NCBI GenBank assembly: GCA_964448865.1
Contig: CAYUXO010000002.1
Location: 11,602 to 75,601, forward strand
Length of the DNA: 64,000 nucleotides
Direction: 5' to 3'
Source of the DNA: an uncultured Anaerolineales bacterium
GTDB taxonomy: Bacteria; Chloroflexota; Anaerolineae; Anaerolineales; UBA11858
How positions within the stretch are numbered: position 1 is the stretch's first letter; the number at the start of each line of letters is the position of its first letter. Below are positions 1 to 64,000 of this stretch, piece by piece. The position numbers were made by a program, and so were the translations under genes. Under the pieces are notes generated by a model that saw nothing but the letters and a program-made list of their open reading frames with translations, did no database searches and had not been told where the DNA came from.

Positions 1-1086
1 CGCATTCGGACCCGTATTGGCCGGCGTTATCCCTTTATCATCACAGCTGCGCCCCTGGCTGCCCTGGCATTTATTCTAATGCCGCTGGCAGCAGGTATGA
101 TCAATCCTGAATTCAATGGAGTTATTTCTGAGAATATGGGCCCGTTCACATTGTTTATGATTGCCACTGCGGTGGTTCTGCTTGCCATGGCTATTCTAAG
201 GACCCCGATAATTTCCCTGATGCCGGACTTAATCCCTTCACCGCTGCGCAGTAAAGCCAATGGTGTGATTAACTTCATGGGTGGGATCGGTTTTATTATT
301 GGTGCTTTTGGATTGGCTTTGTTGTTTGATATCAATCCGCTCTATCCCTTTCTGGGCGGCGCAGCTATCTTGATCCTGGCAGTGGGATTGCTTTTCTTGA
401 CCACCAAAGAACCCAAAACAGAGGATTTACCTCACCCAGAGGATCACCAGCAGAGCGAAGAGGAACAGGCAGTCGGCGGGTTAAAGGGAGTTTCGGTCAT
501 CCCCAAAAAATACCGCCGGAGTTTGTTTTCCCTGCTGGTAGCGATCTTCCTGTTATTTATCGCTTATGAAGGAATTGGCACATTCTTTACATCTTACGCG
601 ATCAATGAACTGGGAGTCAGTGAAGGTTTAGCGCCCACTCTGTTTGGCCTGGCGGGCGTGACCTTTATTCTATTCACGATCCCGGCGGGATTTATTGGCG
701 CAAAATATGGGCGGCGGAAGACCATCATCGCCGGTATCCTGCTCTTTGGTCTGGACATGCTGCTGGGTTATTTTGTGACTTCAGCCACCCAGATCGGTAT
801 TGTTCTGGCAATCAGCGGAATTGGCTGGGCATTAATTAACGTCAATACGCTACCGATGGTGATCGATACGACTGAAGATGAACGCCTGCTCGGAACCTAC
901 ACCGGCCTGTATTATTTTGCCTCACAGGTTGGTGCTGCCTTTGCGCCCTTGATGATGGGTGCAGTCATTGACATGTTTGACAGCAATTTCAAGACGATCT
1001 TTTTATCTGGGCCGGCGTTCTTTGTCCTGGGTTTGATAGCCATGACTTTGGTGACCCGGGGAGAAGCTCACGAGCAGATAGCCTGA
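1..1086 (+). CDS. MFS-type transporter, 5' end cut by window edge
   Basis: Frame 1 is open from nt 1 (RIRTRIGRRYPFIITAAP..., MFS loop G-R-R-x-P motif) and runs into ORF 79..1086. It has many hydrophobic helices and a central charged loop (KEPKTEDLPHPEDHQQSEEEQ). Confidence 0.7.
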   Translation, partial: RIRTRIGRRYPFIITAAPLAALAFILMPLAAGMINPEFNGVISENMGPFTLFMIATAVVLLAMAILRTPIISLMPDLIPSPLRSKANGVINFMGGIGFIIGAFGLALLFDINPLYPFLGGAAILILAVGLLFLTTKEPKTEDLPHPEDHQQSEEEQAVGGLKGVSVIPKKYRRSLFSLLVAIFLLFIAYEGIGTFFTSYAINELGVSEGLAPTLFGLAGVTFILFTIPAGFIGAKYGRRKTIIAGILLFGLDMLLGYFVTSATQIGIVLAISGIGWALINVNTLPMVIDTTEDERLLGTYTGLYYFASQVGAAFAPLMMGAVIDMFDSNFKTIFLSGPAFFVLGLIAMTLVTRGEAHEQIA

Positions 1087-1107
1087 AGTCAAGGTGAAGG
1101 GGTTGTT

Positions 1108-1965
1108 ATGGAACGGGTGATTTTTGATTGTGATAACACACTGGGGCTTAGAACCAAGGAGATCGATGATGGTCTGGCCTTGTTCTATCTGTTGGGAAGA
1201 ACAGATATTGATCTATTGGGTATCACAACTACCTTTGGCAACGGAACTATTGATCAGGTTCATAAACAGACCACCCAGCTTGCTGCAGGTCTGGGGTTGA
1301 ATGACCTGCCTGTCAAACAGGGAGCCGGAAGCAGGGGAGAAGGTACAACGGAGGCGGCCCGTTTCCTGATCGAAATGGCTTCAGCCTATCCCGGCGAAAT
1401 TAATTTATTGGCAACTGGACCTCTGGGTAATCTGAGAGCTGCCCAGGAACTTGACTCGGGTTTTTTCAACAACTTAAAAAGCATTGTCTGCATGGGGGGA
1501 TACTTGCGTCCGGTAAAGATGGGCCGGCGAGTTGTTAATGAGCTGAATCTCTCAGCCGACCCGGAAGCCTCTTACCTGGTGCTAAACGCTCCCACACAAG
1601 TTACCTTAATGACTGCTCAGATTTGTATGCAGGCCCCTTTTACCTGGAGCGATCTAAAAAAACTCGCTTTCTGGAGTGTGAAAACCCGCCGGATAGTGCG
1701 CAATTGGTTAATTTTGCATGCGGTTTTCACAGGCCTTGGCAATTTTTATCTCTGGGATCTACTGCCAGCCATTTATATCTCCTGCCCCAAGCTATTTAAT
1801 GAACACCGGGTTACGATGCGATCTTCCATTTCCGATCTGGAAGATGGCACCTTGATTCTGGTTGAGACCAACAGGGGGGCTGGCGTAAATATGCCGGCCT
1901 TGATCACAGATTATGATCTATTTATGAATATCCTCTTTGATGCCTGGAAAAATGTCCGGGTTTAG
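1108..1965 (+). CDS. Inosine/uridine-preferring nucleoside hydrolase family protein
   Basis: N-terminal Asp cluster (VIFDCDNTLG...EIDDGLAL) and TTTFGN motif typical of the IUNH fold. RBS-like GGTGAAGG lies upstream. Confidence 0.6.
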   Translation: MERVIFDCDNTLGLRTKEIDDGLALFYLLGRTDIDLLGITTTFGNGTIDQVHKQTTQLAAGLGLNDLPVKQGAGSRGEGTTEAARFLIEMASAYPGEINLLATGPLGNLRAAQELDSGFFNNLKSIVCMGGYLRPVKMGRRVVNELNLSADPEASYLVLNAPTQVTLMTAQICMQAPFTWSDLKKLAFWSVKTRRIVRNWLILHAVFTGLGNFYLWDLLPAIYISCPKLFNEHRVTMRSSISDLEDGTLILVETNRGAGVNMPALITDYDLFMNILFDAWKNVRV

Positions 1966-2137
1966 GTCGCGGGGCAGCTAAATATTGACTTTCTTTTGAT
2001 CTAAGCTTATACTTGGGAAGAACTAAAGGCGGTCCATTATGGGAAAGGATAACTCAAAAAGAATAGTTGAATTTTAGGAATTACAGCACGCGCCATCAGG
2101 TCGCGTGCTTTTTATTTTCAGACGTGGAGGGAATAAA

Positions 2138-2377
2138 ATGGATTCTGGAATGATTGGGAAAATTCAAAAATCAAAACAATATGCCATCGAGCGAGAACGA
2201 ATTAAGATCAATTCTTTATCAGTGACCTTTCAGGGACAGAATAATCCCCACTTGATATCGTTCCAGGATGGTAAATGGACTTGTGATTGTGATTTTTTCC
2301 AAACCAGAGAACGCTGCAGTCATACCATGGCCCTTGAAAGAATATTGATCCAGGAAGCAAACTTGACCCTGGATTGA
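2138..2377 (+). CDS. SWIM zinc-finger domain protein
   Basis: CDCDFFQTRERCSHTMA matches the CxC-x(n)-CxH SWIM signature. ATG at 2138 is preceded by GGAGGG; the ORF-track start at 2105 is GTG and lacks an RBS. Confidence 0.6.
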   Translation: MDSGMIGKIQKSKQYAIERERIKINSLSVTFQGQNNPHLISFQDGKWTCDCDFFQTRERCSHTMALERILIQEANLTLD

Positions 2378-2420
2378 TCGGATTCTAAGAAAATTTATTA
2401 TTCAAACCTATCGTTTCGCT

Positions 2421-2464
2421 CCCCGGGAAATGTAGAAAATTCCCGAGGGGTGATTTTTGTTTTT
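2421..2464 (+). terminator. Intrinsic terminator after the SWIM gene
   Basis: GC hairpin ccccgggaa...ttcccgagggg followed by tgatttttgttttt. Confidence 0.6.
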
Positions 2465-2526
2465 GAGAGACAAAGTCCCTTAAAGGAACTTCGTCCCTAC
2501 TTGACGCTGAACCATCAACCGATATA

Positions 2527-3852
2527 ATGGCACCCATGAAATATCATATCTGGACTTCCGGCTGTCAGATGAATGTGGCTGATTCCCGCCGTGTTTCATC
2601 AGCCCTGGAAGGATTAAACTATCAATCAACAGAACGGGCAGAAGATGCTGATGTAGTTGTTCTGAATACCTGCGTGGTCCGCCAAAGTGCTGAGGACAGC
2701 GCCGTGGGCAGGATAAGCTCTCTTAAAAACCTCAAGAAAAGCCGTCCGAATGTTGTTATCAATGTGATGGGCTGCCTGGTAGGGATCAAGGGCACTGAGG
2801 AATTGGAAGCCCAATTCCCACACGTGGATGTATTTTCGGCTCCCTCAGATCCGGGTCCATTGATGTCCTATCTTAACCAGGAAGAAACCAAGGCCTGGCA
2901 GCAGGAAGCAACATCTCGACGATTTGCGTTTATGGACGGGGAACTCACATTGCCCGAAGCTGACCAAGATCAGCTGGTATCTGCTTTTGTTCCGGTGGTC
3001 CTGGGTTGTTCCCATGCTTGCACCTACTGTATTATTCCTTACCGGCGTGGTATTGAACGCAGCCGACCGGTTGAGGATGTCATCAATGAGGTCCGATCAC
3101 TGGTTTCCCAGGGAGTGAAGGAAATAACTTTGCTGGGACAAATAGTTGATCGTTATGGTTTGGATCTGCCGGAAAAAACTTCCCTGTCCCGGCTGCTGGA
3201 GCTCACTCACGAGATTGAAGGATTAAAGAGGATCCGTTTCTTAACTTCACATCCTAACTGGTTCAGTCATGATTTGATGGATACGGTAGCTGACCTGCCC
3301 AAGGTGATGCCTCACATTGAAGTTCCCCATCAAGCTGGCCACGATCAGGTCTTAACGAATATGAAACGGGAATATTCTGTTGAGGAGTACAGGCAGCTGG
3401 TTGGCGATATACGAGAAAGAATTCCCGGATCTAGTATTGCCACTGATGTAATTGTAGGATTTCCGGGAGAGACTGCTGAACAATTTCAAAGCACCTATGA
3501 TCTTTTGGATGAGTTAAGGCTCGATGTGGTTCACCTGGCACGTTATTCAGTACGCCCGGGAACCACTGCAGCCCGAAAAATGGAAGATGACGTGACTGAT
3601 GAAGAAAAATGGATCCGGTTCAGGCAGATTGAAACCCTCCAGGAAAAAATTGCTGCTGAAATCAATCAGAAATATCTTGATCAAACAGTTGAAGTTCTCT
3701 TCGAGGGAGAACAAAAAGGCCGCTGGCGGGGCAGAACTCCTACCAATAAATTAGTATTTGTTGAAAGTGATCAGGATTTAATAGGCAAGATATGCAATGT
3801 GTCCATTACCTGGACGGGACCCTGGTCGATGCAGGGAAGCCTGTCCGGATAA
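2527..3852 (+). CDS. miaB: tRNA-i6A37 methylthiotransferase MiaB (radical SAM MTTase)
   Basis: N-terminal UPF0004 motif (HIWTSGCQMNVADS), radical-SAM CSHACTYCIIPYRRG and a C-terminal TRAM-like region. Confidence 0.9.
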   Translation: MAPMKYHIWTSGCQMNVADSRRVSSALEGLNYQSTERAEDADVVVLNTCVVRQSAEDSAVGRISSLKNLKKSRPNVVINVMGCLVGIKGTEELEAQFPHVDVFSAPSDPGPLMSYLNQEETKAWQQEATSRRFAFMDGELTLPEADQDQLVSAFVPVVLGCSHACTYCIIPYRRGIERSRPVEDVINEVRSLVSQGVKEITLLGQIVDRYGLDLPEKTSLSRLLELTHEIEGLKRIRFLTSHPNWFSHDLMDTVADLPKVMPHIEVPHQAGHDQVLTNMKREYSVEEYRQLVGDIRERIPGSSIATDVIVGFPGETAEQFQSTYDLLDELRLDVVHLARYSVRPGTTAARKMEDDVTDEEKWIRFRQIETLQEKIAAEINQKYLDQTVEVLFEGEQKGRWRGRTPTNKLVFVESDQDLIGKICNVSITWTGPWSMQGSLSG

Positions 3853-3890
3853 TTCTGCATTTATGCAAGGTGAATTCAATAGGTATTTAT

Positions 3891-4334
3891 ATGAAGAAGA
3901 GTCAACAATTTCCCGAGCCAACCGTTGGCGCATTGATCTTTAATGAAAACGACCAGTTGTTATTGGTGAAAACGCATAAATGGAAAGGGAATTACACCAT
4001 ACCTGGCGGCCATGTTGAAATGGGGGAAAAATTATTAGATGCTCTCAATCGTGAAATTCGGGAGGAAACCGGATTGGAATTGATCGAGGCGGAGTTTTTA
4101 TGCTACCAGGAATTTATTTACGATGAAAGTTTCTGGGAGAAAAAGCACTACATATTTTTTGATTTTATCTGCCGTGTAAAAGGAGATCAGGTAATTCTTA
4201 ATGATGAAGCCCAGGAATATGTCTGGGTTGAATTGAATGAAGCTTACTCCTATCCTATCGATAAATATCTCCAGCACTCGCTGGATCTGATCAGGGGATC
4301 TGGTCGTGAGTCTTCCTCCTCAAACATAACTTGA
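3891..4334 (+). CDS. NUDIX hydrolase
   Basis: Nudix box GGHVEMGEKLLDALNREIREETGL. ATG 3891 was chosen because the longer ORF (3792) overlaps the miaB 3' end. Confidence 0.8.
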   Translation: MKKSQQFPEPTVGALIFNENDQLLLVKTHKWKGNYTIPGGHVEMGEKLLDALNREIREETGLELIEAEFLCYQEFIYDESFWEKKHYIFFDFICRVKGDQVILNDEAQEYVWVELNEAYSYPIDKYLQHSLDLIRGSGRESSSSNIT

Positions 4335-4419
4335 TAGAAAGAAGACCCTGTTTCTCTTCCCTTCTCAGCCTGGAATTCGGTACAATACAACCAGAGAATA
4401 TTATCCCAGGTTTACCGCG

Positions 4420-5592
4420 ATGACTAAAAAATTGATACTCATCAGTCTCATGGTTTTTCTTCTAGGTGCCTGTCAGCTTCCTCAGGAAAATCCTGTACCT
4501 GAGGGAAAACCCGGTGCGTTATATACTGAAGCAGCCCTGACTCTATCTGTCCAGATGACGGGGGCAGGGATAGGAAATCCCCAAGGAACTTGGGAACTAT
4601 CAGAATCCCAGGGAACTCCTGCTCCGGCTGCCAGCTCCCCAGACAATATTCCGTCCTATACTCCTGAGGGGTCAGCGCCTGAAACTTCTCGGGCCTGCGA
4701 TCAGGTAAAGTTCATCAAAGATGTGACTATACCCGATGAAATGGATTTGGCGCCCGGAGAGCATTTTACTAAAACCTGGCGGATCCAGAATGCGGGTTCA
4801 TGTCCATGGACGATTGGTTATCTGCTCTATTTCGAAAGCGGGGATATAATGGGCGGCCCATCATCACAGGAATTGACTTCCGAAACAATTCAACCTGGAG
4901 ATTCCATGGATATATCTGTGGAATTGGTTGCTCCCCTGGAGACAGGCTCTTACCAGGGAAATTGGAAAGTTCGTAATGTCAAGGGAGACGGCTTTGGAGT
5001 CGGTGAGTTTTCGAAAGCATTCTGGGTAAAAATCAATGTTGTAGAAGGTGCCGGCACTATGATGGAATTTAATTCCCGGGCAGACGAAGCTGCCTGGGGC
5101 AGTGGTTCCACGCCGGTTGATTTTATTGACCTGGGAGGAATGACCCTCAACTTTGATGATCCTGGTGATCCGGCGGACCCTTATGTTGCCCTGCTCGATG
5201 ATCAATTACTGGAAGGTGGCCGCATTTCCGGAATTTTACTGGTAACCTACCCTCCTCAAGGCAAAGGCAAATATATAATTGGCCGTTTTCCAGATTATAA
5301 AGTTAATGGTGGGGATTTATTATTTGGCAGGGTAGGACTGACACAGAAAGCAAATGGCAATTGTGGGGACGGTGATGTGGATTACAGGATCCACTTGATG
5401 CGCGGTGGTGATCCCTCGACCCTGGTAATGCTCGGGGAATGGAATGAGGTTTGTGACAGGAAAATGAGATCATTTGAGATAGATCTGGATGATTATAAGG
5501 GTGAAACCGTTCAGATTTTCCTGATCGTTGTCGCAAATACCAATTCCGGGGAGAATCTGGCAGTTTGGGATGCCCTCAGGATCCATCGCTGA
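4420..5592 (+). CDS. Lipoprotein with NBR1-type Ig-like (N_BRCA1_IG) domain
   Basis: Lipobox LLGAC. The segment FIKDVTIPDEMDLAPGEHFTKTWRIQNAGSCPW...GSYQGNWKVRN..GDGFG matches the NBR1 FW/Ig-like pattern. Confidence 0.7.
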   Translation: MTKKLILISLMVFLLGACQLPQENPVPEGKPGALYTEAALTLSVQMTGAGIGNPQGTWELSESQGTPAPAASSPDNIPSYTPEGSAPETSRACDQVKFIKDVTIPDEMDLAPGEHFTKTWRIQNAGSCPWTIGYLLYFESGDIMGGPSSQELTSETIQPGDSMDISVELVAPLETGSYQGNWKVRNVKGDGFGVGEFSKAFWVKINVVEGAGTMMEFNSRADEAAWGSGSTPVDFIDLGGMTLNFDDPGDPADPYVALLDDQLLEGGRISGILLVTYPPQGKGKYIIGRFPDYKVNGGDLLFGRVGLTQKANGNCGDGDVDYRIHLMRGGDPSTLVMLGEWNEVCDRKMRSFEIDLDDYKGETVQIFLIVVANTNSGENLAVWDALRIHR

Positions 5593-5728
5593 TTTGCGAT
5601 GTGAGTTATGCGTCTGAAAATAAGGTAGAATGTAATTAATTGACTCGAATTCAACCGGATTGAGCTTTTCCAGGCCCAGATAGGCAAAGTGGTACAATGG
5701 TTGCTCAATGCAGGAAGGATAAGATCTT

Positions 5729-6493
5729 ATGAGTAAACAAGATTCGACCAAAGATATTATCAACTCTTATCGGAAACGCAAGAATAAATCCGGGGGTAAT
5801 ATTGCGCTCTTTGTTGGGACCGCGGTGCTGATCATTTTAGGTGCTGCATTTCTGATTTTCTGGCTATCAGGAACCCAGATAAGTTTTGGTTCCATATTCG
5901 CCTCAAAAACACCCACACCAACAATTACCTTTACTCCCAGTCCTGTACCACCAACTGCGACAATAACCCTGACTCCGACTGAATCTTTGCCTACAGATAC
6001 TCCGGCACCCAGCCCGACCCCAACCAGGTCCGGGGCAGTCATTTATATTGCTGAAGAAGATGACACTTTTTCGTCAATTGCCGAGCGATTTGATATGGAT
6101 ATCTTTACCCTGCTTGTTTATAATGCTGGGGAAGATCGCTTAAACCTTGATATGTCAAACCCTATTCTCTTTGTCGGTGATGAAGTTCTCGTACCGGCTC
6201 CGGGAGCAACAGTTCCCACACCTACGCCAATACCCTTTGATGTCCTACCTGGTTTCCGGGTGGAATACATGGTCAGGCCGGGTGATTCGGTGGGATCCAT
6301 TGCCGTTGCCCTGCGCAGTACTGTAGAGGACATTCTGGAATATAACGATTTGGAAGATCCCAACGCGATTTTCCCGGGTCAAATCCTTTTAGTCCGGGTC
6401 AACCTAGTCACCCCGGTGCCCACAGAGGAAGGGGAGGATGGTCCGGCTGGTACTCCTGGATCTATCTCAACTTTGACTCCTGTACCCAATTAG
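5729..6493 (+). CDS. Membrane-anchored protein with two LysM domains and Pro/Thr-rich linkers
   Basis: One TM helix, PT-rich stretches and two LysM-like segments (YIAEEDDTFSSIAERF..., YMVRPGDSVGSIAVAL...YNDL). Confidence 0.75.
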   Translation: MSKQDSTKDIINSYRKRKNKSGGNIALFVGTAVLIILGAAFLIFWLSGTQISFGSIFASKTPTPTITFTPSPVPPTATITLTPTESLPTDTPAPSPTPTRSGAVIYIAEEDDTFSSIAERFDMDIFTLLVYNAGEDRLNLDMSNPILFVGDEVLVPAPGATVPTPTPIPFDVLPGFRVEYMVRPGDSVGSIAVALRSTVEDILEYNDLEDPNAIFPGQILLVRVNLVTPVPTEEGEDGPAGTPGSISTLTPVPN

Positions 6494-6540
6494 TGAATAG
6501 ATAAAGATTCCAACATCCTGGGTTTTTTCTCAACATATGA

Positions 6541-6597
6541 AAGGGCGACCTGCCTGTCCTGAGCGAAGTCGAAGGAACGAGTCGCCCTTTTTGTTTT
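6541..6597 (+). terminator. Hairpin plus T-run after the LysM gene
   Basis: aagggcgac ... gtcgccctt stem (large loop) followed by tttgtttt. Confidence 0.5.
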
Positions 6598-6772
6598 AAG
6601 TGGCGACAAATTCACCAAGTCCCTGATTGTCATCCTGACCCTGAGTCCCTCGATTCCACTCGGGACGGGTTAGTCGAAGGGGAAGGATCCATCAAACCAG
6701 CCATTGCTCATGACATACCAAATCAATTCGCATTCGATGTCCATATGGATTCCTCGCTATGGCTCGGAATGA

Positions 6773-7117
6773 CAATTCGTAGGTTGCAGTGCATTTTTCA
6801 GCCCGGCCATTGATGGTCGGGCAATTGGCTTAGGGGGGTATGTATATGCACTAAATGGAACAGCTGACCATGTTCATTTAGTGGCGCACATCCCAAGAAC
6901 TATAACTGTCTCCCAGTATGTCGGGAAAATCAAAAGATCATCTTCAACCCGACTAAATAAATCAGAGGTTGGTGAAGATCAATTCTACTGGAAATCGGGG
7001 TACTCAATTTTCACAATCACTGAGTTTATGGTCCCAAAACTGACAAAATATGTTGCTAAACAGAAATACCATCATGCGGCTGAATCCATAAAATCCTGGT
7101 TTGAGTTGAATAGATAG
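6773..7117 (+). pseudogene. 5'-truncated IS200/Y1 (RAYT-like) transposase fragment
   Basis: The open frame reads ...YALNGTADHVHLVAHIPRTITVSQYVGKIKRSSS...YWKSGYSIFTI...YVAKQKYHH. That gives the HUH motif (HVHLV) and the catalytic-Tyr region of Y1 transposases. About 50 N-terminal residues and any start codon are missing. Confidence 0.7.
6801..6822. repeat. REP-like hairpin, copy 1 (gcccggccattgatggtcgggc)
   Basis: 8-bp stem (one G:T). A near-identical copy lies at 7153..7174, so the pair brackets the transposase fragment. Confidence 0.6.
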
Positions 7118-7152
7118 CGTCTTGTGAAAGCCCCGGTGGGGCGAAGTTCTCA

Positions 7153-7174
7153 GCCCGGCCATTAATGGTCGGGC
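7153..7174. repeat. REP-like hairpin, copy 2 (gcccggccattaatggtcgggc)
   Basis: 21/22 identical to 6801..6822, including the shared flanks tcagcccggcc and ggtcgggcaat. Confidence 0.6.
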
Positions 7175-7282
7175 AATCTGGATATTTCTTGTTATTCTTC
7201 AGAATTACGGGTTGGAGACGCAAATAATACAGATCTGGATCAGATCAGGTATCAAGTGTTGTCCAATATGTATCGTATGAAC

Positions 7283-7310
7283 TTGACAGCGCTAATAACG
7301 GGTTTATAAT
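7283..7310 (+). promoter_or_regulatory. Sigma70-type promoter of the zur-znu operon
   Basis: TTGACA (7283-7288), 16-nt spacer, TATAAT (7305-7310). Confidence 0.65.
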
Positions 7311-7349
7311 ACCCTTATTGATAATAATTATCATTATCAATAAGGGTAT
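7309..7349. promoter_or_regulatory. Fur-family (Zur-like) box
   Basis: Perfect 17-bp inverted repeat atacccttattgataat / attatcaataagggtat with a 7-nt spacer. It overlaps the -10 box and ends 6 nt before the Fur-family gene. Confidence 0.75.
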
Positions 7350-7354
7350 AAGAT

Positions 7355-7798
7355 ATGACAGCCTCTGATACCAAAAACGTTCTTGATATCTGGGAGAATT
7401 CTCTCAGGCAGCATGGCTACCGAGTTACCCGCCCCCGAACCCAGGTGATGGAAATTGTAGCTTCAACTAAGGTACCATTGACCCCCCAGGAAATATACCG
7501 GAACACTCTCAAACTAACTGACCCTCCAGGCATTGCCAGTGTATACAGGACCCTGGACATGCTGGATGACCTGGGTTTAATTCAACAAATTCACCAACCC
7601 GGAGGCTGCCACGGGATCTGGCCAACTCAGGAGGGCCACAAACACTACCTGATCTGTAAGGATTGCGGCCATGTGCGCGTCATTGAAGGCAGTGAACAAA
7701 TGGGTGCATATATCTCTACCATAGAAGACCAGACCGGATACCGGGTAGATGAACACTGGCTGCAGTTGTTTGGTTTATGTGAGGGTTGTGTAAATTGA
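7355..7798 (+). CDS. zur: Fur-family metalloregulator, probably Zur
   Basis: Winged-helix N-terminus, CKDCGH...CEGC zinc motifs, first gene of a ZnuABC-type operon. Confidence 0.7.
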   Translation: MTASDTKNVLDIWENSLRQHGYRVTRPRTQVMEIVASTKVPLTPQEIYRNTLKLTDPPGIASVYRTLDMLDDLGLIQQIHQPGGCHGIWPTQEGHKHYLICKDCGHVRVIEGSEQMGAYISTIEDQTGYRVDEHWLQLFGLCEGCVN

Positions 7799-7824
7799 AA
7801 TTTAAATATCCACCTGATAACACG

Positions 7825-8772
7825 ATGACGATTAGGCGATTCCGAATTTATATTTTCCCGATTCTCCTGTTAATTATGAGTATATTCCTGGCAGCCTGCC
7901 AGGTGAGACCGGAAAATATATCACCCGCCGGCAAAGAGCGGTTAAAGGTCGTTGCGACAACAACATTTGTAGGGGATATTGTTGGAAGAATTGCTGGTGA
8001 TAAGATCGACTTAAAAGTACTGCTAGAGCCGGGCCAAAATCCGCATTCATTTCTGATTTCTCCCCGGGATATGGTCAGCCTGACTGAGGCGGACCTGTTA
8101 TTTGTGAATGGTTTTGGGCTGGAGGAGTTTTTGGATGAGCTCCTGGAAGGATCTGATTTCCCGGGCAGCCTGGTGATTGTCTCTGAGGGGATTTCCCCCC
8201 GCGTGATTGAAGTTGGGCTTGATGAAATTGTTACCAGCGACTATCCAGGGGTTGATCCTCATGTCTGGCTGAATCCAAATAACATCAAGGTCTGGGTAGA
8301 TAATATAGCCGGCACTTTGATCGAGATGGATCCTGAAAATGCGGATTATTATCTGGATAACGCGGATATATATCTCCAGAAACTCGAAGATCTTGACATC
8401 TGGATCCGGACGGAATTGGATAAAATATCTGAGGAGAACCGGGAGCTGGTCAGCGATCACAGTTCACTGGGTTATTTTGCGGATGAATATGGCCTCAGAC
8501 AAATCGGTGCAGTGATACCGGCTATGACCACCGAGGCTGAAACATCCGGTCAGCAGCTGGCCGAATTGATCGATACCATCCGGGACCAACAGGCCAAAGC
8601 CATTTTTGTCGGTGTGGATTTTGACCCTACCCTGGCCCAGCGTGTTTCAGATGAAACAGGTATTGAGCTGGTAATACTTTATTTTGGATCTTTATCAGAC
8701 GGACCCTCGGCAGATACTTACTTGAATTTTATGCGCTATAACATAAAAACCATAGTTAGTGCCTTGAAATAA
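7825..8772 (+). CDS. znuA: Metal ABC transporter substrate-binding lipoprotein (TroA/ZnuA cluster-9 family)
   Basis: Lipobox FLAAC and conserved DPHVWLNP. ATG 7825 is preferred over the TTG at 7786, which overlaps zur. Confidence 0.7.
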   Translation: MTIRRFRIYIFPILLLIMSIFLAACQVRPENISPAGKERLKVVATTTFVGDIVGRIAGDKIDLKVLLEPGQNPHSFLISPRDMVSLTEADLLFVNGFGLEEFLDELLEGSDFPGSLVIVSEGISPRVIEVGLDEIVTSDYPGVDPHVWLNPNNIKVWVDNIAGTLIEMDPENADYYLDNADIYLQKLEDLDIWIRTELDKISEENRELVSDHSSLGYFADEYGLRQIGAVIPAMTTEAETSGQQLAELIDTIRDQQAKAIFVGVDFDPTLAQRVSDETGIELVILYFGSLSDGPSADTYLNFMRYNIKTIVSALK

Positions 8773-8780
8773 TTGAAAAT

Positions 8781-9632
8781 ATGAAAAATCTAATCAAGTC
8801 TTTTCGAAAAGGATCTTTTTCCCGGAGATACGTCCCCCATCAACCGGACACCCCCTTGTTGGATTTGGAAAACATCAGGGTTGTTTATGATACCGGAACC
8901 GTGCTGGAGGGGATCAGTTTTGAATTAACCCCTGGTGATGGTGTGGCCCTGGTCGGTCCAAATGGTGCTGGAAAAACCACTCTTTTTAAGGTGATTGTCG
9001 GTATCATGGACCCCGATGAAGGCATTGTACGAATTTCCGGCCATGAACCCGGAGGACATACCTGCATCGCCTATGTCCCGCAGCGCAGCCAGGTGGATTG
9101 GTCCTTTCCAGCCACAGTTGCTGATGTGGTCATGATGGGCCGGATCAATAAAATGGGTCCATTTTTATGGCCCCAGTCGGAGGATTGGGATATAGTGAAT
9201 CGTTCCCTGGAATTTGTTGATTTAATAGATCTGGCTGGACGTCAGATCAGCGAACTCTCCGGGGGGCAGCAGCAGCGCATGTTTATCGCCCGCGCCCTGG
9301 CCCAGGAAGCGGAGCTGATGCTTCTGGATGAACCCCTTAATGGACTGGATGTTCCCGCCCAGGAAAAGATCCTGGGGATCCTGGGCACCCTGCAGGAAAA
9401 ACAAGTCACTTTCATGATTTCAATGCATGACCTCAGGCTGGCCGCGGAAGCTTTTGATAAAGTGATGCTGCTGAATAAGAACCTGTTGGGTTTTGGCTCT
9501 CCAGAGGATGTGTTTACACGAAATTTGCTTGTGGAAGCATACCGGGGACATTTGCATTTTGTCGAGGGAGAATTTGACACCCTGGCAGTTGGGGATGACT
9601 GCTGCGAAGGAGATCATCATGAACCTGATTGA
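8781..9632 (+). CDS. znuC: Metal ABC transporter ATP-binding protein
   Basis: Walker A GPNGAGKTT, signature LSGGQQQR, Walker B LLLDEP. Confidence 0.8.
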   Translation: MKNLIKSFRKGSFSRRYVPHQPDTPLLDLENIRVVYDTGTVLEGISFELTPGDGVALVGPNGAGKTTLFKVIVGIMDPDEGIVRISGHEPGGHTCIAYVPQRSQVDWSFPATVADVVMMGRINKMGPFLWPQSEDWDIVNRSLEFVDLIDLAGRQISELSGGQQQRMFIARALAQEAELMLLDEPLNGLDVPAQEKILGILGTLQEKQVTFMISMHDLRLAAEAFDKVMLLNKNLLGFGSPEDVFTRNLLVEAYRGHLHFVEGEFDTLAVGDDCCEGDHHEPD

Positions 9633-10479
9633 TCTGCTTTTCACTCCCCTTCAATATAGCTTTATGGTCCGGGGAATTACCGCCGCTGTGCTGACTGGAA
9701 TTGTTTGCGCCGTGGTGGGCGTTTATGTGGTAATCCGCGGCATGGCATTTTTTGGCGACGCACTGGCGCATTCGATCCTGCCCGGTGTTGCAGTAGGTTA
9801 TTTAGTGACAGGAGGCGCCAGGGAACCTCTTTTTTGGTGGGGAACAGGCACAGCCGTTATTGTTTCCCTGGCCATTGGAGCGATCAGCAAGGGCGCAAAA
9901 ATCAAACAGGACACCGCTATCGGAATTATATTTGCGGGCATGTTTGCCCTGGGAATCGCCATCATATCCACTATGAAAAGCTACACGGTGGACCTGACCC
10001 ATTTCCTATTTGGTAATGTGCTGGGAATTTCTGGAAATCAATTATTGATCATTGCCATCTTCAGCGTTTTGATCATTTTGCTGGTGATCGCTTTTTATAA
10101 GGAATTCCTGGTGTTGACGTTTGACCCCATCCTGGCGACCACACTGAGAATACCCGTCCGTTTTTTCGAATACCTTCAGCTGGTGTTGATCGCCTTGGCA
10201 ATCTCGGTGTCTTTCCAGGCTGTGGGAGTGGCTCTGATGGTTGCCATGCTGGTCACACCAGCTGCTGCAGCTTATCTGCTGACCAAACGGCTGCCGATCA
10301 TGATGATCCTGGCCGCAACCATCGCCTCGCTCTCTGGTGTGGCCGGCTTGTATTTGTCGTATTACATCAATGTGGCTTCCGGCCCAGCTATCGTACTGGT
10401 GGCAACCTTGATATTCGTGATCGCCTGGGTTATTAAATCACTTAGAAGGAAAAGGACCCCATCGGCTCACTTAGCTTGA
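9619..10479 (+). CDS. znuB: Metal ABC transporter permease (ABC-3 family)
   Basis: Polytopic protein. ATG 9619 overlaps the ATPase stop by 14 nt; the ORF-track start at 9493 lies inside the ATPase gene. Confidence 0.75.
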   Translation: MNLIDLLFTPLQYSFMVRGITAAVLTGIVCAVVGVYVVIRGMAFFGDALAHSILPGVAVGYLVTGGAREPLFWWGTGTAVIVSLAIGAISKGAKIKQDTAIGIIFAGMFALGIAIISTMKSYTVDLTHFLFGNVLGISGNQLLIIAIFSVLIILLVIAFYKEFLVLTFDPILATTLRIPVRFFEYLQLVLIALAISVSFQAVGVALMVAMLVTPAAAAYLLTKRLPIMMILAATIASLSGVAGLYLSYYINVASGPAIVLVATLIFVIAWVIKSLRRKRTPSAHLA

Positions 10480-10793
10480 TGGTTGGTTTCCCAAATATTG
10501 TAGATCACACCAAAGGGATCCCGGATGTAACAATCCTGGCCTTTTCCCCGCCAGCGGACGACTTCACACCCATTCTTGACCTGTTCTTTCCTGGCTTCTT
10601 CCAGATCCTCTACAAATAACTCCAGCACGACACCGCTCATTTCCAGGTCCTCGATCACAAACATATTCAGGGAATGGGCATCAAAATCTCCCAGATCCGG
10701 GTCATTGGACCGATTCTCAAAACCAAATGCCCTGGAATAAAAATCCACTGCCTCTTGAAATCTGTCTGTCCTCACAGCAATATTCGGGCCCAC
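10467..10793 (-). CDS. Glyoxalase/VOC-family protein
   Basis: Small beta-alpha-beta-beta-beta-like sequence (FYSRAFGFE...VVLELFV). Convergent with the permease and overlaps its end by 13 nt. Confidence 0.5.
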   Translation of the reverse strand: MGPNIAVRTDRFQEAVDFYSRAFGFENRSNDPDLGDFDAHSLNMFVIEDLEMSGVVLELFVEDLEEARKEQVKNGCEVVRWRGKGQDCYIRDPFGVIYNIWETNHQAK

Positions 10794-11123
10794 TTTTATT
10801 TTTATGGGTTCTCGCTTTTAGGATAAATAATATTGATCTGTCCTATTCCAATAGTTACAGCGTCTCTTTCGGATTTCCTGCGCAAACCCTTGGTCGGCTT
10901 TTTGGATTGGATAGTAATCAGTCCGTGCATTCAATTTCCCTGCTTGAATATTGATGCGCATAACGATCTCTCAGATTTAGCTGTGCCTTATGAGGTTTAT
11001 ATCGTTTTCCTATGATTATTGTCCCCAATTGCTCGTAAAAGTGACATAGCTGGAAGGTAATTAGTGATATACTATGAAAAAGTAATATATACATAGAAAT
11101 ACATATAATTTATAAGGGCTGGT

Positions 11124-11786
11124 ATGGATCACAAAATGCGCAGGGATAAAACTGAATGGATGCTATTGGGTGAAGCGGCAGATCATCTTGGGGTTCATTT
11201 TACAACGCTAAGGCGATGGTCAGATGCAAGCGAAATTCCTTGTTTTAAAACACCTGGTGGATGGAGGCGGTATAAAAGATCTGATTTGGATACATTCCTT
11301 AATCAATCCCAGGAAGGTGCGGAATTAGCACTCGTACCGGCAATGAGTGAGCAAGCAAAACCGGAAATTATCAGAGAGATTAAACAACTGGGATTGCGAA
11401 ATGAACCCTGGTACGGGCAAATCTCCCAGGAGCATCAGCAGCTGATGGCTAGAAGCGGCAGGAAATTGATTGGAGCATTGATGCAGTATGCCAGCCGAAG
11501 TGAAGGGGGCGACGCGTATATTCAACAAGGCAAAGAACTGGCCGAAGAGTATGGACAAATATGTCAGTTATCGGGTTTGTCTGAAATACAAACTCTGCAG
11601 ACCTTTGTGAATATCCGCCATTCGATTGTCGATTCCTTCTGTGAGGCGGGCATGATTGTCCAGGATTCCGGAGAAGACACCTGGAATATTTATCGGCGAG
11701 TGAATAATTTCCTGGACACGGTCATGCTCACCATGCTGGAATCATTTCAGACAGGATCCTCTGGATTATCTTATTCCTTTGAATAA
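11124..11786 (+). CDS. Excisionase/MerR-type HTH protein with helical C-terminal domain
   Basis: LLGEAADHLGVHFTTLRRWSDASEIPCFKTPGGWRRYKRSDLDTFL is an excisionase-family HTH. The C-terminal ~130 aa are unassigned. Confidence 0.55.
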   Translation: MDHKMRRDKTEWMLLGEAADHLGVHFTTLRRWSDASEIPCFKTPGGWRRYKRSDLDTFLNQSQEGAELALVPAMSEQAKPEIIREIKQLGLRNEPWYGQISQEHQQLMARSGRKLIGALMQYASRSEGGDAYIQQGKELAEEYGQICQLSGLSEIQTLQTFVNIRHSIVDSFCEAGMIVQDSGEDTWNIYRRVNNFLDTVMLTMLESFQTGSSGLSYSFE

Positions 11787-12034
11787 AGAACCGGACTCAA
11801 TAATTGGTTATCAAAGGCCTCAGTGCCGTTGATGATATTTATTGATGTCTGGCCAGAGATACCAAGGATTATCGTGGTATGTACCGGGATGAACAGAGGA
11901 AACAGGAATTAATCAGGTGTTAACAAATAAATGCTGCCGTAGTCCACTCTGGGCTGGTAAATACAAACCTGTGTAATAGTTCATCCAAGTGATTTTGTGA
12001 TTTACCCGTAATACTAATTTTTGTTCGAGGAAAT

Positions 12035-13333
12035 ATGCGACTACACTGTTTAGGTCTAAATCACCGCACTGCAGAAATTGAAATCAGGGAAAAACTGGCC
12101 TTCGAAGCTGATCAAATTGAGGAGTTTTGGGGGCATTTGCAAAAAACAACCGAAGGATTCCTTAGTGAGTTGGTAGTTTTATCAACTTGCAACAGAGTTG
12201 AGATTTATGCGGTTTCCGTACAACCAAATTTTGGAGAATTGGAACAAGCCCTGTTAAAATACCGCAATTTAGAGATCGAGCATGTTCAGGGGCTCTTTTA
12301 TCGATTTGTAGATGAGCAGGTTATAAGCCATTTGATGCGAGTGTCAGCTGGGTTGGATTCTATGGTATTGGGGGAACCGCAGATTTTAGGACAGGTGACA
12401 GATGCTTATAAGATAAGCTTAGGGATAAATGCTTGCGGGAAGGTTTTATCAAAATTATTTCAAAGTGCAATTCGGGCTGGAAAACGTGTCCGGACTGAAA
12501 CTGGTATCAGCAAGGACTCTGTTTCAATTTCTTCCCTGGCTGCGAATATGGCAGAGCAGGCAGTCAGCGATCTCCACGGAGTTCAAATAACTTTGTTGGG
12601 GGCAGGTGAAATGGCTGAACTCGCGGTAGAAGCATTAAAGAAACGGGGAGTAAATAAATTTGGTGTTATCAGTCGGACAATAAGCAGTGCTTGCAGTTTG
12701 GCGGAGAAATGGGATGGACAGGCAGGGACGATGGAAAATCTTTCCGGGGCTTTAGAGGTCACCGACATATTAATCACTTCAACCAGCGCACCGCACACTC
12801 TTATTCATAGGGGGATGATTGAACAGGTAATGGCAGAGCGCAAAGAACGCCCAATGGTTATTATTGATATCGCGGTTCCCCGTGATGTTTCCCCAGATGT
12901 CAGCCTGGTTGAAAACGTTAGTCTATATGATATAGACGATTTAAATCAAGGCGTTGAAAAAGCAATCGAAAACCGCGAAAATGAAATCCCTAAGGTAGAA
13001 AAAATCATTGATGAAGAATATCAGCACTACAAAGAGTATTTTGCGACATTAAATGTTGTCCCGGTTATTGTTGAAATGAGGCAGTATGCGGATTCGATTC
13101 GGCAAAACGAACTAGAGAAGACATTGCGGAAATTAAAAGGTTTGCATCCAGAAGACAAGGAACACATCAAAGCCTTAACTCACTCAATTGTCCAAAAAAT
13201 CCTGCATGGGCCAACTATTTGTTTGCGTGAAGAAGCAAATGGCCCAAACGGGGAACGATATGCAAACGCTGCCAGCGAATTATTTGGCTTGAATGGTATG
13301 AATGAACCGAGTAAGGCAACCAGAGATGACTAA
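12035..13333 (+). CDS. hemA: Glutamyl-tRNA reductase
   Basis: LGLNHRTAEIEIREKLAF, catalytic LSTCNRVEIY and an NADPH-binding GAGEMAE region. Confidence 0.9.
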   Translation: MRLHCLGLNHRTAEIEIREKLAFEADQIEEFWGHLQKTTEGFLSELVVLSTCNRVEIYAVSVQPNFGELEQALLKYRNLEIEHVQGLFYRFVDEQVISHLMRVSAGLDSMVLGEPQILGQVTDAYKISLGINACGKVLSKLFQSAIRAGKRVRTETGISKDSVSISSLAANMAEQAVSDLHGVQITLLGAGEMAELAVEALKKRGVNKFGVISRTISSACSLAEKWDGQAGTMENLSGALEVTDILITSTSAPHTLIHRGMIEQVMAERKERPMVIIDIAVPRDVSPDVSLVENVSLYDIDDLNQGVEKAIENRENEIPKVEKIIDEEYQHYKEYFATLNVVPVIVEMRQYADSIRQNELEKTLRKLKGLHPEDKEHIKALTHSIVQKILHGPTICLREEANGPNGERYANAASELFGLNGMNEPSKATRDD

Positions 13334-14231
13334 GATTGTTTTTGCTACCAGGCCATCAAAGCTTGCACGCTGGCAAACAAATTATGTAATCCAGTTACTG
13401 CAGCAAGCTGTGCCAGACTTGGTTTGTGAAGTAATTGTGATCACTACCAGGGGAGATAAAGAGCTAGATAAACCCTTGCCGGAAATTGGCGGAAAGGGTT
13501 TGTTCACTCAAGAATTGGAGGCTGAATTATTGTCCGGGCATGTGTGCGCTGCTGTCCACTCTTTGAAGGATCTCCCTGTGGAAAATACGTTTGGGTTGAC
13601 CGTTGGTGCCATCCCCGGTCGAGTGGATCCAAGGGATGTGTTGGTTTGCCCCCAATCCTGTTCGCTGGAGGAGCTGCCTTCAGGTGCTGTAGTAGGGACT
13701 TCAAGTTTACGGAGGCAGGCTCAGGTTCTGCATCACCGGCCAGATTTGAAGATTGAGTCAATTCGCGGCAATGTAGATACCCGTATTCGTAAAGTGGAAG
13801 AGGGGCAATATGATGCGGCAGTGATGGCTGGAGCTGGAATCACTCGATTGGGTCTGGACAAACATATTGCGACCTGGCTGCCATTTTTCATAATGCTTCC
13901 CGCGCCAGGACAGGGGGCGCTTGGAATCCAATGCAAAGCGGATGATAAAACTACCTTAGCAATATTAAAGAAAATCAGCGATATCGATACAACCAAATCA
14001 GTTCGTGCTGAAAGAGCCTTTCTGCTGGCGCTGGGAGGAGGCTGCTCGATTCCGGTCGGTGCGCATGCTGTGATAAAGAATGAAGTAATCGTTATGCATG
14101 GATTGGTGGCTTCGACAGATGGATCACGGGTTCTTGAGGTTAGCGGACAAGGGGAAGAGCCGTTGGCCTTGGGTGAACTGTTAGCACGAAAGGCATTATC
14201 TCAGGGGGCCGGAGAGTTACTAAATGACTAG
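13326..14231 (+). CDS. hemC: Hydroxymethylbilane synthase (porphobilinogen deaminase)
   Basis: TRPSKLARWQT, GNVDTRIRK and cofactor Cys in LGGGCSIPVG. ATG 13326 overlaps the hemA stop. Confidence 0.9.
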   Translation: MTKIVFATRPSKLARWQTNYVIQLLQQAVPDLVCEVIVITTRGDKELDKPLPEIGGKGLFTQELEAELLSGHVCAAVHSLKDLPVENTFGLTVGAIPGRVDPRDVLVCPQSCSLEELPSGAVVGTSSLRRQAQVLHHRPDLKIESIRGNVDTRIRKVEEGQYDAAVMAGAGITRLGLDKHIATWLPFFIMLPAPGQGALGIQCKADDKTTLAILKKISDIDTTKSVRAERAFLLALGGGCSIPVGAHAVIKNEVIVMHGLVASTDGSRVLEVSGQGEEPLALGELLARKALSQGAGELLND

Positions 14232-15003
14232 TTTATCCGGAAAGAAAGTGGTGGTTACCAGACCTGAAGCCCAAAACAAGAGATTTGTTGAAAAGCTGGT
14301 AAATTTGGGAGCTAATACAATTTGTCTGCCAGTGATCGAAATGTCTCCGGTAGCGGATCCACAAGAATTAGATCTGGTATTGAAGCGATTAGATCAGTAT
14401 GATTGGTTGGTGCTAACCAGTGTAAATGGAGTGGCAGCGGTCTGGGAACGTTTAGAAGCCTTAGATGTTCAAAAATTACCTAAAAGGCTTAAGATAGCCT
14501 GCATTGGACCCAAAACTGCCGCGTCTTTAAATGAAAAAGGATATCAGGCGGATTTTGTGCCCGAGGAATACATTGCCGAAGCGATCCTGCCCGGCCTGGG
14601 AGATTTGGAGGGGCTAAAAGTGCTGTTGGCACGAGCAGATATTGCGCGTCCCGATTTACCAGAGGAAATCAGGACGGGAGGAGGGATAGCTGATGACATA
14701 TGTGCTTACCGCACAATACCCGCCAAACCCGACAGGAAAAGCATAGAGGCAGTGGCAGAGGGAGTGGATTTACTCACATTCACCAGTCCTTCAACTGTTG
14801 AGAATTTTTTTCAGATACTCTTGTCTGAGGGTTTGGATCCCCTGAAACTGCCTGGTGATCCTGTAGTTGCCTGTATCGGACCAATTACTGCCAGGGCGGC
14901 GGAAATGAACGAATATCAAGTTAAGATAATTCCCGAAGAGTACACAATAGAAGGATTATTATGGGCAATGGAAGATTATTTTATGGAGAAGATCAATGAG
15001 TAA
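14224..15003 (+). CDS. hemD: Uroporphyrinogen-III synthase
   Basis: HemD-size two-lobe protein (VVVTRP...LVLTSVNGV...FTSPSTV). Sits between hemC and hemB and overlaps both. Confidence 0.8.
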
Positions 15004-16021
15004 AAGTAATCTGCCTTCATTTCCTATTTCAAGACCCAGGCGGTTAAGGAGCAGTGAAAATTTACGGGCGATGGTCCGCGAAACGGAATTGAGACCGACT
15101 GATTTTATTTATCCTTTATTCGTAAGGCACGGAAAAGATATCCAAAAAGAAATTAGTTCTATGCCGGGGAACTACCAATGGTCTGTAGATAAACTTGCCA
15201 GGGAAGCGAGAGACATTGCTGATTTGGGGATACCAGCTGTAATTTTGTTTGGGATACCAGCTGAAAAAGATCCTGTTGGAGTGGAAAATTTCGCCCCTGA
15301 TGGGATTGTCCAGCAGGCCATTCAAGAGATCAAGGCTGCAGTTCCGGAATTGGTCGTTATTACCGACGTTTGCCTGTGTGAATATACAGATCATGGCCAT
15401 TGTGGGATTTTAAACCGGGGGGAATATTTATCTTCTACTTTCCCAAATGATTATATGCTCAACGATCCAACCCTGGAGATATTAGACAAAGTTGCGGTGT
15501 CTCATGCTCAAGCAGGCGCAGATATTGTTGCACCCAGCGGGATGATGGATGGTATGGTGAGAACGATTCGGGCTGCCTTGGATAATGAAGGGTATGTAAA
15601 TCTACCTATTCTGTCCTATGCGGTTAAATATGCATCAGCTTATTATGGGCCATTTCGAGACGCGGCTGAATCCCCACCCAGCTTTGGGGATCGAAAATCT
15701 CACCAAATGGATCCTGCGAACAGCCGTGAGGCTCTAAAGGAAGCAGCTATAGACGTAGCGGAAGGGGCAGACATGCTGATGGTAAAACCAGCTTTGCCTT
15801 ATTTAGATATTATCTATCGAGTAAAGACGGCCTACCCTGAAATACCTTTAGCGGCTTATAACGTCAGCGGTGAGTTCAGTATGCTGAAAGCTGCGGCAGC
15901 GAAAGGGTGGGTAGATGAAGAAAACGTGATCCTGGAAACACTGACCAGCATCAAGCGTGCTGGAGCTGATTTGATTTTAACGTATCATGCCAAAGAAGCC
16001 TCTCGCTGGCTGAATGGCTGA
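14996..16021 (+). CDS. hemB: Porphobilinogen synthase (ALA dehydratase), Zn-type
   Basis: RPRRLR, Cys-rich Zn site [14 protein letters not shown] and the active-site Lys region MVKPA. Confidence 0.9.
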
Positions 16022-17198
16022 TGTTTTGATTGGAGAAAAGATGACAAAACCAACCCAGTTATCACATAATGCTGCTGCTGAAAGGCAGTATCATGACAAA
16101 CGAATGGTGGTTGCCGATTTTAATCAGGCTCCCTTCACAATTGCCTGGGAGGTCACTCGCGCTTGTGCTTTTGCCTGTGTGCACTGCCGGGCAGATGCAA
16201 TTCCTCAGCGCGATCCAGATGAATTGACCACTAAGGAAGCCTTTAATTTAATTGACCAGCTGACAGAATTTGGGAGTCCAATTCTGATCTTTACAGGTGG
16301 CGATCCTATGATGCGCCCGGACTTGTTCAAAATTATCGCTTATGCTACCGAAAAAGGCCTGCGATGTTCCTTGACCCCGACAGCAACGGCCTTGCCGACC
16401 TTGGAGAAATTGAAGCAAGCCAAAGAAGCCGGTATTCGACGGATTGCGCTAAGTCTGGATGCGCCAGGACCAGGAGTACATGATGAGTTTCGAAAAGTAG
16501 AGGGTTCCTGGCAAAGGACGATCGATATTTTGCTCCGGGCACAGGAAGCCGGACTGAGCGTTCAAGTCAATACGACAGTAACCAAGTTTAATGTCGATTT
16601 ACTGCCCGAGATGATTCCTTTCATTAAGAAAGTTGGGGCAGTGCAGTGGTCGGTGTTTTTTATGGTCCCTACTGGGCGGGCTCAGGCGAAGTACATGATC
16701 TCGGCAGAAAGACACGAGGAAGTATTTAATTGGCTTTATGATCTATCAAAAATCGCTCCCTTTGATATTAAAGGAACTGCCGCGCCAATGTACCGGCGGG
16801 TAGCGATCGAGCGTAAAAAAGCCGAGGTTGGCAACGGCGAAATAGTCACTTTTCAAGGAGCGGGATTCCAGTACGCCGATGGGTTGAACCGCCCTCGCAA
16901 GGGGGTTAATGATGGCAACGGATTCTTGTTTATCTCCCATATTGGAGAGATCCAGCCTTCTGGCTTTCTTCCTTTGACTGCCGGATACGTTCGAGAGGAT
17001 GATGTGGTTAAAGTTTACCGCGAACATCCAATTTTTACCGACTTACGTGATCCAAGGAAGCTCAAAGGAAAATGTGGTATTTGTGAGTACATAGATGTCT
17101 GCGGTGGTCAACGGGGACGCGCATACGGATTGACTGGAGATTATTTAGAAACAGATCCGGCATGTGTTTATACGCCGGCTGCAGAACGGAGGTTGTGA
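16014..17198 (+). CDS. Radical SAM/SPASM protein of the NirJ/AhbC/AhbD family
   Basis: [20 protein letters not shown] (Cx3Cx2C) and a C-terminal SPASM Cys cluster ([12 protein letters not shown]...DPAC). Embedded between hemB and hemE. An alternative start at 16041 has a GGAG RBS. Confidence 0.75.
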
Positions 17199-17208
17199 GC
17201 AAAGAATT

Positions 17209-18246
17209 ATGAATGAGATAAAATCTCGGTTCTTGAGAGCCTGTCACCGTTTACCCGTCGATGCCACGCCTGTCTGGTTTATGCGCCAGGCCGGACGTTA
17301 CATGGCAGAGTACCGTGCTATCCGAGAAAAACTTACTTTATTGGAAATGGTCGAACGTCCGGAGATCGCGGCTGAAGTCACCCTCCAGCCTGTGGAAGCA
17401 CATGGGGTAGATGCTGCAATCCTTTTTGCTGATATCCTGCTGCCTGTAGTGCCTATGGGCTTCAACCTTAAGTTTGTAAAGGGTGAAGGCCCTAGAATTG
17501 ATAATCCGTTTCGTACTGAGGAAGACCTGAAGCGAATCCGGAAGATCAATGCAGTAACTGATCTAGGTCATGTAATGGAAGCAATTAAAATATTGCGGGA
17601 AGAACTCTCTGATGAAGTTGCTTTGATCGGGTTTTCTGGCGCGCCATTTACGGTAGCTTCTTATATTATCGAAGGTGGTCCGTCGAAAGAATACCACCAT
17701 GTTAAATCATTGATGTATGCTTACCCAGAAGTTTGGGGAGAGTTCATGAGCCTGGTGGCAGATACCTTGACAGATTACCTGGTCTCCCAGATTGATGCTG
17801 GCGCACAGGCTGTGCAAGTATTTGATTCCTGGGTGGGGGTGCTTTGCCCGAGTGATTATCAGCAATACGTACTACCCTATTCCCGAAAGATGATCCAGGC
17901 AGCAAAAGCGAAAGATGTGCCTGTGATCCATTTTGGTACCAATACAACCACCTTGCTGCCGCTGATGAAAAAAGCTGGGGGTGATGTAATTGGCCTGGAT
18001 TGGCGTATTCCCTTAGATGAGGGCTGGAAGCTGTTGGGCGAGGATGTGGCCGTACAAGGCAACCTTGACCCGATCGCGCTCTTTTCTCCCCGGGAAGTGT
18101 TGGGGGGGAAAGTAAAGGATGTGTTAGATCGAGCAGATGGAAGACCAGGGCACATTTTCAACCTTGGGCACGGCATCTCTCAATTTACAAATCCAGATCA
18201 GGTTAAAACCGTCGTGGAGATGGTTCATGATTGGACGGCAAAATGA
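17209..18246 (+). CDS. hemE: Uroporphyrinogen decarboxylase
   Basis: PVWFMRQAGRYMAEYR signature. ATG 17209 was chosen over the upstream extension that overlaps the radical-SAM gene. Confidence 0.9.
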   Translation: MNEIKSRFLRACHRLPVDATPVWFMRQAGRYMAEYRAIREKLTLLEMVERPEIAAEVTLQPVEAHGVDAAILFADILLPVVPMGFNLKFVKGEGPRIDNPFRTEEDLKRIRKINAVTDLGHVMEAIKILREELSDEVALIGFSGAPFTVASYIIEGGPSKEYHHVKSLMYAYPEVWGEFMSLVADTLTDYLVSQIDAGAQAVQVFDSWVGVLCPSDYQQYVLPYSRKMIQAAKAKDVPVIHFGTNTTTLLPLMKKAGGDVIGLDWRIPLDEGWKLLGEDVAVQGNLDPIALFSPREVLGGKVKDVLDRADGRPGHIFNLGHGISQFTNPDQVKTVVEMVHDWTAK

Positions 18247-19670
18247 ATATTGTCATTATTGGCGGTGGTATTGCCGGATTAGCAGCAGCCCATTATCTTG
18301 AGATAAAAGCACAAGAAAGCAGGAAACCGACCAATATAACCTTACTGGAAGCAGCAGATTATTGGGGCGGAAAGATTAAAACTGTTATTGAAGATGGTTT
18401 TGTGATTGAAGGCGGGCCAGACGCTTACCTGGTCACCAAACCATGGATGAGGGCTTTGTGTAGAGAATTGGGATTAGATAAAGAATTGCACGGCACCAGC
18501 CAGGAGCACACTGAAACCTTTATTTTGCATAGAGGCGAACTCACCTCAATCCCGACCGGATTGACCATGACGATCCCTACAGAATTTGGCCCTCTGTTGA
18601 AAACTAAGCTGCTCAGCCTTCCCCAGAAAGTCAGGATGAGTTTCGATTTCATCATCCCGCCAAACCGGGCTAACGAGGATGAAAGTCTGGCGGGGTTCAT
18701 ATCACGGCGGTTGGGAAGAGCTACTTATGATAATTTAATTGGGCCTTTACTTAGTGGGATCTATGCTGGAGATGGTGACCGTTTGAGTTTGCAATCTACG
18801 TTTCCAATTTTACGAGAAATGGAATTGGAATATGGGGGAATAATAAAAGGCGCTCTCGCACTGAAACTAAAACGCGCTTTGCTGGCAAAGAAACGAGCCA
18901 ATGGCAGTAAAGCTCCAAAATCCCACAGCATTTTTGAAACCCATAAACGCGGTTTGTCCATTATCGTGGACGCTTTGGTTGATTCTCTCAACAGTCGTGG
19001 AGTTCAACTAATATTAAATACGCCTGTTGTGCGGATCGAAAAATCCGGCGCCGGCTTTACTGTTTACAAACACGATGGCAGTTCAATGCCAGCAGATGCC
19101 GTTGTGATGGCTGCCCCTGCATATGCAGCTGCTGAATTGTTGTCTGATATTTCACCTGACTTAGCGAAAGAATTGGAGCAGGTTGAATACGTCACCACTG
19201 CAACGGTCACGCTAGCATATCATAAGAAAGACTTGCCAGCTTTAGAAGGGTACGGCTATATCATCCCGCAAAATGAAGACAGCAAGGCGTTGGCCTGTAC
19301 TTGGACATCGACCAAGTGGGAGGGGCGAGCACCTGATGATTACGCGCTATTGAGAGTGTTTGTTGGCCGGATTCAAGATGCAGAGCGATTGCCTGAAGAT
19401 GAAGCTGTTCTGATCAAGATGGCAAAAGATGAAGTTCTTCAAACAATGGGAATTGAAATTGAACCTGAACGAAGTTGGGTTTTTCGTTGGGAGAAGGCAA
19501 TGCCGCAGTATAACCTGGGCCACCCAGAACGATTGGAACGGATCGAAGCGATTATGAAAGAATATGCTAATTTAGTCCTGGCTGGTAACGGCTATCATGG
19601 TATTGGTCTGCCAGATTGCATCAACTCTGGAATCATGGCAGCAGAAAAGCTGATTCAAGTGAGAAAGTGA
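18243..19670 (+). CDS. hemY: FAD-dependent coproporphyrinogen/protoporphyrinogen oxidase (HemY/CgoX type)
   Basis: IVIIGGGIAGLAAAHYL dinucleotide fold and HemY length. ATGA overlap with the hemE stop. Confidence 0.85.
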   Translation: MNIVIIGGGIAGLAAAHYLEIKAQESRKPTNITLLEAADYWGGKIKTVIEDGFVIEGGPDAYLVTKPWMRALCRELGLDKELHGTSQEHTETFILHRGELTSIPTGLTMTIPTEFGPLLKTKLLSLPQKVRMSFDFIIPPNRANEDESLAGFISRRLGRATYDNLIGPLLSGIYAGDGDRLSLQSTFPILREMELEYGGIIKGALALKLKRALLAKKRANGSKAPKSHSIFETHKRGLSIIVDALVDSLNSRGVQLILNTPVVRIEKSGAGFTVYKHDGSSMPADAVVMAAPAYAAAELLSDISPDLAKELEQVEYVTTATVTLAYHKKDLPALEGYGYIIPQNEDSKALACTWTSTKWEGRAPDDYALLRVFVGRIQDAERLPEDEAVLIKMAKDEVLQTMGIEIEPERSWVFRWEKAMPQYNLGHPERLERIEAIMKEYANLVLAGNGYHGIGLPDCINSGIMAAEKLIQVRK

Positions 19671-19678
19671 GGGGATAA

Positions 19679-20971
19679 ATGGGAATCGATAAATCAATTC
19701 AGTTATTTGATAGAGCAAAAGAAATTCTACCTGGCGGCGTAAGTTCTCCGGTTCGGGCTTTCCGGGCGGTGGGTGGTCAGCCTCTGTTCATTGATCACGG
19801 CCAAGGTCCTTACTTATTTGATGTTGATGGTAACCGCTATATTGATTATGTGCTGTCATGGGGCCCATTGATCTTGGGCCATTCTCATCCAGAAATCGTC
19901 TCTGCTCTGCATGACACGCTTGAGAGTGGAACCAGCTTTGGTGCACCAAGTCCGTTGGAAATTAGACTGGCAGAATTAATTCAAACTTTTATGCCCCAAT
20001 TGGAAATGCTCCGCTTTGTAAACTCCGGCACTGAAGCTACAATGAGCGCCCTCCGGTTGGCAAGAGCCTTTACAAAGCGAGACAAGATTATTAAATTTGA
20101 AGGCTGCTACCACGGTCATGCAGATTTACTGCTGGTACAGGCTGGGTCTGGAGTGGTTACATTAGGATTACCGGATTCTCCCGGTGTACCTCCAGCAACA
20201 GTTCAAGATACCTTGGTTGCGCGATACAATGATTTAGATTCGGTTGAATCATTGTTCGAACAGTTCCCGGAAGAAATTGCTACTGTGATCGTTGAACCCG
20301 TTGCTGGGAATATGGGTGTTGTTCCGCCAGTACCGGGATTCCTTGAAGGCCTGCAGGCTATTACCAAAAAGTATAGCAGCTTATTGATCTTTGATGAGGT
20401 GATGACCGGATTCCGAGTACATCCCGGAGGCGCTCAAACGCTTTATGATATTCAACCCGACCTGACGACTTTGGGGAAAGTAATAGGAGGTGGCTTGCCG
20501 GTTGGCGCTTATGGGGGGCGGAAAGATATTATGGAACATATAGCACCAGCCGGATCTGTTTATCAGGCTGGAACTTTGTCAGGGAATCCCCTGGCAATGA
20601 CAGCTGGTATCACAACACTTGAAGTTTTGCAGCAGCCTGGCATTTGGGAGAAATTAGAAGAAGCTGTATCAAAACTTACCAAGGGGGTAGCGCAGATTGC
20701 AGTGGAAACAGGAATTACGATTAGGCAAACTGCAGTAGGAACGATGTTCTCTACCTTCTTTACAGAAAGCGAGATCAAAGATTGGCCGTCAGTCAAGACG
20801 TGTGACACTGAGCGATTCGGAAGGTTTTTTAGAAAAATGCTGGAAGAAGGAATTTACCTGGCACCATCGCAGTTTGAAGCTGGCTTTATGTCAACAGTGC
20901 ACGATCAAAAAACCATTGACAAGACACTTGAAGCTGTGGACAGAGTCTTCAGGACTTTAGTCAGCGAATAG
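19679..20971 (+). CDS. hemL: Glutamate-1-semialdehyde 2,1-aminomutase
   Basis: [10 protein letters not shown] and PLP-Lys region TLGKVIGGG. Confidence 0.9.
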
Positions 20972-21326
20972 TATACAGGAAAGCAATAATTATTTTTTGA
21001 CAAAAGTTTCTAACTTGGATTTCATATTTGTTATTATCGAGTCCATGCCAGCGGGGAAATTATCATGAAAGTTTCTTTTTAATGGGCATATCTGAAATGC
21101 AGTGCTTTTTATGCCGCATTACATTCCAATGTTGGTTGATTTGTATTATAAACCTTGACGCAGTTTGCCTTTGGCAATATCTTTTTGGCTTAAGTTGCTC
21201 TGTTCATGATGGAGATCTTTTTGTTGATTGCGGTTTAATTCTTGACAATAAAATTAGACATCACAGCTTTGAGGGAAAACAAGAAGCAACTGATGTTCCG
21301 GCGTAACCTTTTATGCAATGGAAGAT

Positions 21327-21359
21327 GAAAAAAAAGGTGAAAGGAAAAACCTTTCATCC
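21327..21359 (-). terminator. Intrinsic terminator of hemH
   Basis: On the minus strand: ggatgaaagg-ttttt-cctttcacc followed by a T8 run. The hairpin begins at the hemH stop codon. Confidence 0.6.
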
Positions 21360-22337
21360 TTTTCTTTTCGCTTTTGAAAGTGAATCCTTGATAATTTCAG
21401 CCAAAGCCCGGATCTGAGAATCACTGTCATTGAGCGCTGGAATGTAGTGAAATTCGCCTCCGCCCGCCTGGGAAAAGATATCCTTGCCATGAATAGCGAT
21501 TTCTTCCAGCGTTTCCAAGCAGTCCACAGCAAAACCCGGGCATAACACGTGGAGATTTTTGCACCCTTCTTCACCCAGGGTCTTTATTGTATTGTCTGTA
21601 TAGGGATCCAGCCAGGCTTCAGGTCCAAAGCGGGATTGAAATGCGACATCGGTATCACTGGCCTGCAGCCCTGCTTTTTGTGATACCAGGCTGGATGTAT
21701 CATAGCATTTTGTCTGATATGGTTCGCCTTTTCTCGTTATATAACGTTTTGGGACACCGTGGAACGAAAAGAGGGTTTTTTCTGGTTTTCCAGTTAACGC
21801 CCAGGCATCTTGTAAGGAACCTGCCAGGGCAGAAATGTAAGCGGGGTGATTGTGATAATCCTTAATGATCGTGACTGACTTGAAACCAGATCCGACGGCG
21901 AGCCCTGCCTTTGTTTTTAGAATGGCAGTCAAATTAGTGGTGGAGCTGTATTGGGGAAAGAGAGGAAAAACCACTAGGTGGGCAACACCTTTTTCTCTGA
22001 GTTCCTTTAAACCCTGCCCAATTGAAGGGTTACCGTAGCTCATTCCAATTGATACTTCCCAGCCGGGATTTTTTTGAACCAGTTTGGTGGCCATTGACTG
22101 CATGAGGCACAGCAGCGGTGAGCCGGATGCAGTCCAGATCTTTTTATACAGAAGGGCAGATTTTTGGGGGCGCTTTCGGAGGATAATCTTCTCAAGGATG
22201 GGCATCCAAAGCCAGCGTGGGTAATCGACCACCTGGGGGTCACTGAGAAATTCCGCCAGAAAATCACGGACAGCTTTTTCCGTCGGCGCATCCGGTGTTC
22301 CGATATTGATCAGTAAGATTCCTAGTTTATGATTCAT
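21354..22337 (-). CDS. hemH: Ferrochelatase (HemH/CpfC)
   Basis: LLINIGTPDAPT N-terminus, FSFHGVP and ferrochelatase length. Convergent with the haem operon. Confidence 0.9.
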   Translation of the reverse strand: MNHKLGILLINIGTPDAPTEKAVRDFLAEFLSDPQVVDYPRWLWMPILEKIILRKRPQKSALLYKKIWTASGSPLLCLMQSMATKLVQKNPGWEVSIGMSYGNPSIGQGLKELREKGVAHLVVFPLFPQYSSTTNLTAILKTKAGLAVGSGFKSVTIIKDYHNHPAYISALAGSLQDAWALTGKPEKTLFSFHGVPKRYITRKGEPYQTKCYDTSSLVSQKAGLQASDTDVAFQSRFGPEAWLDPYTDNTIKTLGEEGCKNLHVLCPGFAVDCLETLEEIAIHGKDIFSQAGGGEFHYIPALNDSDSQIRALAEIIKDSLSKAKRKG

Positions 22338-22805
22338 TATTTGAGATCGAATTTAGCTGAATAATTTTGTTGTTAAACTACTAAAAAAGTATAGCACATG
22401 AGATATGGCATGTTTTCTCACTGTTGTGAAATTTTACTGGACAGGGTCCAGAAAACAGGCAGCTGCATTTCTAAAATATGATGGTGTTTTTACACAATGA
22501 ATGGGTTGCCTTTGAAGTCTCCAGAAAAATCCCGGAATCAGGATTATTCAATACCAGATTGGGAAGCGGCAAGTGAGCTTTCTCTCCTCCAATTTCCCCC
22601 ATTGGCCAAGTTAGGTGTGACTGGATCTAAGGCTGTTGATTCTTCCAGACGGCAGACAGATATAAATTTCTTCTTTTCTTCTTTATATTATTTTGTATCA
22701 ATGACTTAATGTGTCTAATGTGATCGAGATTTTGTTAATAGAACTTCTGCTCCCACCTCTACAATATCTATTATGCTTTTTTGAAGGATGTAAAGCCGCA
22801 ATCCA

Positions 22806-23813
22806 TTAATCTGTAAATTGAAAGGTCCAGATAAAATCAACCAGGGACCAGGTTTGCTCTTCGGTAAATACGGGTCCGAAATTGGGCATGCCTGTCCCCA
22901 TCCCTCCCCGGATTATTTTTCCTTGCAGCACCGCAGAACTGGATGCTAACATTTGTTCGGGTTGGGTAAAATCAGCTGGCGGTGAAAGATCTGCCAATAA
23001 AGTGTTTGTTTCTGGATCTCCTGCAATATACTGCCCCGCAAATATTCCCCCTCCGTCACCATCCGGCCCATGGCAAGCAGCGCAATTTTGACTGTACAGC
23101 TGACCTCCGGCATTAATGTTCTCGACAGTCGTGCCCGATCTCCAGAGGGCCGCGATCAGGTCCCAAAGATCCTGATCGCTCAATTCTTCAGCAAATGACT
23201 CTTCCCGGAGCGATAACCAAACACTTGCGGGACTGTTTGACCTGAGATAATCGATGGTTTGGTAAGGTTCCAACTTTGATCCATCAATCTTGCCCATGAT
23301 AACCCGTCCGTCATTGGCAGAAGGGATTTTCAACGGTATTTTTTCTGTGCTGCGCTCTTGATCGATATCAACTCCCATCACGACATAGAGAGGTGACTTG
23401 GTTTGCTCTTGGGACTGGGCTGGTCCTTCCACGATGATGGTCCCGCGCATCCGCCAATGATTGGGACTGCACCAGCGCGTGCAGTAGTAAACATATCTTC
23501 CTGGCTCAGCAAAAGTAATTGTGGTTTGGGAGTACTCTCCAGGATAGATTTCGATTTCAGGATGGTCCAGCTGGCCGACGGCAAAGCCATGGACAACATC
23601 ATCAGAGGTAAACTGCAACGCGAGTGGTTTTCCTGCTTCCGCGTAGATGGTTCCCGGCATCCACCCGCCGTCTTCAGGTACAGCAGCGTGCACTATTAAC
23701 CCGGGCGGCAGAGTATTTTTACCCCACAGGAAAACTCCAAGAGGAAGCCCCAGGACCATCAACCCTATAAGTATCCGGGCAAAGACTTCGTTTTTTATCC
23801 GACGAGCAGCCAT
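22806..23813 (-). CDS. Membrane-anchored CuA-motif cupredoxin fused to a mono-haem cytochrome c
   Basis: DVVHG-x35-CTRWCSPNHWRM gives the H...Cx3Cx3Hx2M set. C-terminal CAACHGPDG plus GTGMPNFG. ATG 23813 was chosen; the longer ORF to 24011 lies inside the upstream gene. Confidence 0.7.
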   Translation of the reverse strand: MAARRIKNEVFARILIGLMVLGLPLGVFLWGKNTLPPGLIVHAAVPEDGGWMPGTIYAEAGKPLALQFTSDDVVHGFAVGQLDHPEIEIYPGEYSQTTITFAEPGRYVYYCTRWCSPNHWRMRGTIIVEGPAQSQEQTKSPLYVVMGVDIDQERSTEKIPLKIPSANDGRVIMGKIDGSKLEPYQTIDYLRSNSPASVWLSLREESFAEELSDQDLWDLIAALWRSGTTVENINAGGQLYSQNCAACHGPDGDGGGIFAGQYIAGDPETNTLLADLSPPADFTQPEQMLASSSAVLQGKIIRGGMGTGMPNFGPVFTEEQTWSLVDFIWTFQFTD

Positions 23814-25153
23814 AATAATCCTATGGTAATTCCGAGGAAAAATATCAGCAGAGGCCAGAGGGCATTGTGCCTGGCATCTTCCCGGTTGATCTTGACAGCT
23901 ATTTGACCTGAAACCAATAATCCGGCAATTAATACAGCGGCTTCCAGCTTGGGAGTTAAGCTGCTCAAATAAGGGGTCCAGCTGTAACCCGCTGTTCCCA
24001 TTAAATTCCACCCCCAGCCCATGGGATCAGACAGGACACCCCAGATGTAGGAGCCATTGCTGAATGCAAATGACAGGCTGAAGGCAGCCCAGGCACCCAG
24101 GCCCAGGGGTACCAGAGCCGCTGAAAAAGATTTAAAGGCAATCTTTGTGGTTTTCCGTGAAGCAGATCTGGGCTGTGTTAAACGGACTGCGCCGTAAAAA
24201 AGTCCGGGAAGCACTATAAAATTGATCAATAAAAATCCCGCAGCAAAGAGCCACCAGCTCTCGCTGCCAATGGAAAATGCCGCGTTTTTTAATTCTCCCC
24301 AGGGTCCGAGCATGATAGCAGAATAAACTATAGCGCTGCCCAGCATCAGGATGGCTTTAAATGCCTCATCAAGTTTAATAGCGCCTGGTTGGATGAGATC
24401 CTGTCCCCAATCCCGGATATTGATTGTGATGTTGTCATGAGGGCAGGTCCGCAAACATTCAAAACAGGCCCCACAATTGATATTTAGTTTCATCGCCGGG
24501 GGATAGACGTTCCACGGGCAGCCGTAGCCATTTTCATCCCCGGTATAGCAGGTTTTTACCTGGTGGTTTTTGCAAACATCACCATCCAGTATGCGGAGTT
24601 CGACAGGTGAAACCAGGGAATACAGGCCTATAAAGCCTCCCACAGGACAGAGATAGCGGCAGAAAGCCCGCCGTTCGAATACTAAGCTGGTAAGGACGGC
24701 AGTGATAATCATGCCCGCTAATAACCAGGCGGTGACCGCCGGCTTGGTCAGGATCACAGCACTGAACAGGGCCATCAAAGTAAAGGAGCCATTCTGAAGC
24801 CAGATATTGCGGAATTTTTTTGGCCAGCGCCAACCTTTCCCAAAGCCATTTTTTCCAGGTTGGGGTCCCAGAATTGTTCCTTGCTGCAGCCACTCACCGG
24901 GAAGAGGCAGGGGACAAATACTGCACCAGCTCCGGCCCAGAAATGGCACAAGCACCAGGATCAATGCTGCCCACCAGGCAATCCAGATTAAAACGATGCT
25001 CAAATTTCGATTGCCAACCGGGGTTCCCCCTAAACCGGAGATGATTACAATGATAAAGACACCCAGGGCAATTCCCCTGACTACAAGCTGTGGCCAGCGG
25101 GAGGTAACTCCCCACTTAAGGATAGGATTCCGCAAGACATTCCAGCTGTTCAT
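23795..25153 (-). CDS. Polytopic 4Fe-4S membrane protein, NapH/MauN/NosR/CcoG family
   Basis: WCSICPLP (CxxCP), FCRYLCPVGG (Cx3CP) and CGACFECLRTCP (CxxCxxCxxxCP), with about 9 hydrophobic helices. Confidence 0.7.
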   Translation of the reverse strand: MNSWNVLRNPILKWGVTSRWPQLVVRGIALGVFIIVIISGLGGTPVGNRNLSIVLIWIAWWAALILVLVPFLGRSWCSICPLPLPGEWLQQGTILGPQPGKNGFGKGWRWPKKFRNIWLQNGSFTLMALFSAVILTKPAVTAWLLAGMIITAVLTSLVFERRAFCRYLCPVGGFIGLYSLVSPVELRILDGDVCKNHQVKTCYTGDENGYGCPWNVYPPAMKLNINCGACFECLRTCPHDNITINIRDWGQDLIQPGAIKLDEAFKAILMLGSAIVYSAIMLGPWGELKNAAFSIGSESWWLFAAGFLLINFIVLPGLFYGAVRLTQPRSASRKTTKIAFKSFSAALVPLGLGAWAAFSLSFAFSNGSYIWGVLSDPMGWGWNLMGTAGYSWTPYLSSLTPKLEAAVLIAGLLVSGQIAVKINREDARHNALWPLLIFFLGITIGLLWLLVG

Positions 25154-25599
25154 GATTTACTCCTCATGAAAAATGCCAGAACGACCAGGCTGGATATACC
25201 TGCGCTGCGCAAGAATATGAGATTGCTGCCAACCTGTATTTTTCCGATCATAAACGGGTGCATGGATCCGCAGCTGACAGAACAACGAAACCGGAAGGTG
25301 CCTTCCTGGTTGGCTGTAAAAGTCAGGGAATCGGTTTTTCCGGGGTCAGCATACATTTCCAGATTGTAACCATCCAGATATATACCATGGGCAACATCAA
25401 CAGTTGTCAGATTGAGGGTGATCTTATCACCGGGCTGGACCCTGATCGTTCCCGGATTGAATTGGAACTGGGATGCCTCAATATCAATAACTCTATCCCC
25501 GGAAATTCCCTGAAATCTCGGCAGTGGAAAGAAGGTGATTATGAGTGTGCCGAGCAAGATCACCAGATAAAATCCAGGATTTTTAATGTTCATAATCAT
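25150..25599 (-). CDS. Small membrane-anchored CuA-motif cupredoxin
   Basis: DVAHG-x34-CSVSCGSMHPFM is exactly the H-x34-C-x3-C-x3-H-x2-M spacing of COX2 CuA. TM helices at both ends. 4-nt overlap with the downstream gene. Confidence 0.7.
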   Translation of the reverse strand: MIMNIKNPGFYLVILLGTLIITFFPLPRFQGISGDRVIDIEASQFQFNPGTIRVQPGDKITLNLTTVDVAHGIYLDGYNLEMYADPGKTDSLTFTANQEGTFRFRCSVSCGSMHPFMIGKIQVGSNLIFLRSAGISSLVVLAFFMRSKS

Positions 25600-25674
25600 A
25601 TATATTTACCGGGAGCAGACAATCCGAAAGTTTGCTGGAAAGTGTTCTGAAAATGATCCGAAATCTGAGGGAAC

Positions 25675-26109
25675 TTATGGCATATTTGAAGGACCGAAGG
25701 CGCTGTAAATTGAATCGATTTCAATCCGGATTTCTGCGAGCGACATTCCCTGATCCAGCATATCCATTGTGTCCTGAGTGATATCCACACATATTGAACA
25801 TCCCAGGGCATGGCCGTCGAAGACCAGATCATCAGGGGAAGTGTCATCCTTGACGTAACAGGCATAATTGGATGTGTGGCCCATCGAACCGCAGCCGCAA
25901 TAACAGGGTATTTCCTTTAATATTTGGGGATTTTCAACGGCAAATTGATAGGCATGTTGTACTGAGAGCGGTGCTGATCGTACTTCAACGGGTAATTCTT
26001 CGAGGGCAGCCAGTTGATAGGATTGCTCTGTGTTTGAAGTGCTGCACCCTGCAGCAAGCAAGCCCGCCAGAACTATAACAATGACGGTCATTATTGTTTT
26101 ATTTTTCAT
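25675..26109 (-). CDS. PCYCGC-motif lipoprotein (PF13798-like)
   Basis: Lipobox LAAGC, literal PCYCGCGSMGHTSNYAC plus GHALGCSIC. Confidence 0.7.
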   Translation of the reverse strand: MKNKTIMTVIVIVLAGLLAAGCSTSNTEQSYQLAALEELPVEVRSAPLSVQHAYQFAVENPQILKEIPCYCGCGSMGHTSNYACYVKDDTSPDDLVFDGHALGCSICVDITQDTMDMLDQGMSLAEIRIEIDSIYSAFGPSNMP

Positions 26110-26202
26110 TATATCCAGCCTCCCTGCAGCTCATTTGTGATGATAGGTACAAAGTATATCTGCGCTCTGCCTCGTTGACATGCGCTTTTCTGCGTGTTTG
26201 AG

Positions 26203-26220
26203 ATAGGCAGAATTGCTTAT
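26203..26220. promoter_or_regulatory. Island palindrome site 1: ATAGGCAG-AA-TTGCTTAT
   Basis: Matches ATARGC-N6-GCYTAT. Lies in the divergent intergenic region between the PCYCGC/CuA operon (start 26109, minus) and paralog P1 (26279, plus). TTGACA sits at 26175-26180. Confidence 0.5.
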
Positions 26221-26278
26221 CCGGGCATGGGTAAGAGAACGCTGTAAAAAGCTAATCAAACGCTGTATATTAGGATCT

Positions 26279-26668
26279 GTGACGTATCAGACAGATTATT
26301 TAGTGACCATAAATGAAATAAGCGAGACTGCGATTTCTCTGGTAAAAAACTGGCTTACTGAAGTCGGGATGCATACAGAGTGTTCTTTTGACCTGCAAAC
26401 TGCGCGGAAAGCCCAGGTTGGCTGCACATGCCCCCACCATGGAACGGGAAGTTGTGACTGCCAGATCGTCGTTCTCCTGGTATACAGTCAGCGAACTGGT
26501 CCGGTTACGTTGGTAGCACACAGCCAGGATGGAAGAACGCGTTTTGGCCTTGTCGACCAACCTGAAGGAGGAGAGTTGAAACATTTGGAAGAATTAATCC
26601 GGGAGCGGATTATTACCGGAGCATACTCCATCATAAATGAAGATGAAGCAGCCAGTGCAATAATTTAG
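26279..26668 (+). CDS. Small Cys/His-rich protein, paralog P1 of an uncharacterised family
   Basis: SFDLQ-x8-CTCPHHGTGSCDCQIVVLLVY-x11-HSQDGRT. GTG 26279 (AGGA 5 nt upstream) gives the same N-terminal length as P2 and P3; the ORF-track start is 26213. Confidence 0.6.
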   Translation: MTYQTDYLVTINEISETAISLVKNWLTEVGMHTECSFDLQTARKAQVGCTCPHHGTGSCDCQIVVLLVYSQRTGPVTLVAHSQDGRTRFGLVDQPEGGELKHLEELIRERIITGAYSIINEDEAASAII

Positions 26669-26989
26669 TCCATTTATTCCCTTGTCAAATCACTCAAAGA
26701 AAGCGGAACGGAGAAGGTATAAGTACTCCTAATCTGGGGGGTTAACCTTTTCAACCTTTTGTAGGTGCAAGGGAAAGATCATTCATAACAGCATGGCTGG
26801 TTTTTTACTGACCAGCCGGGGAACACCTGGAATTTTCAGTGAAGTTGAAATTATCTTTGCTTGAAATAATCAAGGTTTGGGTCAAGTAAGAAATATTCTT
26901 TCTAACCTATCCAATGAGGTAAGTTGAGGTACAGAAAAAATCATGCCAGTATCTTGTTAATCGAACATATTTATATAGGAAAATTCTCT

Positions 26990-27802
26990 ATGGAACCTCA
27001 ATCTCCTGATAAAGAAAAATCATTTTTGATGGTATCTTCGGACTTAAATGGAACACACCGCTGGAAAATTTTTGCCCATGCTGTGGCTTTTGTGTTTGGT
27101 TTTTCCCTGATATTTATCATCGGTTGGGGCGGAAGCGCAACACTGCTGGGTCAATTTTTCGGTGAATACCGATCCATTATCAGCAAGATCGGTGGAGTAG
27201 TGGTGATAATCTTTGGCCTGCATACACTTGGAGTCCTTAATATTCCCTGGTTTAATTATGACCTGCGCCCAGACTGGTCTAATAACAGAAAACGAAAAGG
27301 CTACACGGCATCTGGAATGATGGGAGTGTTTTTCGCTGCGGGCTGGACACCCTGTGTTGGAACTATCCTTGGAGCCATATTAACATTGGGTATAAATCAA
27401 GGCACCAGCGGTCAGGCCATGCTGCTCGCCAGTGGATATGCCATCGGATTGGGCCTGCCATTTCTTGCGATCGGCCTGGGTGTGGATCGGGCAAGTCAAC
27501 TGTTAACCAGATTCCGGCACCGGGTTCAATTGATTCAGCGTATTAGCGGGATATTTTTACTGCTCCTGGGTGTTTTAATATTTACCGATCAATTGGCAGT
27601 CATGGCTATCTGGGCTCAAAAATCCGGACTTTATCTGAGTTTGCCGATTGCATCATCTGCCGTTCCAACTTATTTAGTTGCTATCGCTGCCGGATTGTTA
27701 TCTTTCCTGTCACCCTGCGTGCTGCCCCTGGTGCCAGCCTATCTGGGATATTTGAGCGGCCATGCAGTTGGAATCGTCTCTGAAAACCAGGAGGCGAGAT
27801 AA
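26990..27802 (+). CDS. ccdA: CcdA/DsbD-family thiol-disulfide transporter, circularly permuted
   Basis: FAAGWTPCVGTIL (normally TM4) is mid-protein. LSFLSPCVLPLVPAYLGYLSG (normally TM1, N-terminal) is the last helix. Six hydrophobic helices in total. Confidence 0.7.
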   Translation: MEPQSPDKEKSFLMVSSDLNGTHRWKIFAHAVAFVFGFSLIFIIGWGGSATLLGQFFGEYRSIISKIGGVVVIIFGLHTLGVLNIPWFNYDLRPDWSNNRKRKGYTASGMMGVFFAAGWTPCVGTILGAILTLGINQGTSGQAMLLASGYAIGLGLPFLAIGLGVDRASQLLTRFRHRVQLIQRISGIFLLLLGVLIFTDQLAVMAIWAQKSGLYLSLPIASSAVPTYLVAIAAGLLSFLSPCVLPLVPAYLGYLSGHAVGIVSENQEAR

Positions 27803-28389
27803 TGCGTTTCAATCAACTGGTCGCAAAATCCAAATATTGGACAACCGTAATTATTTCTACCCTGATTCTGGGCACAGGCTGGATCTTGTTTTCCCGGATT
27901 CCGGTGGAAAGCACTACCGGTGGAGCGCCACCACCCAGCCCCCGGGAAGGATTCTCAGCACCTGGCTTTTCAATCGAACTGCTGGATGATGCAGAGGTTG
28001 AAACCTTTGTCTCGCTGGCAGATTATCGGGGCCAGGTAGTGATGATCAACTTTTGGGCGACCTGGTGCACACCCTGCCGGACAGAAATGCCTGCTATCGA
28101 AAAGGTGTACCAGGAATATAAGGACCAGGGATTTGTCGTGCTTGGACTTAATACTACCTTCCAGGATAGCGAAGGAGAAGTTCGGGCATTTGTAAATGAA
28201 TTGGGACTTAATTTCCCAATCATCCTTGATAGGAGCGGCGAAGTAAGCCGCGAGTACCAGCTCCGGGGCCTGCCCAGCACGTTTTTTGTGGACAGGAAAG
28301 GGGTGATCCAATCGGTAGTCATTGGAGGCCCGATGAACGAGGCTTTGATCCAATCCACAGTTGAAACTATGCTCAAGGAGCGACCCTGA
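27802..28389 (+). CDS. TlpA/ResA-like membrane-anchored thioredoxin
   Basis: FWATWCTPCRTEMP (WCxxC) and an N-terminal TM anchor. TAATG overlap with ccdA. Confidence 0.8.
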   Translation: MRFNQLVAKSKYWTTVIISTLILGTGWILFSRIPVESTTGGAPPPSPREGFSAPGFSIELLDDAEVETFVSLADYRGQVVMINFWATWCTPCRTEMPAIEKVYQEYKDQGFVVLGLNTTFQDSEGEVRAFVNELGLNFPIILDRSGEVSREYQLRGLPSTFFVDRKGVIQSVVIGGPMNEALIQSTVETMLKERP

Positions 28390-29141
28390 TGCTGCCATCG
28401 ATTTCTATTGGACCTCTCTTGCTGCAAACTCCGGGACTGGCTTTGCTGATCGGGATCTGGATCAGTGTGACACTGATCGAAAAGGAAGCTGAACGACTTT
28501 CATTAAATAAAGATACATTGTCATCGCTGATCTTAGTCAGCTTGTTTGCCGGGTTGATCGGCTCCCGTCTGGCCTATGCAGCACGCACACCGAATGTTTA
28601 CTGGGAAAATCCTTTCAGTTTGTTCGCCCTTGATACCAATACTCTGGCTGTTTGGGAAGGAATGGTCGTTGGCGTGATTGCAGCTTTGATTTTCGGCCAG
28701 CGGAAAGGACTGAACTTGCGTCCGGTTCTGGACGCCCTGGCGCCGGGCCTGGCAGTCTTTATGGCAGCCCTGGCAGTCTCCCATATTTTGAGTGGGGATG
28801 CTTTTGGCACACCTTCACAGGTGCCCTGGGCAATCAATCTCTGGGATGAGTACCGTCACCCTGCCCAGTTTTATGAACTGATTCTGGGTCTGGGAATTTA
28901 TGGTATTGTCAGGCTTCATCTCCTGAAACAGCCAGGGTCAGGGTTGAATTTCCTTCTTTTTATTTCCCTCACTTCGTTTTCCCGGTTGTTTTTGGAAGCT
29001 TTTCGGGGAGACAGCTTGATCTGGTTCGGTTCTTTTCGGGCTGCCCAGTTGGTCAGTTTGGCTTTGTTGGTAAGCAGCCTGTGGCAAATCAAGAACTGGT
29101 CAATAAACACAGATTCTATCCCGGTCTCAATGCCAAAATGA
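28389..29141 (+). CDS. Lgt-like (prolipoprotein diacylglyceryl transferase family) membrane protein, divergent paralog
   Basis: GSRLAYA and RHPAQFYE (Lgt HPxQLYE-like motif). TGATG overlap with the thioredoxin gene. Confidence 0.55.
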   Translation: MLPSISIGPLLLQTPGLALLIGIWISVTLIEKEAERLSLNKDTLSSLILVSLFAGLIGSRLAYAARTPNVYWENPFSLFALDTNTLAVWEGMVVGVIAALIFGQRKGLNLRPVLDALAPGLAVFMAALAVSHILSGDAFGTPSQVPWAINLWDEYRHPAQFYELILGLGIYGIVRLHLLKQPGSGLNFLLFISLTSFSRLFLEAFRGDSLIWFGSFRAAQLVSLALLVSSLWQIKNWSINTDSIPVSMPK

Positions 29142-29231
29142 ATATCCCAGAGCATAATTTCTAAATATGGTTTGGTAACCAGAAAGAATGATTGGAAAAT
29201 CGCTGGATATTACTAAGGAGTAGAGGAAAGG

Positions 29232-29825
29232 ATGAAAAGAGATTTGTTGCAAAAGAGGCGCAAGGAACAGCTCCGGGCTAAGAGATTGAAAAGCGCGTTA
29301 ATTATTGGCGGGACAGCCGTAGTTGTGTTTGGATTTATAGGATTAGTGATTTGGAATAACGTTAAACCTCTTGCCGGGGAAACAGTCCTTCATCTCGAAG
29401 ATGCCACGGCACACATTGAAGAAGGAGAGGATCCGGGGCCATTCAGTTCCAATCCGCCAACTTCCGGCAGGCATTATGGCATCCCTCTTGCGGCAGGATT
29501 TTATGAAGAAGGCGATTCGATAACTCAGGTACCCTATCCTGAAGGTTATCTTCTTCATAACCTGGAACATGGATATATCATATTTTGGTACAACTGTGAA
29601 ATAGTGGACAAATCTGAATGTACAGAGATAAAATCCCGGATTCGGACTACAATTGATGATTTTCAAGAATATAAGCTGATTGGATTTCCCTGGCCGGATA
29701 TGGATTTTTCTCTGGTGATGGCTTCCTGGGGTCAAATGCAAACATTTTCCAGTTTTGACGAATCAGCTGCAAAAGAATTTATTCAGACAAACCGCAATCA
29801 GGCTCCTGAACCAAATACTCCCTGA
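29232..29825 (+). CDS. DUF3105-family membrane-anchored protein
   Basis: NPPTSGRHYG...LLHNLEHGYIIFWYNC...ASWGQ pattern. A paralog (a pseudogene) lies at 58444..59055. Confidence 0.6.
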   Translation: MKRDLLQKRRKEQLRAKRLKSALIIGGTAVVVFGFIGLVIWNNVKPLAGETVLHLEDATAHIEEGEDPGPFSSNPPTSGRHYGIPLAAGFYEEGDSITQVPYPEGYLLHNLEHGYIIFWYNCEIVDKSECTEIKSRIRTTIDDFQEYKLIGFPWPDMDFSLVMASWGQMQTFSSFDESAAKEFIQTNRNQAPEPNTP

Positions 29826-29931
29826 TTCTTGCGAGTCAGCGGTTTCGGATATTGAATTTAATTCAGCTTTTCATGTTATCCAAGGGACAATCTGCTCCTA
29901 TTGGAACTACCAGATCTGGGAGATTTAATTT

Positions 29932-30663
29932 ATGGCTGCGGTTAATGAAACCATGAAAGAAAACACTAGAATTGCTGATTGGCTGACCTCAGTAATCAGC
30001 AATCATTGGATGCTGGTCATCAGCCTGTCATTCGGTTTCTATGCAGGATTGCCTTTTTTGGCGCCAGTCCTCAAACAGCTCGGGTTGGATGGATTAGCGA
30101 ACGGAATTTATTTCCTTTATTCCTTTCTCTGTCATCAATACCCGCAGCGATCTTTCTTTTTATTTGGTCAAAACAGCTCCTATTCTCTGGATAAGATCCA
30201 GCTCTGGCAGGATTCCAGCAACCCGCTGCTGCTGGGAAAATTTATTGGAAATTCCCAACTGGGCTGGAAAGTAGCCTGGTCGGACCGCATGGTTTCCATG
30301 TACGGCAGCATACCGATCATAGGTTGGTTGTGGTACCCCTTTCGCCGTAAAATCAAACCACTATCGATTTGGGGCTTTTTGTTGTTTCTGGCCCCTATGG
30401 GCCTGGATGGAATAACCCATATCATAAGTGACCTTGCCGGCCTCGGGAACGGGTTTCGGTCCACCAATATCTGGCTGCAAACGATCACAGGAAGTGCCTT
30501 TCCCGTAGAATTTTATTCTGGAACGCAGCTGGGCAGTTTTAACTCTTCCATGCGACTGTTAACCGGGTTGCTTTTCGGGATTGGTGTGGTCTGGTTTTTC
30601 TTCCCCCAGCTTGATATTTTATTTAGAAAAACGAAAAAATATCTTGAGATCAAACAGAGCTGA
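29932..30663 (+). CDS. DUF2085-family membrane protein
   Basis: FLCHQYPQRSFFLFG motif; polytopic. Confidence 0.6.
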   Translation: MAAVNETMKENTRIADWLTSVISNHWMLVISLSFGFYAGLPFLAPVLKQLGLDGLANGIYFLYSFLCHQYPQRSFFLFGQNSSYSLDKIQLWQDSSNPLLLGKFIGNSQLGWKVAWSDRMVSMYGSIPIIGWLWYPFRRKIKPLSIWGFLLFLAPMGLDGITHIISDLAGLGNGFRSTNIWLQTITGSAFPVEFYSGTQLGSFNSSMRLLTGLLFGIGVVWFFFPQLDILFRKTKKYLEIKQS

Positions 30664-30695
30664 AGTTTGCCTGGGGGTGCGGAGAATTAGTCTGC

Positions 30696-31811
30696 TCAGC
30701 TTTCGATGACCTCGATCAAAGTTCCTCCCGGCATTGAGACCGTCATATCACCTGGGTCATAGGATATGGATGGCAGCGTCCAGCGGAAGATCCATTTTGC
30801 ATCGTCTGGCCGGGAGTTGACGCAGCCTCTTGAGGTAGGCACCCCGTAGTTGTTGTGCCAGTAGGTGGAGTGGATTGCAACGCCGCTTCCTACAAAGAGA
30901 GAAATCCAGCCCACAGCAGGCAGATCCCAGCCTGCTGCGGCGGATCCGCCGCTGAGCGGAAGGGAAACGGCTTTGCGCCAGATGCGGTGTGCCCCCAGCG
31001 GCGTTCCCCAGGCATCGACCCTGGCCCCGGCGTAGTTATAAAGGGCGCCTGTTGAAACCCTGGCGAAGTAAACTTCCCTGTCATTCTCGAAACAGGACAA
31101 AGTCTGGGTGTTAACATCAACCAGGATTCGCTTGTTCTCTATTTCAGGGTTGATGGGAGTCAGCTCTTGCCGGGTGAGCGGTCGCAGCCCCTCTGCTTTG
31201 GCCCAGAAGAGATCACCATACCCGTATCGTTCATTCAACCTGTACCAGGTTTGCCCTTCGGAATCTTTCTTGATAGCATCAACCCAGGCGATCTGGCTGT
31301 AGTACCAGCGAGGACCCATCCCGATATTGATCCTATTGATCAGCCAGGGAGCGCGAGCCGGAGGATTATCCTGGATGAGTTCAACATAGGGCAGGCTGAC
31401 TTCAACCCACATACCAGGCCCCAGGTTCGTATCCGGGAGCTCATCGATGGGCAGGTTTGGCTGATTTTTCACCGGTTGAACTTCTGGTGCCCAGACAAAG
31501 CCATCAGGTGTTTCTATCCAGCGCTGATTAATCCGGAATGGGTTTGACCCCACTGTTTCATTGATCCAAGGAATGACGGCATCCTGGTACAGAACCCCGA
31601 CTGTGTTGCTGTCAATATCCGGACGGATTTTCAAATCAACTTTACCAACAGTGATGCGGCCAAGGCGTTCTGCCGCGGGAAACTCTCCCAGGCTGAACAG
31701 GCGTCTCCATGGTTGTAAACCTAACATCCCTATCCCTGTAGAGGAAAGCTTTAAAAAGTCACGCCGTGATAGACTGCGCTTGTTTTGATTACTCGGACTG
31801 TTTTCTGCCAT
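30696..31811 (-). CDS. Tat-exported L,D-transpeptidase (YkuD domain)
   Basis: SRRDFLKLSSTGIGMLGL twin-arginine signal and C-terminal HSTYWHNNYGVPTSRGCVN (H...SxGC). ATG 31811 was chosen. Confidence 0.75.
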   Translation of the reverse strand: MAENSPSNQNKRSLSRRDFLKLSSTGIGMLGLQPWRRLFSLGEFPAAERLGRITVGKVDLKIRPDIDSNTVGVLYQDAVIPWINETVGSNPFRINQRWIETPDGFVWAPEVQPVKNQPNLPIDELPDTNLGPGMWVEVSLPYVELIQDNPPARAPWLINRINIGMGPRWYYSQIAWVDAIKKDSEGQTWYRLNERYGYGDLFWAKAEGLRPLTRQELTPINPEIENKRILVDVNTQTLSCFENDREVYFARVSTGALYNYAGARVDAWGTPLGAHRIWRKAVSLPLSGGSAAAGWDLPAVGWISLFVGSGVAIHSTYWHNNYGVPTSRGCVNSRPDDAKWIFRWTLPSISYDPGDMTVSMPGGTLIEVIES

Positions 31812-32228
31812 TTTTCTCAACCGTTTTTTCGAGAAGCTTATTTCTTTATGAGTATGATAATGCCCTGGAAAAGCATATGGATTGTTCAATTGATAAGAAC
31901 CCTATTTCAAATATCAATCCTTCCTTAGAAATGCAAAAGAAAAAATATTTACTTGCCTGCTGTCTTTCCCAAGCGTAGATTCGTTTAAGAGCATAGATAG
32001 CAATTATAGAGGTTGTTATTCTGGATACGCTTTCCAGAAGTGGCGGTCCATCGACACTGGCAGGGAAAGACAGCATACCTGCCACGTTGATTCCATCCCT
32101 GGAGTGTGACCCAGAGGGTTCTTTTTAAAGCTGACATCCAATACTTCTTCCTGGCAAAAGTAATATTGTCATACGTTATAATAACGGATTTAACTTCGGG
32201 CAATATGGGCCATGTAGCTCTAATACCG

Positions 32229-32246
32229 ATAAGCAATTTTGCTTAT
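32229..32246. promoter_or_regulatory. Island palindrome site 2: ATAAGCAA-TT-TTGCTTAT
   Basis: Perfect 8-2-8 palindrome in the 650-nt gap upstream of the L,D-transpeptidase gene. Confidence 0.45.
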
Positions 32247-32460
32247 GACATACATCCAGTAGAGTCCGGAATTTCTCTCATTTGGTTGATATTGCGAGTG
32301 GGGTTAACCAGTAATATTCTCGGGTATTTATTCTTTGATTTTGCAACAATACAATAAAGCCCGTAATCACATAATTCGCCCCGGGCTTTATTGGAAAAAG
32401 CGGATAGACTGATGATGTTCCTCTATCGTCAGCAATGCTCCAGGGGCATTCTGCTCTCTA

Positions 32461-32733
32461 TTACTTCGAGCTGCTCCGTCCCAGAATGAAATTATAGACT
32501 GGCACAACTATCACTGCAAAGTAAACACCGGACAGGAAGCTTTCCACCAGACCCAGGAAAAAATTACCCCAGGTGATAAATGTGAAACCAGGCAAGATTT
32601 TTTCCCAGAAATTTTGCATCACCCACCAGTTGGGAAATAAGATCCCGAACACCATATCAAGGGTAAAAGTAAGGGCAACAAGGATACCGCTCGCCCAGAA
32701 GGCCGGCCAGAAACTCAATTTTGCATTCATCAA
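32461..32733 (-). CDS. Small hydrophobic protein (3 predicted helices)
   Basis: ORF with a clear TM pattern and Trp/Phe-rich helices. No motif recognised. Confidence 0.4.
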   Translation of the reverse strand: MMNAKLSFWPAFWASGILVALTFTLDMVFGILFPNWWVMQNFWEKILPGFTFITWGNFFLGLVESFLSGVYFAVIVVPVYNFILGRSSSK

Positions 32734-32932
32734 AAACTCCTTTTGGTTGATACTTTCCTATCATATGACAGAGATATTGCATTGAGTAAAAAAATCAGGG
32801 TGTTCCCTTGTTGATTTAGAGCATAGAAACACATTTCCGTAACCACTAGTATTGCCATACCACTTCAAAACCCGAAATATCGCCCGCAAGTCAGAGGTGT
32901 TGATGGTCATGGATAACCTATTGACCAGCTGC

Positions 32933-33979
32933 TTACCTGATTAAAAAATCGCTCTTCATTCCCAAAGCCTCATCTGTCATAAGAATAGATTCAGCACCGT
33001 TTTGCACAGTACCGGCCAGGGCGCGGATCGCGTCCACGTTTTCAGGGACAACGATGGCTTCGTTATACACCTGGTAGGTATAGTATAGTTCGTTGCCGTT
33101 GACAGTGAGCACATCTTCCCACAAGGCTACTTCCCACATATCGCCGCGCGGGCGCCCCAGATCCTTCATCATCTCGATGGTGCTATTCAAGGCTACCACG
33201 CCGTCCTTCATGCGAATGAAGGCGATACGCGGCGCACTGCGAAAAGCGTCTAATACTTCTTCCCGACTGGCCTGACGAGTCATTTCCACTATCCAGTAAT
33301 GATTGTGGGTTTGCGTATGGGAAGCTTTGACGGCAATCGTTACCACGTCCAGATCAGGGACAACTGTTTGGGCATCTGGACCCTGATGGCTGGGGATGTG
33401 GGGCTCAGGCACAACGGTGTTCATAATGCCGCTGTGGTCTGATTCCCAAGGATCAGTGGCGCGACGTATCAACACGCCGCGGGCTTTTTTCAATAATCCA
33501 GCCTGACGAAGTGCCAGCAAAGTGCGAACAGTGCTTGTTGTGTTGCAGGAAACGATTCGGGTGGTGTCGCGCCCCAAAGTTGATTCGTAATTTGCCTGCG
33601 CGACAAAAGAGTGGCCGGTCAAGTCGTGACTTTCCCCTCCCTGGTAAACAGCCTTTACCTTGGCAGATCGGTAGTGTTCCAGGTTTTTGGCACCGATCCC
33701 TTTTGGCGTGCAGTCTACAATTACATCGATTTGTTTCAATAGGTCGTCCAGTGTTCCAACCACAGAAATGCCAGCCTCGGTCATTTGGGGGACTTTTTCA
33801 GGCAGGGCTGCAAAAATCGGCAGCCCCAACACGTTACCCGTCAGAACTCGGTAATCACTTACCACGTCGGCAACACCAACCAGTTCCATGTCAGGCTGCA
33901 AACGCACGGCATCGGCTACCCGTTTTCCGATGACGCCATAGCCGTTCACTGCTACCCGGATTTTGCTATTATTACTCAT
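32933..33979 (-). CDS. gap: Type II (archaeal-type) phosphorylating glyceraldehyde-3-phosphate dehydrogenase
   Basis: IRVAVNGYGVIGKRVADAV, VDCTPKGIGAKN, VSCNTT, PSHQGPD and LGRPRGDMWEVALWED...NELYY...VVPENVDAIRA match the archaeal GAPDH pattern along the whole length. Confidence 0.8.
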   Translation of the reverse strand: MSNNSKIRVAVNGYGVIGKRVADAVRLQPDMELVGVADVVSDYRVLTGNVLGLPIFAALPEKVPQMTEAGISVVGTLDDLLKQIDVIVDCTPKGIGAKNLEHYRSAKVKAVYQGGESHDLTGHSFVAQANYESTLGRDTTRIVSCNTTSTVRTLLALRQAGLLKKARGVLIRRATDPWESDHSGIMNTVVPEPHIPSHQGPDAQTVVPDLDVVTIAVKASHTQTHNHYWIVEMTRQASREEVLDAFRSAPRIAFIRMKDGVVALNSTIEMMKDLGRPRGDMWEVALWEDVLTVNGNELYYTYQVYNEAIVVPENVDAIRALAGTVQNGAESILMTDEALGMKSDFLIR

Positions 33980-34004
33980 AAAATCTCCTTTATTATAAAA
34001 ATTT

Positions 34005-35396
34005 CTAATTGAGAGTCCATTGGTCGCCTATGACGGGGATGGTAGTTTTCCATCCTAATTTTTCTCCAATGGCGGACTGGAGAGCTTGAGCAGACTTTAC
34101 TTCACCGTGCACCAGGAATGTCCGGGCCGGGGAGTTTTGGAACGTACTCAACCAGCGCAATATTCCATTCTCGTCGGCATGACCACTAAGGGCATCCACG
34201 CGGGAGATTTGCGCTCTGACGGGGATGTATTCTCCGTGGATTTTTATCTTTTCAACCCCTTCGAGTAGTCGCTTCCCACGGCTGCCTTCTGCCTGGTAGC
34301 CGACGAAGAGTACAGCGTTTCGCTTATCAGGCAGCCGCCATTTGAGGTGATGTAAAATGCGACCACCGGTACACATACCGCTGGCTGAGATGACCACAGC
34401 TGGGCCGGACATCCGATTTAGACGTTTTGATTCCTCAACACTTGTCACAAAATTGGTTTCTTCGCAACGCAGAGGGCATTGTTGTTCATCCATGAGTAAA
34501 TTAATATCCAGGTTGTGGTCATCACCAAAACGACAATAGATGTGACTGACTTTAACAGCCATTGGGCTGTCGATATAGACCGGGATCTTAGGAATGCGCT
34601 TGCTGTTTTCTAATTGGCGGAGATGATAAAGGACTTGTTGTGTTCGTCCAACCGCAAAGGCAGGGATGAGCATCACGCCTTTTCGAGCTGCGACCCTCTG
34701 GATGAGTTGTTCCAGTGCGGCCTGGATTGGAGTTTCGTCGTGCAGGCGACCTCCATAGGTTGATTCTACCACCAGGTAATCAGTATTCTTCCCGGGATGA
34801 GGATCGGCCATTACTTCCTGTCCATACCGTCCCAAATCACCAGAAAAAACAATTGTGCGATCTCCAGATGACCCTGGAATTTGTACCTGCAACCAGGAAG
34901 AACCTAGAATATGACCGGCTGACCACCATGTGAGCGTGAGATCATCCAGATGAAGAGGATTGCCGATAGAAACTGCTCGGAGCAGAGCCAGCGTTTGCTC
35001 TGCATCACGCGCTGTATACAGTGGAAGTGCGGGATTGTGACGGCTGTAGCCTTTTTTATTAGCATAGAATGCATCCTGCTCGTGCAAGTGAGCGGAATCT
35101 GGGAGCAGGATTTTGAGCAGGGAACAAGTTGCCTCGGAAGCGAAGACAGGTCCGTGATAACCATCCCGAACAAGGCGCGGTAAGTAACCGGTGTGATCAA
35201 TATGGGCGTGTGTGATGAAGATGGCTTCGATCTGGTCAGGCGAGATAGGGAACGGGTCCCAGTTCTTCTTTTTGAGCTTCCGCCCTCCCTGGAACAACCC
35301 GCAGTCCACCAGATAATACTTACCATTAATTTGAAGGAGGTGACGTGATCCGGTTACGGTTCCCGCAGCTCCGAGGAAAGACAATTGGGGTTTCAT
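34005..35396 (-). CDS. MBL-fold beta-CASP family hydrolase (putative RNA-metabolising nuclease)
   Basis: HAHIDHTGYLP (HxHxDH), a beta-CASP-sized insert and C-terminal SGHAD. Confidence 0.7.
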   Translation of the reverse strand: MKPQLSFLGAAGTVTGSRHLLQINGKYYLVDCGLFQGGRKLKKKNWDPFPISPDQIEAIFITHAHIDHTGYLPRLVRDGYHGPVFASEATCSLLKILLPDSAHLHEQDAFYANKKGYSRHNPALPLYTARDAEQTLALLRAVSIGNPLHLDDLTLTWWSAGHILGSSWLQVQIPGSSGDRTIVFSGDLGRYGQEVMADPHPGKNTDYLVVESTYGGRLHDETPIQAALEQLIQRVAARKGVMLIPAFAVGRTQQVLYHLRQLENSKRIPKIPVYIDSPMAVKVSHIYCRFGDDHNLDINLLMDEQQCPLRCEETNFVTSVEESKRLNRMSGPAVVISASGMCTGGRILHHLKWRLPDKRNAVLFVGYQAEGSRGKRLLEGVEKIKIHGEYIPVRAQISRVDALSGHADENGILRWLSTFQNSPARTFLVHGEVKSAQALQSAIGEKLGWKTTIPVIGDQWTLN

Positions 35397-35503
35397 GTTT
35401 TCTGCCTTTGTTTAATTGATGCCGTCAAACAATCCAAATGGACTACAGGCACATATAAGAGTTCAATCTCAGGTCGCAGGTTCCCGGCCTAGAGGCATTC
35501 AGC

Positions 35504-35707
35504 CTATTGTCGGCGGTGGGGTAAACGTTTCTTATTTTTCACTCTTCTACCCAGCTCGGGCAAGGCATAATTTTTTGGCATGCTTTCAAACTCGGCTTGA
35601 CATCGGGCACAACACAGGGAATAAGCTACACCTTCATAATTTACAATAGAATAAGGCTTACCACGATTCATTCGTTTTCCGCAAACAGGGTCTTTTAACA
35701 TGATCAT
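35504..35707 (-). CDS. YHS/TRASH-domain small protein
   Basis: DPVCGKRM...YSLCCARCQAEFESMPKNY. Confidence 0.65.
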   Translation of the reverse strand: MIMLKDPVCGKRMNRGKPYSIVNYEGVAYSLCCARCQAEFESMPKNYALPELGRRVKNKKRLPHRRQ

Positions 35708-35917
35708 TTCTCCTTTTTGTTTCTTGGAAATAACGGCGCATCTTCATTTACCCAGATCTCCAGGTCTTCTACCAGGTCAAATAGCAAACCAAGCTTTAGG
35801 TGAACAGGATATAGATTACCATTAGATTTTTCTGATGATTTAAATATAATTGATTAATTAAATAAGAGAAAGCGCACTTTGGCTTAGGGCTAAGTAGGTG
35901 CAATTACGGGTTGGGGG

Positions 35918-35935
35918 ATAGGCTAGAAAGCCTGT
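35918..35935. promoter_or_regulatory. Island palindrome site 3: ATAGGCTA-GA-AAGCCTGT
   Basis: One mismatch to ATARGC-N6-GCYTAT. Lies 211 nt upstream of the YHS / beta-CASP / gap operon and is nested in a larger inverted repeat, ggttggggga...tctcccaacc. Confidence 0.4.
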
Positions 35936-36880
35936 TTACAGGTGCAGTATTCTCCCAACCATAAATTCACCACAAAAAAGTTGCGCGAAACAGAAAATAC
36001 AAGGAAGGTCACTAAGTTTCTTTCCCGTCGAGCGAACTTATGGTAGGTAATCAAGGAAACGCCCTCAGCAAGGCAAACATCAATAATGGATAGTAAGTAA
36101 ATGAAGTGCTGTTCACTGATACGGATTGTGTGAAATCAAAAACGTGCCATCTAGATACTCACCTTCCAGGCTAGGTGATAGGCACCCGGTTACACTTGAG
36201 AGTGCATCCCTTGTAGCATTCTGAAGCAGTATTTGATCGGGAAGAAATTCAGATTGCGATCTGCAATTGAACCCCTGATCGCAAACCCGGTTGCGTTATA
36301 AACATAATCTCCATGGTTCTCCTCTGTGCTTTGGGAAAAGAACAATCTCAATTTGGTCGATAACTGTTGGTAATCCAACAGGAGATGAGCTGTCATTAAA
36401 TTCATCCCCACAAACAATTGAAGGATTTCTCCTGGACAGCAGACTAAGTAGCTCACAGATTATTCTCAACAACCTTTACCCTTGGATTTTCTCCTCTTCG
36501 TGCATTTTGTTCCAGGCAGCTTTCCCGCTGGCTAACTCATCCTGTTAATGTGTGACTTTATTCTCTCCCCAATTGGGCAATAACGTACAATCCAGCTAGC
36601 ATTTCGACTGGCTGGTGATGAGATTGAGTTGGGCCAATAAGTCCATGCTATATTTGCAGTTTTTTATCGGAATGCCCGATAGAATAGACCTCTCCCAGGT
36701 TGAATCACCTCTTGAATTAGATAATAAGGAACCGCGGTTTTTCCCTCCTGCGCCAGCGCAGCTTCCCGGGTTCATCAGGGCAGCGACCATAACCAAAAAA
36801 TAACCTGTGGCATATACGCGCACTATCGATAACAAACCCAAGATTGGCTTCATGTTCTTCGTTGATTACTACCGGATAAC

Positions 36881-37384
36881 TTACGGGATCCAGTTGGATA
36901 ACACGGTCACAGTTTTGTCCGGTTGGTCCGGATCATTACTCTTGATATGAACCTGGAAATCATGCGGACCGTCCATGCCTGCATGCATCGTGAACGTGCT
37001 GGATTTCAGGGTTACACTCTGACCTGGTTTTAGTACCATCGAACCGATGGTTAAGGAGGGTGGTCAACAACCTTCTTTTACTTCAATATAAGGAGTTTCG
37101 CTGATAATCAATTTCTCGTCCCCAACGTTGGTCAATCTTATCGCAAAGGACTTATTTGTATTAAACTTGACATCACCATAATCGATCAGCTCCTGATCTA
37201 CTTTCAAACTGGGCTGACCGCTAACTTCAATTAAGGACATATCGGCTTTTCTTTCCAAAGCGGATTTGCCAATCAAGATCCCTGCAGAGACCAGAAGTAA
37301 GCTGACAATAATTATCGTGACTAAAGTGTTACGCTGCTGTTTTTTCCGACGTCGTTCTTTGATCCTTTCTCTTGTATTTGCCAT
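36881..37384 (-). CDS. Membrane-anchored DUF1573-like protein interrupted by an in-frame TGA (candidate Sec codon or fresh nonsense mutation)
   Basis: The annotated ORF ends ...YIEVKEGC-TGA (37066-37064). The same frame continues for 60 more sense codons (PPSLTIGSMVLKPGQSVTLKSS...KTVTVLSNWIP) to TAA at 36881, completing the DUF1573-type pattern (N.G...L.I...C.C...PG....V...SN). Confidence 0.55.
37035..37051 (-). other. Hairpin 12 nt downstream of the in-frame UGA (SECIS-like position)
   Basis: Minus strand ACCAUCG-GUU-CGAUGGU (7-bp stem, or 6 bp with a GGUUC loop). The loop starts about 18 nt after the UGA. Confidence 0.3.
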
Positions 37385-37465
37385 ATATCATCTCCGTTTT
37401 TATTAGCCATAAGACACATTTCGTGCCAACACAGTATAGCCTTGTGAAAAGAAGGCGCTCAGAGC

Positions 37466-37519
37466 TATTTAGCGTAATCCTCTATAGGCAATTTCGCCTA
37501 TAGAGGATTACGCTAAATA
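37466..37519. repeat. 54-nt perfect hairpin (24-bp arms, 6-nt loop)
   Basis: tatttagcgtaatcctctataggc-aatttc-gcctatagaggattacgctaaata. Lies between the ABC ATPase gene and the DUF1573-like gene. No flanking U-run. Confidence 0.8.
37484..37501. promoter_or_regulatory. Island palindrome site 4: ATAGGCAA-TT-TCGCCTAT
   Basis: Forms the core of the 54-nt hairpin, 100 nt upstream of the DUF1573-like gene. Confidence 0.45.
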
Positions 37520-37756
37520 ATTTCACCCGTTTGGTGCACTGTGATTAAACCTGGGCGCAGGGCGATAAGTCCTGAAGCTCATTGTCAAACGCGAATTCCA
37601 GGATGGGTTAATTGGGCAAGTGTGGTGTTTTAGTTTTCTGCGTCATTCATCCGGAAAATGTTCCCTCGATGCCGACAGCGCTATTAAGGCACCAACCCAC
37701 TAATAAAGATGGGAGAATATATCATCGAAGTTTAATCTAGAAGTTTTCTTTTAACT

Positions 37757-38470
37757 CTATTGAACAAAATTATTGTAAACCTTCTCATCTGGCTCATTTG
37801 TCAACTGACCGTCTTCAAGCCACAATACTCGATCTGCGATGGCTTTTAGGCGATGGTCATGGGTAACTATGACAATGGCACGGCCCTGATCCCGACCCAA
37901 ACCACAGCAGAGCAACTCCATGACTTCTTGTCCGGTTACGCTATCAAGGTTTCCGGTGGGCTCATCTGCCAGGATAAGAGGAGGATCATTGGCTAATGCT
38001 CGGGCGATGGCCACGCGTTGTTTCTCACCACCTGATAAATCTGCCGGGTTATGATCAAGGCGGTGACCCAATCCCAACATCTCGAGCAATTCAACCGCTC
38101 GTTTATTGGCGGTTTTTCCACGAACTCCGGCCATATTCAGCACCAATTCGATATTTTCTCTTGCGCTGAGGGCACTTAAGAGATTGTAGGACTGAAACAC
38201 AAATCCTAATTTTCCCAAACGCAATGAGGCTAACTGGCGCTGGTTCAGGTCATTGATGATCTGGTTGCCAACACGGATCTCGCCTTCGGTTGGCTTGAGA
38301 AGTAAACCTGCCATACTTAACATAGTAGTTTTACCGCTGCCAGACGGTCCCATGATCAAGACTATCTCACCTGCTTTAACTATAAAATCGATGTTTTTTG
38401 CAGCAATTACCGCGGTATGACCACTCCCGTAAATTTTGCTGACATTGTTGAGCTCGAGCACGTTTTCCAT
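37757..38470 (-). CDS. ABC transporter ATP-binding protein (MacB/LolD type)
   Basis: Walker [36 protein letters not shown]. Confidence 0.85.
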
Positions 38471-38501
38471 TTTCTAATTTCCTTTAATTGAGTGATTCAC
38501 C

Positions 38502-39614
38502 CTAGTTTTTAAAAACGACCATCGGGTCCAGACGAGCAACTCTGCCCAGAGGTAATAAGGCTGCTAAGGCCGTAATTCCTATTAAAATAGGGATTTGTTG
38601 AAATATGTCTTCTGACCGGATCAATATTAACATCTCTGGCATCAGCCTGCTGACTAGATTGGCTACGATGTAAGTTAAACCCACGCCGGTGATAAAACCC
38701 AGGCCTGAACTGATGTAAGCCTGTACGAAAACCACCTCCATTAGGTTGGTAAAATTTGCACCTATTGCCTTCAGCATTCCATATTCTCTGGCCCGTTCAA
38801 GGGTAGCTGTATAAATTGTCAGCCCGATTACCAGGAGCCCGACCACATATGAAACCGTGTTCATCGCTTTGATGATATCGGCTCCCATCTGGCGGATCAT
38901 TTCCTGATCGCTGGCTGCGAAATCGGCCTGTGTCATCACATTAATTTCTGGAATGGCATCAAAAAGTCTGTCGGATAGGATGTCAAGGTTCAGGCCTGGT
39001 TCAGGCTGAATGAGGATGTAACTGGCAGCCTGGGGCGAGATTCCCATCATGCCAGCTAGCAGCTCTTTGTTGATAAAACTGATGCTGGTGGCAATACCGA
39101 AAGTGCCTTTGCTGAGTCCAGCAATCTTCAAGTCTGTACCGAGAACATTGACCTTATCGCCCAGACTCAGATCATAACGGGCAGCCAAATCTTGATCGAT
39201 GATGACCTCATCCCATTCCAGATTGGTGGCCCCTTCAGCCATTTCCCAGGGCCCACCAAAGGGAACATCATCCTCAACTGCGAAGATATAACTATAAATT
39301 AACGTGTCACCAACATCCACACCTGCGTTGGCGTATAATAAACCGACGGCTTCCTGCACCCCAGGTACAGCTTTGACTTTTTCCAGCGCATCGGCTGAAA
39401 GAGTAGAAGATGACATATGCATATTGGCTACGCCAGACTGCATCATCCAAAGGGAAGCGGGTTGGTTTTTGATATAAGCTACCGCATGTTCTTCCGAGCC
39501 TGCAAAGACCCCGGACATGACCAATATCAACAAGACAGCAAGGGAAACCCCACTCACACTGATGGCGAGCCGAGTGCGCTCAAATATAAGATTACGCCAA
39601 CCGAGCTTTATCAA
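38502..39614 (-). CDS. ABC transporter permease, FtsX/MacB-type (4 TM with large extracytoplasmic domain)
   Basis: TM1, a ~200-aa loop and a C-terminal FtsX triple-TM pattern (REYGMLKAIGA). Confidence 0.8.
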   Translation of the reverse strand: MIKLGWRNLIFERTRLAISVSGVSLAVLLILVMSGVFAGSEEHAVAYIKNQPASLWMMQSGVANMHMSSSTLSADALEKVKAVPGVQEAVGLLYANAGVDVGDTLIYSYIFAVEDDVPFGGPWEMAEGATNLEWDEVIIDQDLAARYDLSLGDKVNVLGTDLKIAGLSKGTFGIATSISFINKELLAGMMGISPQAASYILIQPEPGLNLDILSDRLFDAIPEINVMTQADFAASDQEMIRQMGADIIKAMNTVSYVVGLLVIGLTIYTATLERAREYGMLKAIGANFTNLMEVVFVQAYISSGLGFITGVGLTYIVANLVSRLMPEMLILIRSEDIFQQIPILIGITALAALLPLGRVARLDPMVVFKN

Positions 39615-39627
39615 TTAACTCTCCTTG

Positions 39628-40746
39628 TCAAGACTTAAAAACCATCACCGGATCAATTTGATTCAATCGCTGGATGGGTAATACTGCAGAAAACATGCTC
39701 ATGAGTAAAGTTAATAACCCTGCTAGCCCCACAGTTTGAGGTTCAAGCAATATATTGAATTGTGGCCAAGTTGCCATAATAAAATTGGCTGCTAGAATGG
39801 CCAGTAAAGTTCCGAAGATATAACCCAAAGCTGCTCTATAAAAAGTATCGATAATTACAATTCTGACCAACCGGATTCCACTTGCTCCAAGGGCTTTGAG
39901 TATTCCGTAATCTCTCGTGTTATCAATGACAGCCGTATACGAGGTTAATCCCGTCACTGCCACGCCAATAACAAAACCGATACCTAACATAACATTGATG
40001 GGAGAATCCATAATATTTGCAAGAATGCGGCGATCAGCTTCTGCGATATCATCTGGTAACATCGCGTTGACACCGGGGATCTCGGCCTCGATGGCAAGGG
40101 AAGCAGCTTCCGGATCAGTACCCTCTGGTAAACGGATCATGTGGTAACTTACGATACCTGAAAGTCCCAGTATATCCTCAGCTGCATCCAGGCTGACAAA
40201 TATATAGGGGCTCATCCAAGATGACGTTTCCTGTGATAATCCGACCAAAGTAAACTGCTGGCCAAGTAAGTTGACTGGATCCCCTATGATCAGTCCAGCT
40301 CGTTGGGCTAACCAAGTATCCAAGACGACCTCATTATTTTCTTTGATCGTCCGACCACTTCCAATTTTCCAGGGGTTGCCAAAGTTTGTGGCTGGATCGT
40401 ATCCAACTAACAACACAGGGGTTTTGGTCTCATTCTGGGTGAAGATTAAGTCAGCCATCAAGATATGGCCAGCTTCGGCAGCATCGGCAACCCCTGCGAT
40501 CCGTTCGTGCAGATCCAATGGCACAGCCGAATTGGATGAGAACATCCCCTGGACGCCGCTCTGAGCGACAATCAAATCCACGCCAATATTATCCACAAAA
40601 GCAGTCAAAGTGGCGTATAAACCCGCCCGGAAACCCATTAACAAAAGAATTAAGGTTAAGGCCGAGGCGACCCCGGCCACACTTACTACTAGTTTGCCTT
40701 TTTCGTAGAACAAATGGCGGCGGGTAAAAGATGCGTTCATAGTCAT
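39628..40746 (-). CDS. ABC transporter permease, FtsX/MacB-type, second distinct paralog
   Basis: Same architecture (RDYGILKALGA) but low identity to the neighbouring permease, suggesting a heterodimer. Confidence 0.8.
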   Translation of the reverse strand: MTMNASFTRRHLFYEKGKLVVSVAGVASALTLILLLMGFRAGLYATLTAFVDNIGVDLIVAQSGVQGMFSSNSAVPLDLHERIAGVADAAEAGHILMADLIFTQNETKTPVLLVGYDPATNFGNPWKIGSGRTIKENNEVVLDTWLAQRAGLIIGDPVNLLGQQFTLVGLSQETSSWMSPYIFVSLDAAEDILGLSGIVSYHMIRLPEGTDPEAASLAIEAEIPGVNAMLPDDIAEADRRILANIMDSPINVMLGIGFVIGVAVTGLTSYTAVIDNTRDYGILKALGASGIRLVRIVIIDTFYRAALGYIFGTLLAILAANFIMATWPQFNILLEPQTVGLAGLLTLLMSMFSAVLPIQRLNQIDPVMVFKS

Positions 40747-40856
40747 TCTCCATGAATATTTCTAACTTGGAGGGATTACACTCGAAAAATTGAGAAGATA
40801 AGCTCATTATAAATGATTTTCGTTCATTTGAAATGCGACAGTATACTTGCTCAACT

Positions 40857-40874
40857 ATAAGCAATCTTGCTTAT
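40857..40874. promoter_or_regulatory. Island palindrome site 5: ATAAGCAA-TC-TTGCTTAT
   Basis: Perfect arms; extends to a 10-2-10 palindrome (ctataagcaa tc ttgcttatag). Lies 111 nt upstream of the ABC operon. Confidence 0.5.
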
Positions 40875-40997
40875 AGAATTTGTTAGTAATAAGTGTCATG
40901 AGGGAAAATGGTAATGAATATATCCGCCAAGTGGCGGTTTGGATATCTATCTATTTTTCCAATGTCTCAATATGAAGAATACTGCTCATTTATGTGC

Positions 40998-41015
40998 ATA
41001 GGTAATAATGCCTAT
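40998..41015. promoter_or_regulatory. Island palindrome site 6: ATAGGTAA-TA-ATGCCTAT
   Basis: Lies 72 nt upstream of P2-csoR-copA. An extra GCCTAT half-site follows at 41016-41021. Confidence 0.5.
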
Positions 41016-41086
41016 GCCTATATGCGATAAAGGGCGCTTTTTTATTCGGCGAAAATCTTCTATACTGGAGGCAATGGAGCAAGATT

Positions 41087-41470
41087 ATGTCAATGGATCC
41101 TCAATTCTCAACGCTAGATATGGACTGTGAAACCACTATTGCACACTTAACCCGGCGGTTATCATATCATGGGCTGTGGACTATTCGTGATTTCGACCTG
41201 CAATCAGCTTGCGCTTCGTTTACGGATCTGAGCTGTCCACACAACGGTGATTCCACATGTGGCTGCCAAATGGTTGTCCTGTTAGTTTTTAGCAATGAAG
41301 CTTCTCCAGCTTCAATTGTGCTTCATACTCATCACGGTAAAACCGATGTTGACCTGATCGATTCGCCCAACAACTACCCTGGTCAACAATTAAAAAGAAC
41401 AATACAGCACGCGTTTGAAAAGATCGAGGATTCGCTTCTGTTGTTGAATTGGGAGACAAATGCAATCTGA
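41087..41470 (+). CDS. Small Cys/His-rich protein, paralog P2
   Basis: DFDLQ-x8-LSCPHNGDSTCGCQMVVLLVF-x11-HTHHGKT. Its stop overlaps the csoR-like start by 11 nt. Confidence 0.65.
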   Translation: MSMDPQFSTLDMDCETTIAHLTRRLSYHGLWTIRDFDLQSACASFTDLSCPHNGDSTCGCQMVVLLVFSNEASPASIVLHTHHGKTDVDLIDSPNNYPGQQLKRTIQHAFEKIEDSLLLLNWETNAI

Positions 41471-41741
41471 TATTTATTCATCCGTTATTGCCCGGCTGAG
41501 TTCAGCTGAAGGACACCTTCGAGCTGTCAACGGCATGGTGGAATCCCAGATTCCGAGCCGAATTGTTCTCCATCAATTGCGCGCTGTACAGGGAGCGTTA
41601 AAGGCAGTATCAAAGATGATTCATGGAGAATATATTGAGGAATGTTTGAGGATTTTAGTGACGAGCGATTCTCCAGAAGAAAGCCAGCAAGCTTTGGATT
41701 CTCTCCTGGAGTTGTACAACTGGTCAGTTAGTCAAAAATAA
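41460..41741 (+). CDS. CsoR/RcnR/FrmR-family (DUF156) protein lacking canonical Cu(I) ligands
   Basis: RLSSAEGHLRAVNGMVE...VLHQLRAVQGALKAVSKMI..EECL matches the family helices. By my alignment to the CsoR x-C-H-C fingerprint the ligand positions read S, Y and C. Confidence 0.65.
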   Translation: MQSDIYSSVIARLSSAEGHLRAVNGMVESQIPSRIVLHQLRAVQGALKAVSKMIHGEYIEECLRILVTSDSPEESQQALDSLLELYNWSVSQK

Positions 41742-41762
41742 ATCATATTAAAAGGAATAAAT

Positions 41763-44309
41763 ATGTCAACAAAAATCAAAGAAACAAACCTGCCAATTTC
41801 CGGGATGACCTGTGCCTCTTGTGTTGCACATGTCGAAAAGTCTTTAAATGAAATTCCCGGAGTAAAAAAAGCAACAGTAAACCTGGCCACCGAACGTGCG
41901 ACTATCAAATACGATGGCAGCGATGTTGACCCGGGAGTTCTTGTTCAAGCTGTGCGCGACTCTGGGTATGACGTTCCCTCAGAAACAATTAACCTACCTA
42001 TTGGAGGTATGACCTGTGCCTCCTGTGTCGCTCACGTAGAGGGTGGATTAGCGGACACCCAGGGAGTGGTCAGCGCTTCTGTCAACCTGGCTACAGAACG
42101 GGCAACCGTCAAGTATATCCCAAGCATCACCAGCCGGGATGATCTAATAAAAGCCGTGGCTGATACTGGATATAAAGTACTAGAAATGGAATCTATTGAA
42201 GGTGAAGACGAAGTCGATCAGGAAGAACGCAAAATGGCAGAGTCCCTTTTTCGTGTGCGCGTGGCCTGGGCATTCACGCTTCCCATCATCTTGTGGATGT
42301 TTGCTGAAATGTTCTTTGGTATTGTCTGGCCCAATGAGACGATATTTAATTTGGGCATGATCATACTGGCTTTGCCGGTCCTCTTCTGGGTGGGCTGGCC
42401 GACTTACCGCGGCGCCTGGGCAGCCGTCACTCACAAACACGCTAATATGGATACCCTGATCGCATTAGGAACAGGAGTCTCGCTTCTGACTGGCCCGGCC
42501 TGGTTCTTCACTCCGGTTGCAAATTATGCGGGTGTTGCCGCCATGATCATGGCCTTCCACTTGACTGGCCGGTATATCGAAGAGAGCGCTAAAGGACGGG
42601 CTTCTCAAGCTATCCGGAAACTGCTTGAGCTCGGTGCCAAGACAGCCCGGATTGAGCGTGATGGTCGTGAAGTAGAAATGCCCATCGATGAAGTTCAGGT
42701 TGGTGACTTGATGGTAGTGCGGCCAGGCGAGAAAATTCCTACAGACGGTTTGGTACGCAGTGGAGAAAGTGCTGTAGACGAATCGATGGCTACCGGCGAA
42801 TCGATGCCGGTCAATAAACACCCGGGTGATGAAGTCATCGGCGCCACTGTCAACCAGGAGGGTTTGCTTAAAGTAGAAGCCACCAAGATCGGTAAGGACA
42901 CTTTCCTTTCCCAGGTGATTAAACTGGTAGACGAGTGCCAGGGATCCAAGGTGCCCATTCAGGAATTCGCTGATAAAGTTACCGGGATCTTTGTGCCGGT
43001 GGTGATTGGTATCACTGTGTTGACTGTGCTAGCCTGGGTTGTGTTACCCAGAGTGATGCAGCCGCTGGTTGAATTGGGAACCTTTCTGCCCTGGGTTGAC
43101 CCGAGTTTGGGGGTTCTCACATTGGCGATCGTTTCAATGGTAGCGGTATTGGTGATTGCCTGCCCCTGCGCCTTAGGTCTGGCAACTCCCACAGCACTGA
43201 TGGTTGGAAGCGGTATGGGCGCTGAAAACGGCATACTGATCCGGTCAGGTGCTGCCATCCAATCTATCAAAGACGTGAAAATTGTGATTTTTGATAAGAC
43301 CGGGACCATTACCAAAGGCAAGCCAGAAGTCACTGATGTGGTAACCAGTGATCAATGGATAGAGAATGGGACTGAGGATGGATTACTCCGATATGCTGCT
43401 TCTGTTGAACGAGGGTCTGAACATCCGTTAGGACGGGCCATGGTCGTATGGGCAGAAAACAAGGGATTGGACCTTGTTGATCCCGAGAAATTTGGAGCTG
43501 TGCGCGGCAAAGGGGTAATCGCCACAGTGAATGACAAGATTGTACTGGTGGGGTCCAGGCGGCTGATGAAAGAGAACGACATAGACCCGTCTGTACTGGA
43601 AGATGACCTCGTGAAGCTTGAGAATGAAGCCAAAACCGCGATGTTGGTGGCTGTGGATGGAAATCTGGCTGGTATCGTGGCAGTAGCCGACACACTGAAA
43701 GAGGACTCTTCCCTGGCAATCAACGCCTTGCACCAGATGGGCATCCAGACAGCGATGATCACCGGCGACAACCAGCGTACGGCGAAGGCTATCGCTCAAG
43801 TGGTCGGTATCGATCATATCCTGGCGGAAGTGCTGCCCGACGGGAAAGTAGACGAGGTGAAGAAGCTGCAGCAGCAATTTGGGATCGTGGCTTTTGTGGG
43901 CGATGGCATCAACGATGCTCCTGCTCTGACACAAGCCAATGTAGGTTTGGCCATCGGTACCGGTACCGACATTGCCATCGAAGCCAGTGATATCACCCTG
44001 GTGCGCGGTGAGCTGACCGGCGTGATCGAAGCCATAAACCTCAGCCGGGAGACTTTCAAGAAGATTAAACAAAACCTGTTCTGGGCTTTCTTCTACAATG
44101 TTGCTATGATCCCCCTGGCGGTGATTGGCTGGATGCACCCCGTGCTGGCCGAGATTGCCATGGCAACCTCATCCATTACTGTAGTCAGCAATGCCAACCG
44201 TCTGCGCAAGATTGACATCCGCCCTGATTACCGTCAGAAATCCACTGAAAATGATGATCAGTATACAGTGGAGCCAACCCTGGCTAACCAGGCTCGACAA
44301 AGAGTGTAG
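41763..44309 (+). CDS. copA: Cu(I)-exporting P1B-type ATPase with two N-terminal HMA domains
   Basis: Two [12 protein letters not shown] motifs, [21 protein letters not shown] and GDGINDAP. Confidence 0.9.
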
Positions 44310-44431
44310 ATCGTTTAACTGTCGGATCAGGACAGATAGCTTGATAGGTATAAGTTTGGCAGCGCGAGCTAAAAGGCATGTACGGAGAGTCAATTTCTAA
44401 TGAAAAAGAATCTATTTCAAAGGAGTTCAAA

Positions 44432-44608
44432 ATGGCTATTGATCCTGTTTGCAAAATGGAAGTCGATGAAAGTTCCGCAGCAGCTACCTCTGAGTATAAG
44501 GGTGAAACCTACTACTTCTGTGCTCCAGGCTGCAAGGCATCCTTCGATAAGGAGCCAGAGAAATATCTAACTGACCATGCTGGTCACGAGCATCATGAGC
44601 ACCATTAG
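44432..44608 (+). CDS. YHS/TRASH-domain protein with His-rich tail
   Basis: DPVCKMEV...YYFCAPGCKASFDKEPEKY and a C-terminal HAGHEHHEHH tail. AAGGAG RBS before ATG 44432. Confidence 0.7.
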   Translation: MAIDPVCKMEVDESSAAATSEYKGETYYFCAPGCKASFDKEPEKYLTDHAGHEHHEHH

Positions 44609-44628
44609 AAACGTCAGTATTTAATCAA

Positions 44629-44659
44629 GTGGAGGTCTGGATGGGACCTCCACTTCTTT
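44629..44659 (+). terminator. Intrinsic terminator after the YHS gene
   Basis: gtggaggtc / gacctccac stem followed by ttcttt. Confidence 0.55.
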
Positions 44660-44680
44660 ACCCCACAAAGGAACCAGATC

Positions 44681-45682
44681 ATGATTGATAATCACACTGA
44701 TGAACCGTCGAACATTGCTGCACCGCCAGAGTTAACCGGAGGCAATGTTATAGAAACAAAGATGCCTGATTCTCTGGTGGGAAAAAAGCCCAAATTGGGA
44801 TTTCTCCAACTATTAATATTCCTAATCATTTTTGCCTTCGGTTTGGGGAGCGGTTACTTGCTCTGGGAAACTGAGCTTCTACAAACTAATAAGCCCCAAA
44901 CTGCCGCCGATCTATTGCGCCAGGTCAATCCAACTAAAGGACACAAGCTCTCAGCCACATACGGAGATTTAGGTCCAGCCATGGTAAAGTCAGGAGTGAT
45001 TGACTACGATAAATTTTTACAGGTTTACGAGAGTGCTGGGCTGCCATTGAGCGATGCCCAAAAAGAGATCTTGACACAGGGCAGTGATGCGCAAATAGTT
45101 TTTAACCGTGAAAATGCTTATTTCTTATTGAATTATTTCTGGGCTCTGGGACTTATTAACGAAAACCCCATCCTTACTGAGGGGGCGATGATGCAATATG
45201 GACCGGAAGAGGTGGGACGATTTGCCTCAACAGGCGGCTGGACGATTGGTGCGAAACCAGCCACAGATCTTTTTGCCAGCACACCTCTCATTGTGCTCAC
45301 TTCTGAGCAGCAAGCCAAATTAGAAAAGGTAACTCAGAATGTCTATCGGCCTTGCTGTAACAATTCTACCTACTTTCCTGATTGCAATCATGGGATGGCA
45401 ATGTTGGGCCTATTGACTCTGCTGGCCTCGGAAAATGCCAGCGAGACCGAACTATATGATGCTGCTAAATACGCTAATGCTTTCTGGTATCCCCAACAAT
45501 ATATTGAATTGGCGATTTATTTTAATGCTATTGATGGTCAAGAGTTTTCGAAAGTCGACTCTCGGAAAGTGGTCAGCGGTGACTTCTCGTCAGGAACAGG
45601 TTTTGGCAAGGTCCATCAATACCTGGTAGCCAACGGTTTGCTTGAGCAGGCTCCTGGCAGCCGAAATAGCTGTGGTGTCTAG
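44681..45682 (+). CDS. Membrane-anchored protein of unknown function with CC-x8-C-x-H motif
   Basis: One TM helix, then a soluble domain carrying YRPCCNNSTYFPDCNHGMAMLG. No family recognised. Confidence 0.5.
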   Translation: MIDNHTDEPSNIAAPPELTGGNVIETKMPDSLVGKKPKLGFLQLLIFLIIFAFGLGSGYLLWETELLQTNKPQTAADLLRQVNPTKGHKLSATYGDLGPAMVKSGVIDYDKFLQVYESAGLPLSDAQKEILTQGSDAQIVFNRENAYFLLNYFWALGLINENPILTEGAMMQYGPEEVGRFASTGGWTIGAKPATDLFASTPLIVLTSEQQAKLEKVTQNVYRPCCNNSTYFPDCNHGMAMLGLLTLLASENASETELYDAAKYANAFWYPQQYIELAIYFNAIDGQEFSKVDSRKVVSGDFSSGTGFGKVHQYLVANGLLEQAPGSRNSCGV

Positions 45683-45826
45683 AGGCCAGCAACCACTCTA
45701 AAACATTGTGGTGAAGTGTAATACAAAGTAAACCAACCGCCTTTTCCTGGATTAATAGTTAACCCAGGGAAGATATCCTGGAGTATAAATTTCTTAACTA
45801 TTAGTTAGAAAGAAGAGGAGTTATTA

Positions 45827-46714
45827 ATGAATCCAATCATCTTTACTATCCCCGGAACGAATATATCCCTCCATTGGTATGGGGTGATCATGGCTGCGGG
45901 AATCATTATTGCTAGCGTAATTGCTAGTTGGGGAGTCCGTCAACGTGGAGAAAACCCGGATCATGTCTGGGATTTGCTTGTCTGGGGGGTTCCCGCCGGT
46001 ATCGCTGGAGCCCGATTGTGGTATGTTGTCAACGAGACGTTAGGTGGAAACAGGTATTATTTAGACCAACCTCTTAGAATCCTGAATCTGCCTGAAGGTG
46101 GATTGCATTTCTATGGAGCTGTATTATTCGGTGGGGTTGCAGGATTGTTATATGTGCGGAAACACGGTTTGGACTATCGTATAATTCTTGATGCTGCGGC
46201 ACCGGCGTTGTTCATCGGACAAGCATTGGTTCGACCAGCGAATTTTATTAATCAAGAGCTCTATGGACCACCAACAGAATTACCATGGGGTATTTCTATT
46301 GATGCGGCACATCGTCTGGCTCCCTGGAATAATCTGGCCCTTTTTCCTATTGAAACGACCAGATTTCATCCAGCTTTTGCATATGAAATGCTGTGGAATT
46401 TCCTTGCAGCAGGATTGTTGTTATGGATCGCCTTTGAATTTCGCAAAAGAGTAAAACCGGGCTCAATCTTCGCTGGATGGCTAGTGTTGGAAGGTATTGG
46501 ACGGGAACTAATTGAGTTCTTCCGACCTGATCAACCCCTGATTTCAGGCACAGTCATAAGCTACTCACGCATCGCCGCGGGATTGATGGTGATTGCAGGA
46601 ATCGTTATTCTGTTGGATAAATACGATGTGATCCGACTCCCATTTGGAGATGCAGCCCCAAAGACTTATAAAATATCTCGTAAAACCAAAAAAGTAAAAT
46701 CAACACGAAAGTAG
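45827..46714 (+). CDS. lgt: Prolipoprotein diacylglyceryl transferase
   Basis: HWYGVIMAAG, GARLWYV and RFHPAFAYE; polytopic with a basic C-terminal tail. Confidence 0.8.
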   Translation: MNPIIFTIPGTNISLHWYGVIMAAGIIIASVIASWGVRQRGENPDHVWDLLVWGVPAGIAGARLWYVVNETLGGNRYYLDQPLRILNLPEGGLHFYGAVLFGGVAGLLYVRKHGLDYRIILDAAAPALFIGQALVRPANFINQELYGPPTELPWGISIDAAHRLAPWNNLALFPIETTRFHPAFAYEMLWNFLAAGLLLWIAFEFRKRVKPGSIFAGWLVLEGIGRELIEFFRPDQPLISGTVISYSRIAAGLMVIAGIVILLDKYDVIRLPFGDAAPKTYKISRKTKKVKSTRK

Positions 46715-46742
46715 ATCATTAACAAAAAAGGTTGTATGAAAG

Positions 46743-47885
46743 ATGATGAAATTTGAAACCAAGTCCATTCATAGCGGTCAACAATCTGATCCTCTAACAG
46801 GTGCAGTGATGACCCCCATCTATCAAACCTCGACTTACCAACAGGATGCCGTTGGCCAACATCGGGGATTTGAATATTCCCGGACAGGAAATCCTACGCG
46901 CTCAGTCCTGGAAAATTGCCTAGCTGATTTGGAGGGAAGCGAGTTCGGGTTGGCTTTTTCTTCTGGGATGGCAGCCATCGATACGCTGATCCGTATTTTA
47001 GAACCCGGAGATCATGTCCTGGTTGGAAATGATGTTTACGGGGGCACCTACCGTTTATTTGAGAGTGAATATCGCCGTTTTAATATTGATTTCTCTTATG
47101 TGAATACAACTGAAATAGACCAAGTGGTATCCAGCCTCAAACCGAATACAAAGCAAGTCTGGCTGGAAACACCCACTAATCCCCTCCTTAATATCAGTGA
47201 TATTGAGGTTCTTTCTGAGGTGGTTCATGATTACGCTCCGGGAATTTCAGTTGTGGTTGATAACACGTTTGCAACACCTTACCTCCAACAACCGCTAGCG
47301 ATGGGTGCGGATGTGGTTGTGCATTCCACAACAAAATATTTGGGCGGACATTCCGATATAGTCGGAGGCGCAATTGTATCCAAGAATCGGGCAATCCACG
47401 AACGTCTGTCCTTTTTGCAGAATGCTGCTGGAGCGATACCGGGGCCGATGGATTGTTTCCTTGCCTTAAGGGGGATCAAGACACTCCCTGTCCGGATGGA
47501 CCGCCACGCCGAGAACGCTGCCAAAGTCACGGATTTTCTACACACACATCCTCGAGTAACAAAGGTGTTCTATCCCTTTCATTCCTCGCACCCTCAAAGC
47601 AAACTGGCTCAACGCCAAATGCGCAATGGCGGAGGGATGGTTTCTTTTGTGCTCATGGGTGGGGAAGAAGGAGCAAAGCAAGTTGCTGAATCAACAAAAA
47701 TTTTTAAACTTGCTGAATCACTGGGAGGTGTGGAGTCTTTAATTGAGGTTCCTGCTATTATGACCCATGCATCCACAGCGGATTCCCCCTTGGCAGTGGA
47801 TCCGGGTTTAGTTCGTCTTTCTGTAGGACTGGAACACATTGACGATTTGATCGCTGACTTGGAACAATCTTTAGCAACAGAATAG
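46743..47885 (+). CDS. Cystathionine gamma-lyase/synthase family PLP enzyme
   Basis: Cys/Met-metabolism PLP fold: HSTTKYLGGHSD (PLP-Lys) and SLGGVESL. Confidence 0.85.
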   Translation: MMKFETKSIHSGQQSDPLTGAVMTPIYQTSTYQQDAVGQHRGFEYSRTGNPTRSVLENCLADLEGSEFGLAFSSGMAAIDTLIRILEPGDHVLVGNDVYGGTYRLFESEYRRFNIDFSYVNTTEIDQVVSSLKPNTKQVWLETPTNPLLNISDIEVLSEVVHDYAPGISVVVDNTFATPYLQQPLAMGADVVVHSTTKYLGGHSDIVGGAIVSKNRAIHERLSFLQNAAGAIPGPMDCFLALRGIKTLPVRMDRHAENAAKVTDFLHTHPRVTKVFYPFHSSHPQSKLAQRQMRNGGGMVSFVLMGGEEGAKQVAESTKIFKLAESLGGVESLIEVPAIMTHASTADSPLAVDPGLVRLSVGLEHIDDLIADLEQSLATE

Positions 47886-47933
47886 GAATTGGATCTTTTT
47901 CCTCATTTTCTGAGTATGGCTGGTAAGTAACAA

Positions 47934-47966
47934 AATGCCCGAAAGATCTATAACCTTTCGGGCATT
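47934..47966. terminator. Bidirectional terminator between the convergent transsulfuration genes
   Basis: aatgcccgaaag / ctttcgggcatt 12-bp stem with A/T runs on both sides. Confidence 0.65.
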
Positions 47967-47992
47967 AAATTTTCTTCTCTGAATACTCCAAC

Positions 47993-49411
47993 TTAAATGT
48001 CTTGCGAAACTATGTCTAAAACATCGATTTTCGTCAGGATTCCAATTGGGTTTGTTGAATCTGAGACTAAGATCACAGAGCCTTCCATTAAATCGGGAAT
48101 TACAGCTTCTACTGGTGTGTCGACAGGATATGAAGGGGGTTCAGGCCGGACGATAGATGCGACGGTTTCGTTGGGAGTATGATCGTGTTCTCCTGAAACC
48201 ATGTGCTCTAAGAGATCCACCTCTGTAACCATCCCGGTGATCTTTCCTCCTTCATTTAGGATGGGCATCTGGGAAATGTCGTATTCTTTCATTTCCTTGA
48301 TGACAACGGTCATAGGGTCATTCAGATATGCTGTAATTAATCCAGGAATGGCTTTGTCTGCCAATACCTCTCCTAAAGATATTTCGTTCCAGGTTGTTTC
48401 TAGAAAGCCGTTTTCCCGCATCCATTTGTCATTGAAGATTTTCGACAGGTAACGAGAACCAGAGTCGGGCAAGAGTACCACTACCAGACGATCCTCAGGA
48501 AGGTTCCGGGCATACTTCACCGAACCGGCTACCGCTGATCCTGAAGATCCGCCGCAGAAAATACCTTCTTCTTTAACAATTTTTCTCGTCCACAAAAAGG
48601 ATTCTTTATCATTTACAGATAGCACTCGATCTATAACTGAGAGATCTAGCGTAGTTGGAAGAAAGTCCTCACCGATACCTTCGACTTTGTAGGGGAACAC
48701 ATCCGCATCTATGGGAACTTCACCTGCTTGCCACGTAACTTGCAGGAGGGAGCCCTCCGGATCGACACCGATTATCTGGATATCCGGATTTTGTTCCTTT
48801 AAGTAACGACCCACGCCGGAAATAGTTCCACCCGTGCCCATGCTTAAAACCACATCCGTCACCTTCCCCTGAGTTTGTTCCCATATTTCGGGACCAGTTG
48901 TCCGGTAGTGACTTCGTGGGTTTTCGAGGTTGTGATACTGGTTAGCCAGGATGGCGTTGGGTGTTTCTGCCACCATGCGATCAGCCACGCTGTAATAGGA
49001 TTTGGGATCCTCAGGTGCTACTGAAGTGGGCGTGACGAGAACTTTAGCTCCGTAAGCTCTAAGCAGCTGGATTTTTTCATGGCTCATCTTATCGGGTATG
49101 ACAAAAACGGAACTATACCCTTTGATTGCGCAGGCGATGGCTAATCCAACCCCCGTATTACCAGATGTGGCCTCAACCACTGTTCCTCCGGGCTGCAGAC
49201 GTCCACTGCGTTCAGCCTCCTCAATTATATTTAGACCAATGCGGTCTTTTACTGACCCCCCGGGATTAAAGAATTCCACTTTGGCATATAAAGCGCAGGC
49301 AAGGTCTTTTCCAATGTTGTTGAGGCGCACTAATGGCGTCCGGCCGATAGTTTGCAGGATGTTGTCATAAACTTGAAGATCATTAGGGTTATATTGTAAG
49401 TTGCTCATCAC
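47993..49411 (-). CDS. Cystathionine beta-synthase (CysK-fold plus tandem CBS domains)
   Basis: KVEFFNPGGSVKDR, SGNTG, GTGGT and a C-terminal CBS pair. Confidence 0.85.
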   Translation of the reverse strand: MMSNLQYNPNDLQVYDNILQTIGRTPLVRLNNIGKDLACALYAKVEFFNPGGSVKDRIGLNIIEEAERSGRLQPGGTVVEATSGNTGVGLAIACAIKGYSSVFVIPDKMSHEKIQLLRAYGAKVLVTPTSVAPEDPKSYYSVADRMVAETPNAILANQYHNLENPRSHYRTTGPEIWEQTQGKVTDVVLSMGTGGTISGVGRYLKEQNPDIQIIGVDPEGSLLQVTWQAGEVPIDADVFPYKVEGIGEDFLPTTLDLSVIDRVLSVNDKESFLWTRKIVKEEGIFCGGSSGSAVAGSVKYARNLPEDRLVVVLLPDSGSRYLSKIFNDKWMRENGFLETTWNEISLGEVLADKAIPGLITAYLNDPMTVVIKEMKEYDISQMPILNEGGKITGMVTEVDLLEHMVSGEHDHTPNETVASIVRPEPPSYPVDTPVEAVIPDLMEGSVILVSDSTNPIGILTKIDVLDIVSQDI

Positions 49412-49451
49412 AATTCTCCTTCTTACTGATTAAAATTTCTTACCATTAAAT

Positions 49452-49487
49452 GAATAAAACCGCTCGAATGAGTAGGTATCGAGCGGT
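49452..49487 (-). terminator. Intrinsic terminator inside the 5' leader of the CBS gene (attenuator)
   Basis: Minus strand ACCGCUCGA-11 nt-UCGAGCGGU followed by UUUAUU, 41 nt upstream of the CBS start codon. No upstream minus-strand gene exists for it to terminate. Confidence 0.6.
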
Positions 49488-49707
49488 CTATTATGGGCGT
49501 AGACCTAGTAAAGATGACCTAAGTTGTTACACCAGACAAGACTCGAATACCCATACTGCCTCTGCTGTGGGCAAACACAGAGAGGTAGAGCTGGTACAGG
49601 TACAGGTCTGCTGTCTGTTCATGAGGACCTTGAGTATTTCAACTAAATAGGAGCTTTCTTTTAAGAAGACTTGACTATCAGAGTAACACAAGATAGAAGA
49701 TTCGGGG

Positions 49708-49725
49708 ATAGGCATTATTGCTTAT
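49708..49725. promoter_or_regulatory. Island palindrome site 7: ATAGGCAT-TA-TTGCTTAT
   Basis: Lies at the distal end of the ~300-nt CBS leader and 430 nt upstream of the Gly/Met-rich protein gene. Confidence 0.45.
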
Positions 49726-50038
49726 TATGACTTAGATAAGTGGGGGTCTTACACTGCGAGGTATCTGTAGGGTTTTTCTGGTTCGCTCAGTTCTTGTTTA
49801 TTTTGTTCACTATTTGGTCTATTCATAATCTGTATTACATAAAAAATCGCAGTTGGTGTATATTTTCCAAAATGCCTTTCTGCAATACTGACGCAAAACA
49901 AAAAGTATCTAGATTTCACTGAATTGTAAATCCCCGACAAATTTCTAGCTTTTTCCCGATTGATCACCAATCTCAAAATGGGCGTTCCTCCCCAGTGGGA
50001 TTATGACTCCATTGTCGTTGAAGAAACGGGAAAATTTT

Positions 50039-50065
50039 CTTTACAAAATCTTTAATCTGGCTTTA
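50039..50065 (+). promoter_or_regulatory. Three CTTTA direct repeats at 11-bp phasing (OmpR/PhoB-type response-regulator box)
   Basis: CTTTA at 50039, 50050 and 50061. The 22-mer TTTCTTTACAAAATCTTTAATC is 21/22 identical to 56550..56571. Confidence 0.55.
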
Positions 50066-50154
50066 AACGGCCTTCAAATACTATCGATATACTGGAACAA
50101 GAAAACAACCACAAATTTGTGGCAAATCAGATAGTTTTTTGGAGGGTATAGATT

Positions 50155-50991
50155 ATGAATAAAGTAGTACGTGTTTCACTTATTGTTATCATCATCCTGG
50201 TTGGCTCTGTTGCCCTGGTCTGGACAGGATACCAGTTTGGCCGCGGGACGGCCTGGTCTGGGGGCGGATCTTTTTACTCGAATATGATGGGTGATATCAA
50301 TCAGGATTCGAGATTCGGTTTTGGCATGGGCCGTGGGATGATGGGGGGATCAGCCGGTTACGGCATGATGAATGGTTTTGATGGGGGTAATTTCATGATG
50401 GGAGGCTTCGACGGGCTTAGCAGTGGAGAATCCCTATCGGTGGAGGATACCCGCGAAGCTGTTGAATCTTACCTTGACCGGTTCAATAATGAAGACCTGG
50501 TGATCGAAGAGATCATGATCTTCGACAACAACGCCTATGCGATCATTGTCGAGGAAAGCACCGGTATCGGCGCTTTTGAGCTGCTGGTGGATCCCCGGAC
50601 CAGAACCGCATTTCCTGAATTCGGACCCAATATGATGTGGAATCTTAAATACGGCATGATGGGGTCCGGTATGATGGGATCTGGCATGATGAGCGGTACA
50701 GGTGGTTTTAGTATGATGGATGGTATGTTTAATGAAAACTATTCATCTGATAATATCAAAGCTGAGTTTCGGGTTACACCTGGAGAGGCGTTTGATCTCG
50801 CCCGGGATTTTCTGAACCGGGTTGATCCTGGTGTGGAAGTGTCGGATGAAATCACCATGTTTTATGGCTACTACACCATAGACACGCAACGTGACGGGGA
50901 AATTGTCGGCATGGTTAGCGTCAACGGTTTCACGGGCCAGGTTTTCCCTCACACCTGGCATGGGGATTTCATTGAGATGGTTGAAGGATAA
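50155..50991 (+). CDS. Membrane-anchored Gly/Met-rich protein with two PepSY-like modules
   Basis: GMGRGMMGGSAGYGMMNGFDGGNFMMGGF and KYGMMGSGMMGSGMMSGTGGFSMMDGMF tracts. Each is followed by a ~70-aa globular segment. Confidence 0.6.
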   Translation: MNKVVRVSLIVIIILVGSVALVWTGYQFGRGTAWSGGGSFYSNMMGDINQDSRFGFGMGRGMMGGSAGYGMMNGFDGGNFMMGGFDGLSSGESLSVEDTREAVESYLDRFNNEDLVIEEIMIFDNNAYAIIVEESTGIGAFELLVDPRTRTAFPEFGPNMMWNLKYGMMGSGMMGSGMMSGTGGFSMMDGMFNENYSSDNIKAEFRVTPGEAFDLARDFLNRVDPGVEVSDEITMFYGYYTIDTQRDGEIVGMVSVNGFTGQVFPHTWHGDFIEMVEG

Positions 50992-51017
50992 TTAGAATTT
51001 GAACTAAAAAGAAATTT

Positions 51018-51066
51018 GCAGACAGATAAACAAAACTTGGAAATGTTTATCTGTCTGCCTTTTATT
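51018..51066 (+). terminator. Intrinsic terminator
   Basis: Perfect 15-bp stem gcagacagataaaca / tgtttatctgtctgc followed by cttttatt. Confidence 0.8.
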
Positions 51067-51167
51067 AATAAGTACCCTTAATTCCGAAAAGGTTTCTCTG
51101 GAAGGGGCATTTTATACCAAGACACAGCTCGAAATAATCTGGATCTGAATTCAGGCCCTCGATCGGT

Positions 51168-51185
51168 ATAGGCTATTTTGCCTAC
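51168..51185. promoter_or_regulatory. Island palindrome site 8: ATAGGCTA-TT-TTGCCTAC
   Basis: One mismatch. Lies 197 nt upstream of the DUF302-rhodanese pair. Confidence 0.4.
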
Positions 51186-51381
51186 GATACGATCCGCTTA
51201 ATGACGCTTTGCGTCTGCCCTTGAATAGATACAATGAATTGGAGTTACATGAAGGGATCGATTTCCCCGGATGCAAACAAGCAGGTAAACCCTCAGGAAT
51301 GGAAAATTAATATAAAAGACGGAAATTTCCACTGGGCTTATCAGGAAATTATGGATTCAATATAAAACAGAAGGAGAAAAC

Positions 51382-51780
51382 ATGTTAGATAGGTTAGCTT
51401 ATCAAGTGGCACTTACAGAACCCTTTGATCAGGCGGTGGAGAAGGTGATTTCAGCGCTCAAAGAGGAAGGGTTTGGCGTTCTGACACAGATTGATGTTAA
51501 AGCAACCCTCAAGGAAAAACTGGGAGCTGAGTTTCGGCGCTATACGATCCTTGGTGCTTGCAATCCGCCCTTAGCTTACCAAGTCCTCCAAAACGAACCG
51601 CTTGCGGGTTTGCTGTTGCCCTGTAATGTCACCGTAGAAGAGACAGATGCGGGGTCTTTGGTATGCCTTGTTAATCCGGAAGTTATGCTTGCTGTTGAGC
51701 CGTTGGTGACAAATGAAAAAGTCATAGAAATTGCGGGGAAAGCCCGTAACCTCATGGAAAAAGTTGCGGCAAGGCTGTAA
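51382..51780 (+). CDS. DUF302-family protein
   Basis: FDQAVEKVISALKEEGFGVLTQIDVKATL...ILGACNP...LLLPCNVTVEE is the canonical DUF302 pattern. Confidence 0.75.
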   Translation: MLDRLAYQVALTEPFDQAVEKVISALKEEGFGVLTQIDVKATLKEKLGAEFRRYTILGACNPPLAYQVLQNEPLAGLLLPCNVTVEETDAGSLVCLVNPEVMLAVEPLVTNEKVIEIAGKARNLMEKVAARL

Positions 51781-51862
51781 AAGGGTCTCTACCCATACAG
51801 TTATTTAACATCGGGCATTTTTCAAATGTATTTTCGGCTTATTTTCTGAAGGAGAAAAATTC

Positions 51863-52306
51863 ATGAAACGTATTCTGTTTTTTAGCGCCATAATAAGCGC
51901 GACACTGCTGGCCGCGTGCAGTGGGCCCGCCTTATCTATCCAATCCTCTGATGTTGTTGGAGAGGAAGTATTTGTAAACGATAGTAGTGTTTATACCGAT
52001 ATAACCGTGGATGAGCTTTCAACCATGATGGAAGACAAAGATTTCATCCTGGTAAACGTGCACGTCCCTTTTTCGGGGGACATCATTAACACAGATCTTT
52101 CAGTTCCTTATAATGAAATTGAAGCCAATCTTGCCCAGCTTCCTTCCGACAAGGATGCAAAGATAATCCTTTACTGCCGGAGCGGCAGCATGAGCAGCGG
52201 TGCTGCCCAGACCCTGACAGAGCTGGGGTACACTAATGTGTGGAACTTGCAAGGCGGATTTAATACCTGGAAGGACGCCGGTTATCTGATGGAAAGCTCA
52301 AACTGA
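51863..52306 (+). CDS. Rhodanese-domain lipoprotein
   Basis: Lipobox LLAAC and active-site loop LYCRSGSMS. Confidence 0.75.
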
Positions 52307-52453
52307 TAAAGCAGGGCGGATTGGCACACTGTTATATTAATGTAAATCGACCAGAAACGTCCCCAATTGGATATGCTAAGGTGCTTGATAAGTAAATCCG
52401 GAGATACTCATACCGCTTGATGAGCTTGTCGAGATTTTTAAAGAGATCATTCT

Positions 52454-53539
52454 ATGCGAGAAAGAAAAATTAAAAAGGCCACTTTTATTTATGGGACAAT
52501 AGTTTTATTATTGATTTCCGGAGGTTACATAGCCCTGCGATTTCCTCTAAACTCTGCAATAGGAGGACTTCTGCCTGAACAGGCAGAAGGCACTCCCGGG
52601 CAAGGAGAAACTGAGATCTTGGCTTTACCCTCTTTCTCAATACTTGCATCACAAAGAAGTGCCGGAGGAATTACCAGGCGTACTGTGATTAACACAATAA
52701 TCCCCGAAAGGCCGCAGGTGGATGTTTCTGTGTATGAGGTCAACCTTGGAGACAATCTGTTTATGATCGCTGATATGTTCAATCTCAAACCTGAGACAGT
52801 ATTGTGGGGTAATTATGAGATTATTCAGGATAACCCTCAATTTCTTCGGCCTGGACAGGAGCTGAATATCCTGCCCATCGATGGAGTATATTATCAGTGG
52901 AGCGAGAATGATAATTTGAACAGCATCGCCGAATATTTCGGTGTTGAACCGGAAGCGATCCTCAATTACCCTGGTAATCGGATTGATCTCTATGATGTGG
53001 ACATCAGCGGTCCTCTCTTTGAAATGGGTGAATGGATTATTGTTCCTGGCGGGAAACGGGCTCTGAAAGATTGGGGACCGCCAGCGATCGTCAGAACAAA
53101 CCCGGCAGTTGCCGCCTATTATGGAGCTGGATCGTGCGGCTCTGTATATGAAGGGGCGATTGGTACAGGCTCCTTTGTATGGCCCACTGTTGCGGCCTAC
53201 ATCTCCGGCTACGATTACAATCCAAATGTCCATCCCGGATTAGATATCGCTGGGGCTGAAGGAAATGCAGTATTTGCTTCTGACAGCGGGGTGGTGGTTT
53301 ACGCAGGATGGAGTGAGTATGGTTATGGGAATATGATCGTAATTGACCACGGAAATGGCTGGCAATCGGCTTACGCCCACATGAGCAACGTGTCAGTATC
53401 CTGCGGTCAAAGCACTATCATCGGCACCTATATCGGGGGTGTAGGCAATACGGGAAATTCAAGCGGTGCTCACCTTCACTTTGAACTTAGGCATGCCCAG
53501 TATGGAAAGGTCAACCCCTGGGGTTATGTCTCTCCCTGA
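52454..53539 (+). CDS. LysM-domain M23 family metallopeptidase
   Basis: Two LysM-like segments, then HPGLDIAG...GNTGNSSGAHLHFELR. Confidence 0.8.
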   Translation: MRERKIKKATFIYGTIVLLLISGGYIALRFPLNSAIGGLLPEQAEGTPGQGETEILALPSFSILASQRSAGGITRRTVINTIIPERPQVDVSVYEVNLGDNLFMIADMFNLKPETVLWGNYEIIQDNPQFLRPGQELNILPIDGVYYQWSENDNLNSIAEYFGVEPEAILNYPGNRIDLYDVDISGPLFEMGEWIIVPGGKRALKDWGPPAIVRTNPAVAAYYGAGSCGSVYEGAIGTGSFVWPTVAAYISGYDYNPNVHPGLDIAGAEGNAVFASDSGVVVYAGWSEYGYGNMIVIDHGNGWQSAYAHMSNVSVSCGQSTIIGTYIGGVGNTGNSSGAHLHFELRHAQYGKVNPWGYVSP

Positions 53540-53921
53540 TTTCATCACCTGGGTTTTGATCATTCTGCTCCGATAAACGGTTGACACCCCCTCCAGCAGA
53601 CTTTTTTATTCTATTAAATTGCGAATAAATGGCAGCGGCAAGCTGCCGCCCAAGTTCAGAAGTTACAGGATCAGGAAAACTCATCGCCAGGATTATCCCA
53701 GGTTTTCCGGGGTACAGAAAGGATGCCATGTTATAGGCATGGTCTGTTAAGTATATTGAATGAGTTGGGTTGGTCCGATAGAATCCAATTCACTTCCAGA
53801 ACAACTTTCCTAAAACAAAGAAGCCAGGCATCTTGGAGAGCTGAAAATATTTATCCGACTTTCCAAGATATCATACGGATGAATTCCTGTCAGCCTGTTA
53901 TTATAAATAATGGGAGGAGCT

Positions 53922-54494
53922 ATGCAATCCGAAATTAGATTCCTGATGGAGTTGGAAAAACTTAAGTCCGTTTATCGCAAATCTTTCCTTATTGATCTGA
54001 CCAGACAAGAGAACTCGGCTGAGCATTCCTGGCATCTAGCACTGGCTCTATTAATCATGGCTGAAAGAATTCAGGCAGAATTTGACCTGAATAAGGCCCT
54101 CAGGATGGCGCTTGTTCATGACATATGCGAAATTGGAGCCGGTGATATTTCAGTTTATTCCAGCGCCAGAAACTCTAAACAACAACAGGAGAGAGAATAT
54201 ATTGATAGTCTGGTAACTGATGAAGTACCTTTTAGCAAAGATATTAAACAGCTGTGGGAGGAATACGAGGCCCAGCAAACAGTTGAAAGCCGCTGTGTAA
54301 AAGTGCTTGACAGGTTTTTGCCCTTCATTATTAATATTCACACCGAAGGAAAAACGTGGCTGGATCAAAATATTTCAAAAAGTCAGGTTATTGAGATAAA
54401 TCAGATTATTAAAACTGAAGCGCCAGAAATATTTGATTGGATGACCACGTATATTGAAGATGCGGTTGAGAAGGGGTGGTTGCGTAACTCGTGA
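53922..54494 (+). CDS. HD-domain phosphohydrolase (YfbR-like 5'-nucleotidase type)
   Basis: RQENSAEHSWHLALA...LVHDICEIGAGD. Confidence 0.7.
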   Translation: MQSEIRFLMELEKLKSVYRKSFLIDLTRQENSAEHSWHLALALLIMAERIQAEFDLNKALRMALVHDICEIGAGDISVYSSARNSKQQQEREYIDSLVTDEVPFSKDIKQLWEEYEAQQTVESRCVKVLDRFLPFIINIHTEGKTWLDQNISKSQVIEINQIIKTEAPEIFDWMTTYIEDAVEKGWLRNS

Positions 54495-54701
54495 TGGAGG
54501 GTGAGCCTGGTGCCCCCTGCTGCTGGAATCGTGCCCATTCAAAATAATTTACAATCACCAGGGCAGTATTGCTGTTCATGGATTTAACCAGCACTCAGGG
54601 ATTTGTTGTTGACCTTATAAAACGAATCTGTAATTCGTGTTTACCTGAATGTTGGCAGGGTTTAAGAGTGATAAATATAAGGATGAAACTGGAGAATTGT
54701 T

Positions 54702-55388
54702 ATGCCTGAAGGAAAAATACTCATCATCGATGATGAGCAGAGTATCCTCGATCTGGTGACAGCCTATTTGGATCGGGAAGATCTTGAATACAAAACCGCA
54801 GTTGACGGCGAAGCAGGCCTGGAAATGGCGAGAACCTATCGTCCGGATGTGATTGTATTGGATATTATGCTGCCTAACATGGATGGAATTGAGCTGTTGA
54901 CAAGGTTGCGGCGGGAGTCTGATGTTTATGTAATTATGTTGACTGCCAAAGGGGAAGAAATTGACAAAGTCATTGGGTTATCTGTTGGAGCTGATGATTA
55001 CCTTGTCAAACCATTCAGCCCCAGGGAATTGATCGCCAGGATCAAAGCCGCCTTGCGGCGCCTGCACCAGCAAGCAGGGCCGAGTCAGGATCACGAAAAG
55101 GTTTTCCAGGGTTTGCGAATTGACACCAGGGGCCGGCAGGTATGGAAAGATGAAAACCTGATTGACCTGACCACAACAGAGTTCGACATTCTCAAGGTGC
55201 TAGCCGATCATCAGGGGATGGTTCTCAGCCGGGAACAGCTGCTGGATAAAGTTTGGGGGCATGACTATTTTGGCGAATTTAGAGTTGTGGATGTTCATGT
55301 CGGCCACGTTCGCATGAAGATTGGAGAGGGATACATCGCTACAGTGCGAGGTGTTGGGTATCGATTTGATGGCAAGGGAGGTGGATGA
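54702..55388 (+). CDS. OmpR/PhoB-family response regulator
   Basis: Receiver domain (ILIIDDE...DVIVLDIMLP...KP) plus a winged-helix C-terminus (TVRGVGYRF). Confidence 0.9.
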   Translation: MPEGKILIIDDEQSILDLVTAYLDREDLEYKTAVDGEAGLEMARTYRPDVIVLDIMLPNMDGIELLTRLRRESDVYVIMLTAKGEEIDKVIGLSVGADDYLVKPFSPRELIARIKAALRRLHQQAGPSQDHEKVFQGLRIDTRGRQVWKDENLIDLTTTEFDILKVLADHQGMVLSREQLLDKVWGHDYFGEFRVVDVHVGHVRMKIGEGYIATVRGVGYRFDGKGGG

Positions 55389-56539
55389 TGTTGAACATTA
55401 TACGAAGCCATATTGGTTGGAAAATATTTTTCTCTTATCTAATCGTTATCTTGGCCGGGATATTAACCTTAGGAACCTCGATTGAGTTTGCTATACCGAC
55501 GGCTTTTGACCAGCATATGATGAATATAGACAACATGATGGGAGGTCAAATAATGGGGGAAATGATGTCCGACCAGGATTTGAATCCGGAAACAGATTTA
55601 TTTTTGAGCTTTCGAAATGCAGTTAATCAAGCGTTATCTCGTGCCGCCGCCGCGGCCTTTTTAGTTGCATTGATCGTCAGCCTGTTGATCAGTTACCGAG
55701 TGGTCAGTCCTGTGAAGGAAATGATGCTTGCCAGCCAATACATCGCCGAAGGCCATTATCAAGAACGGGTTCATGTTCCGGGGGATCCTTCAACGGCAGA
55801 TGAGCTGTCTCAATTAGCGATCAGCTTTAACCGCATGGCAGAAATACTGGATCATAATGAAGTTGTTCGCCAGCGGCTTATTGGTGATATATCACATGAA
55901 CTGCGCACACCGCTGACGGTGATCAAAGGTTCCCTGGAAGGATTGATTGACGATGTTCTTCCTGCTGGCCCCGAGACCTATCAAAAGATTTACGGAGAGA
56001 CAGAACGCTTAACGAGACTGGTTGATGATTTGCAGCAGCTCAGCCGGGTTGAAGCTGGTATCTACCAGTTAGATAAGACACGGGCAGAAGTGCAGGATTT
56101 GATTGAAACTGTGGTTGGCAGACTGCGCCTCCAGTACGATGAGAAAGGAGTGAGTTTAGAAGTCGACTGCCCTCCAGGTCTGCCAGAGATCTATATTGAT
56201 ACACACCGGATTGGACAGGTACTGCTTAATATTGTGGGCAATGCCTTGCAATATACTTCAGCGGGGGGAAAAGTGAAGATTACAGCCGTCCAGGAAGGGA
56301 AGGAAATCCACATAGCGGTAAAGGATACAGGAATGGGCATCCCCCTTGAACACCATTCGCGCTTGTTTACACGGTTTTATCGTGTGGATAAATCGCGTTC
56401 TCGATCCAGCGGTGGGAGCGGTATCGGGTTGACCATTGCCAAGCATTTTGTAGAAGCCCACAACGGACGAATTTGGATGGAAAGCGAAGGCAGGGGAAAG
56501 GGAAGTACCTTTCTTTTTAGTCTTCCTGTAAGGGGATAA
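55385..56539 (+). CDS. Sensor histidine kinase (2 TM, HAMP, HisKA, HATPase) with a Met-rich external loop
   Basis: ISHELRTPLT H-box, N/G boxes and the external loop HMMNIDNMMGGQIMGEMMSD. ATGA overlap with the regulator gene. Confidence 0.85.
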   Translation: MMLNIIRSHIGWKIFFSYLIVILAGILTLGTSIEFAIPTAFDQHMMNIDNMMGGQIMGEMMSDQDLNPETDLFLSFRNAVNQALSRAAAAAFLVALIVSLLISYRVVSPVKEMMLASQYIAEGHYQERVHVPGDPSTADELSQLAISFNRMAEILDHNEVVRQRLIGDISHELRTPLTVIKGSLEGLIDDVLPAGPETYQKIYGETERLTRLVDDLQQLSRVEAGIYQLDKTRAEVQDLIETVVGRLRLQYDEKGVSLEVDCPPGLPEIYIDTHRIGQVLLNIVGNALQYTSAGGKVKITAVQEGKEIHIAVKDTGMGIPLEHHSRLFTRFYRVDKSRSRSSGGSGIGLTIAKHFVEAHNGRIWMESEGRGKGSTFLFSLPVRG

Positions 56540-56552
56540 TTTCCAGGGTTTT

Positions 56553-56579
56553 CTTTACATAATCTTTAATCATTCTTTA
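56553..56579 (+). promoter_or_regulatory. Three CTTTA direct repeats at 11-bp phasing (second copy)
   Basis: CTTTA at 56553, 56564 and 56575. Lies 82 nt upstream of the first SHOCT gene, directly downstream of the OmpR-type two-component genes. Confidence 0.55.
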
Positions 56580-56660
56580 TAGGGACTTCATCTTCATTTA
56601 GTATCCTTCTAGTAGAAGTGCAAGAAGCTAAAATAGATAAGATTAAAGGAGATTAAGATC

Positions 56661-56942
56661 ATGGGACATGGAATTTGGGGAGGATGTTGTTCAGGTATTT
56701 TTGGTGGAGTAGGTTTATTGGGACCAATTTGGAACCTGGTAATTACCACGGTAATAATAATTGGGTTTGTTGTGTTGGTTATCTGGGCAGTGCGGCGTTT
56801 GTCATCCAGCCAGAAAACCTTGTTTAGTCAAACCAGCCAACAAGACACTTTACAATCACCGCTGGATATACTTAAGGCTCGTTATGCGCGGGGAGAGATC
56901 ACCCGGGATGAATACCAGGATATGATGACGGATCTAAAATAA
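56661..56942 (+). CDS. SHOCT-domain membrane protein
   Basis: TM helix plus C-terminal ARYARGEITRDEYQDMMTDL (SHOCT). AAGGAG RBS. Confidence 0.7.
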   Translation: MGHGIWGGCCSGIFGGVGLLGPIWNLVITTVIIIGFVVLVIWAVRRLSSSQKTLFSQTSQQDTLQSPLDILKARYARGEITRDEYQDMMTDLK

Positions 56943-56974
56943 AAAAATAATCAGAAAGACAAGGAGATTTTTCG

Positions 56975-57196
56975 ATGATGGGATTTGGTTTGATTGGGAT
57001 AGTATTATTGGTGGTCGTTGTGGTTTTTATCGGAGGGCAGGGATCCGCAATACGGGGATTAATGGGACTCCAGCAATCAGGCCAGCAGCCAGCTTGGATT
57101 GAGAGCGAGAATGCATTGGATATCTTGGATCAACGATATTCACGCGGGGAGATCACCCGTGAGCAGTATCAGAGCATAAAACAGGATCTGGTATAA
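56975..57196 (+). CDS. SHOCT-domain membrane protein (tandem paralog)
   Basis: TM helix plus QRYSRGEITREQYQSIKQDL. AAGGAG RBS. Confidence 0.7.
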   Translation: MMGFGLIGIVLLVVVVVFIGGQGSAIRGLMGLQQSGQQPAWIESENALDILDQRYSRGEITREQYQSIKQDLV

Positions 57197-57259
57197 AAGT
57201 ATTTCTTGAATATAACGGCTTTCATGATTTTGAAAGTTAGTTATTTATTACTGGTGGAA

Positions 57260-57299
57260 GAGGAGGGACTGTCCAATGTTTCTGGGACAGTCCCTCCTC
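57260..57299. terminator. Perfect 15-bp hairpin between convergent genes
   Basis: gaggagggactgtcc / ggacagtccctcctc. The flanking U-runs are weak. Confidence 0.5.
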
Positions 57300-57342
57300 A
57301 TTTGTGCCTGCAGTTGTGAAGCTGTTCGTTGCCGGATTTTAC

Positions 57343-57855
57343 TCAGGGTGCATCCTGGTCGCTTTCCAGTAGAAGAAATGTTGCGAGCAGAGAGAAAATT
57401 ATCACACAGGCCCAGAAAAAGGCGTAGAGACCACGTGCCCAACGCGGGCGCGGAGCGGTTAGTGCGCGGCGGTCGGAAGCAACAACGTAACTTTCTGAAG
57501 CGACTTCCCAGATTGTCTGGTGGCTCAACAGAATCAACCCAAAGCGCCGCCATCCCGTTATGCGCGGCTTGCCCCGCCGCGGCCAGAGCAGGAGCAGTAA
57601 GTGGGTCAGTGGGACCGGCAGGGTTTGCAAGTGGCCGAACTCGTGAAGAGCGGTCAACTCCAGGCGAGTGTCAATCGGCAGACCCTGCCTGGTGAACCAG
57701 TTGACAACTCCCGGGTGAGGCAGGGTTATTTTGGGCAGTTTTACCTGGTGGAGGTTGGATTCACTAACGGTGACCTCGGCTTCCAGGCCGTACCAGGTGC
57801 GGTTGTGGGTCCGGAGTTTTTTATTTGAGTATTTGAACTTTGACTGATCTTCCAT
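57343..57855 (-). CDS. Hypothetical membrane protein with HExxH motif
   Basis: LTALHEFGHLQTLP followed by hydrophobic helices. The antisense 139-aa ORF is Arg-rich and looks like a shadow ORF. Confidence 0.45.
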   Translation of the reverse strand: MEDQSKFKYSNKKLRTHNRTWYGLEAEVTVSESNLHQVKLPKITLPHPGVVNWFTRQGLPIDTRLELTALHEFGHLQTLPVPLTHLLLLLWPRRGKPRITGWRRFGLILLSHQTIWEVASESYVVASDRRALTAPRPRWARGLYAFFWACVIIFSLLATFLLLESDQDAP

Positions 57856-57910
57856 GGCCTGATTATATCTTTTTATTCAGCGTGTTGTTCGCTGCTGCCT
57901 TCAATTCGGC

Positions 57911-57928
57911 ATAGGCAATAATGCCTGT
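57911..57928. promoter_or_regulatory. Island palindrome site 9: ATAGGCAA-TA-ATGCCTGT
   Basis: One mismatch. Lies 56 nt upstream of the HExxH gene (minus) and 129 nt upstream of P3 (plus). Confidence 0.45.
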
Positions 57929-57935
57929 AAGGGAA

Positions 57936-57973
57936 ACCGCCAAACTGCTCTTATAGGATTGGCGGTGTTTTTT
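57936..57973 (+). terminator. Terminator-like hairpin in the P3 leader
   Basis: accgccaa-15 nt-ttggcggt followed by gtttttt. Lies between palindrome site 9 and the P3 start codon. Confidence 0.45.
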
Positions 57974-58056
57974 GAAGTTAGTGATGTTGCACTTGTAACT
58001 TGAATCCAAGTACTTAGACACCAGTAGAAATCCAATTTATGTAAGAGTGAAATTTG

Positions 58057-58434
58057 ATGATCCAAACATCCCCTTTGTTAATTGTGCCCAGGGACTGTGA
58101 ATTTGTCGTGGGGCGTTTGACGCAACGCCTGGCTTTGGGAGGTTATAACGCGGAGCGTTCTTTTGATCTGCAGCGTGTGCAAACCGAGCCTGCTACCTGT
58201 GCCTGCCCTCACCACGGTACGGCAAAGTGCAACTGCCAGATGATTGTTTTGTTGGTTTATTTTCCGTCAGGTGTAATGCGTACCATGATCGCACATGGAT
58301 GTGATGGGATCACCCATCTTGATTGGAGTGAGGAACTTACAATTCAAGAACAGGAAGGGCTGGGAGAGATCATCAAAGATCTTGATGCAGAACTCCATCT
58401 CCCCTTAAAGTCTGATATCCCCGCCAGAACCTAA
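58057..58434 (+). CDS. Small Cys/His-rich protein, paralog P3
   Basis: SFDLQ-x8-CACPHHGTAKCNCQMIVLLVY-x11-HGCDGIT. Confidence 0.65.
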   Translation: MIQTSPLLIVPRDCEFVVGRLTQRLALGGYNAERSFDLQRVQTEPATCACPHHGTAKCNCQMIVLLVYFPSGVMRTMIAHGCDGITHLDWSEELTIQEQEGLGEIIKDLDAELHLPLKSDIPART

Positions 58435-58443
58435 ATTATATCT

Positions 58444-59055
58444 ATGAATGAGAAGTTATTTATGAACCAACCCGGCATTCGAGAGTTGCGGCAAGAAAGA
58501 AAGCGACGAAAGAAATAGATCAAGAATTTGATCAGGGCAGGTATCGCGCTGAGTATCCTGGGAATAAGGGGTTTTTCTGTTTGGCGTATAATGCGCCCAT
58601 CCCTGGGAGAAGAGATCCCAATCATGTCTAATTCCGGGAAACACGTGCCAGAGGGAACGGACCCCGGCCCCTATAACTCTAATCCGCCCACATCCGGCCC
58701 TCACTATGGGCAGGAATATGAAGCCGGGTTTTTTGATGAACAATCTCCGGAATCACGGGTTAAATACACCGAAGGTTATTTGTGACATAATCTGGAGTAT
58801 GGCTAGGTCAGTTTCTGGTATGATTGCGGTTTTTTGGATGACCCGGGTTGTGACACATTAAAATCCCAGATCAAAGAAGTTATGGATAAATTTGACGGCT
58901 TTAAACTGATCGCTTTTCCGTCTGATTCTCTGGATGTTCCACTGGCGATGGTCTCCTGGGGGCAATTGCTGCAGTTTGAGGTTTTGGACCAGGGATTGGC
59001 CAGCCAGTTTGTAAGTGTTAACCGCAACAGGGCCACGGAGCCGAACGCTCCTTAA
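58444..59055 (+). pseudogene. DUF3105-family gene with three in-frame stop codons and no frameshift
   Basis: One frame reads MNEKLFMNQPGIRELRQERKRRKK-TAG(58516)-IKNLIRAG...NPPTSGPHYG...EGYL-TGA(58783)-HNLEYG-TAG(58804)-VSFWYDCG...VSWGQ...EPNAP. It is collinear with the intact paralog at 29232..29825. Confidence 0.7.
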
Positions 59056-59227
59056 CGTCTAAAACAGTATCCACTCAGCAGCCGGTGGGGTGTGTTTCCA
59101 CGCTTATATTGGGGGAAGAACAAGAGGAAGTAATAACATATTCGCTCCTGATTAGCGGCAGAGAGATTCTAGTCGTTATTGGGTAATGATAAAAATTTGT
59201 AAAATTTCTTTGTAGTACAATAAATTC

Positions 59228-59911
59228 ATGACAAATAAAGACACAGAACCTACCATTCGTGTGGTGCTGGCAGATGACCATGCTGTCGTTCGTGCTGGCA
59301 TCCGCCAGTTTTTAGAGAGTGCCGGGGATATCCAGGTTGTAGCTGAAGCAGATGATGGTGAAATGGCAAAAAAACTCATCACGGAACACCTGCCTGATGT
59401 TGCAGTTCTTGATATTCAGATGCCAAAAGCAACAGGGATCGAAGTTACTCAATGGGCCCGCGATAATCAGCTTGAGGTTGGTTTGCTGATCCTGACCGCT
59501 TATGATGATTCTCCTTACGTGATGGCGGTATTACAGGCTGGAGCGAACGGCTATGTATTAAAAACTGCCGCTCCAAGGGAAATTATTCGCGCTGTACGCG
59601 ATGTTTACGCGGGTAATTCTGCCCTGGATGCCAGCATTCTCAACAAGATGATGACCCAGATTTCAAAGGTCAAAGACACACCGCTGGTAGAGGAGTTGAC
59701 TAAACGCGAGATGGAGGTTCTGTCCCTGGTTGGCATGGGGTATATCAACAAAGCCATTGGTGTTCAATTGGGCATCAGCGACCGCACAGTCCAGGGGCAT
59801 TTAGCGCATGTCTTCAGCAAGCTCCAGGCTTCCAGCCGCACCGAAGCGGTGATGCGCGCAGTTTCACTGGGTTGGCTGCCTTCTGATTTGGGACGAATGG
59901 ATTCAGATTAA
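59228..59911 (+). CDS. NarL/LuxR-family response regulator
   Basis: Receiver domain plus a C-terminal LuxR HTH (LTKREMEVLSLVGMGYINKAIGVQLGISDRTVQGH). Confidence 0.9.
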   Translation: MTNKDTEPTIRVVLADDHAVVRAGIRQFLESAGDIQVVAEADDGEMAKKLITEHLPDVAVLDIQMPKATGIEVTQWARDNQLEVGLLILTAYDDSPYVMAVLQAGANGYVLKTAAPREIIRAVRDVYAGNSALDASILNKMMTQISKVKDTPLVEELTKREMEVLSLVGMGYINKAIGVQLGISDRTVQGHLAHVFSKLQASSRTEAVMRAVSLGWLPSDLGRMDSD

Positions 59912-59949
59912 TGACTTCTGCCCCTATTAGCCGGTATTCCTTGGTTTGA

Positions 59950-61689
59950 ATGGAAAACTCTCAACCAATAACTCTTTCCAGCTTACGCAAGCGCGGGATG
60001 TCCCTGCAGCTTTTTGTCTGGATCGTTTTGTCTCTGATTGCGTTCTTAATGGTAGTCACCTTTGGCAGCCTGGCTTTGCACCAACGGGTTATGCGGACTC
60101 TTGTTGGAGAGCGTGACGAACGAGCTGTACGCACTGCCGCCAGTGCGTTGGCAGAGCAGCTTGATTATCGGGCTGCTGACGTCAGAAACCTCTCGCTGCG
60201 GGCTGCTGATGGGATTCCCCTTGACGATATATTATTATCTTCCAGTTTTCTCCTGCCGGATTTTGATGCCGGTTTGGCTTTTTTCTCACCTGAGGGCCAG
60301 TTGCTTGCTCATACTGGAGATGGTTTTCTGTGGACTAATAATGATGTTTTCCGGGTAGAATTGGACAAATCCATCTCTCAGTCCGGGACGGCTCCGCGCT
60401 TTTCACCAGAAGTCCCTGGCCCAAGTGGAAGCAAAGTGGTTGTTCTTCTATCTGCTGCAGCCCGGCCCGGCGCTCCAATTATCATTGGGGCATTTTTTCC
60501 ATCTACTTTAGCAGAACACACACTATCCAACCTTTTCAAAACAGACGATCAGGGAAATATCTTCCTGATTTCCTCCAATGGACAAATTTTATTCAGTTCA
60601 GGGATGGACAATCCGCTGTCCGACCCCATATCTCATCCAGGTGTAAAAAATGCATTACGAGGTGAAAGCGGGGCACTTTATATTGCCGAGGATGGCGTTG
60701 AACATGTAATTGCTTATCAGGTGGTCATGCCGCTGGGCTGGGCTTTGATCATTGAAGAGCCTTGGGAATCCGTTACTTCCCCACTTCTTAACACAACCCT
60801 CTTTGCGCCGCTCATTTTACTTCCTGGTCTTTTGTTATCACTTGTAGCCCTATGGTTTGGAATCCGTCAAATTATGCAGCCGCTCCAAAATCTGGAAGAG
60901 CGGGCTCGTGAATTGGCCTGGGGAGATTTTCAGAGTATTGAAACCACGGTGGGGGGCATTGATGAGATCAGCCGACTGCAAAACGCACTCATCTTTCTGG
61001 CACGGAAAGTTCAGGCATCTCAAAACAACCTGCGCGGCTATATTGGTGCGATTACCACAGGACAGGAGGAAGAACGGCGGCGTCTGGCCAGGGAACTGCA
61101 CGATGAGACCCTGCAGTCGTTGATTGCTCTTAATCAACGGGTACAGTTAGCCCAAATGAATTTAAATGGGACCAGCACAGTAGAACAATTGAACGAGATT
61201 CAGATCATGACCGAGCAAACAATTAAAGATCTTCGCCGCCTGACCCAGGGACTGCGGCCGCTTTATCTCGACGATCTGGGATTGGTCCCTGCTCTGGATA
61301 TGCTGACCCGCGATTTGCAGGAGTCCACCTCAATGCCAATTTCTTTTCAGCGCCTGGGAAAGGAACGGCGTCTGCCTTCTGAGCTGGAATTGGGGCTTTA
61401 CCGAATAGCCCAGGAAGGATTGAGTAATATCCAGCGCCATGCCCGGGCATCACAGTCCTCGCTGGAGATTGAGTTTACACTTGACCAGATCACCTTGACC
61501 ATTGCAGACAACGGACAAGGTTTTGAACTCCCTGAAAGTCCGGCCGAGTTTGCTTCAACAGGGCACTTTGGTTTACTGGGACTTTTCGAGCGGGCAGAAC
61601 TACTTAAGGCAAAACTGGAAATCTTCACAGCCCCAGATCAGGGCACCCGATTGGTTGTAACCCTGGCTCATCCGGAGGGATTAATCTAA
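59950..61689 (+). CDS. Sensor histidine kinase (extracytoplasmic sensor domain, HAMP, HisKA_3, HATPase)
   Basis: Two TM helices flank a ~230-aa external domain. ELHDETLQSL H-box of the NarX/DegS type. Confidence 0.85.
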   Translation: MENSQPITLSSLRKRGMSLQLFVWIVLSLIAFLMVVTFGSLALHQRVMRTLVGERDERAVRTAASALAEQLDYRAADVRNLSLRAADGIPLDDILLSSSFLLPDFDAGLAFFSPEGQLLAHTGDGFLWTNNDVFRVELDKSISQSGTAPRFSPEVPGPSGSKVVVLLSAAARPGAPIIIGAFFPSTLAEHTLSNLFKTDDQGNIFLISSNGQILFSSGMDNPLSDPISHPGVKNALRGESGALYIAEDGVEHVIAYQVVMPLGWALIIEEPWESVTSPLLNTTLFAPLILLPGLLLSLVALWFGIRQIMQPLQNLEERARELAWGDFQSIETTVGGIDEISRLQNALIFLARKVQASQNNLRGYIGAITTGQEEERRRLARELHDETLQSLIALNQRVQLAQMNLNGTSTVEQLNEIQIMTEQTIKDLRRLTQGLRPLYLDDLGLVPALDMLTRDLQESTSMPISFQRLGKERRLPSELELGLYRIAQEGLSNIQRHARASQSSLEIEFTLDQITLTIADNGQGFELPESPAEFASTGHFGLLGLFERAELLKAKLEIFTAPDQGTRLVVTLAHPEGLI

Positions 61690-61826
61690 AGGAAATTCGA
61701 GAACTTGCCGCCCGAACCGGGACCACTTCCAAAACTATCCGCTTTTCCTAACAGCATCACTAAATACTGCATCTGAAGAACGATCTAGACCACCTCTATT
61801 CCCCCAGTAAGAAGTTCATTTTTAAA

Positions 61827-61844
61827 ATAAGCAAACTTGCCTAT
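61827..61844. promoter_or_regulatory. Island palindrome site 10: ATAAGCAA-AC-TTGCCTAT
   Basis: Exact match to ATARGC-N6-GCYTAT, 82 nt upstream of the small membrane protein gene. Confidence 0.45.
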
Positions 61845-61925
61845 AGTCAACCCCGCTAAATTGCGCTTTTGCGCGGGAGGCATGTTTGGTTTAATCCGAA
61901 CAATATGGTTTGGAGGTATAAACTC

Positions 61926-62156
61926 ATGAACAAAACGAGAAAAAAACAGACCAAGAAGAAAAAACAGGCAAACGACGGGATGCCGCTGATTGTCTTTGTG
62001 TCCCTTCTAGGCGGCGGACTTTTTGGCTATTTAGTTGGCGAAATAGGATTTGCGGTTCGCCCGCATCCCGTGCATTGGGCAGCGGCTCTGGCGGGTGTCG
62101 TTTTAGGCGGCCTGACAGGGTGGCTGATTTTTCACCTGAAGGGCGACATTATTTAA
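61926..62156 (+). CDS. Small two-TM protein with Lys-rich N-terminus
   Basis: ATG 61926 is preceded by GGAGG. MNKTRKKQTKKKKQ is followed by two Gly-rich helices. Confidence 0.5.
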   Translation: MNKTRKKQTKKKKQANDGMPLIVFVSLLGGGLFGYLVGEIGFAVRPHPVHWAAALAGVVLGGLTGWLIFHLKGDII

Positions 62157-62162
62157 CTGAGA

Positions 62163-63983
62163 TCAATCTTGTTTAAGCAGTCGGGCTGAATTGGCCAGGA
62201 TGCCAAGATCAGGCATTGATTGAGCGGCAGCGGCCAGGATGGGCGGTAAAATGCCGAAAGCAGCCAGAGTCAAGCCAAAGATATTGTAGACTGCGGTAAA
62301 TCCCAAATTGAATTTAATTACAGTCATGGTTTTACGAGCTATTTGGAAAGCTTGAGGAACCAAAGTCCAATCCTCGCGCATCAGGGCGATATGGGCGGCC
62401 TCCATCGCGACATCCGTTCCTGCCGCACCCATGGCGATGCCGACATCGGCTTGGGCCAGAGCTGGCGCGTCATTGACCCCATCTCCGACCATGACAACTA
62501 CTTTTCCTTCGGATTGATAGCGCTTGACTATGGCGATTTTATCCTCAGGTAACAATTCTGCTTGATAGTCAATCTCAAGCTGTTCAGCAAGTGCGGCAGC
62601 TGTACGTTTGTTATCTCCGGTTAGAAGCTCAATTTGATTCAGTCCCAAATCGCGCAATTGTTTCAGCGCGGAAGGGATTTCTGGACGGAGTGTATCCTCT
62701 GCAGCCAGGAATCCGGCCAATTTATCATCCACCTGAACAAAGAGCAAGGTTTTCCCCTGGCTTTCAAGTGAGTCTGCTAGGGGCAGGTCAGCATCGGGAG
62801 CAATCATTCGGCGGCTGCCAATCGCGAGGATATGGCCGTCCACACGGGCGCGCAGTCCCATCCCGGGAAGAGATTCAAAATCCTGTGGCTTGGAGAGCAG
62901 CAAACCGCGATCGCGTGCGGCGCCTCGCACAGCTTCCGCCAGAGGATGTTCAGAGTAGCGTTCCGCGGAGGCTGTCAATTGCAAGAGTTCATCCCCCGTC
63001 CAGTCATTATTCAAAGACGACTGATAACTAATGCGAGGCTGTCCCAAGGTGAGGGTTCCTGTTTTGTCGATCAAAAGTACATTTGCCCGGGCCAGCGTTT
63101 CCAGGTATTTGCTGCCTTTGATGAGCAAGCCGCGTTTCGCTCCTGCACCAATGGATGCCATCATCGCCATCGGTGTTGCCAATGCGAAGGAGCAGGCACA
63201 AGCGACGACAAGAACTGCAGTTGTTGCTAATGGATCACGGGTGAAGAGGAAGGTCAGTCCGGCGATAGCCGCCACTATGGGTAAATACCAGGATGCAAAT
63301 TTATCGGCGATTCCTTGAATATCGGCCCGATGCGCCTCTGCTTCTTCGACCAATTGAATGACACGGCCGAAGGTTGTATCGCGCCCGACGTGAGTTGTGC
63401 GGATTCTCAGACTTCCCAATTGTGCGAGAGTCGCGGCGAAGACTTTTGAACCGACTCCAACTTCCACAGGCATGGATTCACCGGTAATGGCAGCCTGGTC
63501 AATCGTTGCGTGTCCATCTAACACATTTCCATCCACCGGGATATGCTCACCGGGGCGGATAATGACAGTTTCACTCACCTTCACATCATCTATCGGAACA
63601 GTGATCTCCTCGTCATTCCGCCAGACACGCGCAGTTTGAGGGGCAAGGGCTGAAAGTTCCTTGAGGGCGCGGCGGGCGCGATCGGAAGTAAACGATTCGG
63701 CATACTCACCTATGCGCATGAAAAATACCACTACTGCCGCTGTTGACCATTCTCCAACAGCTACAGCTGCCAGCAGCCCCATGGTTGTTAAAGTGTGTGC
63801 AATAATTTTTCTTCGGAGTGCGGCCTGGATGACATTCAGAAATACAGGGTAGCCGGTCAGCAACACCACGCCGAGTCCAAGATACCAGGGAATGTTCCCG
63901 GTAATGCGTTCGAAAAGCCCCATCCACTCACCGACTACGATGATGAAGATTACCACCCCGAAAACCAATCCGAATAGGCGCAT
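62163..63983 (-). CDS. P1B-type heavy-metal ATPase without N-terminal metal-binding domain; CAC in place of the CPC motif
   Basis: TGES, DKTGTLT and GDGVNDAP. The transmembrane metal motif reads VVACACSFALATP where CopA (same window) reads [12 protein letters not shown]. Confidence 0.8.
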   Translation of the reverse strand: MRLFGLVFGVVIFIIVVGEWMGLFERITGNIPWYLGLGVVLLTGYPVFLNVIQAALRRKIIAHTLTTMGLLAAVAVGEWSTAAVVVFFMRIGEYAESFTSDRARRALKELSALAPQTARVWRNDEEITVPIDDVKVSETVIIRPGEHIPVDGNVLDGHATIDQAAITGESMPVEVGVGSKVFAATLAQLGSLRIRTTHVGRDTTFGRVIQLVEEAEAHRADIQGIADKFASWYLPIVAAIAGLTFLFTRDPLATTAVLVVACACSFALATPMAMMASIGAGAKRGLLIKGSKYLETLARANVLLIDKTGTLTLGQPRISYQSSLNNDWTGDELLQLTASAERYSEHPLAEAVRGAARDRGLLLSKPQDFESLPGMGLRARVDGHILAIGSRRMIAPDADLPLADSLESQGKTLLFVQVDDKLAGFLAAEDTLRPEIPSALKQLRDLGLNQIELLTGDNKRTAAALAEQLEIDYQAELLPEDKIAIVKRYQSEGKVVVMVGDGVNDAPALAQADVGIAMGAAGTDVAMEAAHIALMREDWTLVPQAFQIARKTMTVIKFNLGFTAVYNIFGLTLAAFGILPPILAAAAQSMPDLGILANSARLLKQD

Positions 63984-64000
63984 TACTTTACCTGTAAAGT

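Follow-up and report, generated by a model that had tools for sequence, protein, structure and literature searches.

An in-frame UGA in a DUF1573-like gene

On the minus strand of the window (the whole 64-kb stretch of DNA that was analysed), an ORF at 37384..37064 ends ...IEVKEGC-TGA, and the same frame then runs on through PPSLTIGSMVLKPGQSVTLKSSTFTMHAGMDGPHDFQVHIKSNDPDQPDKTVTVLSNWIP up to a TAA, as had been noted in a preliminary description of the locus. The question is whether this UGA ends a damaged gene or is decoded, and if so, as what. The preliminary description had left the choice between a selenoprotein and a fresh pseudogene. The first of these stood, on the strength of a conserved TGA, Cys homologues and a hairpin; the second fell to the purifying selection acting on the tail. 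From the sequence evidence given below, we put the probability that the UGA at codon 107 is a selenocysteine codon at about 0.85–0.9. The features of the gene are as follows.

36881..37384, minus strand: complete putative selenoprotein gene (translation; Pfam match across the TGA; same architecture in 80/80 relatives)
37392..37395, minus strand: ribosome-binding site GGAG, read from the sequence, 7 nt 5′ of the ATG
37268..37324, minus strand: predicted single transmembrane anchor, about residues 21–39, LVTIIIVSLLLVSAGILIG (AlphaFold model of the Cys homologue P0006)
37067..37069, minus strand: Cys106 (TGT), first residue of the proposed Cys-Sec dyad, invariant in two family alignments
37064..37066, minus strand: UGA at codon 107, the proposed Sec codon, with CCN CCN (Pro-Pro) next in every case; TGA in relatives, Cys in full-length homologues

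The gene starts with the ATG at 37384..37382, the same Met that begins the homologues, and comprises 167 codons including the UGA, followed by the TAA stop at 36883..36881. In the product, the residues directly after EGC-U are PPSLTIGSMVLK. Since the window has 23 TGA-split frames of about this size, most of which are antisense noise, an open frame past a TGA carries no significance on its own; here, significance comes from a Pfam domain across the TGA and from conservation across genomes. The TGA-split frames of the window yielded no further selenoprotein gene but only noise, and the same was true when tblastn was run with 13 neighbour proteins and in-frame stops at Cys positions were sought.

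When the read-through product was compared with Pfam, it matched PF22544 over residues 58–161 (28.9 bits; cutoff 25.5) and PF07610 (DUF1573) over residues 60–156 (26.6 bits; cutoff 26.1). The halves upstream and downstream of the TGA each fell below the Pfam threshold when scored alone. The DUF1573 pattern that the two halves had been noted to reproduce together is recovered as a match that crosses the TGA. The AlphaFold (AF2) model of P0006 (pLDDT 89.9) shows a transmembrane helix at residues 15–34, and a PapD/ASH-type Ig-like beta-sandwich follows. Foldseek matched the model to HYDIN, OCRL-ASH, VesB/VesC and 2qsv, the last from P. gingivalis at an rmsd of 3.2 Å and 23% identity. As modelled, the product is a membrane anchor joined to a DUF1573/PapD-like Ig fold. 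A strongly basic N-terminus (RERIKERRRKKQQR) precedes the single anchor. By the positive-inside rule, such an arrangement would place the Ig domain outside the membrane.

When PDB sequences were searched with the family profile, HYDIN-type repeats were the only matches, and no DUF1573 protein of the canonical C-G-C type was aligned residue by residue. An exhaustive profile search gave 12,342 matches, a count that does not measure the size of the subfamily since giant multi-repeat Ig proteins make up most of it.

Conservation of the UGA and of the downstream codons

Eighty relatives were retrieved by peptide patterns lying 5′ of the stop. Their identity over the aligned N-terminal part was 39–82%, and codon 107 was TGA in all of them (80/80 loci, or 72/72 when unique sequences are counted); TAA and TAG did not occur there. 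Each had an open, conserved 60-codon tail, closed by TAA, TAG or TGA, and among the 72 unique sequences the base after the UGA was always C. At the aligned position, Cys occurred in 21 of 22 full-length proteins and at 37/37 genome loci (TGY), within the motif EGC-C-PP. The only full-length homologue without Cys was P0057, with Trp, whose codon TGG is one step from TGA. The pattern used to scan the genome collection spanned GC[CW]PP and so returned Cys forms only, which were used as controls.

The comparison of orthologues proposed in the preliminary description therefore gave TGA, in the 80 closest relatives, or Cys, with a single Trp. It had also been suggested that the TGA falls at a Cys position of a CxC pair and would create an adjacent Cys-Sec pair. 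The Cys position and the adjacent pair agree with the alignments. The CxC pair does not, as this subfamily has C-C and the TGA replaces the second Cys.

The ratio pN/pS was 0.20 in the 60 codons after the UGA and 0.28 before it, with pS close to 0.77 in both parts, and the tail retained every family-invariant residue of the alignment. It is clear that the sequence 3′ of the UGA is translated and is under purifying selection as strong as that on the upstream half. TGA terminates 8 of the 24 Pfam-supported genes of the window, and none of these genes has an internal stop. Since TGA is thus an ordinary stop of other genes in the window, the codon has not been reassigned.

A compact hairpin downstream of the UGA

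37035..37051, minus strand: candidate SECIS core hairpin ACCAUCG-GUU-CGAUGGU, 7-bp stem (folding, codon constraint, covariation, absence from Cys forms)

The 7-bp hairpin described earlier, 12 nt past the UGA, is present at 37051..37035. Its apical loop, GUU, lies at 37044..37042, and its fold energy was equalled by 1 of 200 shuffles. The bSECIS model specifies a loop of 3–9 nt, a stem of 4–16 bp, a G within the first two loop positions, a distance of 16–37 nt from UGA to loop and an MFE of −7.5 kcal/mol or lower (PMC13188914). With its GUU loop, 7 bp, a UGA-to-loop spacing of 19 nt and −7.6 kcal/mol, the hairpin fits this model, the distance range claimed for it included, and its energy barely passes the cutoff. 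The earlier remark that it is short was justified: with 7 bp, a loop of 3 nt and an energy at the cutoff, the element is minimal.

In Sec forms, the hairpin codons ACC, ATC, GGT and TCG were used 60/60, 69/69, 70/70 and 69/69 times, while 3–4 synonyms were in use at the four-fold codons flanking the hairpin. In the hairpin codons, pS was 0.20, against about 0.77 over the upstream and downstream parts. Cys-form genes with the same T-I-G-S-M peptide used other synonyms and had no hairpin. On the tree, the hairpin was found in all U forms and in no C form except L001 and L005, two hairpin-bearing C forms nested within the Sec clade. L014 and L083 have Cys and Sec paralogues in tandem, and there the hairpin is confined to the Sec copy. 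In the alignment, 92.6% of the hairpin cells were paired, compared with 17–68% in slid controls. The compensatory changes were A-U to G-C at pair 19–35 in five sequences, G-C and G.U at pair 22–32, and, in L014, C-G to U-A. This covariation rests on few positions, because most hairpin pairs never vary. The hairpin is of SECIS type, under RNA-level constraint and coupled to the UGA forms.

Two extensions of the stem were considered and rejected. The lower stem UGACC/GGUCA in the window's fold is not kept in relatives that have GAA (Glu) for CAG (Gln), and an eighth base pair (columns 18–36) is unpaired in 15 of 34 sequences. Like the E. coli fdhF-type SECIS, the element is a stem-loop just 3′ of the UGA within the coding region, with G starting a small loop and a UGA-to-loop spacing inside the 16–37 nt range; unlike it, the element is much shorter and has neither the bulged U nor the conserved lower stem.

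Alternative readings of the UGA

A recent nonsense mutation in a DUF1573 gene, its tail now decaying, or a sequencing or assembly error would also put a stop in this frame, and it may be noted that public annotation shows a 106-residue product only and that no Sec machinery is visible within the window. Against such an accident stand the one TGA common to all 80 relatives across their range of divergence, a tail with its invariant residues intact, and 72 unique sequences, which are hence not copies of one contaminant. The identical 106-aa call was also made on 15 contigs, which come from several sequencing runs, so that the sequencing or strain-specific error raised in the preliminary description is ruled out. 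The purifying selection on the tail excludes a pseudogene, and we consider this whole explanation practically out of the question.

If the codon is decoded, the inserted residue need not be selenocysteine: the hairpin and a weak UGA-C context could promote programmed read-through, with a near-cognate or suppressor tRNA inserting Trp, Cys or Arg. UGA-C is a leaky context in bacteria, the C after the UGA is constant, and the Trp of P0057 would be in keeping with such insertion. However, homologues without the UGA have Cys there almost without exception, the classic pattern of a Sec/Cys pair, the hairpin has SelB-type features (G first in the loop, correct spacing), the switching between UGA and Cys is tightly coupled to its gain or loss, and Sec enzymes have been reported in the Anaerolineae lineage (PMC5736913). 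Read-through without Sec is therefore quite improbable. Less probable again is a pair of products, that is, a functional 106-residue protein and a separate tail made by re-initiation at Met115 (ATG 37039), although gene callers do report a 52-aa ORF right past the stop. The Pfam domain and the predicted beta-sandwich require both halves, and conservation at the protein level extends over the eight codons from the UGA to Met115 (PPSLTIGS). The Cys forms are each one uninterrupted protein, and a separate tail would lack any signal or anchor to take it outside.

With selenocysteine as the preferred reading, the UGA at codon 107 would be read as Sec during translation, the hairpin 12 nt beyond it acting as a bacterial SECIS element that recruits SelB and Sec-tRNA(Sec) to the ribosome arriving at the UGA. 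Translation would then run for 60 further codons and finish one DUF1573/PapD-like Ig domain. SelB dependence and actual selenium incorporation are presumed. As the preliminary description had stated, the 64-kb window holds no Sec machinery: there was no tRNA and no Rfam match, and the ORFs of SelA, SelB or SelD size are other enzymes. Signature motifs of SelD, SelA and SelB were not found in the related loci (about 1.08 Mb), and ARAGORN, run on 38 related loci, detected no tRNA whatever. Sec-containing enzymes have been reported in Chloroflexi (PMC1794560) and in genomes of the Anaerolineae lineage (PMC5736913).

Relation to known selenoproteins

A DUF1573 selenoprotein, OS_HP2, has been described from the deltaproteobacterial symbionts of Olavius algarvensis (PF07610, motif UGC; PMC1976440, PMC9312934, PMC13188914); MDJ0815992.1 and CAB1076174.1 are the representative sequences of this catalogued subfamily. 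Both proteins belong to the DUF1573 Ig-like superfamily, have a single (here proposed) Sec in a Cys-rich loop before the PG...SN half, and were predicted from a conserved TGA together with a bSECIS. They are set apart by the described motif, which is U-G-C in OS_HP2 (Cys form C-G-C) and G-C-U-P-P here (Cys form C-C); the present protein reads E-G-C-U-P-P and its Cys homologues C-C-P-P, and so lack the U-G-C that marks the catalogued subfamily. The two also differ in lineage (Deltaproteobacteria in one case, Anaerolineales of the Chloroflexota in the other), and only the form described here has the additional conserved Met/His loop and a cupredoxin-operon context. In a review that assigns proteins with different Sec positions to separate subfamilies, UGC is the one form given for DUF1573 (PMC13188914). 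The C-U-P-P form from Anaerolineales is uncatalogued, matching none of the 119 families listed there (PMC13188914).

Adjacent C-U dyads occur in SaoL, SaoC, HgcA and MbdU, where Sec has been proposed as a metal ligand, and the CopZ-like 2Fe-2S form 2 shares the dyad (PMC13188914, Table 1). These proteins resemble ours in the proposed soft-metal Sec ligand and in a genomic link to metal transporters, ABC systems and P-type ATPases among them. In contrast, they belong to unrelated folds and families, serve Hg, As and organometal chemistry, and come from Firmicutes and Deltaproteobacteria, whereas the protein described here is predicted to be an Ig-like membrane-anchored ectodomain in a copper/cupredoxin context.

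In public genomes and metagenomes, family genes by the hundred have been entered as fragments of 106 residues, some of them with the JGI label 'cell division septal protein FtsQ'. Recognizing the Sec codon would restore the full protein and add a subfamily to the catalogue of the prokaryotic selenoproteome. The hairpin would at the same time be a compact natural SECIS of 17 nt, available in dozens of variants with matched Cys-form controls and 'fossil' hairpins, and could help to show what SelB requires at a minimum for recognition in bacteria other than Proteobacteria and Firmicutes.

Met/His loop and copper-related genes

36962..36988, minus strand: Met/His loop M133-H134-x-G136-M137-x-G139-x-H141, candidate metal-binding loop (alignments and model)
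22806..26109, minus strand: operon of the type that normally holds the family gene, here lacking it (Pfam and NCBIfam; gene-order maps of 63 related loci), comprising the next four entries
25675-26109, minus strand: PCYCGC/CYCXC protein (Pfam/NCBIfam)
25150-25599, minus strand: CuA-type cupredoxin (Pfam/NCBIfam)
23795-25153, minus strand: NapH-like Fer4_5 membrane protein (Pfam/NCBIfam)
22806-24011, minus strand: cupredoxin-cytochrome c (Pfam/NCBIfam)

The Met/His patch pointed out earlier in the downstream half proved to consist of residues at least 90% conserved in two alignments, and in the model the loop lies between strands. Conserved Met/His loops typically belong to Cu(I) sites and not to redox sites. 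Judging by strand alternation only, the present loop and the C-U loop would share one end of the sandwich. In the maps of the 63 related loci, the family gene normally closes an operon of PCYCGC, CuA-cupredoxin, NapH-like and cupredoxin-cytochrome c genes, a conserved five-gene unit that is hereby flagged. The same-strand upstream neighbour was a cupredoxin gene at 17 of 30 Sec loci and 14 of 34 Cys loci; cupredoxin-cytochrome c was near 46/64 loci and PCYCGC near 32/64. Genes for CopA, YHS, multicopper oxidase, redoxin and DsbD_TM proteins also recur around family loci. The linkage to copper genes is frequent, not universal, CopA being in the flanks of 8 of 24 long Sec loci.

A possible function can be outlined from these data. 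The Cys106-Sec107-Pro-Pro dyad on one loop and the Met-His-x-Gly-Met-x-Gly-x-His patch on the next, at the same end of the sandwich, could together bind a soft metal, of which Cu(I) is the most likely. If so, the protein might assist the CuA-type cupredoxins normally co-transcribed with it, as their chaperone or as a partner that binds copper, and in this genome might serve the adjacent MacB exporter/CsoR-CopA copper-resistance genes. A copper-binding role outside the membrane is thus suggested tentatively, at a little less than even odds. The protein may work like PCuAC (DUF461) and Sco/TlpA, as a small beta-sandwich that is tethered to the membrane outside the cytoplasm and offers Met/His (and thiol) ligands, and like them it is encoded beside CuA-type cupredoxins and thioredoxin-like reductases; it differs from PCuAC and Sco in that its ligand set would include a vicinal Cys-Sec pair. 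No Pfam or NCBIfam match to PCuAC (DUF461) or Sco was obtained at E ≤ 1, so that the likeness to them is confined to context and proposed function. No copper-chaperone family of Pfam matched, and no solved copper chaperone was among the structural matches of the model. Literature searches on PCYCGC, and on DUF1573 together with copper, found no functional studies.

The Gly-Cys-Sec could instead be a redox centre whose Cys and Sec join in a vicinal selenenylsulfide, the arrangement known from the GCUG motif of mammalian thioredoxin reductase. In that case the protein would be a thiol/selenol oxidoreductase outside the cytoplasm which, together with the redoxin/DsbD_TM proteins encoded nearby and in the manner of Sco and TlpA, maintains the cysteines of the CuA site or of PCYCGC in reduced form. 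The G-C-U motif itself, the redoxin and DsbD_TM genes that recur nearby and the statement in reviews that most selenoproteins are redox proteins (PMC13188914) speak for such an activity. Nevertheless, the fold is Ig-like and not thioredoxin-like, the Met/His loop is strictly conserved, and the presence of CsoR-CopA, YHS and multicopper-oxidase genes nearby suggests that the metal itself is concerned; we regard a redox centre as rather unlikely. Metal-ligand and redox roles are not mutually exclusive.

As for the copper-binding role, it is conceivable, though rather unlikely, that Sec is a copper ligand in an uncatalogued membrane-tethered extracytoplasmic metallochaperone which matures or protects CuA-type cupredoxins in Chloroflexota. 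If so, the tandem Cys/Sec paralogues of some genomes would be a switch dependent on selenium supply, and Sec biology would reach beyond redox catalysis and the handling of Hg and As to copper trafficking in the envelope. The family would tie selenium use to copper handling in the Anaerolineales, which are abundant but poorly cultured.

Neighbouring genes and an inverted repeat

37757..40746, minus strand: MacB-type ABC exporter, ATPase and two MacB_PCD/FtsX permeases (Pfam)
41460-41738, plus strand: CsoR-type metal repressor, divergent (Pfam, NCBIfam)
41763-44309, plus strand: CopA-type Cu-exporting P1B ATPase with two HMA domains, divergent (Pfam, NCBIfam)
35504..35707, minus strand: YHS-domain protein (metal-associated domain), downstream (Pfam PF04945)
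37466..37519, no strand assigned: inverted repeat with perfect 24-nt arms (37466-37489 and 37496-37519), situated between the gene and the ABC operon

The gene had been placed behind a MacB-like ABC operon, and Pfam confirmed this operon upstream on the same strand. The same order, ABC operon and then family gene, was found in L039, L040 and L044. In L118, L057 and L049, the CsoR-CopA pair is directly divergent from the Sec gene. A YHS-domain gene recurs near 7 of 24 long Sec-form loci.

The palindrome reported beside the gene is real, with perfect arms of 24 nt. CsoR operators are G/C-rich; the core of the repeat, TATAGGC-N6-GCCTATA, is unlike them, and a CsoR operator was rejected on this ground. 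The core is absent from L118 and L057 and is kept in the syntenic loci L039, L040 and L044, and the repeat is a candidate for an operator and/or the terminator of the ABC operon.

Reading frame across the TGA

The DUF1573-like gene lies on the minus strand of the window, where translation gave the following features.

37384, minus strand: ATG start, preceded at 7 nt by a GGAG ribosome-binding site, read from the sequence
37066..37064, minus strand: TGA at codon 107, directly after a 106-codon ORF ending ...IEVKEGC
36883..36881, minus strand: TAA stop of a 60-codon open tail that follows the TGA

In the same frame, the tail reads PPSLTIGSMVLKPGQ...TMHAGMDGPHDF...VLSNWIP. By itself such an open frame is weak evidence, since the window holds 23 TGA-split frames of comparable size, nearly all of them antisense noise. 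When searched against Pfam, the read-through product matched the HYDIN/VesB-like Ig domain PF22544 (residues 58–161, 28.9 bits) and DUF1573 PF07610 (residues 60–156, 26.6 bits), both above threshold; either half alone was below threshold for both. Therefore, the stop sits within one domain.

Conservation of the TGA

The preliminary description had noted an in-frame TGA at a Cys position, and had weighed a selenoprotein against a fresh pseudogene. Protein searches returned ~80 distinct homologues (52–82% identity), each called at exactly 106 residues ending ...EGC, and ~22 further homologues of full length (152–189 aa). In the latter, an invariant EGC-C-PP places its second Cys at the aligned position; one protein, P0057, has Trp there (C-W-P-P). 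TGG differs from TGA at a single position; the Trp could mark a Sec-to-Trp escape where the lineage lost Sec decoding, or be an error.

The alignment used to retrieve metagenome DNA covered just the first 106 residues. Because all search patterns lie upstream of the stop, the retrieval does not bias its identity. The codon after ...GC was TGA in 80/80 loci and never TAA or TAG, and the next 58–60 codons were open and conserved in every locus of sufficient length, the tails terminating with an ordinary mix of TAA, TAG, and TGA. The pN/pS ratio was 0.20 for the tail vs 0.28 upstream, with pS ~0.77 in both, so that synonymous sites are near saturation. The tail is thus under purifying selection at least as strong as that on the upstream half, and in the alignment the window copy retains all family-invariant residues. 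A fresh pseudogene is ruled out by this selection and by the uniform TGA. A sequencing or strain-specific error is likewise excluded, as 15 contigs from several sequencing runs carry the identical truncated call. Nor is TGA reassigned genome-wide, since it terminates 8 of the 24 Pfam-supported genes of the window, none of which has an internal stop.

A UGA-coupled hairpin

37051..37035, minus strand: hairpin ACCAUCG-GUU-CGAUGGU, 12 nt after the UGA, −7.6 kcal/mol

The bacterial SECIS (bSECIS) model specifies a loop of 3–9 nt with G within its first two positions, a stem of 4–16 bp, a UGA-to-loop distance of 16–37 nt and an MFE of −7.5 kcal/mol or below (PMC13188914). The hairpin, already described as lying at a SECIS-compatible distance, has a GUU loop, 7 bp and 19 nt between UGA and loop; all values fall inside the model, that for energy narrowly. 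Just 1 of 200 shuffled sequences folded as stably, and G and U, the bases that open the loop, do not vary. Two possible extensions, in which the UGA pairs with GGUCA in a lower stem or an eighth base pair is added, were dropped as not conserved.

Among 72 unique Sec-form sequences (relatives with TGA at codon 107), the hairpin codons were frozen (Thr ACC 60/60, Ile ATC 69/69, Gly GGT 70/70, Ser TCG 69/69), whereas nearby four-fold codons outside the hairpin each used three or four synonyms. Synonymous divergence was 0.20 in the hairpin codons vs 0.77 elsewhere. In 37 Cys-form genes (Cys codon at 107), the hairpin was absent and both peptide and synonymous sites varied freely over the region; Cys forms encoding T-I-G-S-M used ACG/ACC, ATC/ATT, GGT/GGC/GGG/GGA, and TCG/TCA/TCT/AGC. 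Base pairing held in 92.6% of cells, compared with 17–68% when the partners were slid. At pair 19–35, A-U became G-C in five sequences, a double change that replaces Thr and Val together, each by Ala; pair 22–32 showed one G-C and one G.U variant, and the locus L014 carried C-G to U-A at a pair invariant in all others.

On the family tree, whose deep clades are Cys-only, the hairpin occurs in every Sec form and is absent from every Cys form save those of two loci, L001 (site 10156) and L005 (site 10279). These have TGT with an intact ACCATCGGTTCGATGGT hairpin and are nested in the Sec clade; it appears that they recently converted from Sec to Cys and that their hairpin is a 'fossil' SECIS. At two loci, a Cys form is directly followed by a Sec paralogue in tandem, and the hairpin is found in the Sec copy only.

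L014: sites 6419 (TGC) and 7015 (TGA)
L083: sites 3631 (TGC) and 4108 (TGA)

Methanogens have comparable Sec/Cys isoenzyme pairs, and the arrangement may be a back-up dependent on selenium supply.

Predicted recoding and the Sec machinery

The conserved UGA, the Cys homologues, the selected tail, and the UGA-coupled hairpin bear out the selenoprotein reading. From these comparisons of sequence, we hold with high confidence that UGA codon 107 would be recoded as Sec: when the ribosome reaches it, SelB, carrying Sec-tRNA(Sec) and bound to the 17-nt hairpin, would allow Sec107 to be inserted.

Searches of the window for tRNAs, Rfam matches, and sel genes were all empty, in line with the preliminary description, which had seen no sel genes or tRNA-Sec there. 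The related loci, ~1.08 Mb in all, likewise yielded neither tRNA nor sel gene, and scans of these contigs for another selenoprotein gene found none. The sel genes are usually unlinked to their client genes, so the empty searches say nothing either way. Chloroflexi contain selenoproteins (PMC1794560), and Sec-containing formate dehydrogenases have been reported in Anaerolineae-lineage single-cell genomes (PMC5736913).

Relation to known selenoproteins

The catalogued DUF1573 selenoprotein is OS_HP2 of Olavius symbionts (PMC1976440; reviewed in PMC9312934, PMC13188914). OS_HP2 has a U-G-C motif and belongs to Deltaproteobacteria, whereas the present family has C-U-P-P and is from Anaerolineales. 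A 2026 catalogue of 119 families/subfamilies, which treats differing Sec positions as separate subfamilies, lists neither a DUF1573 form with C-U nor any Ig-like family with that dyad (PMC13188914); NCBIfam has no model for the C-U form. As the recoding mechanism is standard, this is a new subfamily, not a new type of system. Adjacent C-U dyads occur in the metal-handling selenoproteins SaoL, SaoC, HgcA, and MbdU. In other organisms, Sec forms are also known for protein families that neighbour our gene, namely YHS, P-type ATPase, and CYCXC (PMC13188914).

In NCBI and JGI annotation, the family proteins end at 106 residues and are named hypothetical, 'DUF1573' or 'FtsQ'. The name 'cell division septal protein FtsQ', carried by many JGI records, seems to be an annotation error that stems from the basic N-terminus and the membrane anchor. 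Recognizing the Sec codon would correct this widespread error of 106-residue calls. The family also supplies an unusually compact, well-controlled natural SECIS, and would link selenium to copper handling in Chloroflexota through a conserved operon.

Protein architecture

The AlphaFold model of P0006, a typical Cys-form homologue (mean pLDDT 89.9, >95 across the domain), has a transmembrane helix followed by a beta-sandwich, which on structure comparison resembles PapD/ASH/HYDIN-type Ig domains and the P. gingivalis protein 2qsv. The N-terminus of the family protein is strongly basic. By the positive-inside rule, the Ig domain should therefore face outward. In the model, the C-U(C)-P-P dyad lies in the loop after strand 5. 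The Met/His patch pointed out earlier in the downstream half proved to be a nearly invariant F-x-M-H-x-G-M-x-G-x-H, in the loop after strand 7. As strands alternate in direction, both loops are predicted to share one end of the sandwich.

Gene neighborhood

22806-26109, minus strand: four-gene operon (PCYCGC/CYCXC, CuA-type cupredoxin, NapH-like Fer4_5, cupredoxin-cytochrome c), no DUF1573-like gene inside
37466-37519: perfect 24-nt inverted repeat between the ABC operon and the selenoprotein gene, unique in the window

Neighboring ORFs of 64 loci were clustered. The usual same-strand operon runs PCYCGC/CYCXC, small CuA-type cupredoxin, NapH-like Fer4_5, cupredoxin-cytochrome c, and family gene; many Cys-form loci instead have the family gene after the small cupredoxin. 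The immediate upstream neighbor is a cupredoxin gene in 17/30 Sec and 14/34 Cys loci. Cupredoxin-cytochrome c genes lie near 46 of the 64 loci and PCYCGC genes near 32; CopA, YHS, multicopper oxidase, redoxin, DsbD_TM, DUF2085, and a dCache/HisKA_3-GerE two-component system also recur.

In most related genomes the four-gene operon includes a DUF1573-like gene, whereas in the window the gene is separated from the operon by 11 kb and has a divergent CsoR-CopA pair and a YHS gene nearby. It stands behind a MacB-type ABC exporter, as first described, and the closest relatives (L039, L040, L044) keep this arrangement. In L118, L057, and L049 it is directly divergent from CsoR-CopA. All arrangements found are copper-related. 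The palindrome site noticed at the gene is the perfect inverted repeat, whose core TATAGGC-N6-GCCTATA is kept in sequence and position in L039, L040, and L044 (arms 11–24 nt); it is absent where the gene diverges from CsoR-CopA. It could serve as an operator, as a terminator lacking a U-tract, or as both.

Proposed function

More tentatively, from context and motif, we propose a soft-metal role in the envelope: Cys106 and Sec107, together with the Met/His loop, would bind a soft metal, most likely Cu(I), and the protein would serve the CuA cupredoxins, or copper export, as a copper-binding partner or chaperone. The main rival is that G-C-U, likened to the GCUG end of thioredoxin reductase, could be a redox-active vicinal selenenylsulfide working with the redoxin/DsbD_TM proteins encoded in the neighborhood. 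By analogy with Sco proteins, the metal and redox roles could coexist.

Other observations

The called ORFs 22806-24011 and 23795-25153 (minus strand) overlap by ~217 nt, so the true start of cupredoxin-cytochrome c is probably further downstream. Adjoining this operon, 12035-22337 is a tetrapyrrole/haem biosynthesis cluster (glutamyl-tRNA reductase, protoporphyrinogen-oxidase-like amine oxidase, class-III aminotransferase, ferrochelatase). The plus-strand ORF 41087-41470 (127 residues, CPH...C-G-C motifs, no Pfam or NCBIfam match) overlaps the CsoR gene start by 11 nt; its homologues lie beside ABC/CsoR/CopA genes in six Sec-form loci (e.g., L039, L044). At 59228-61689 (plus strand), a response-regulator-sized ORF (59228-59911) precedes a dCache/HisKA_3 histidine kinase (59950-61689). 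Since a GerE-type regulator and a kinase of the same architecture neighbor the family gene in 23–27 of the 64 related loci, this pair may regulate the copper island. A second P-type ATPase at 62163-63983 (minus strand) has E1-E2_ATPase and Hydrolase domains and, in the called ORF, no HMA domain; its N-terminus may lie beyond the window end.

Follow-up and report, generated by a model that had tools for sequence, protein, structure and literature searches.

A conserved palindrome at putative copper-handling promoters of Anaerolineae and a NarL-type response regulator as its probable binder

The DNA stretch analysed here, hereafter the window, spans 64 kb of a contig from an uncultured Anaerolineales bacterium. 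In its first 22 kb lie housekeeping genes, which encode haem biosynthesis, ZnuA/ABC-3, an enzyme resembling MiaB and an MFS transporter. The metal island beyond them holds, according to Pfam searches, PCYCGC and cupredoxin/cytochrome c genes, a YkuD gene, YHS/beta-CASP/gap genes, MacB-type ABC genes, a CsoR-like gene, CopA, PALP-CBS and DUF302/rhodanese, in agreement with the gene neighbours named in an initial annotation of this DNA, whose sites had been found by eye. The island also encodes three paralogous small proteins (P1, P2 and P3), an OmpR-type regulatory pair, and a NarL/GerE-type response regulator with a sensor kinase (Table 1).

An 18-bp palindrome of the full form ATARGCAA-N2-TTGCYTAT, with an A/T-rich centre, recurs across this island. 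Its core pattern, ATARGCNNNNNNGCYTAT (ATARGC-N6-GCYTAT), occurred six times exactly in the window, where dinucleotide shuffles led to an expectation of 0.03. Allowing one mismatch raised the count to ten, against 0.37 expected, a chance contribution of about 0.4 among these matches, and none of 100 dinucleotide shuffles reached ten. The pattern scan recovered the very coordinates that the initial annotation had listed (six exact sites and four with one mismatch), and credible gene calls bore out its statement that all ten are intergenic and that none lies in the first 26 kb. We then scored the window with a position weight matrix (PWM) built from 57 orthologous sites of other genomes. Nine sites scored 19.8-26.4 bits and the tenth, at 35918, 11.4 bits, while nothing else in the 64 kb exceeded 9.9 bits. 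The window set thus consists of nine robust palindrome sites, clearly set apart from the background in a scan of the kind that the initial annotation had proposed as a check, and one marginal site. No extended repeat is common to the sequences flanking the ten sites.

Table 1. Palindrome sites and genes discussed in the text, with positions in the window.
Feature	Position	Strand	Context or annotation	Match to pattern	PWM score (bits)
Site 1	26203..26220	.	ATAGGCAGAATTGCTTAT; between divergent PCYCGC/cupredoxin operon and P1	exact	26.0
Site 2	32229..32246	.	340 nt 5' of YkuD L,D-transpeptidase ORF	exact	25.9
Site 3	35918..35935	.	ATAGGCTAGAAAGCCTGT; 5' of YHS/beta-CASP/gap genes	one mismatch	11.4
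Site 4	37484..37501	-	DUF1573-like gene (37064-37384, -)		26.4
Site 5	40857..40874	-	MacB-type ABC operon (40746 leftwards)	exact	22.4
Site 6	40998..41015	+	P2-csoR-like-copA operon		19.8
Site 7	49708..49725	.	between PALP-CBS gene (-) and Met/Gly-rich protein gene (50155, +)	exact	24.9
Site 8	51168..51185	+	DUF302-rhodanese		24.2
Site 9	57911..57928	+	P3; divergent HExxH-like gene opposite		23.5
Site 10	61827..61844	+	directly 3' of kinase gene, 5' of small membrane protein gene	exact	25.4
P1	26279-26668		paralogue of P2		
DUF2085 membrane protein	29932..30663	+	Pfam DUF2085		
P2	41087..41470	+	small cytoplasmic Cys/His protein		
CsoR-like protein	41460..41741	+	Pfam Trns_repr_metal; overlaps P2 stop by 11 nt		
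OmpR-type pair	54702-56539		regulator 54702-55388; Pfam		
P3	58057-58434		paralogue of P2		
NarL/GerE-type response regulator, proposed binder	59228..59911	+	Pfam Response_reg + GerE		
Sensor kinase	59950..61689	+	two TM segments, dCache, HAMP, HisKA_3, HATPase		

Beyond the window, the background was drawn from 1.03 Mb of DNA in 79 related loci and from metagenome contigs, which were scanned gene-blind, by a pattern of DNA positions only, and gave at least 120 further loci. The related loci contained 160 palindromes with at most one mismatch, where about 6 per Mb would be expected at the shuffle rate of the window (0.37 per 64 kb). Moreover, 130 of 171 sites (76%) fell within the 16% of this DNA that lies outside crude ORF calls, and this comparison of intergenic with coding DNA, which the initial annotation had also proposed, disfavours a REP-type reading.

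The P family was the most constant target: a site lay 60-110 nt 5' of the gene in 58 of 82 cases in the related loci, and a second one just past its stop codon in 24 of the 82. Upstream sites were also found for PCYCGC (15/18), YHS (14/45), CopA lying behind YHS (13/28) and DsbD-like genes (7/22). For 116 cases of the gene-blind scan, the ORF immediately following the site encoded a P homologue 62 times, PCYCGC 14 times and CopA 5 times, and 29 downstream ORFs had no match in the window, among them genes for multicopper-oxidase-like proteins and Met-rich lipoproteins. A recurrent gene order emerged from the relatives: [PCYCGC ... DUF1573-like] - site - P - (site - multicopper-oxidase-like or Met-rich cupredoxin-like lipoprotein) - DUF2085 - NarL-type regulator - kinase - site - YHS/DsbD-like - CopA. 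Other targets of the window were not shared in this way. Because homologous genes in the relatives have no palindrome upstream, or nearly none (L,D-transpeptidase 1/13, DUF1573-like 0/18, DUF302 0/5, rhodanese 0/17), the data suggest that the L,D-transpeptidase, DUF1573-like and DUF302-rhodanese genes are lineage-specific targets.

From its distribution, the palindrome would mark copper-handling promoters across the Anaerolineae, namely those of P, PCYCGC, YHS/CopA, DsbD-like and multicopper oxidase genes, and it is very probably a transcription factor site that defines a conserved regulon. The initial annotation had proposed a single regulon across the metal island and had suggested phylogenetic footprinting. 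The proposal gains from the intergenic placement of the sites, from their unrelated flanks and from the outcome of the footprinting, in which orthologous promoters of dozens of Anaerolineae genomes had kept the motif.

When 57 P promoters of the related loci were anchored on the palindrome, information peaked in three places, at the palindrome itself (positions 1-18), at a second element (24-41, or 25-42 as the module is drawn here) and at a -10 box (64-69), with all spacings fixed. The second element is an 18-bp pseudo-dyad (consensus AATRCGnCAnnTGGCKCT) in a 24-bp register with the palindrome, the -10 box has the consensus T-A-n-A-(A/C)-T (TAnAAT), and an A is preferred at position 76, about 7 nt past TAnAAT, near which transcription would start. 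Neither the second conserved element nor the fixed -10 box figures in the initial annotation. With such a start, the centre of the palindrome would fall at about -66, and that of the second element at about -42, where class-II activators bind; at the expected place of a -35 hexamer, the 57 anchored promoters carried no information. Since the -10 box is fixed and a second element is conserved, the palindrome would be part of an activator-dependent promoter, and we infer that the rigid 76-bp module represents an activator architecture and not a repressor operator.

Within the palindrome, whose geometry is 8-2-8 (or 7-2-7), G5C6 and G13C14 were invariant across the 57 sites. The second element has invariant bases of its own, C40 and T41, unlike those of the palindrome. 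The palindrome matrix correlated with the second element and the flanks at three offsets only, +24 (r 0.49), -24 (r 0.32) and +48, the last peak overlapping with the -10 box and perhaps fortuitous. A -35 box was considered as an identity for the second element and rejected, its conserved GCKCT ending 22 nt 5' of the -10 box, too far for a sigma-70 spacer, and its polarity being inverted at 32204 on an unchanged dyad centre. A simple sigma-70 scan likewise returned no two-hexamer promoter for P2. The same layout was seen at PCYCGC, DsbD-like and YHS promoters, with second-element (E2) scores mostly above the random 99th percentile, and 22 P-CsoR-like promoters from other genomes were laid out identically to window site 40998.

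In the window, the composite layout was found at six to eight sites. It was full at 37484 (-), 40998 (+), 51168 (+), 57911 (+) and 61827 (+), weaker at 26203 (both directions), 32229 (-) and 40857 (-), and absent at 35918 and 49708. At 40998 the second element (41021-41039, TATGCGATAAAGGGCGCTT; E2 15.4) is followed by a -10 box TATACT at 41061-41066 (score 11.9), from which the P2 operon would start near 41073 (ATG at 41087). Canonical spacing was also seen at 37484 (second element 37460-37478, E2 13.5; -10 TATACT 37433-37438, 7.1), and site 51168 has a second element at 51191-51209 (E2 9.2) and a -10 box TACAAT at 51230-51235 (7.7). For 57911 and 61827 the second elements lie at 57934-57952 (E2 14.3) and 61850-61868 (E2 12.9), respectively. 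The former site probably also serves the downstream regulator and kinase genes. The position of the latter, right behind the kinase gene, recurs in the relatives, where the site stands 5' of YHS or DsbD-like genes.

The weaker sites depart from the module in different ways. At 26203 the second element is weak, with 4.9 bits against a random 99th percentile of -0.7, and -10-like hexamers flank the site on both sides (TATATT 26266-26271, +; TATACT 26153-26158, -), and at 40857 the -10 box TATAAT (40806-40811) scores 7.6 at canonical spacing and the second element is poor (-0.9). An E2-like dyad at 32204-32222 (score 16.1) accompanies site 32229 in the 24-bp register, and the L,D-transpeptidase gene is an uncertain target of that site, given how rarely its orthologues carry one. 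The window scan found neither a second element nor a -10 box at canonical spacing on either side of 49708, and the same was true of 35918, which may be a chance match or a decayed site.

In the response regulator of the island all phospho-acceptor residues of the receiver are intact (D17, D18, D62, T90 and K112), and 34 orthologues show a conservation of at least 80-95% in the HTH/recognition helix. Among solved structures, its nearest homologues are chains that were deposited under the name VraR (E 1e-35). All best NCBIfam scores fell below the respective cut-offs (MadR, 161 bits against 300; NarL, 143 against 250; LiaS-type kinase, 108 against 450). On this domain and score evidence, the regulator is a member of the NarL family and not an orthologue of a named system. 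The palindrome agrees with a NarL/FixJ-type site, an inverted repeat of about 16-20 bp with half-sites recognised independently, in its two inverted half-sites and in the independent variation of mirrored positions, and a regulator of this type and a HisKA_3 kinase are encoded together with the regulon.

Thirty of the related loci are 18 kb or longer, and the regulator was present in 27 of them and the kinase in 25, as compared with 4 for the CsoR-like gene and 1 for the OmpR-type regulator, a sampling into which the association of site and regulator is partly built, the loci having been retrieved via the P gene, itself syntenic with the regulator. Gene-blind loci of at least 5 kb contained the regulator in 21 of 42 cases, on contigs that are short. 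The OmpR-type regulator was rejected as binder, with no site nearby and its near absence from the long loci; it scored 173 bits against a heavy-metal subfamily cut-off of 279.

As one possible binder, the initial annotation had named a dimeric HTH regulator encoded elsewhere. An HTH regulator is indeed now favoured over the CsoR-like protein, but 'elsewhere' did not hold, the regulator-kinase pair lying at 59228-61689 and being syntenic with the sites in most of the long loci. We consider that the NarL/LiaR-type regulator is probably the binder and that it would act as an activator. This assignment draws on synteny and on family analogy with LiaR-type systems.

The analogy can be followed in some detail. 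LiaR is reported to bind a consensus site and an adjoining secondary site, and its activated form has been modelled as a tetramer whose four HTH motifs cover about 42 nt and bend the DNA towards RNA polymerase; the inverted-repeat palindrome and its adjoining second element together span 42 bp, as in that model (PMC4482077). The sequence architecture accords with the LiaR/VraR type of organisation in general (primary plus secondary site, a footprint of about 42-46 bp, a weak promoter). Further likenesses to the LiaFSR/VraSR systems of Firmicutes, which respond to envelope stress, are the VraR-like regulator, the matches of the kinase to LiaS-type HisKA_3 models, the conserved small and membrane accessory genes adjoining the kinase, and the probable inclusion of the system in its own regulon. 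In contrast, the accessory proteins here are a DUF302-like Cys/His protein and DUF2085 and not LiaF, every NCBIfam equivalog score is below its cut-off, the site is unlike T-N4-C-N4-G-N4-A, and the regulon concerns copper handling and not envelope stress. LiaS is not known to have a Cache domain, whereas the island kinase has a large extracytoplasmic one, in which no obvious metal-binding motif was seen.

Comparison with other systems also yields partial matches. NarL sites have the '7-2-7' form TACYYMT-N2-AKRRGTA, and TAGGCAA-N2-TTGCCTA can likewise be read as inverted heptamers with outer TA/TA served by a GerE-type HTH regulator; heptamer sequence, signal and lineage differ, and the strong sites here are full palindromes with a fixed partner element. 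CusRS and CopRS are OmpR-family copper two-component systems that act on a palindromic 'copper box' with inner CAA-N2-TTG. They resemble the present case, in which a two-component system would likewise act on a palindromic box to activate genes for copper efflux and oxidases, and differ from it in that the regulator here is of the NarL/GerE type and not an OmpR winged helix, and that the OmpR-type regulator of the window is syntenic in only 1 of the 30 long loci.

It could be, instead, that the palindrome is bound by another dimeric regulator encoded outside the sampled neighbourhoods, with the NarL-type regulator acting on the second element only, or on something else. Two proteins would fit the observation that the second element is as strongly conserved as the palindrome and has different invariant bases. 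Furthermore, in none of 53 loci did a palindrome lie directly 5' of the regulator gene, so that autoregulation would require read-through from the P promoter. However, when about 1,270 neighbouring ORFs were clustered, the transcription factors among them fell into just two families, those of the NarL-type regulator and of the CsoR-like protein, and the exact 24-bp register of the two elements, with their correlated matrices, fits the use of primary and secondary sites by LiaR (PMC4482077). We regard a separate palindrome-binding regulator as doubtful.

The initial annotation had put forward the CsoR-like protein as a candidate binder, and the palindrome would then be a repressor operator, perhaps with P2 as the metal-sensing partner. 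The ATA...TAT ends may resemble CsoR operators, which have a G/C tract at their centre. Like the operators of CsoR, RicR and InrS, the palindrome lies in a metal-island context with a CsoR-family gene behind one site: that gene belongs to the operon behind site 40998, where it overlaps the stop codon of P2, and the P-CsoR-like-CopA arrangement recurs in 22 promoters with a site at each. The candidacy was not supported by the wider comparison, in which the gene was missing from 26 of the 30 long site-bearing loci and 80 of their 94 sites had no CsoR-like gene within 10 kb, though other parts of those genomes could encode it. With their centres about 66 bp 5' of the predicted start, the sites lie over neither the -10 box nor the start, and their middle is A/T-rich. 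The remark that the protein is ligand-poor proved accurate, since alignment to InrS, its closest solved homologue, showed two of the three canonical ligands replaced (the first Cys by Ser and the His by Tyr, with the last Cys kept). None of three marks of a CsoR/RcnR operator was found, be it overlap with -10/-35 or the inferred start, co-occurrence of the gene, or the Cys-His-Cys set, and the CsoR-like protein is an unlikely binder. A separate CsoR operator near the -10 box or the start was sought in the 22 P-CsoR-like promoters, and none was visible.

A P-family protein acting as a DNA-binding autoregulator would explain why no other gene has a site before it as constantly as P does, in the related loci and in the gene-blind scan alike, and its conserved Cys and His residues are suited to metal sensing (C50, H52, G54, C58, C60, Q61 and H80 are invariant in P1, P2 and P3). 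The three proteins had no match in Pfam. The family comprises 556 clusters at 50% identity and is almost confined to metagenome-assembled genomes of Anaerolineae and other Chloroflexota. In an AF2 model of P2 (pLDDT 77), the best PDB matches were the DUF302 structures 1q9u and 1j3m (Foldseek, TM about 0.5, weak), from which P is predicted to adopt a DUF302-like alpha/beta fold. Against a role in DNA binding, no DNA-binding motif is recognisable in this moderately confident model, and we rejected P as the binder, a role that appears very unlikely for it.

P may instead belong to the sensory side of the system. In the relatives, tblastn matches to DUF2085 were found in 51 of 79 loci, in the order P - DUF2085 - regulator - kinase. 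Between P3 and the regulator of the window, tblastn detected no DUF2085 remnant, and the gap holds a disrupted DUF3105-like reading frame. P, DUF2085, the NarL-type regulator and the Cache kinase might form a multi-component copper sensor, previously undescribed, in which Cu(I) would be bound by P, alone or with DUF2085, and P would thereby control the kinase or the regulator, and P2 would be a detachable sensing subunit for the ligand-less CsoR-like partner. We advance this tentatively, as a conjecture with the odds against it; if true, it would be a LiaFSR-like circuit rewired for metal sensing.

As to whether the palindrome acts as RNA, variation at its positions 4 and 15, which mirror each other, is uncorrelated (Fisher p 0.72) and Rfam gave no match in the window; the palindrome is accordingly, as far as these sequence comparisons tell, DNA read by a symmetric protein and not an RNA stem. 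A reading without a transcription factor, in which the palindrome is a dispersed repeat of the REP/MITE kind or else an RNA hairpin or terminator, would suit sites 32229, 37484 and 61827, which lie just 3' of convergent or preceding genes, the 58-nt inverted repeat (37464-37521) around site 37484 with the T-rich run that follows it, and the terminator-like flag that a simple terminator scan placed on 40855-40876, yet it is extremely unlikely given the unrelated flanks, the spacing to the -10 box and to start codons fixed across dozens of species (at least 57 promoters), the arms without compensatory variation, and the position of the sites 5' of the inferred starts of the following genes.

Our overall reading, to which we assign a probability of roughly 60%, is that the NarL/LiaR-type regulator activates a copper regulon through the palindrome and the second element. 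On this reading, a dimeric transcription factor would have its primary site in the palindrome and would turn on a regulon for copper handling that is conserved across the Anaerolineae. The Cache-HAMP-HisKA_3 kinase would activate the regulator by phosphorylation, one regulator dimer would occupy the palindrome and a second dimer the adjoining element, 42 bp in total, and both would recruit RNA polymerase to promoters that have no -35 hexamer. Transcription of a P-(DUF2085)-regulator-kinase unit would provide positive feedback. The signal, judged from gene content only, would be copper or silver.

In the window, the regulon would take in P1, the P2-csoR-like-copA operon and P3, probably together with the regulator and kinase genes, as well as the PCYCGC/cupredoxin and MacB-type ABC operons, the DUF1573-like gene, DUF302-rhodanese and the small membrane protein gene. 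Membership would be less certain for the L,D-transpeptidase gene, for the gene of the CBS or of the Met-rich protein, and for the YHS operon. The overall reading sits less easily with sites 49708 and 35918, which have no composite layout, and with the several window targets that are not common to the relatives.

OmpR, MerR, CsoR and CopY are the families of the classic copper sensors. Our full-text literature searches returned no NarL-type copper system, no DUF2085 in copper biology and no PCYCGC regulon. What is described here is probably a NarL-family regulon with an unusual probable signal (copper or silver) and unexplored accessory proteins, and, if the regulator assignment is true, it would place a copper-responsive system in the NarL/LiaR branch. 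The Anaerolineae are abundant in sediment, sludge and subsurface metagenomes, and to our knowledge almost nothing is known of their gene regulation. For this class, the palindrome would offer a class-wide marker of a putative copper-stress regulon, whose members include multicopper oxidases and Met-rich cupredoxin-like lipoproteins, together with a testable promoter grammar, a 42-bp double site and a -10 box with a probable regulator. It would also link families of unknown function, namely the P family, DUF2085, PCYCGC and DUF1573-like proteins, to copper handling.

The palindrome is accompanied by a second conserved element of 18-19 bp, AATRCGnCAnnTGGCKCT, which begins 5-6 nt past it and is followed 22 nt further on by a TAnAAT box, an arrangement found in the window and generally in the related loci of other genomes (L001-L079). 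The second element equals the palindrome in information content, and the invariant bases differ between the two. A perfect dyad, CCGCCAAGTGGCGG, which resembles the second element (16.3 bits), lies between both palindromes of the divergent region separating the ABC operon from P2, but does not keep the 24-bp register. Site 37484 is the centre of a near-perfect 58-nt inverted repeat, which arises from a duplication that places a copy of the second element's left half on either side of it. A T-rich run follows this repeat on the minus strand, so that it may also serve as a terminator of the ABC operon.

Features in and around the copper island
Feature	Coordinates	Remark
ZnuA/ABC-3 metal uptake system	7786-10479	
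Haem biosynthesis cluster	12035-22337	GluTR, ALAD, UROD, protoporphyrinogen-oxidase-like, ferrochelatase
P1	26279-26668	unannotated small protein family
P2	41087-41470	same family
P3	58057-58434	same family
Intact DUF3105 and DUF2085 genes	29232-30663	downstream of P1
L,D-transpeptidase	30696-31889	
Second element	37460-37478	
Inverted repeat	37464-37521	
Perfect dyad	40921-40939	
Second element	41021-41039	
CsoR-family gene	41460-41741	
Met/Gly-rich protein	50155-50991	
Second element	51191-51209	
Second element	57934-57952	
P3-regulator gap	58434-59228	
Second element	61850-61868	
Post-P lipoprotein site	~350 nt after P start	L008, L017, L020, L028, L031, L033, L049, L065, L071

The three P paralogues share the motif C-P-H-H-G-x3-C-x-C-Q and an invariant His further on. 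A DUF302-like fold is predicted for their family, which public data divide into 556 clusters at 50% identity and whose examined genome loci nearly all belong to Chloroflexota; its members probably bind Cu(I) in the cytoplasm. In the CsoR-family protein, two of the three ligand positions are replaced, by Ser and Tyr. Its gene begins before P2 ends, with an overlap of 11 nt, and the order P-CsoR-like-CopA is found again at 22 or more promoters in other genomes, which suggests that P and the CsoR-like protein form a functional pair. The stretch separating P3 from the regulator gene, where relatives carry DUF2085, contains a DUF3105-like reading frame interrupted by in-frame stops, and hence either a pseudogene or a sequence error.

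In many relatives, a site directly after P precedes, and is predicted to drive, genes for either of two lipoprotein types, one multicopper-oxidase-like (~350-370 aa) and the other cupredoxin-like (~140 aa, carrying the motif HEFMIMPPL...MGMDM); no gene of either type was seen in the window. The palindrome is absent from the ZnuA/ABC-3 system and from the haem biosynthesis cluster, which directly adjoins the copper island.

Two further genes are candidate targets within the window. The closest palindrome to the first, 49708, lies 430 nt upstream; the gene encodes a 278-aa protein without a Pfam match, whose N-terminal membrane anchor is accompanied by long Met/Gly-rich repeats (MMGSGMMGSGMM...), a composition suggesting a putative Met-rich copper-binding protein. 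The second is the L,D-transpeptidase, associated with site 32229, which appears to have been brought under the regulon in the window genome only, a site being present in just one of 13 relatives. L,D-transpeptidases of E. coli are inhibited by copper, and given this inhibition, induction of the enzyme would be a plausible compensation.
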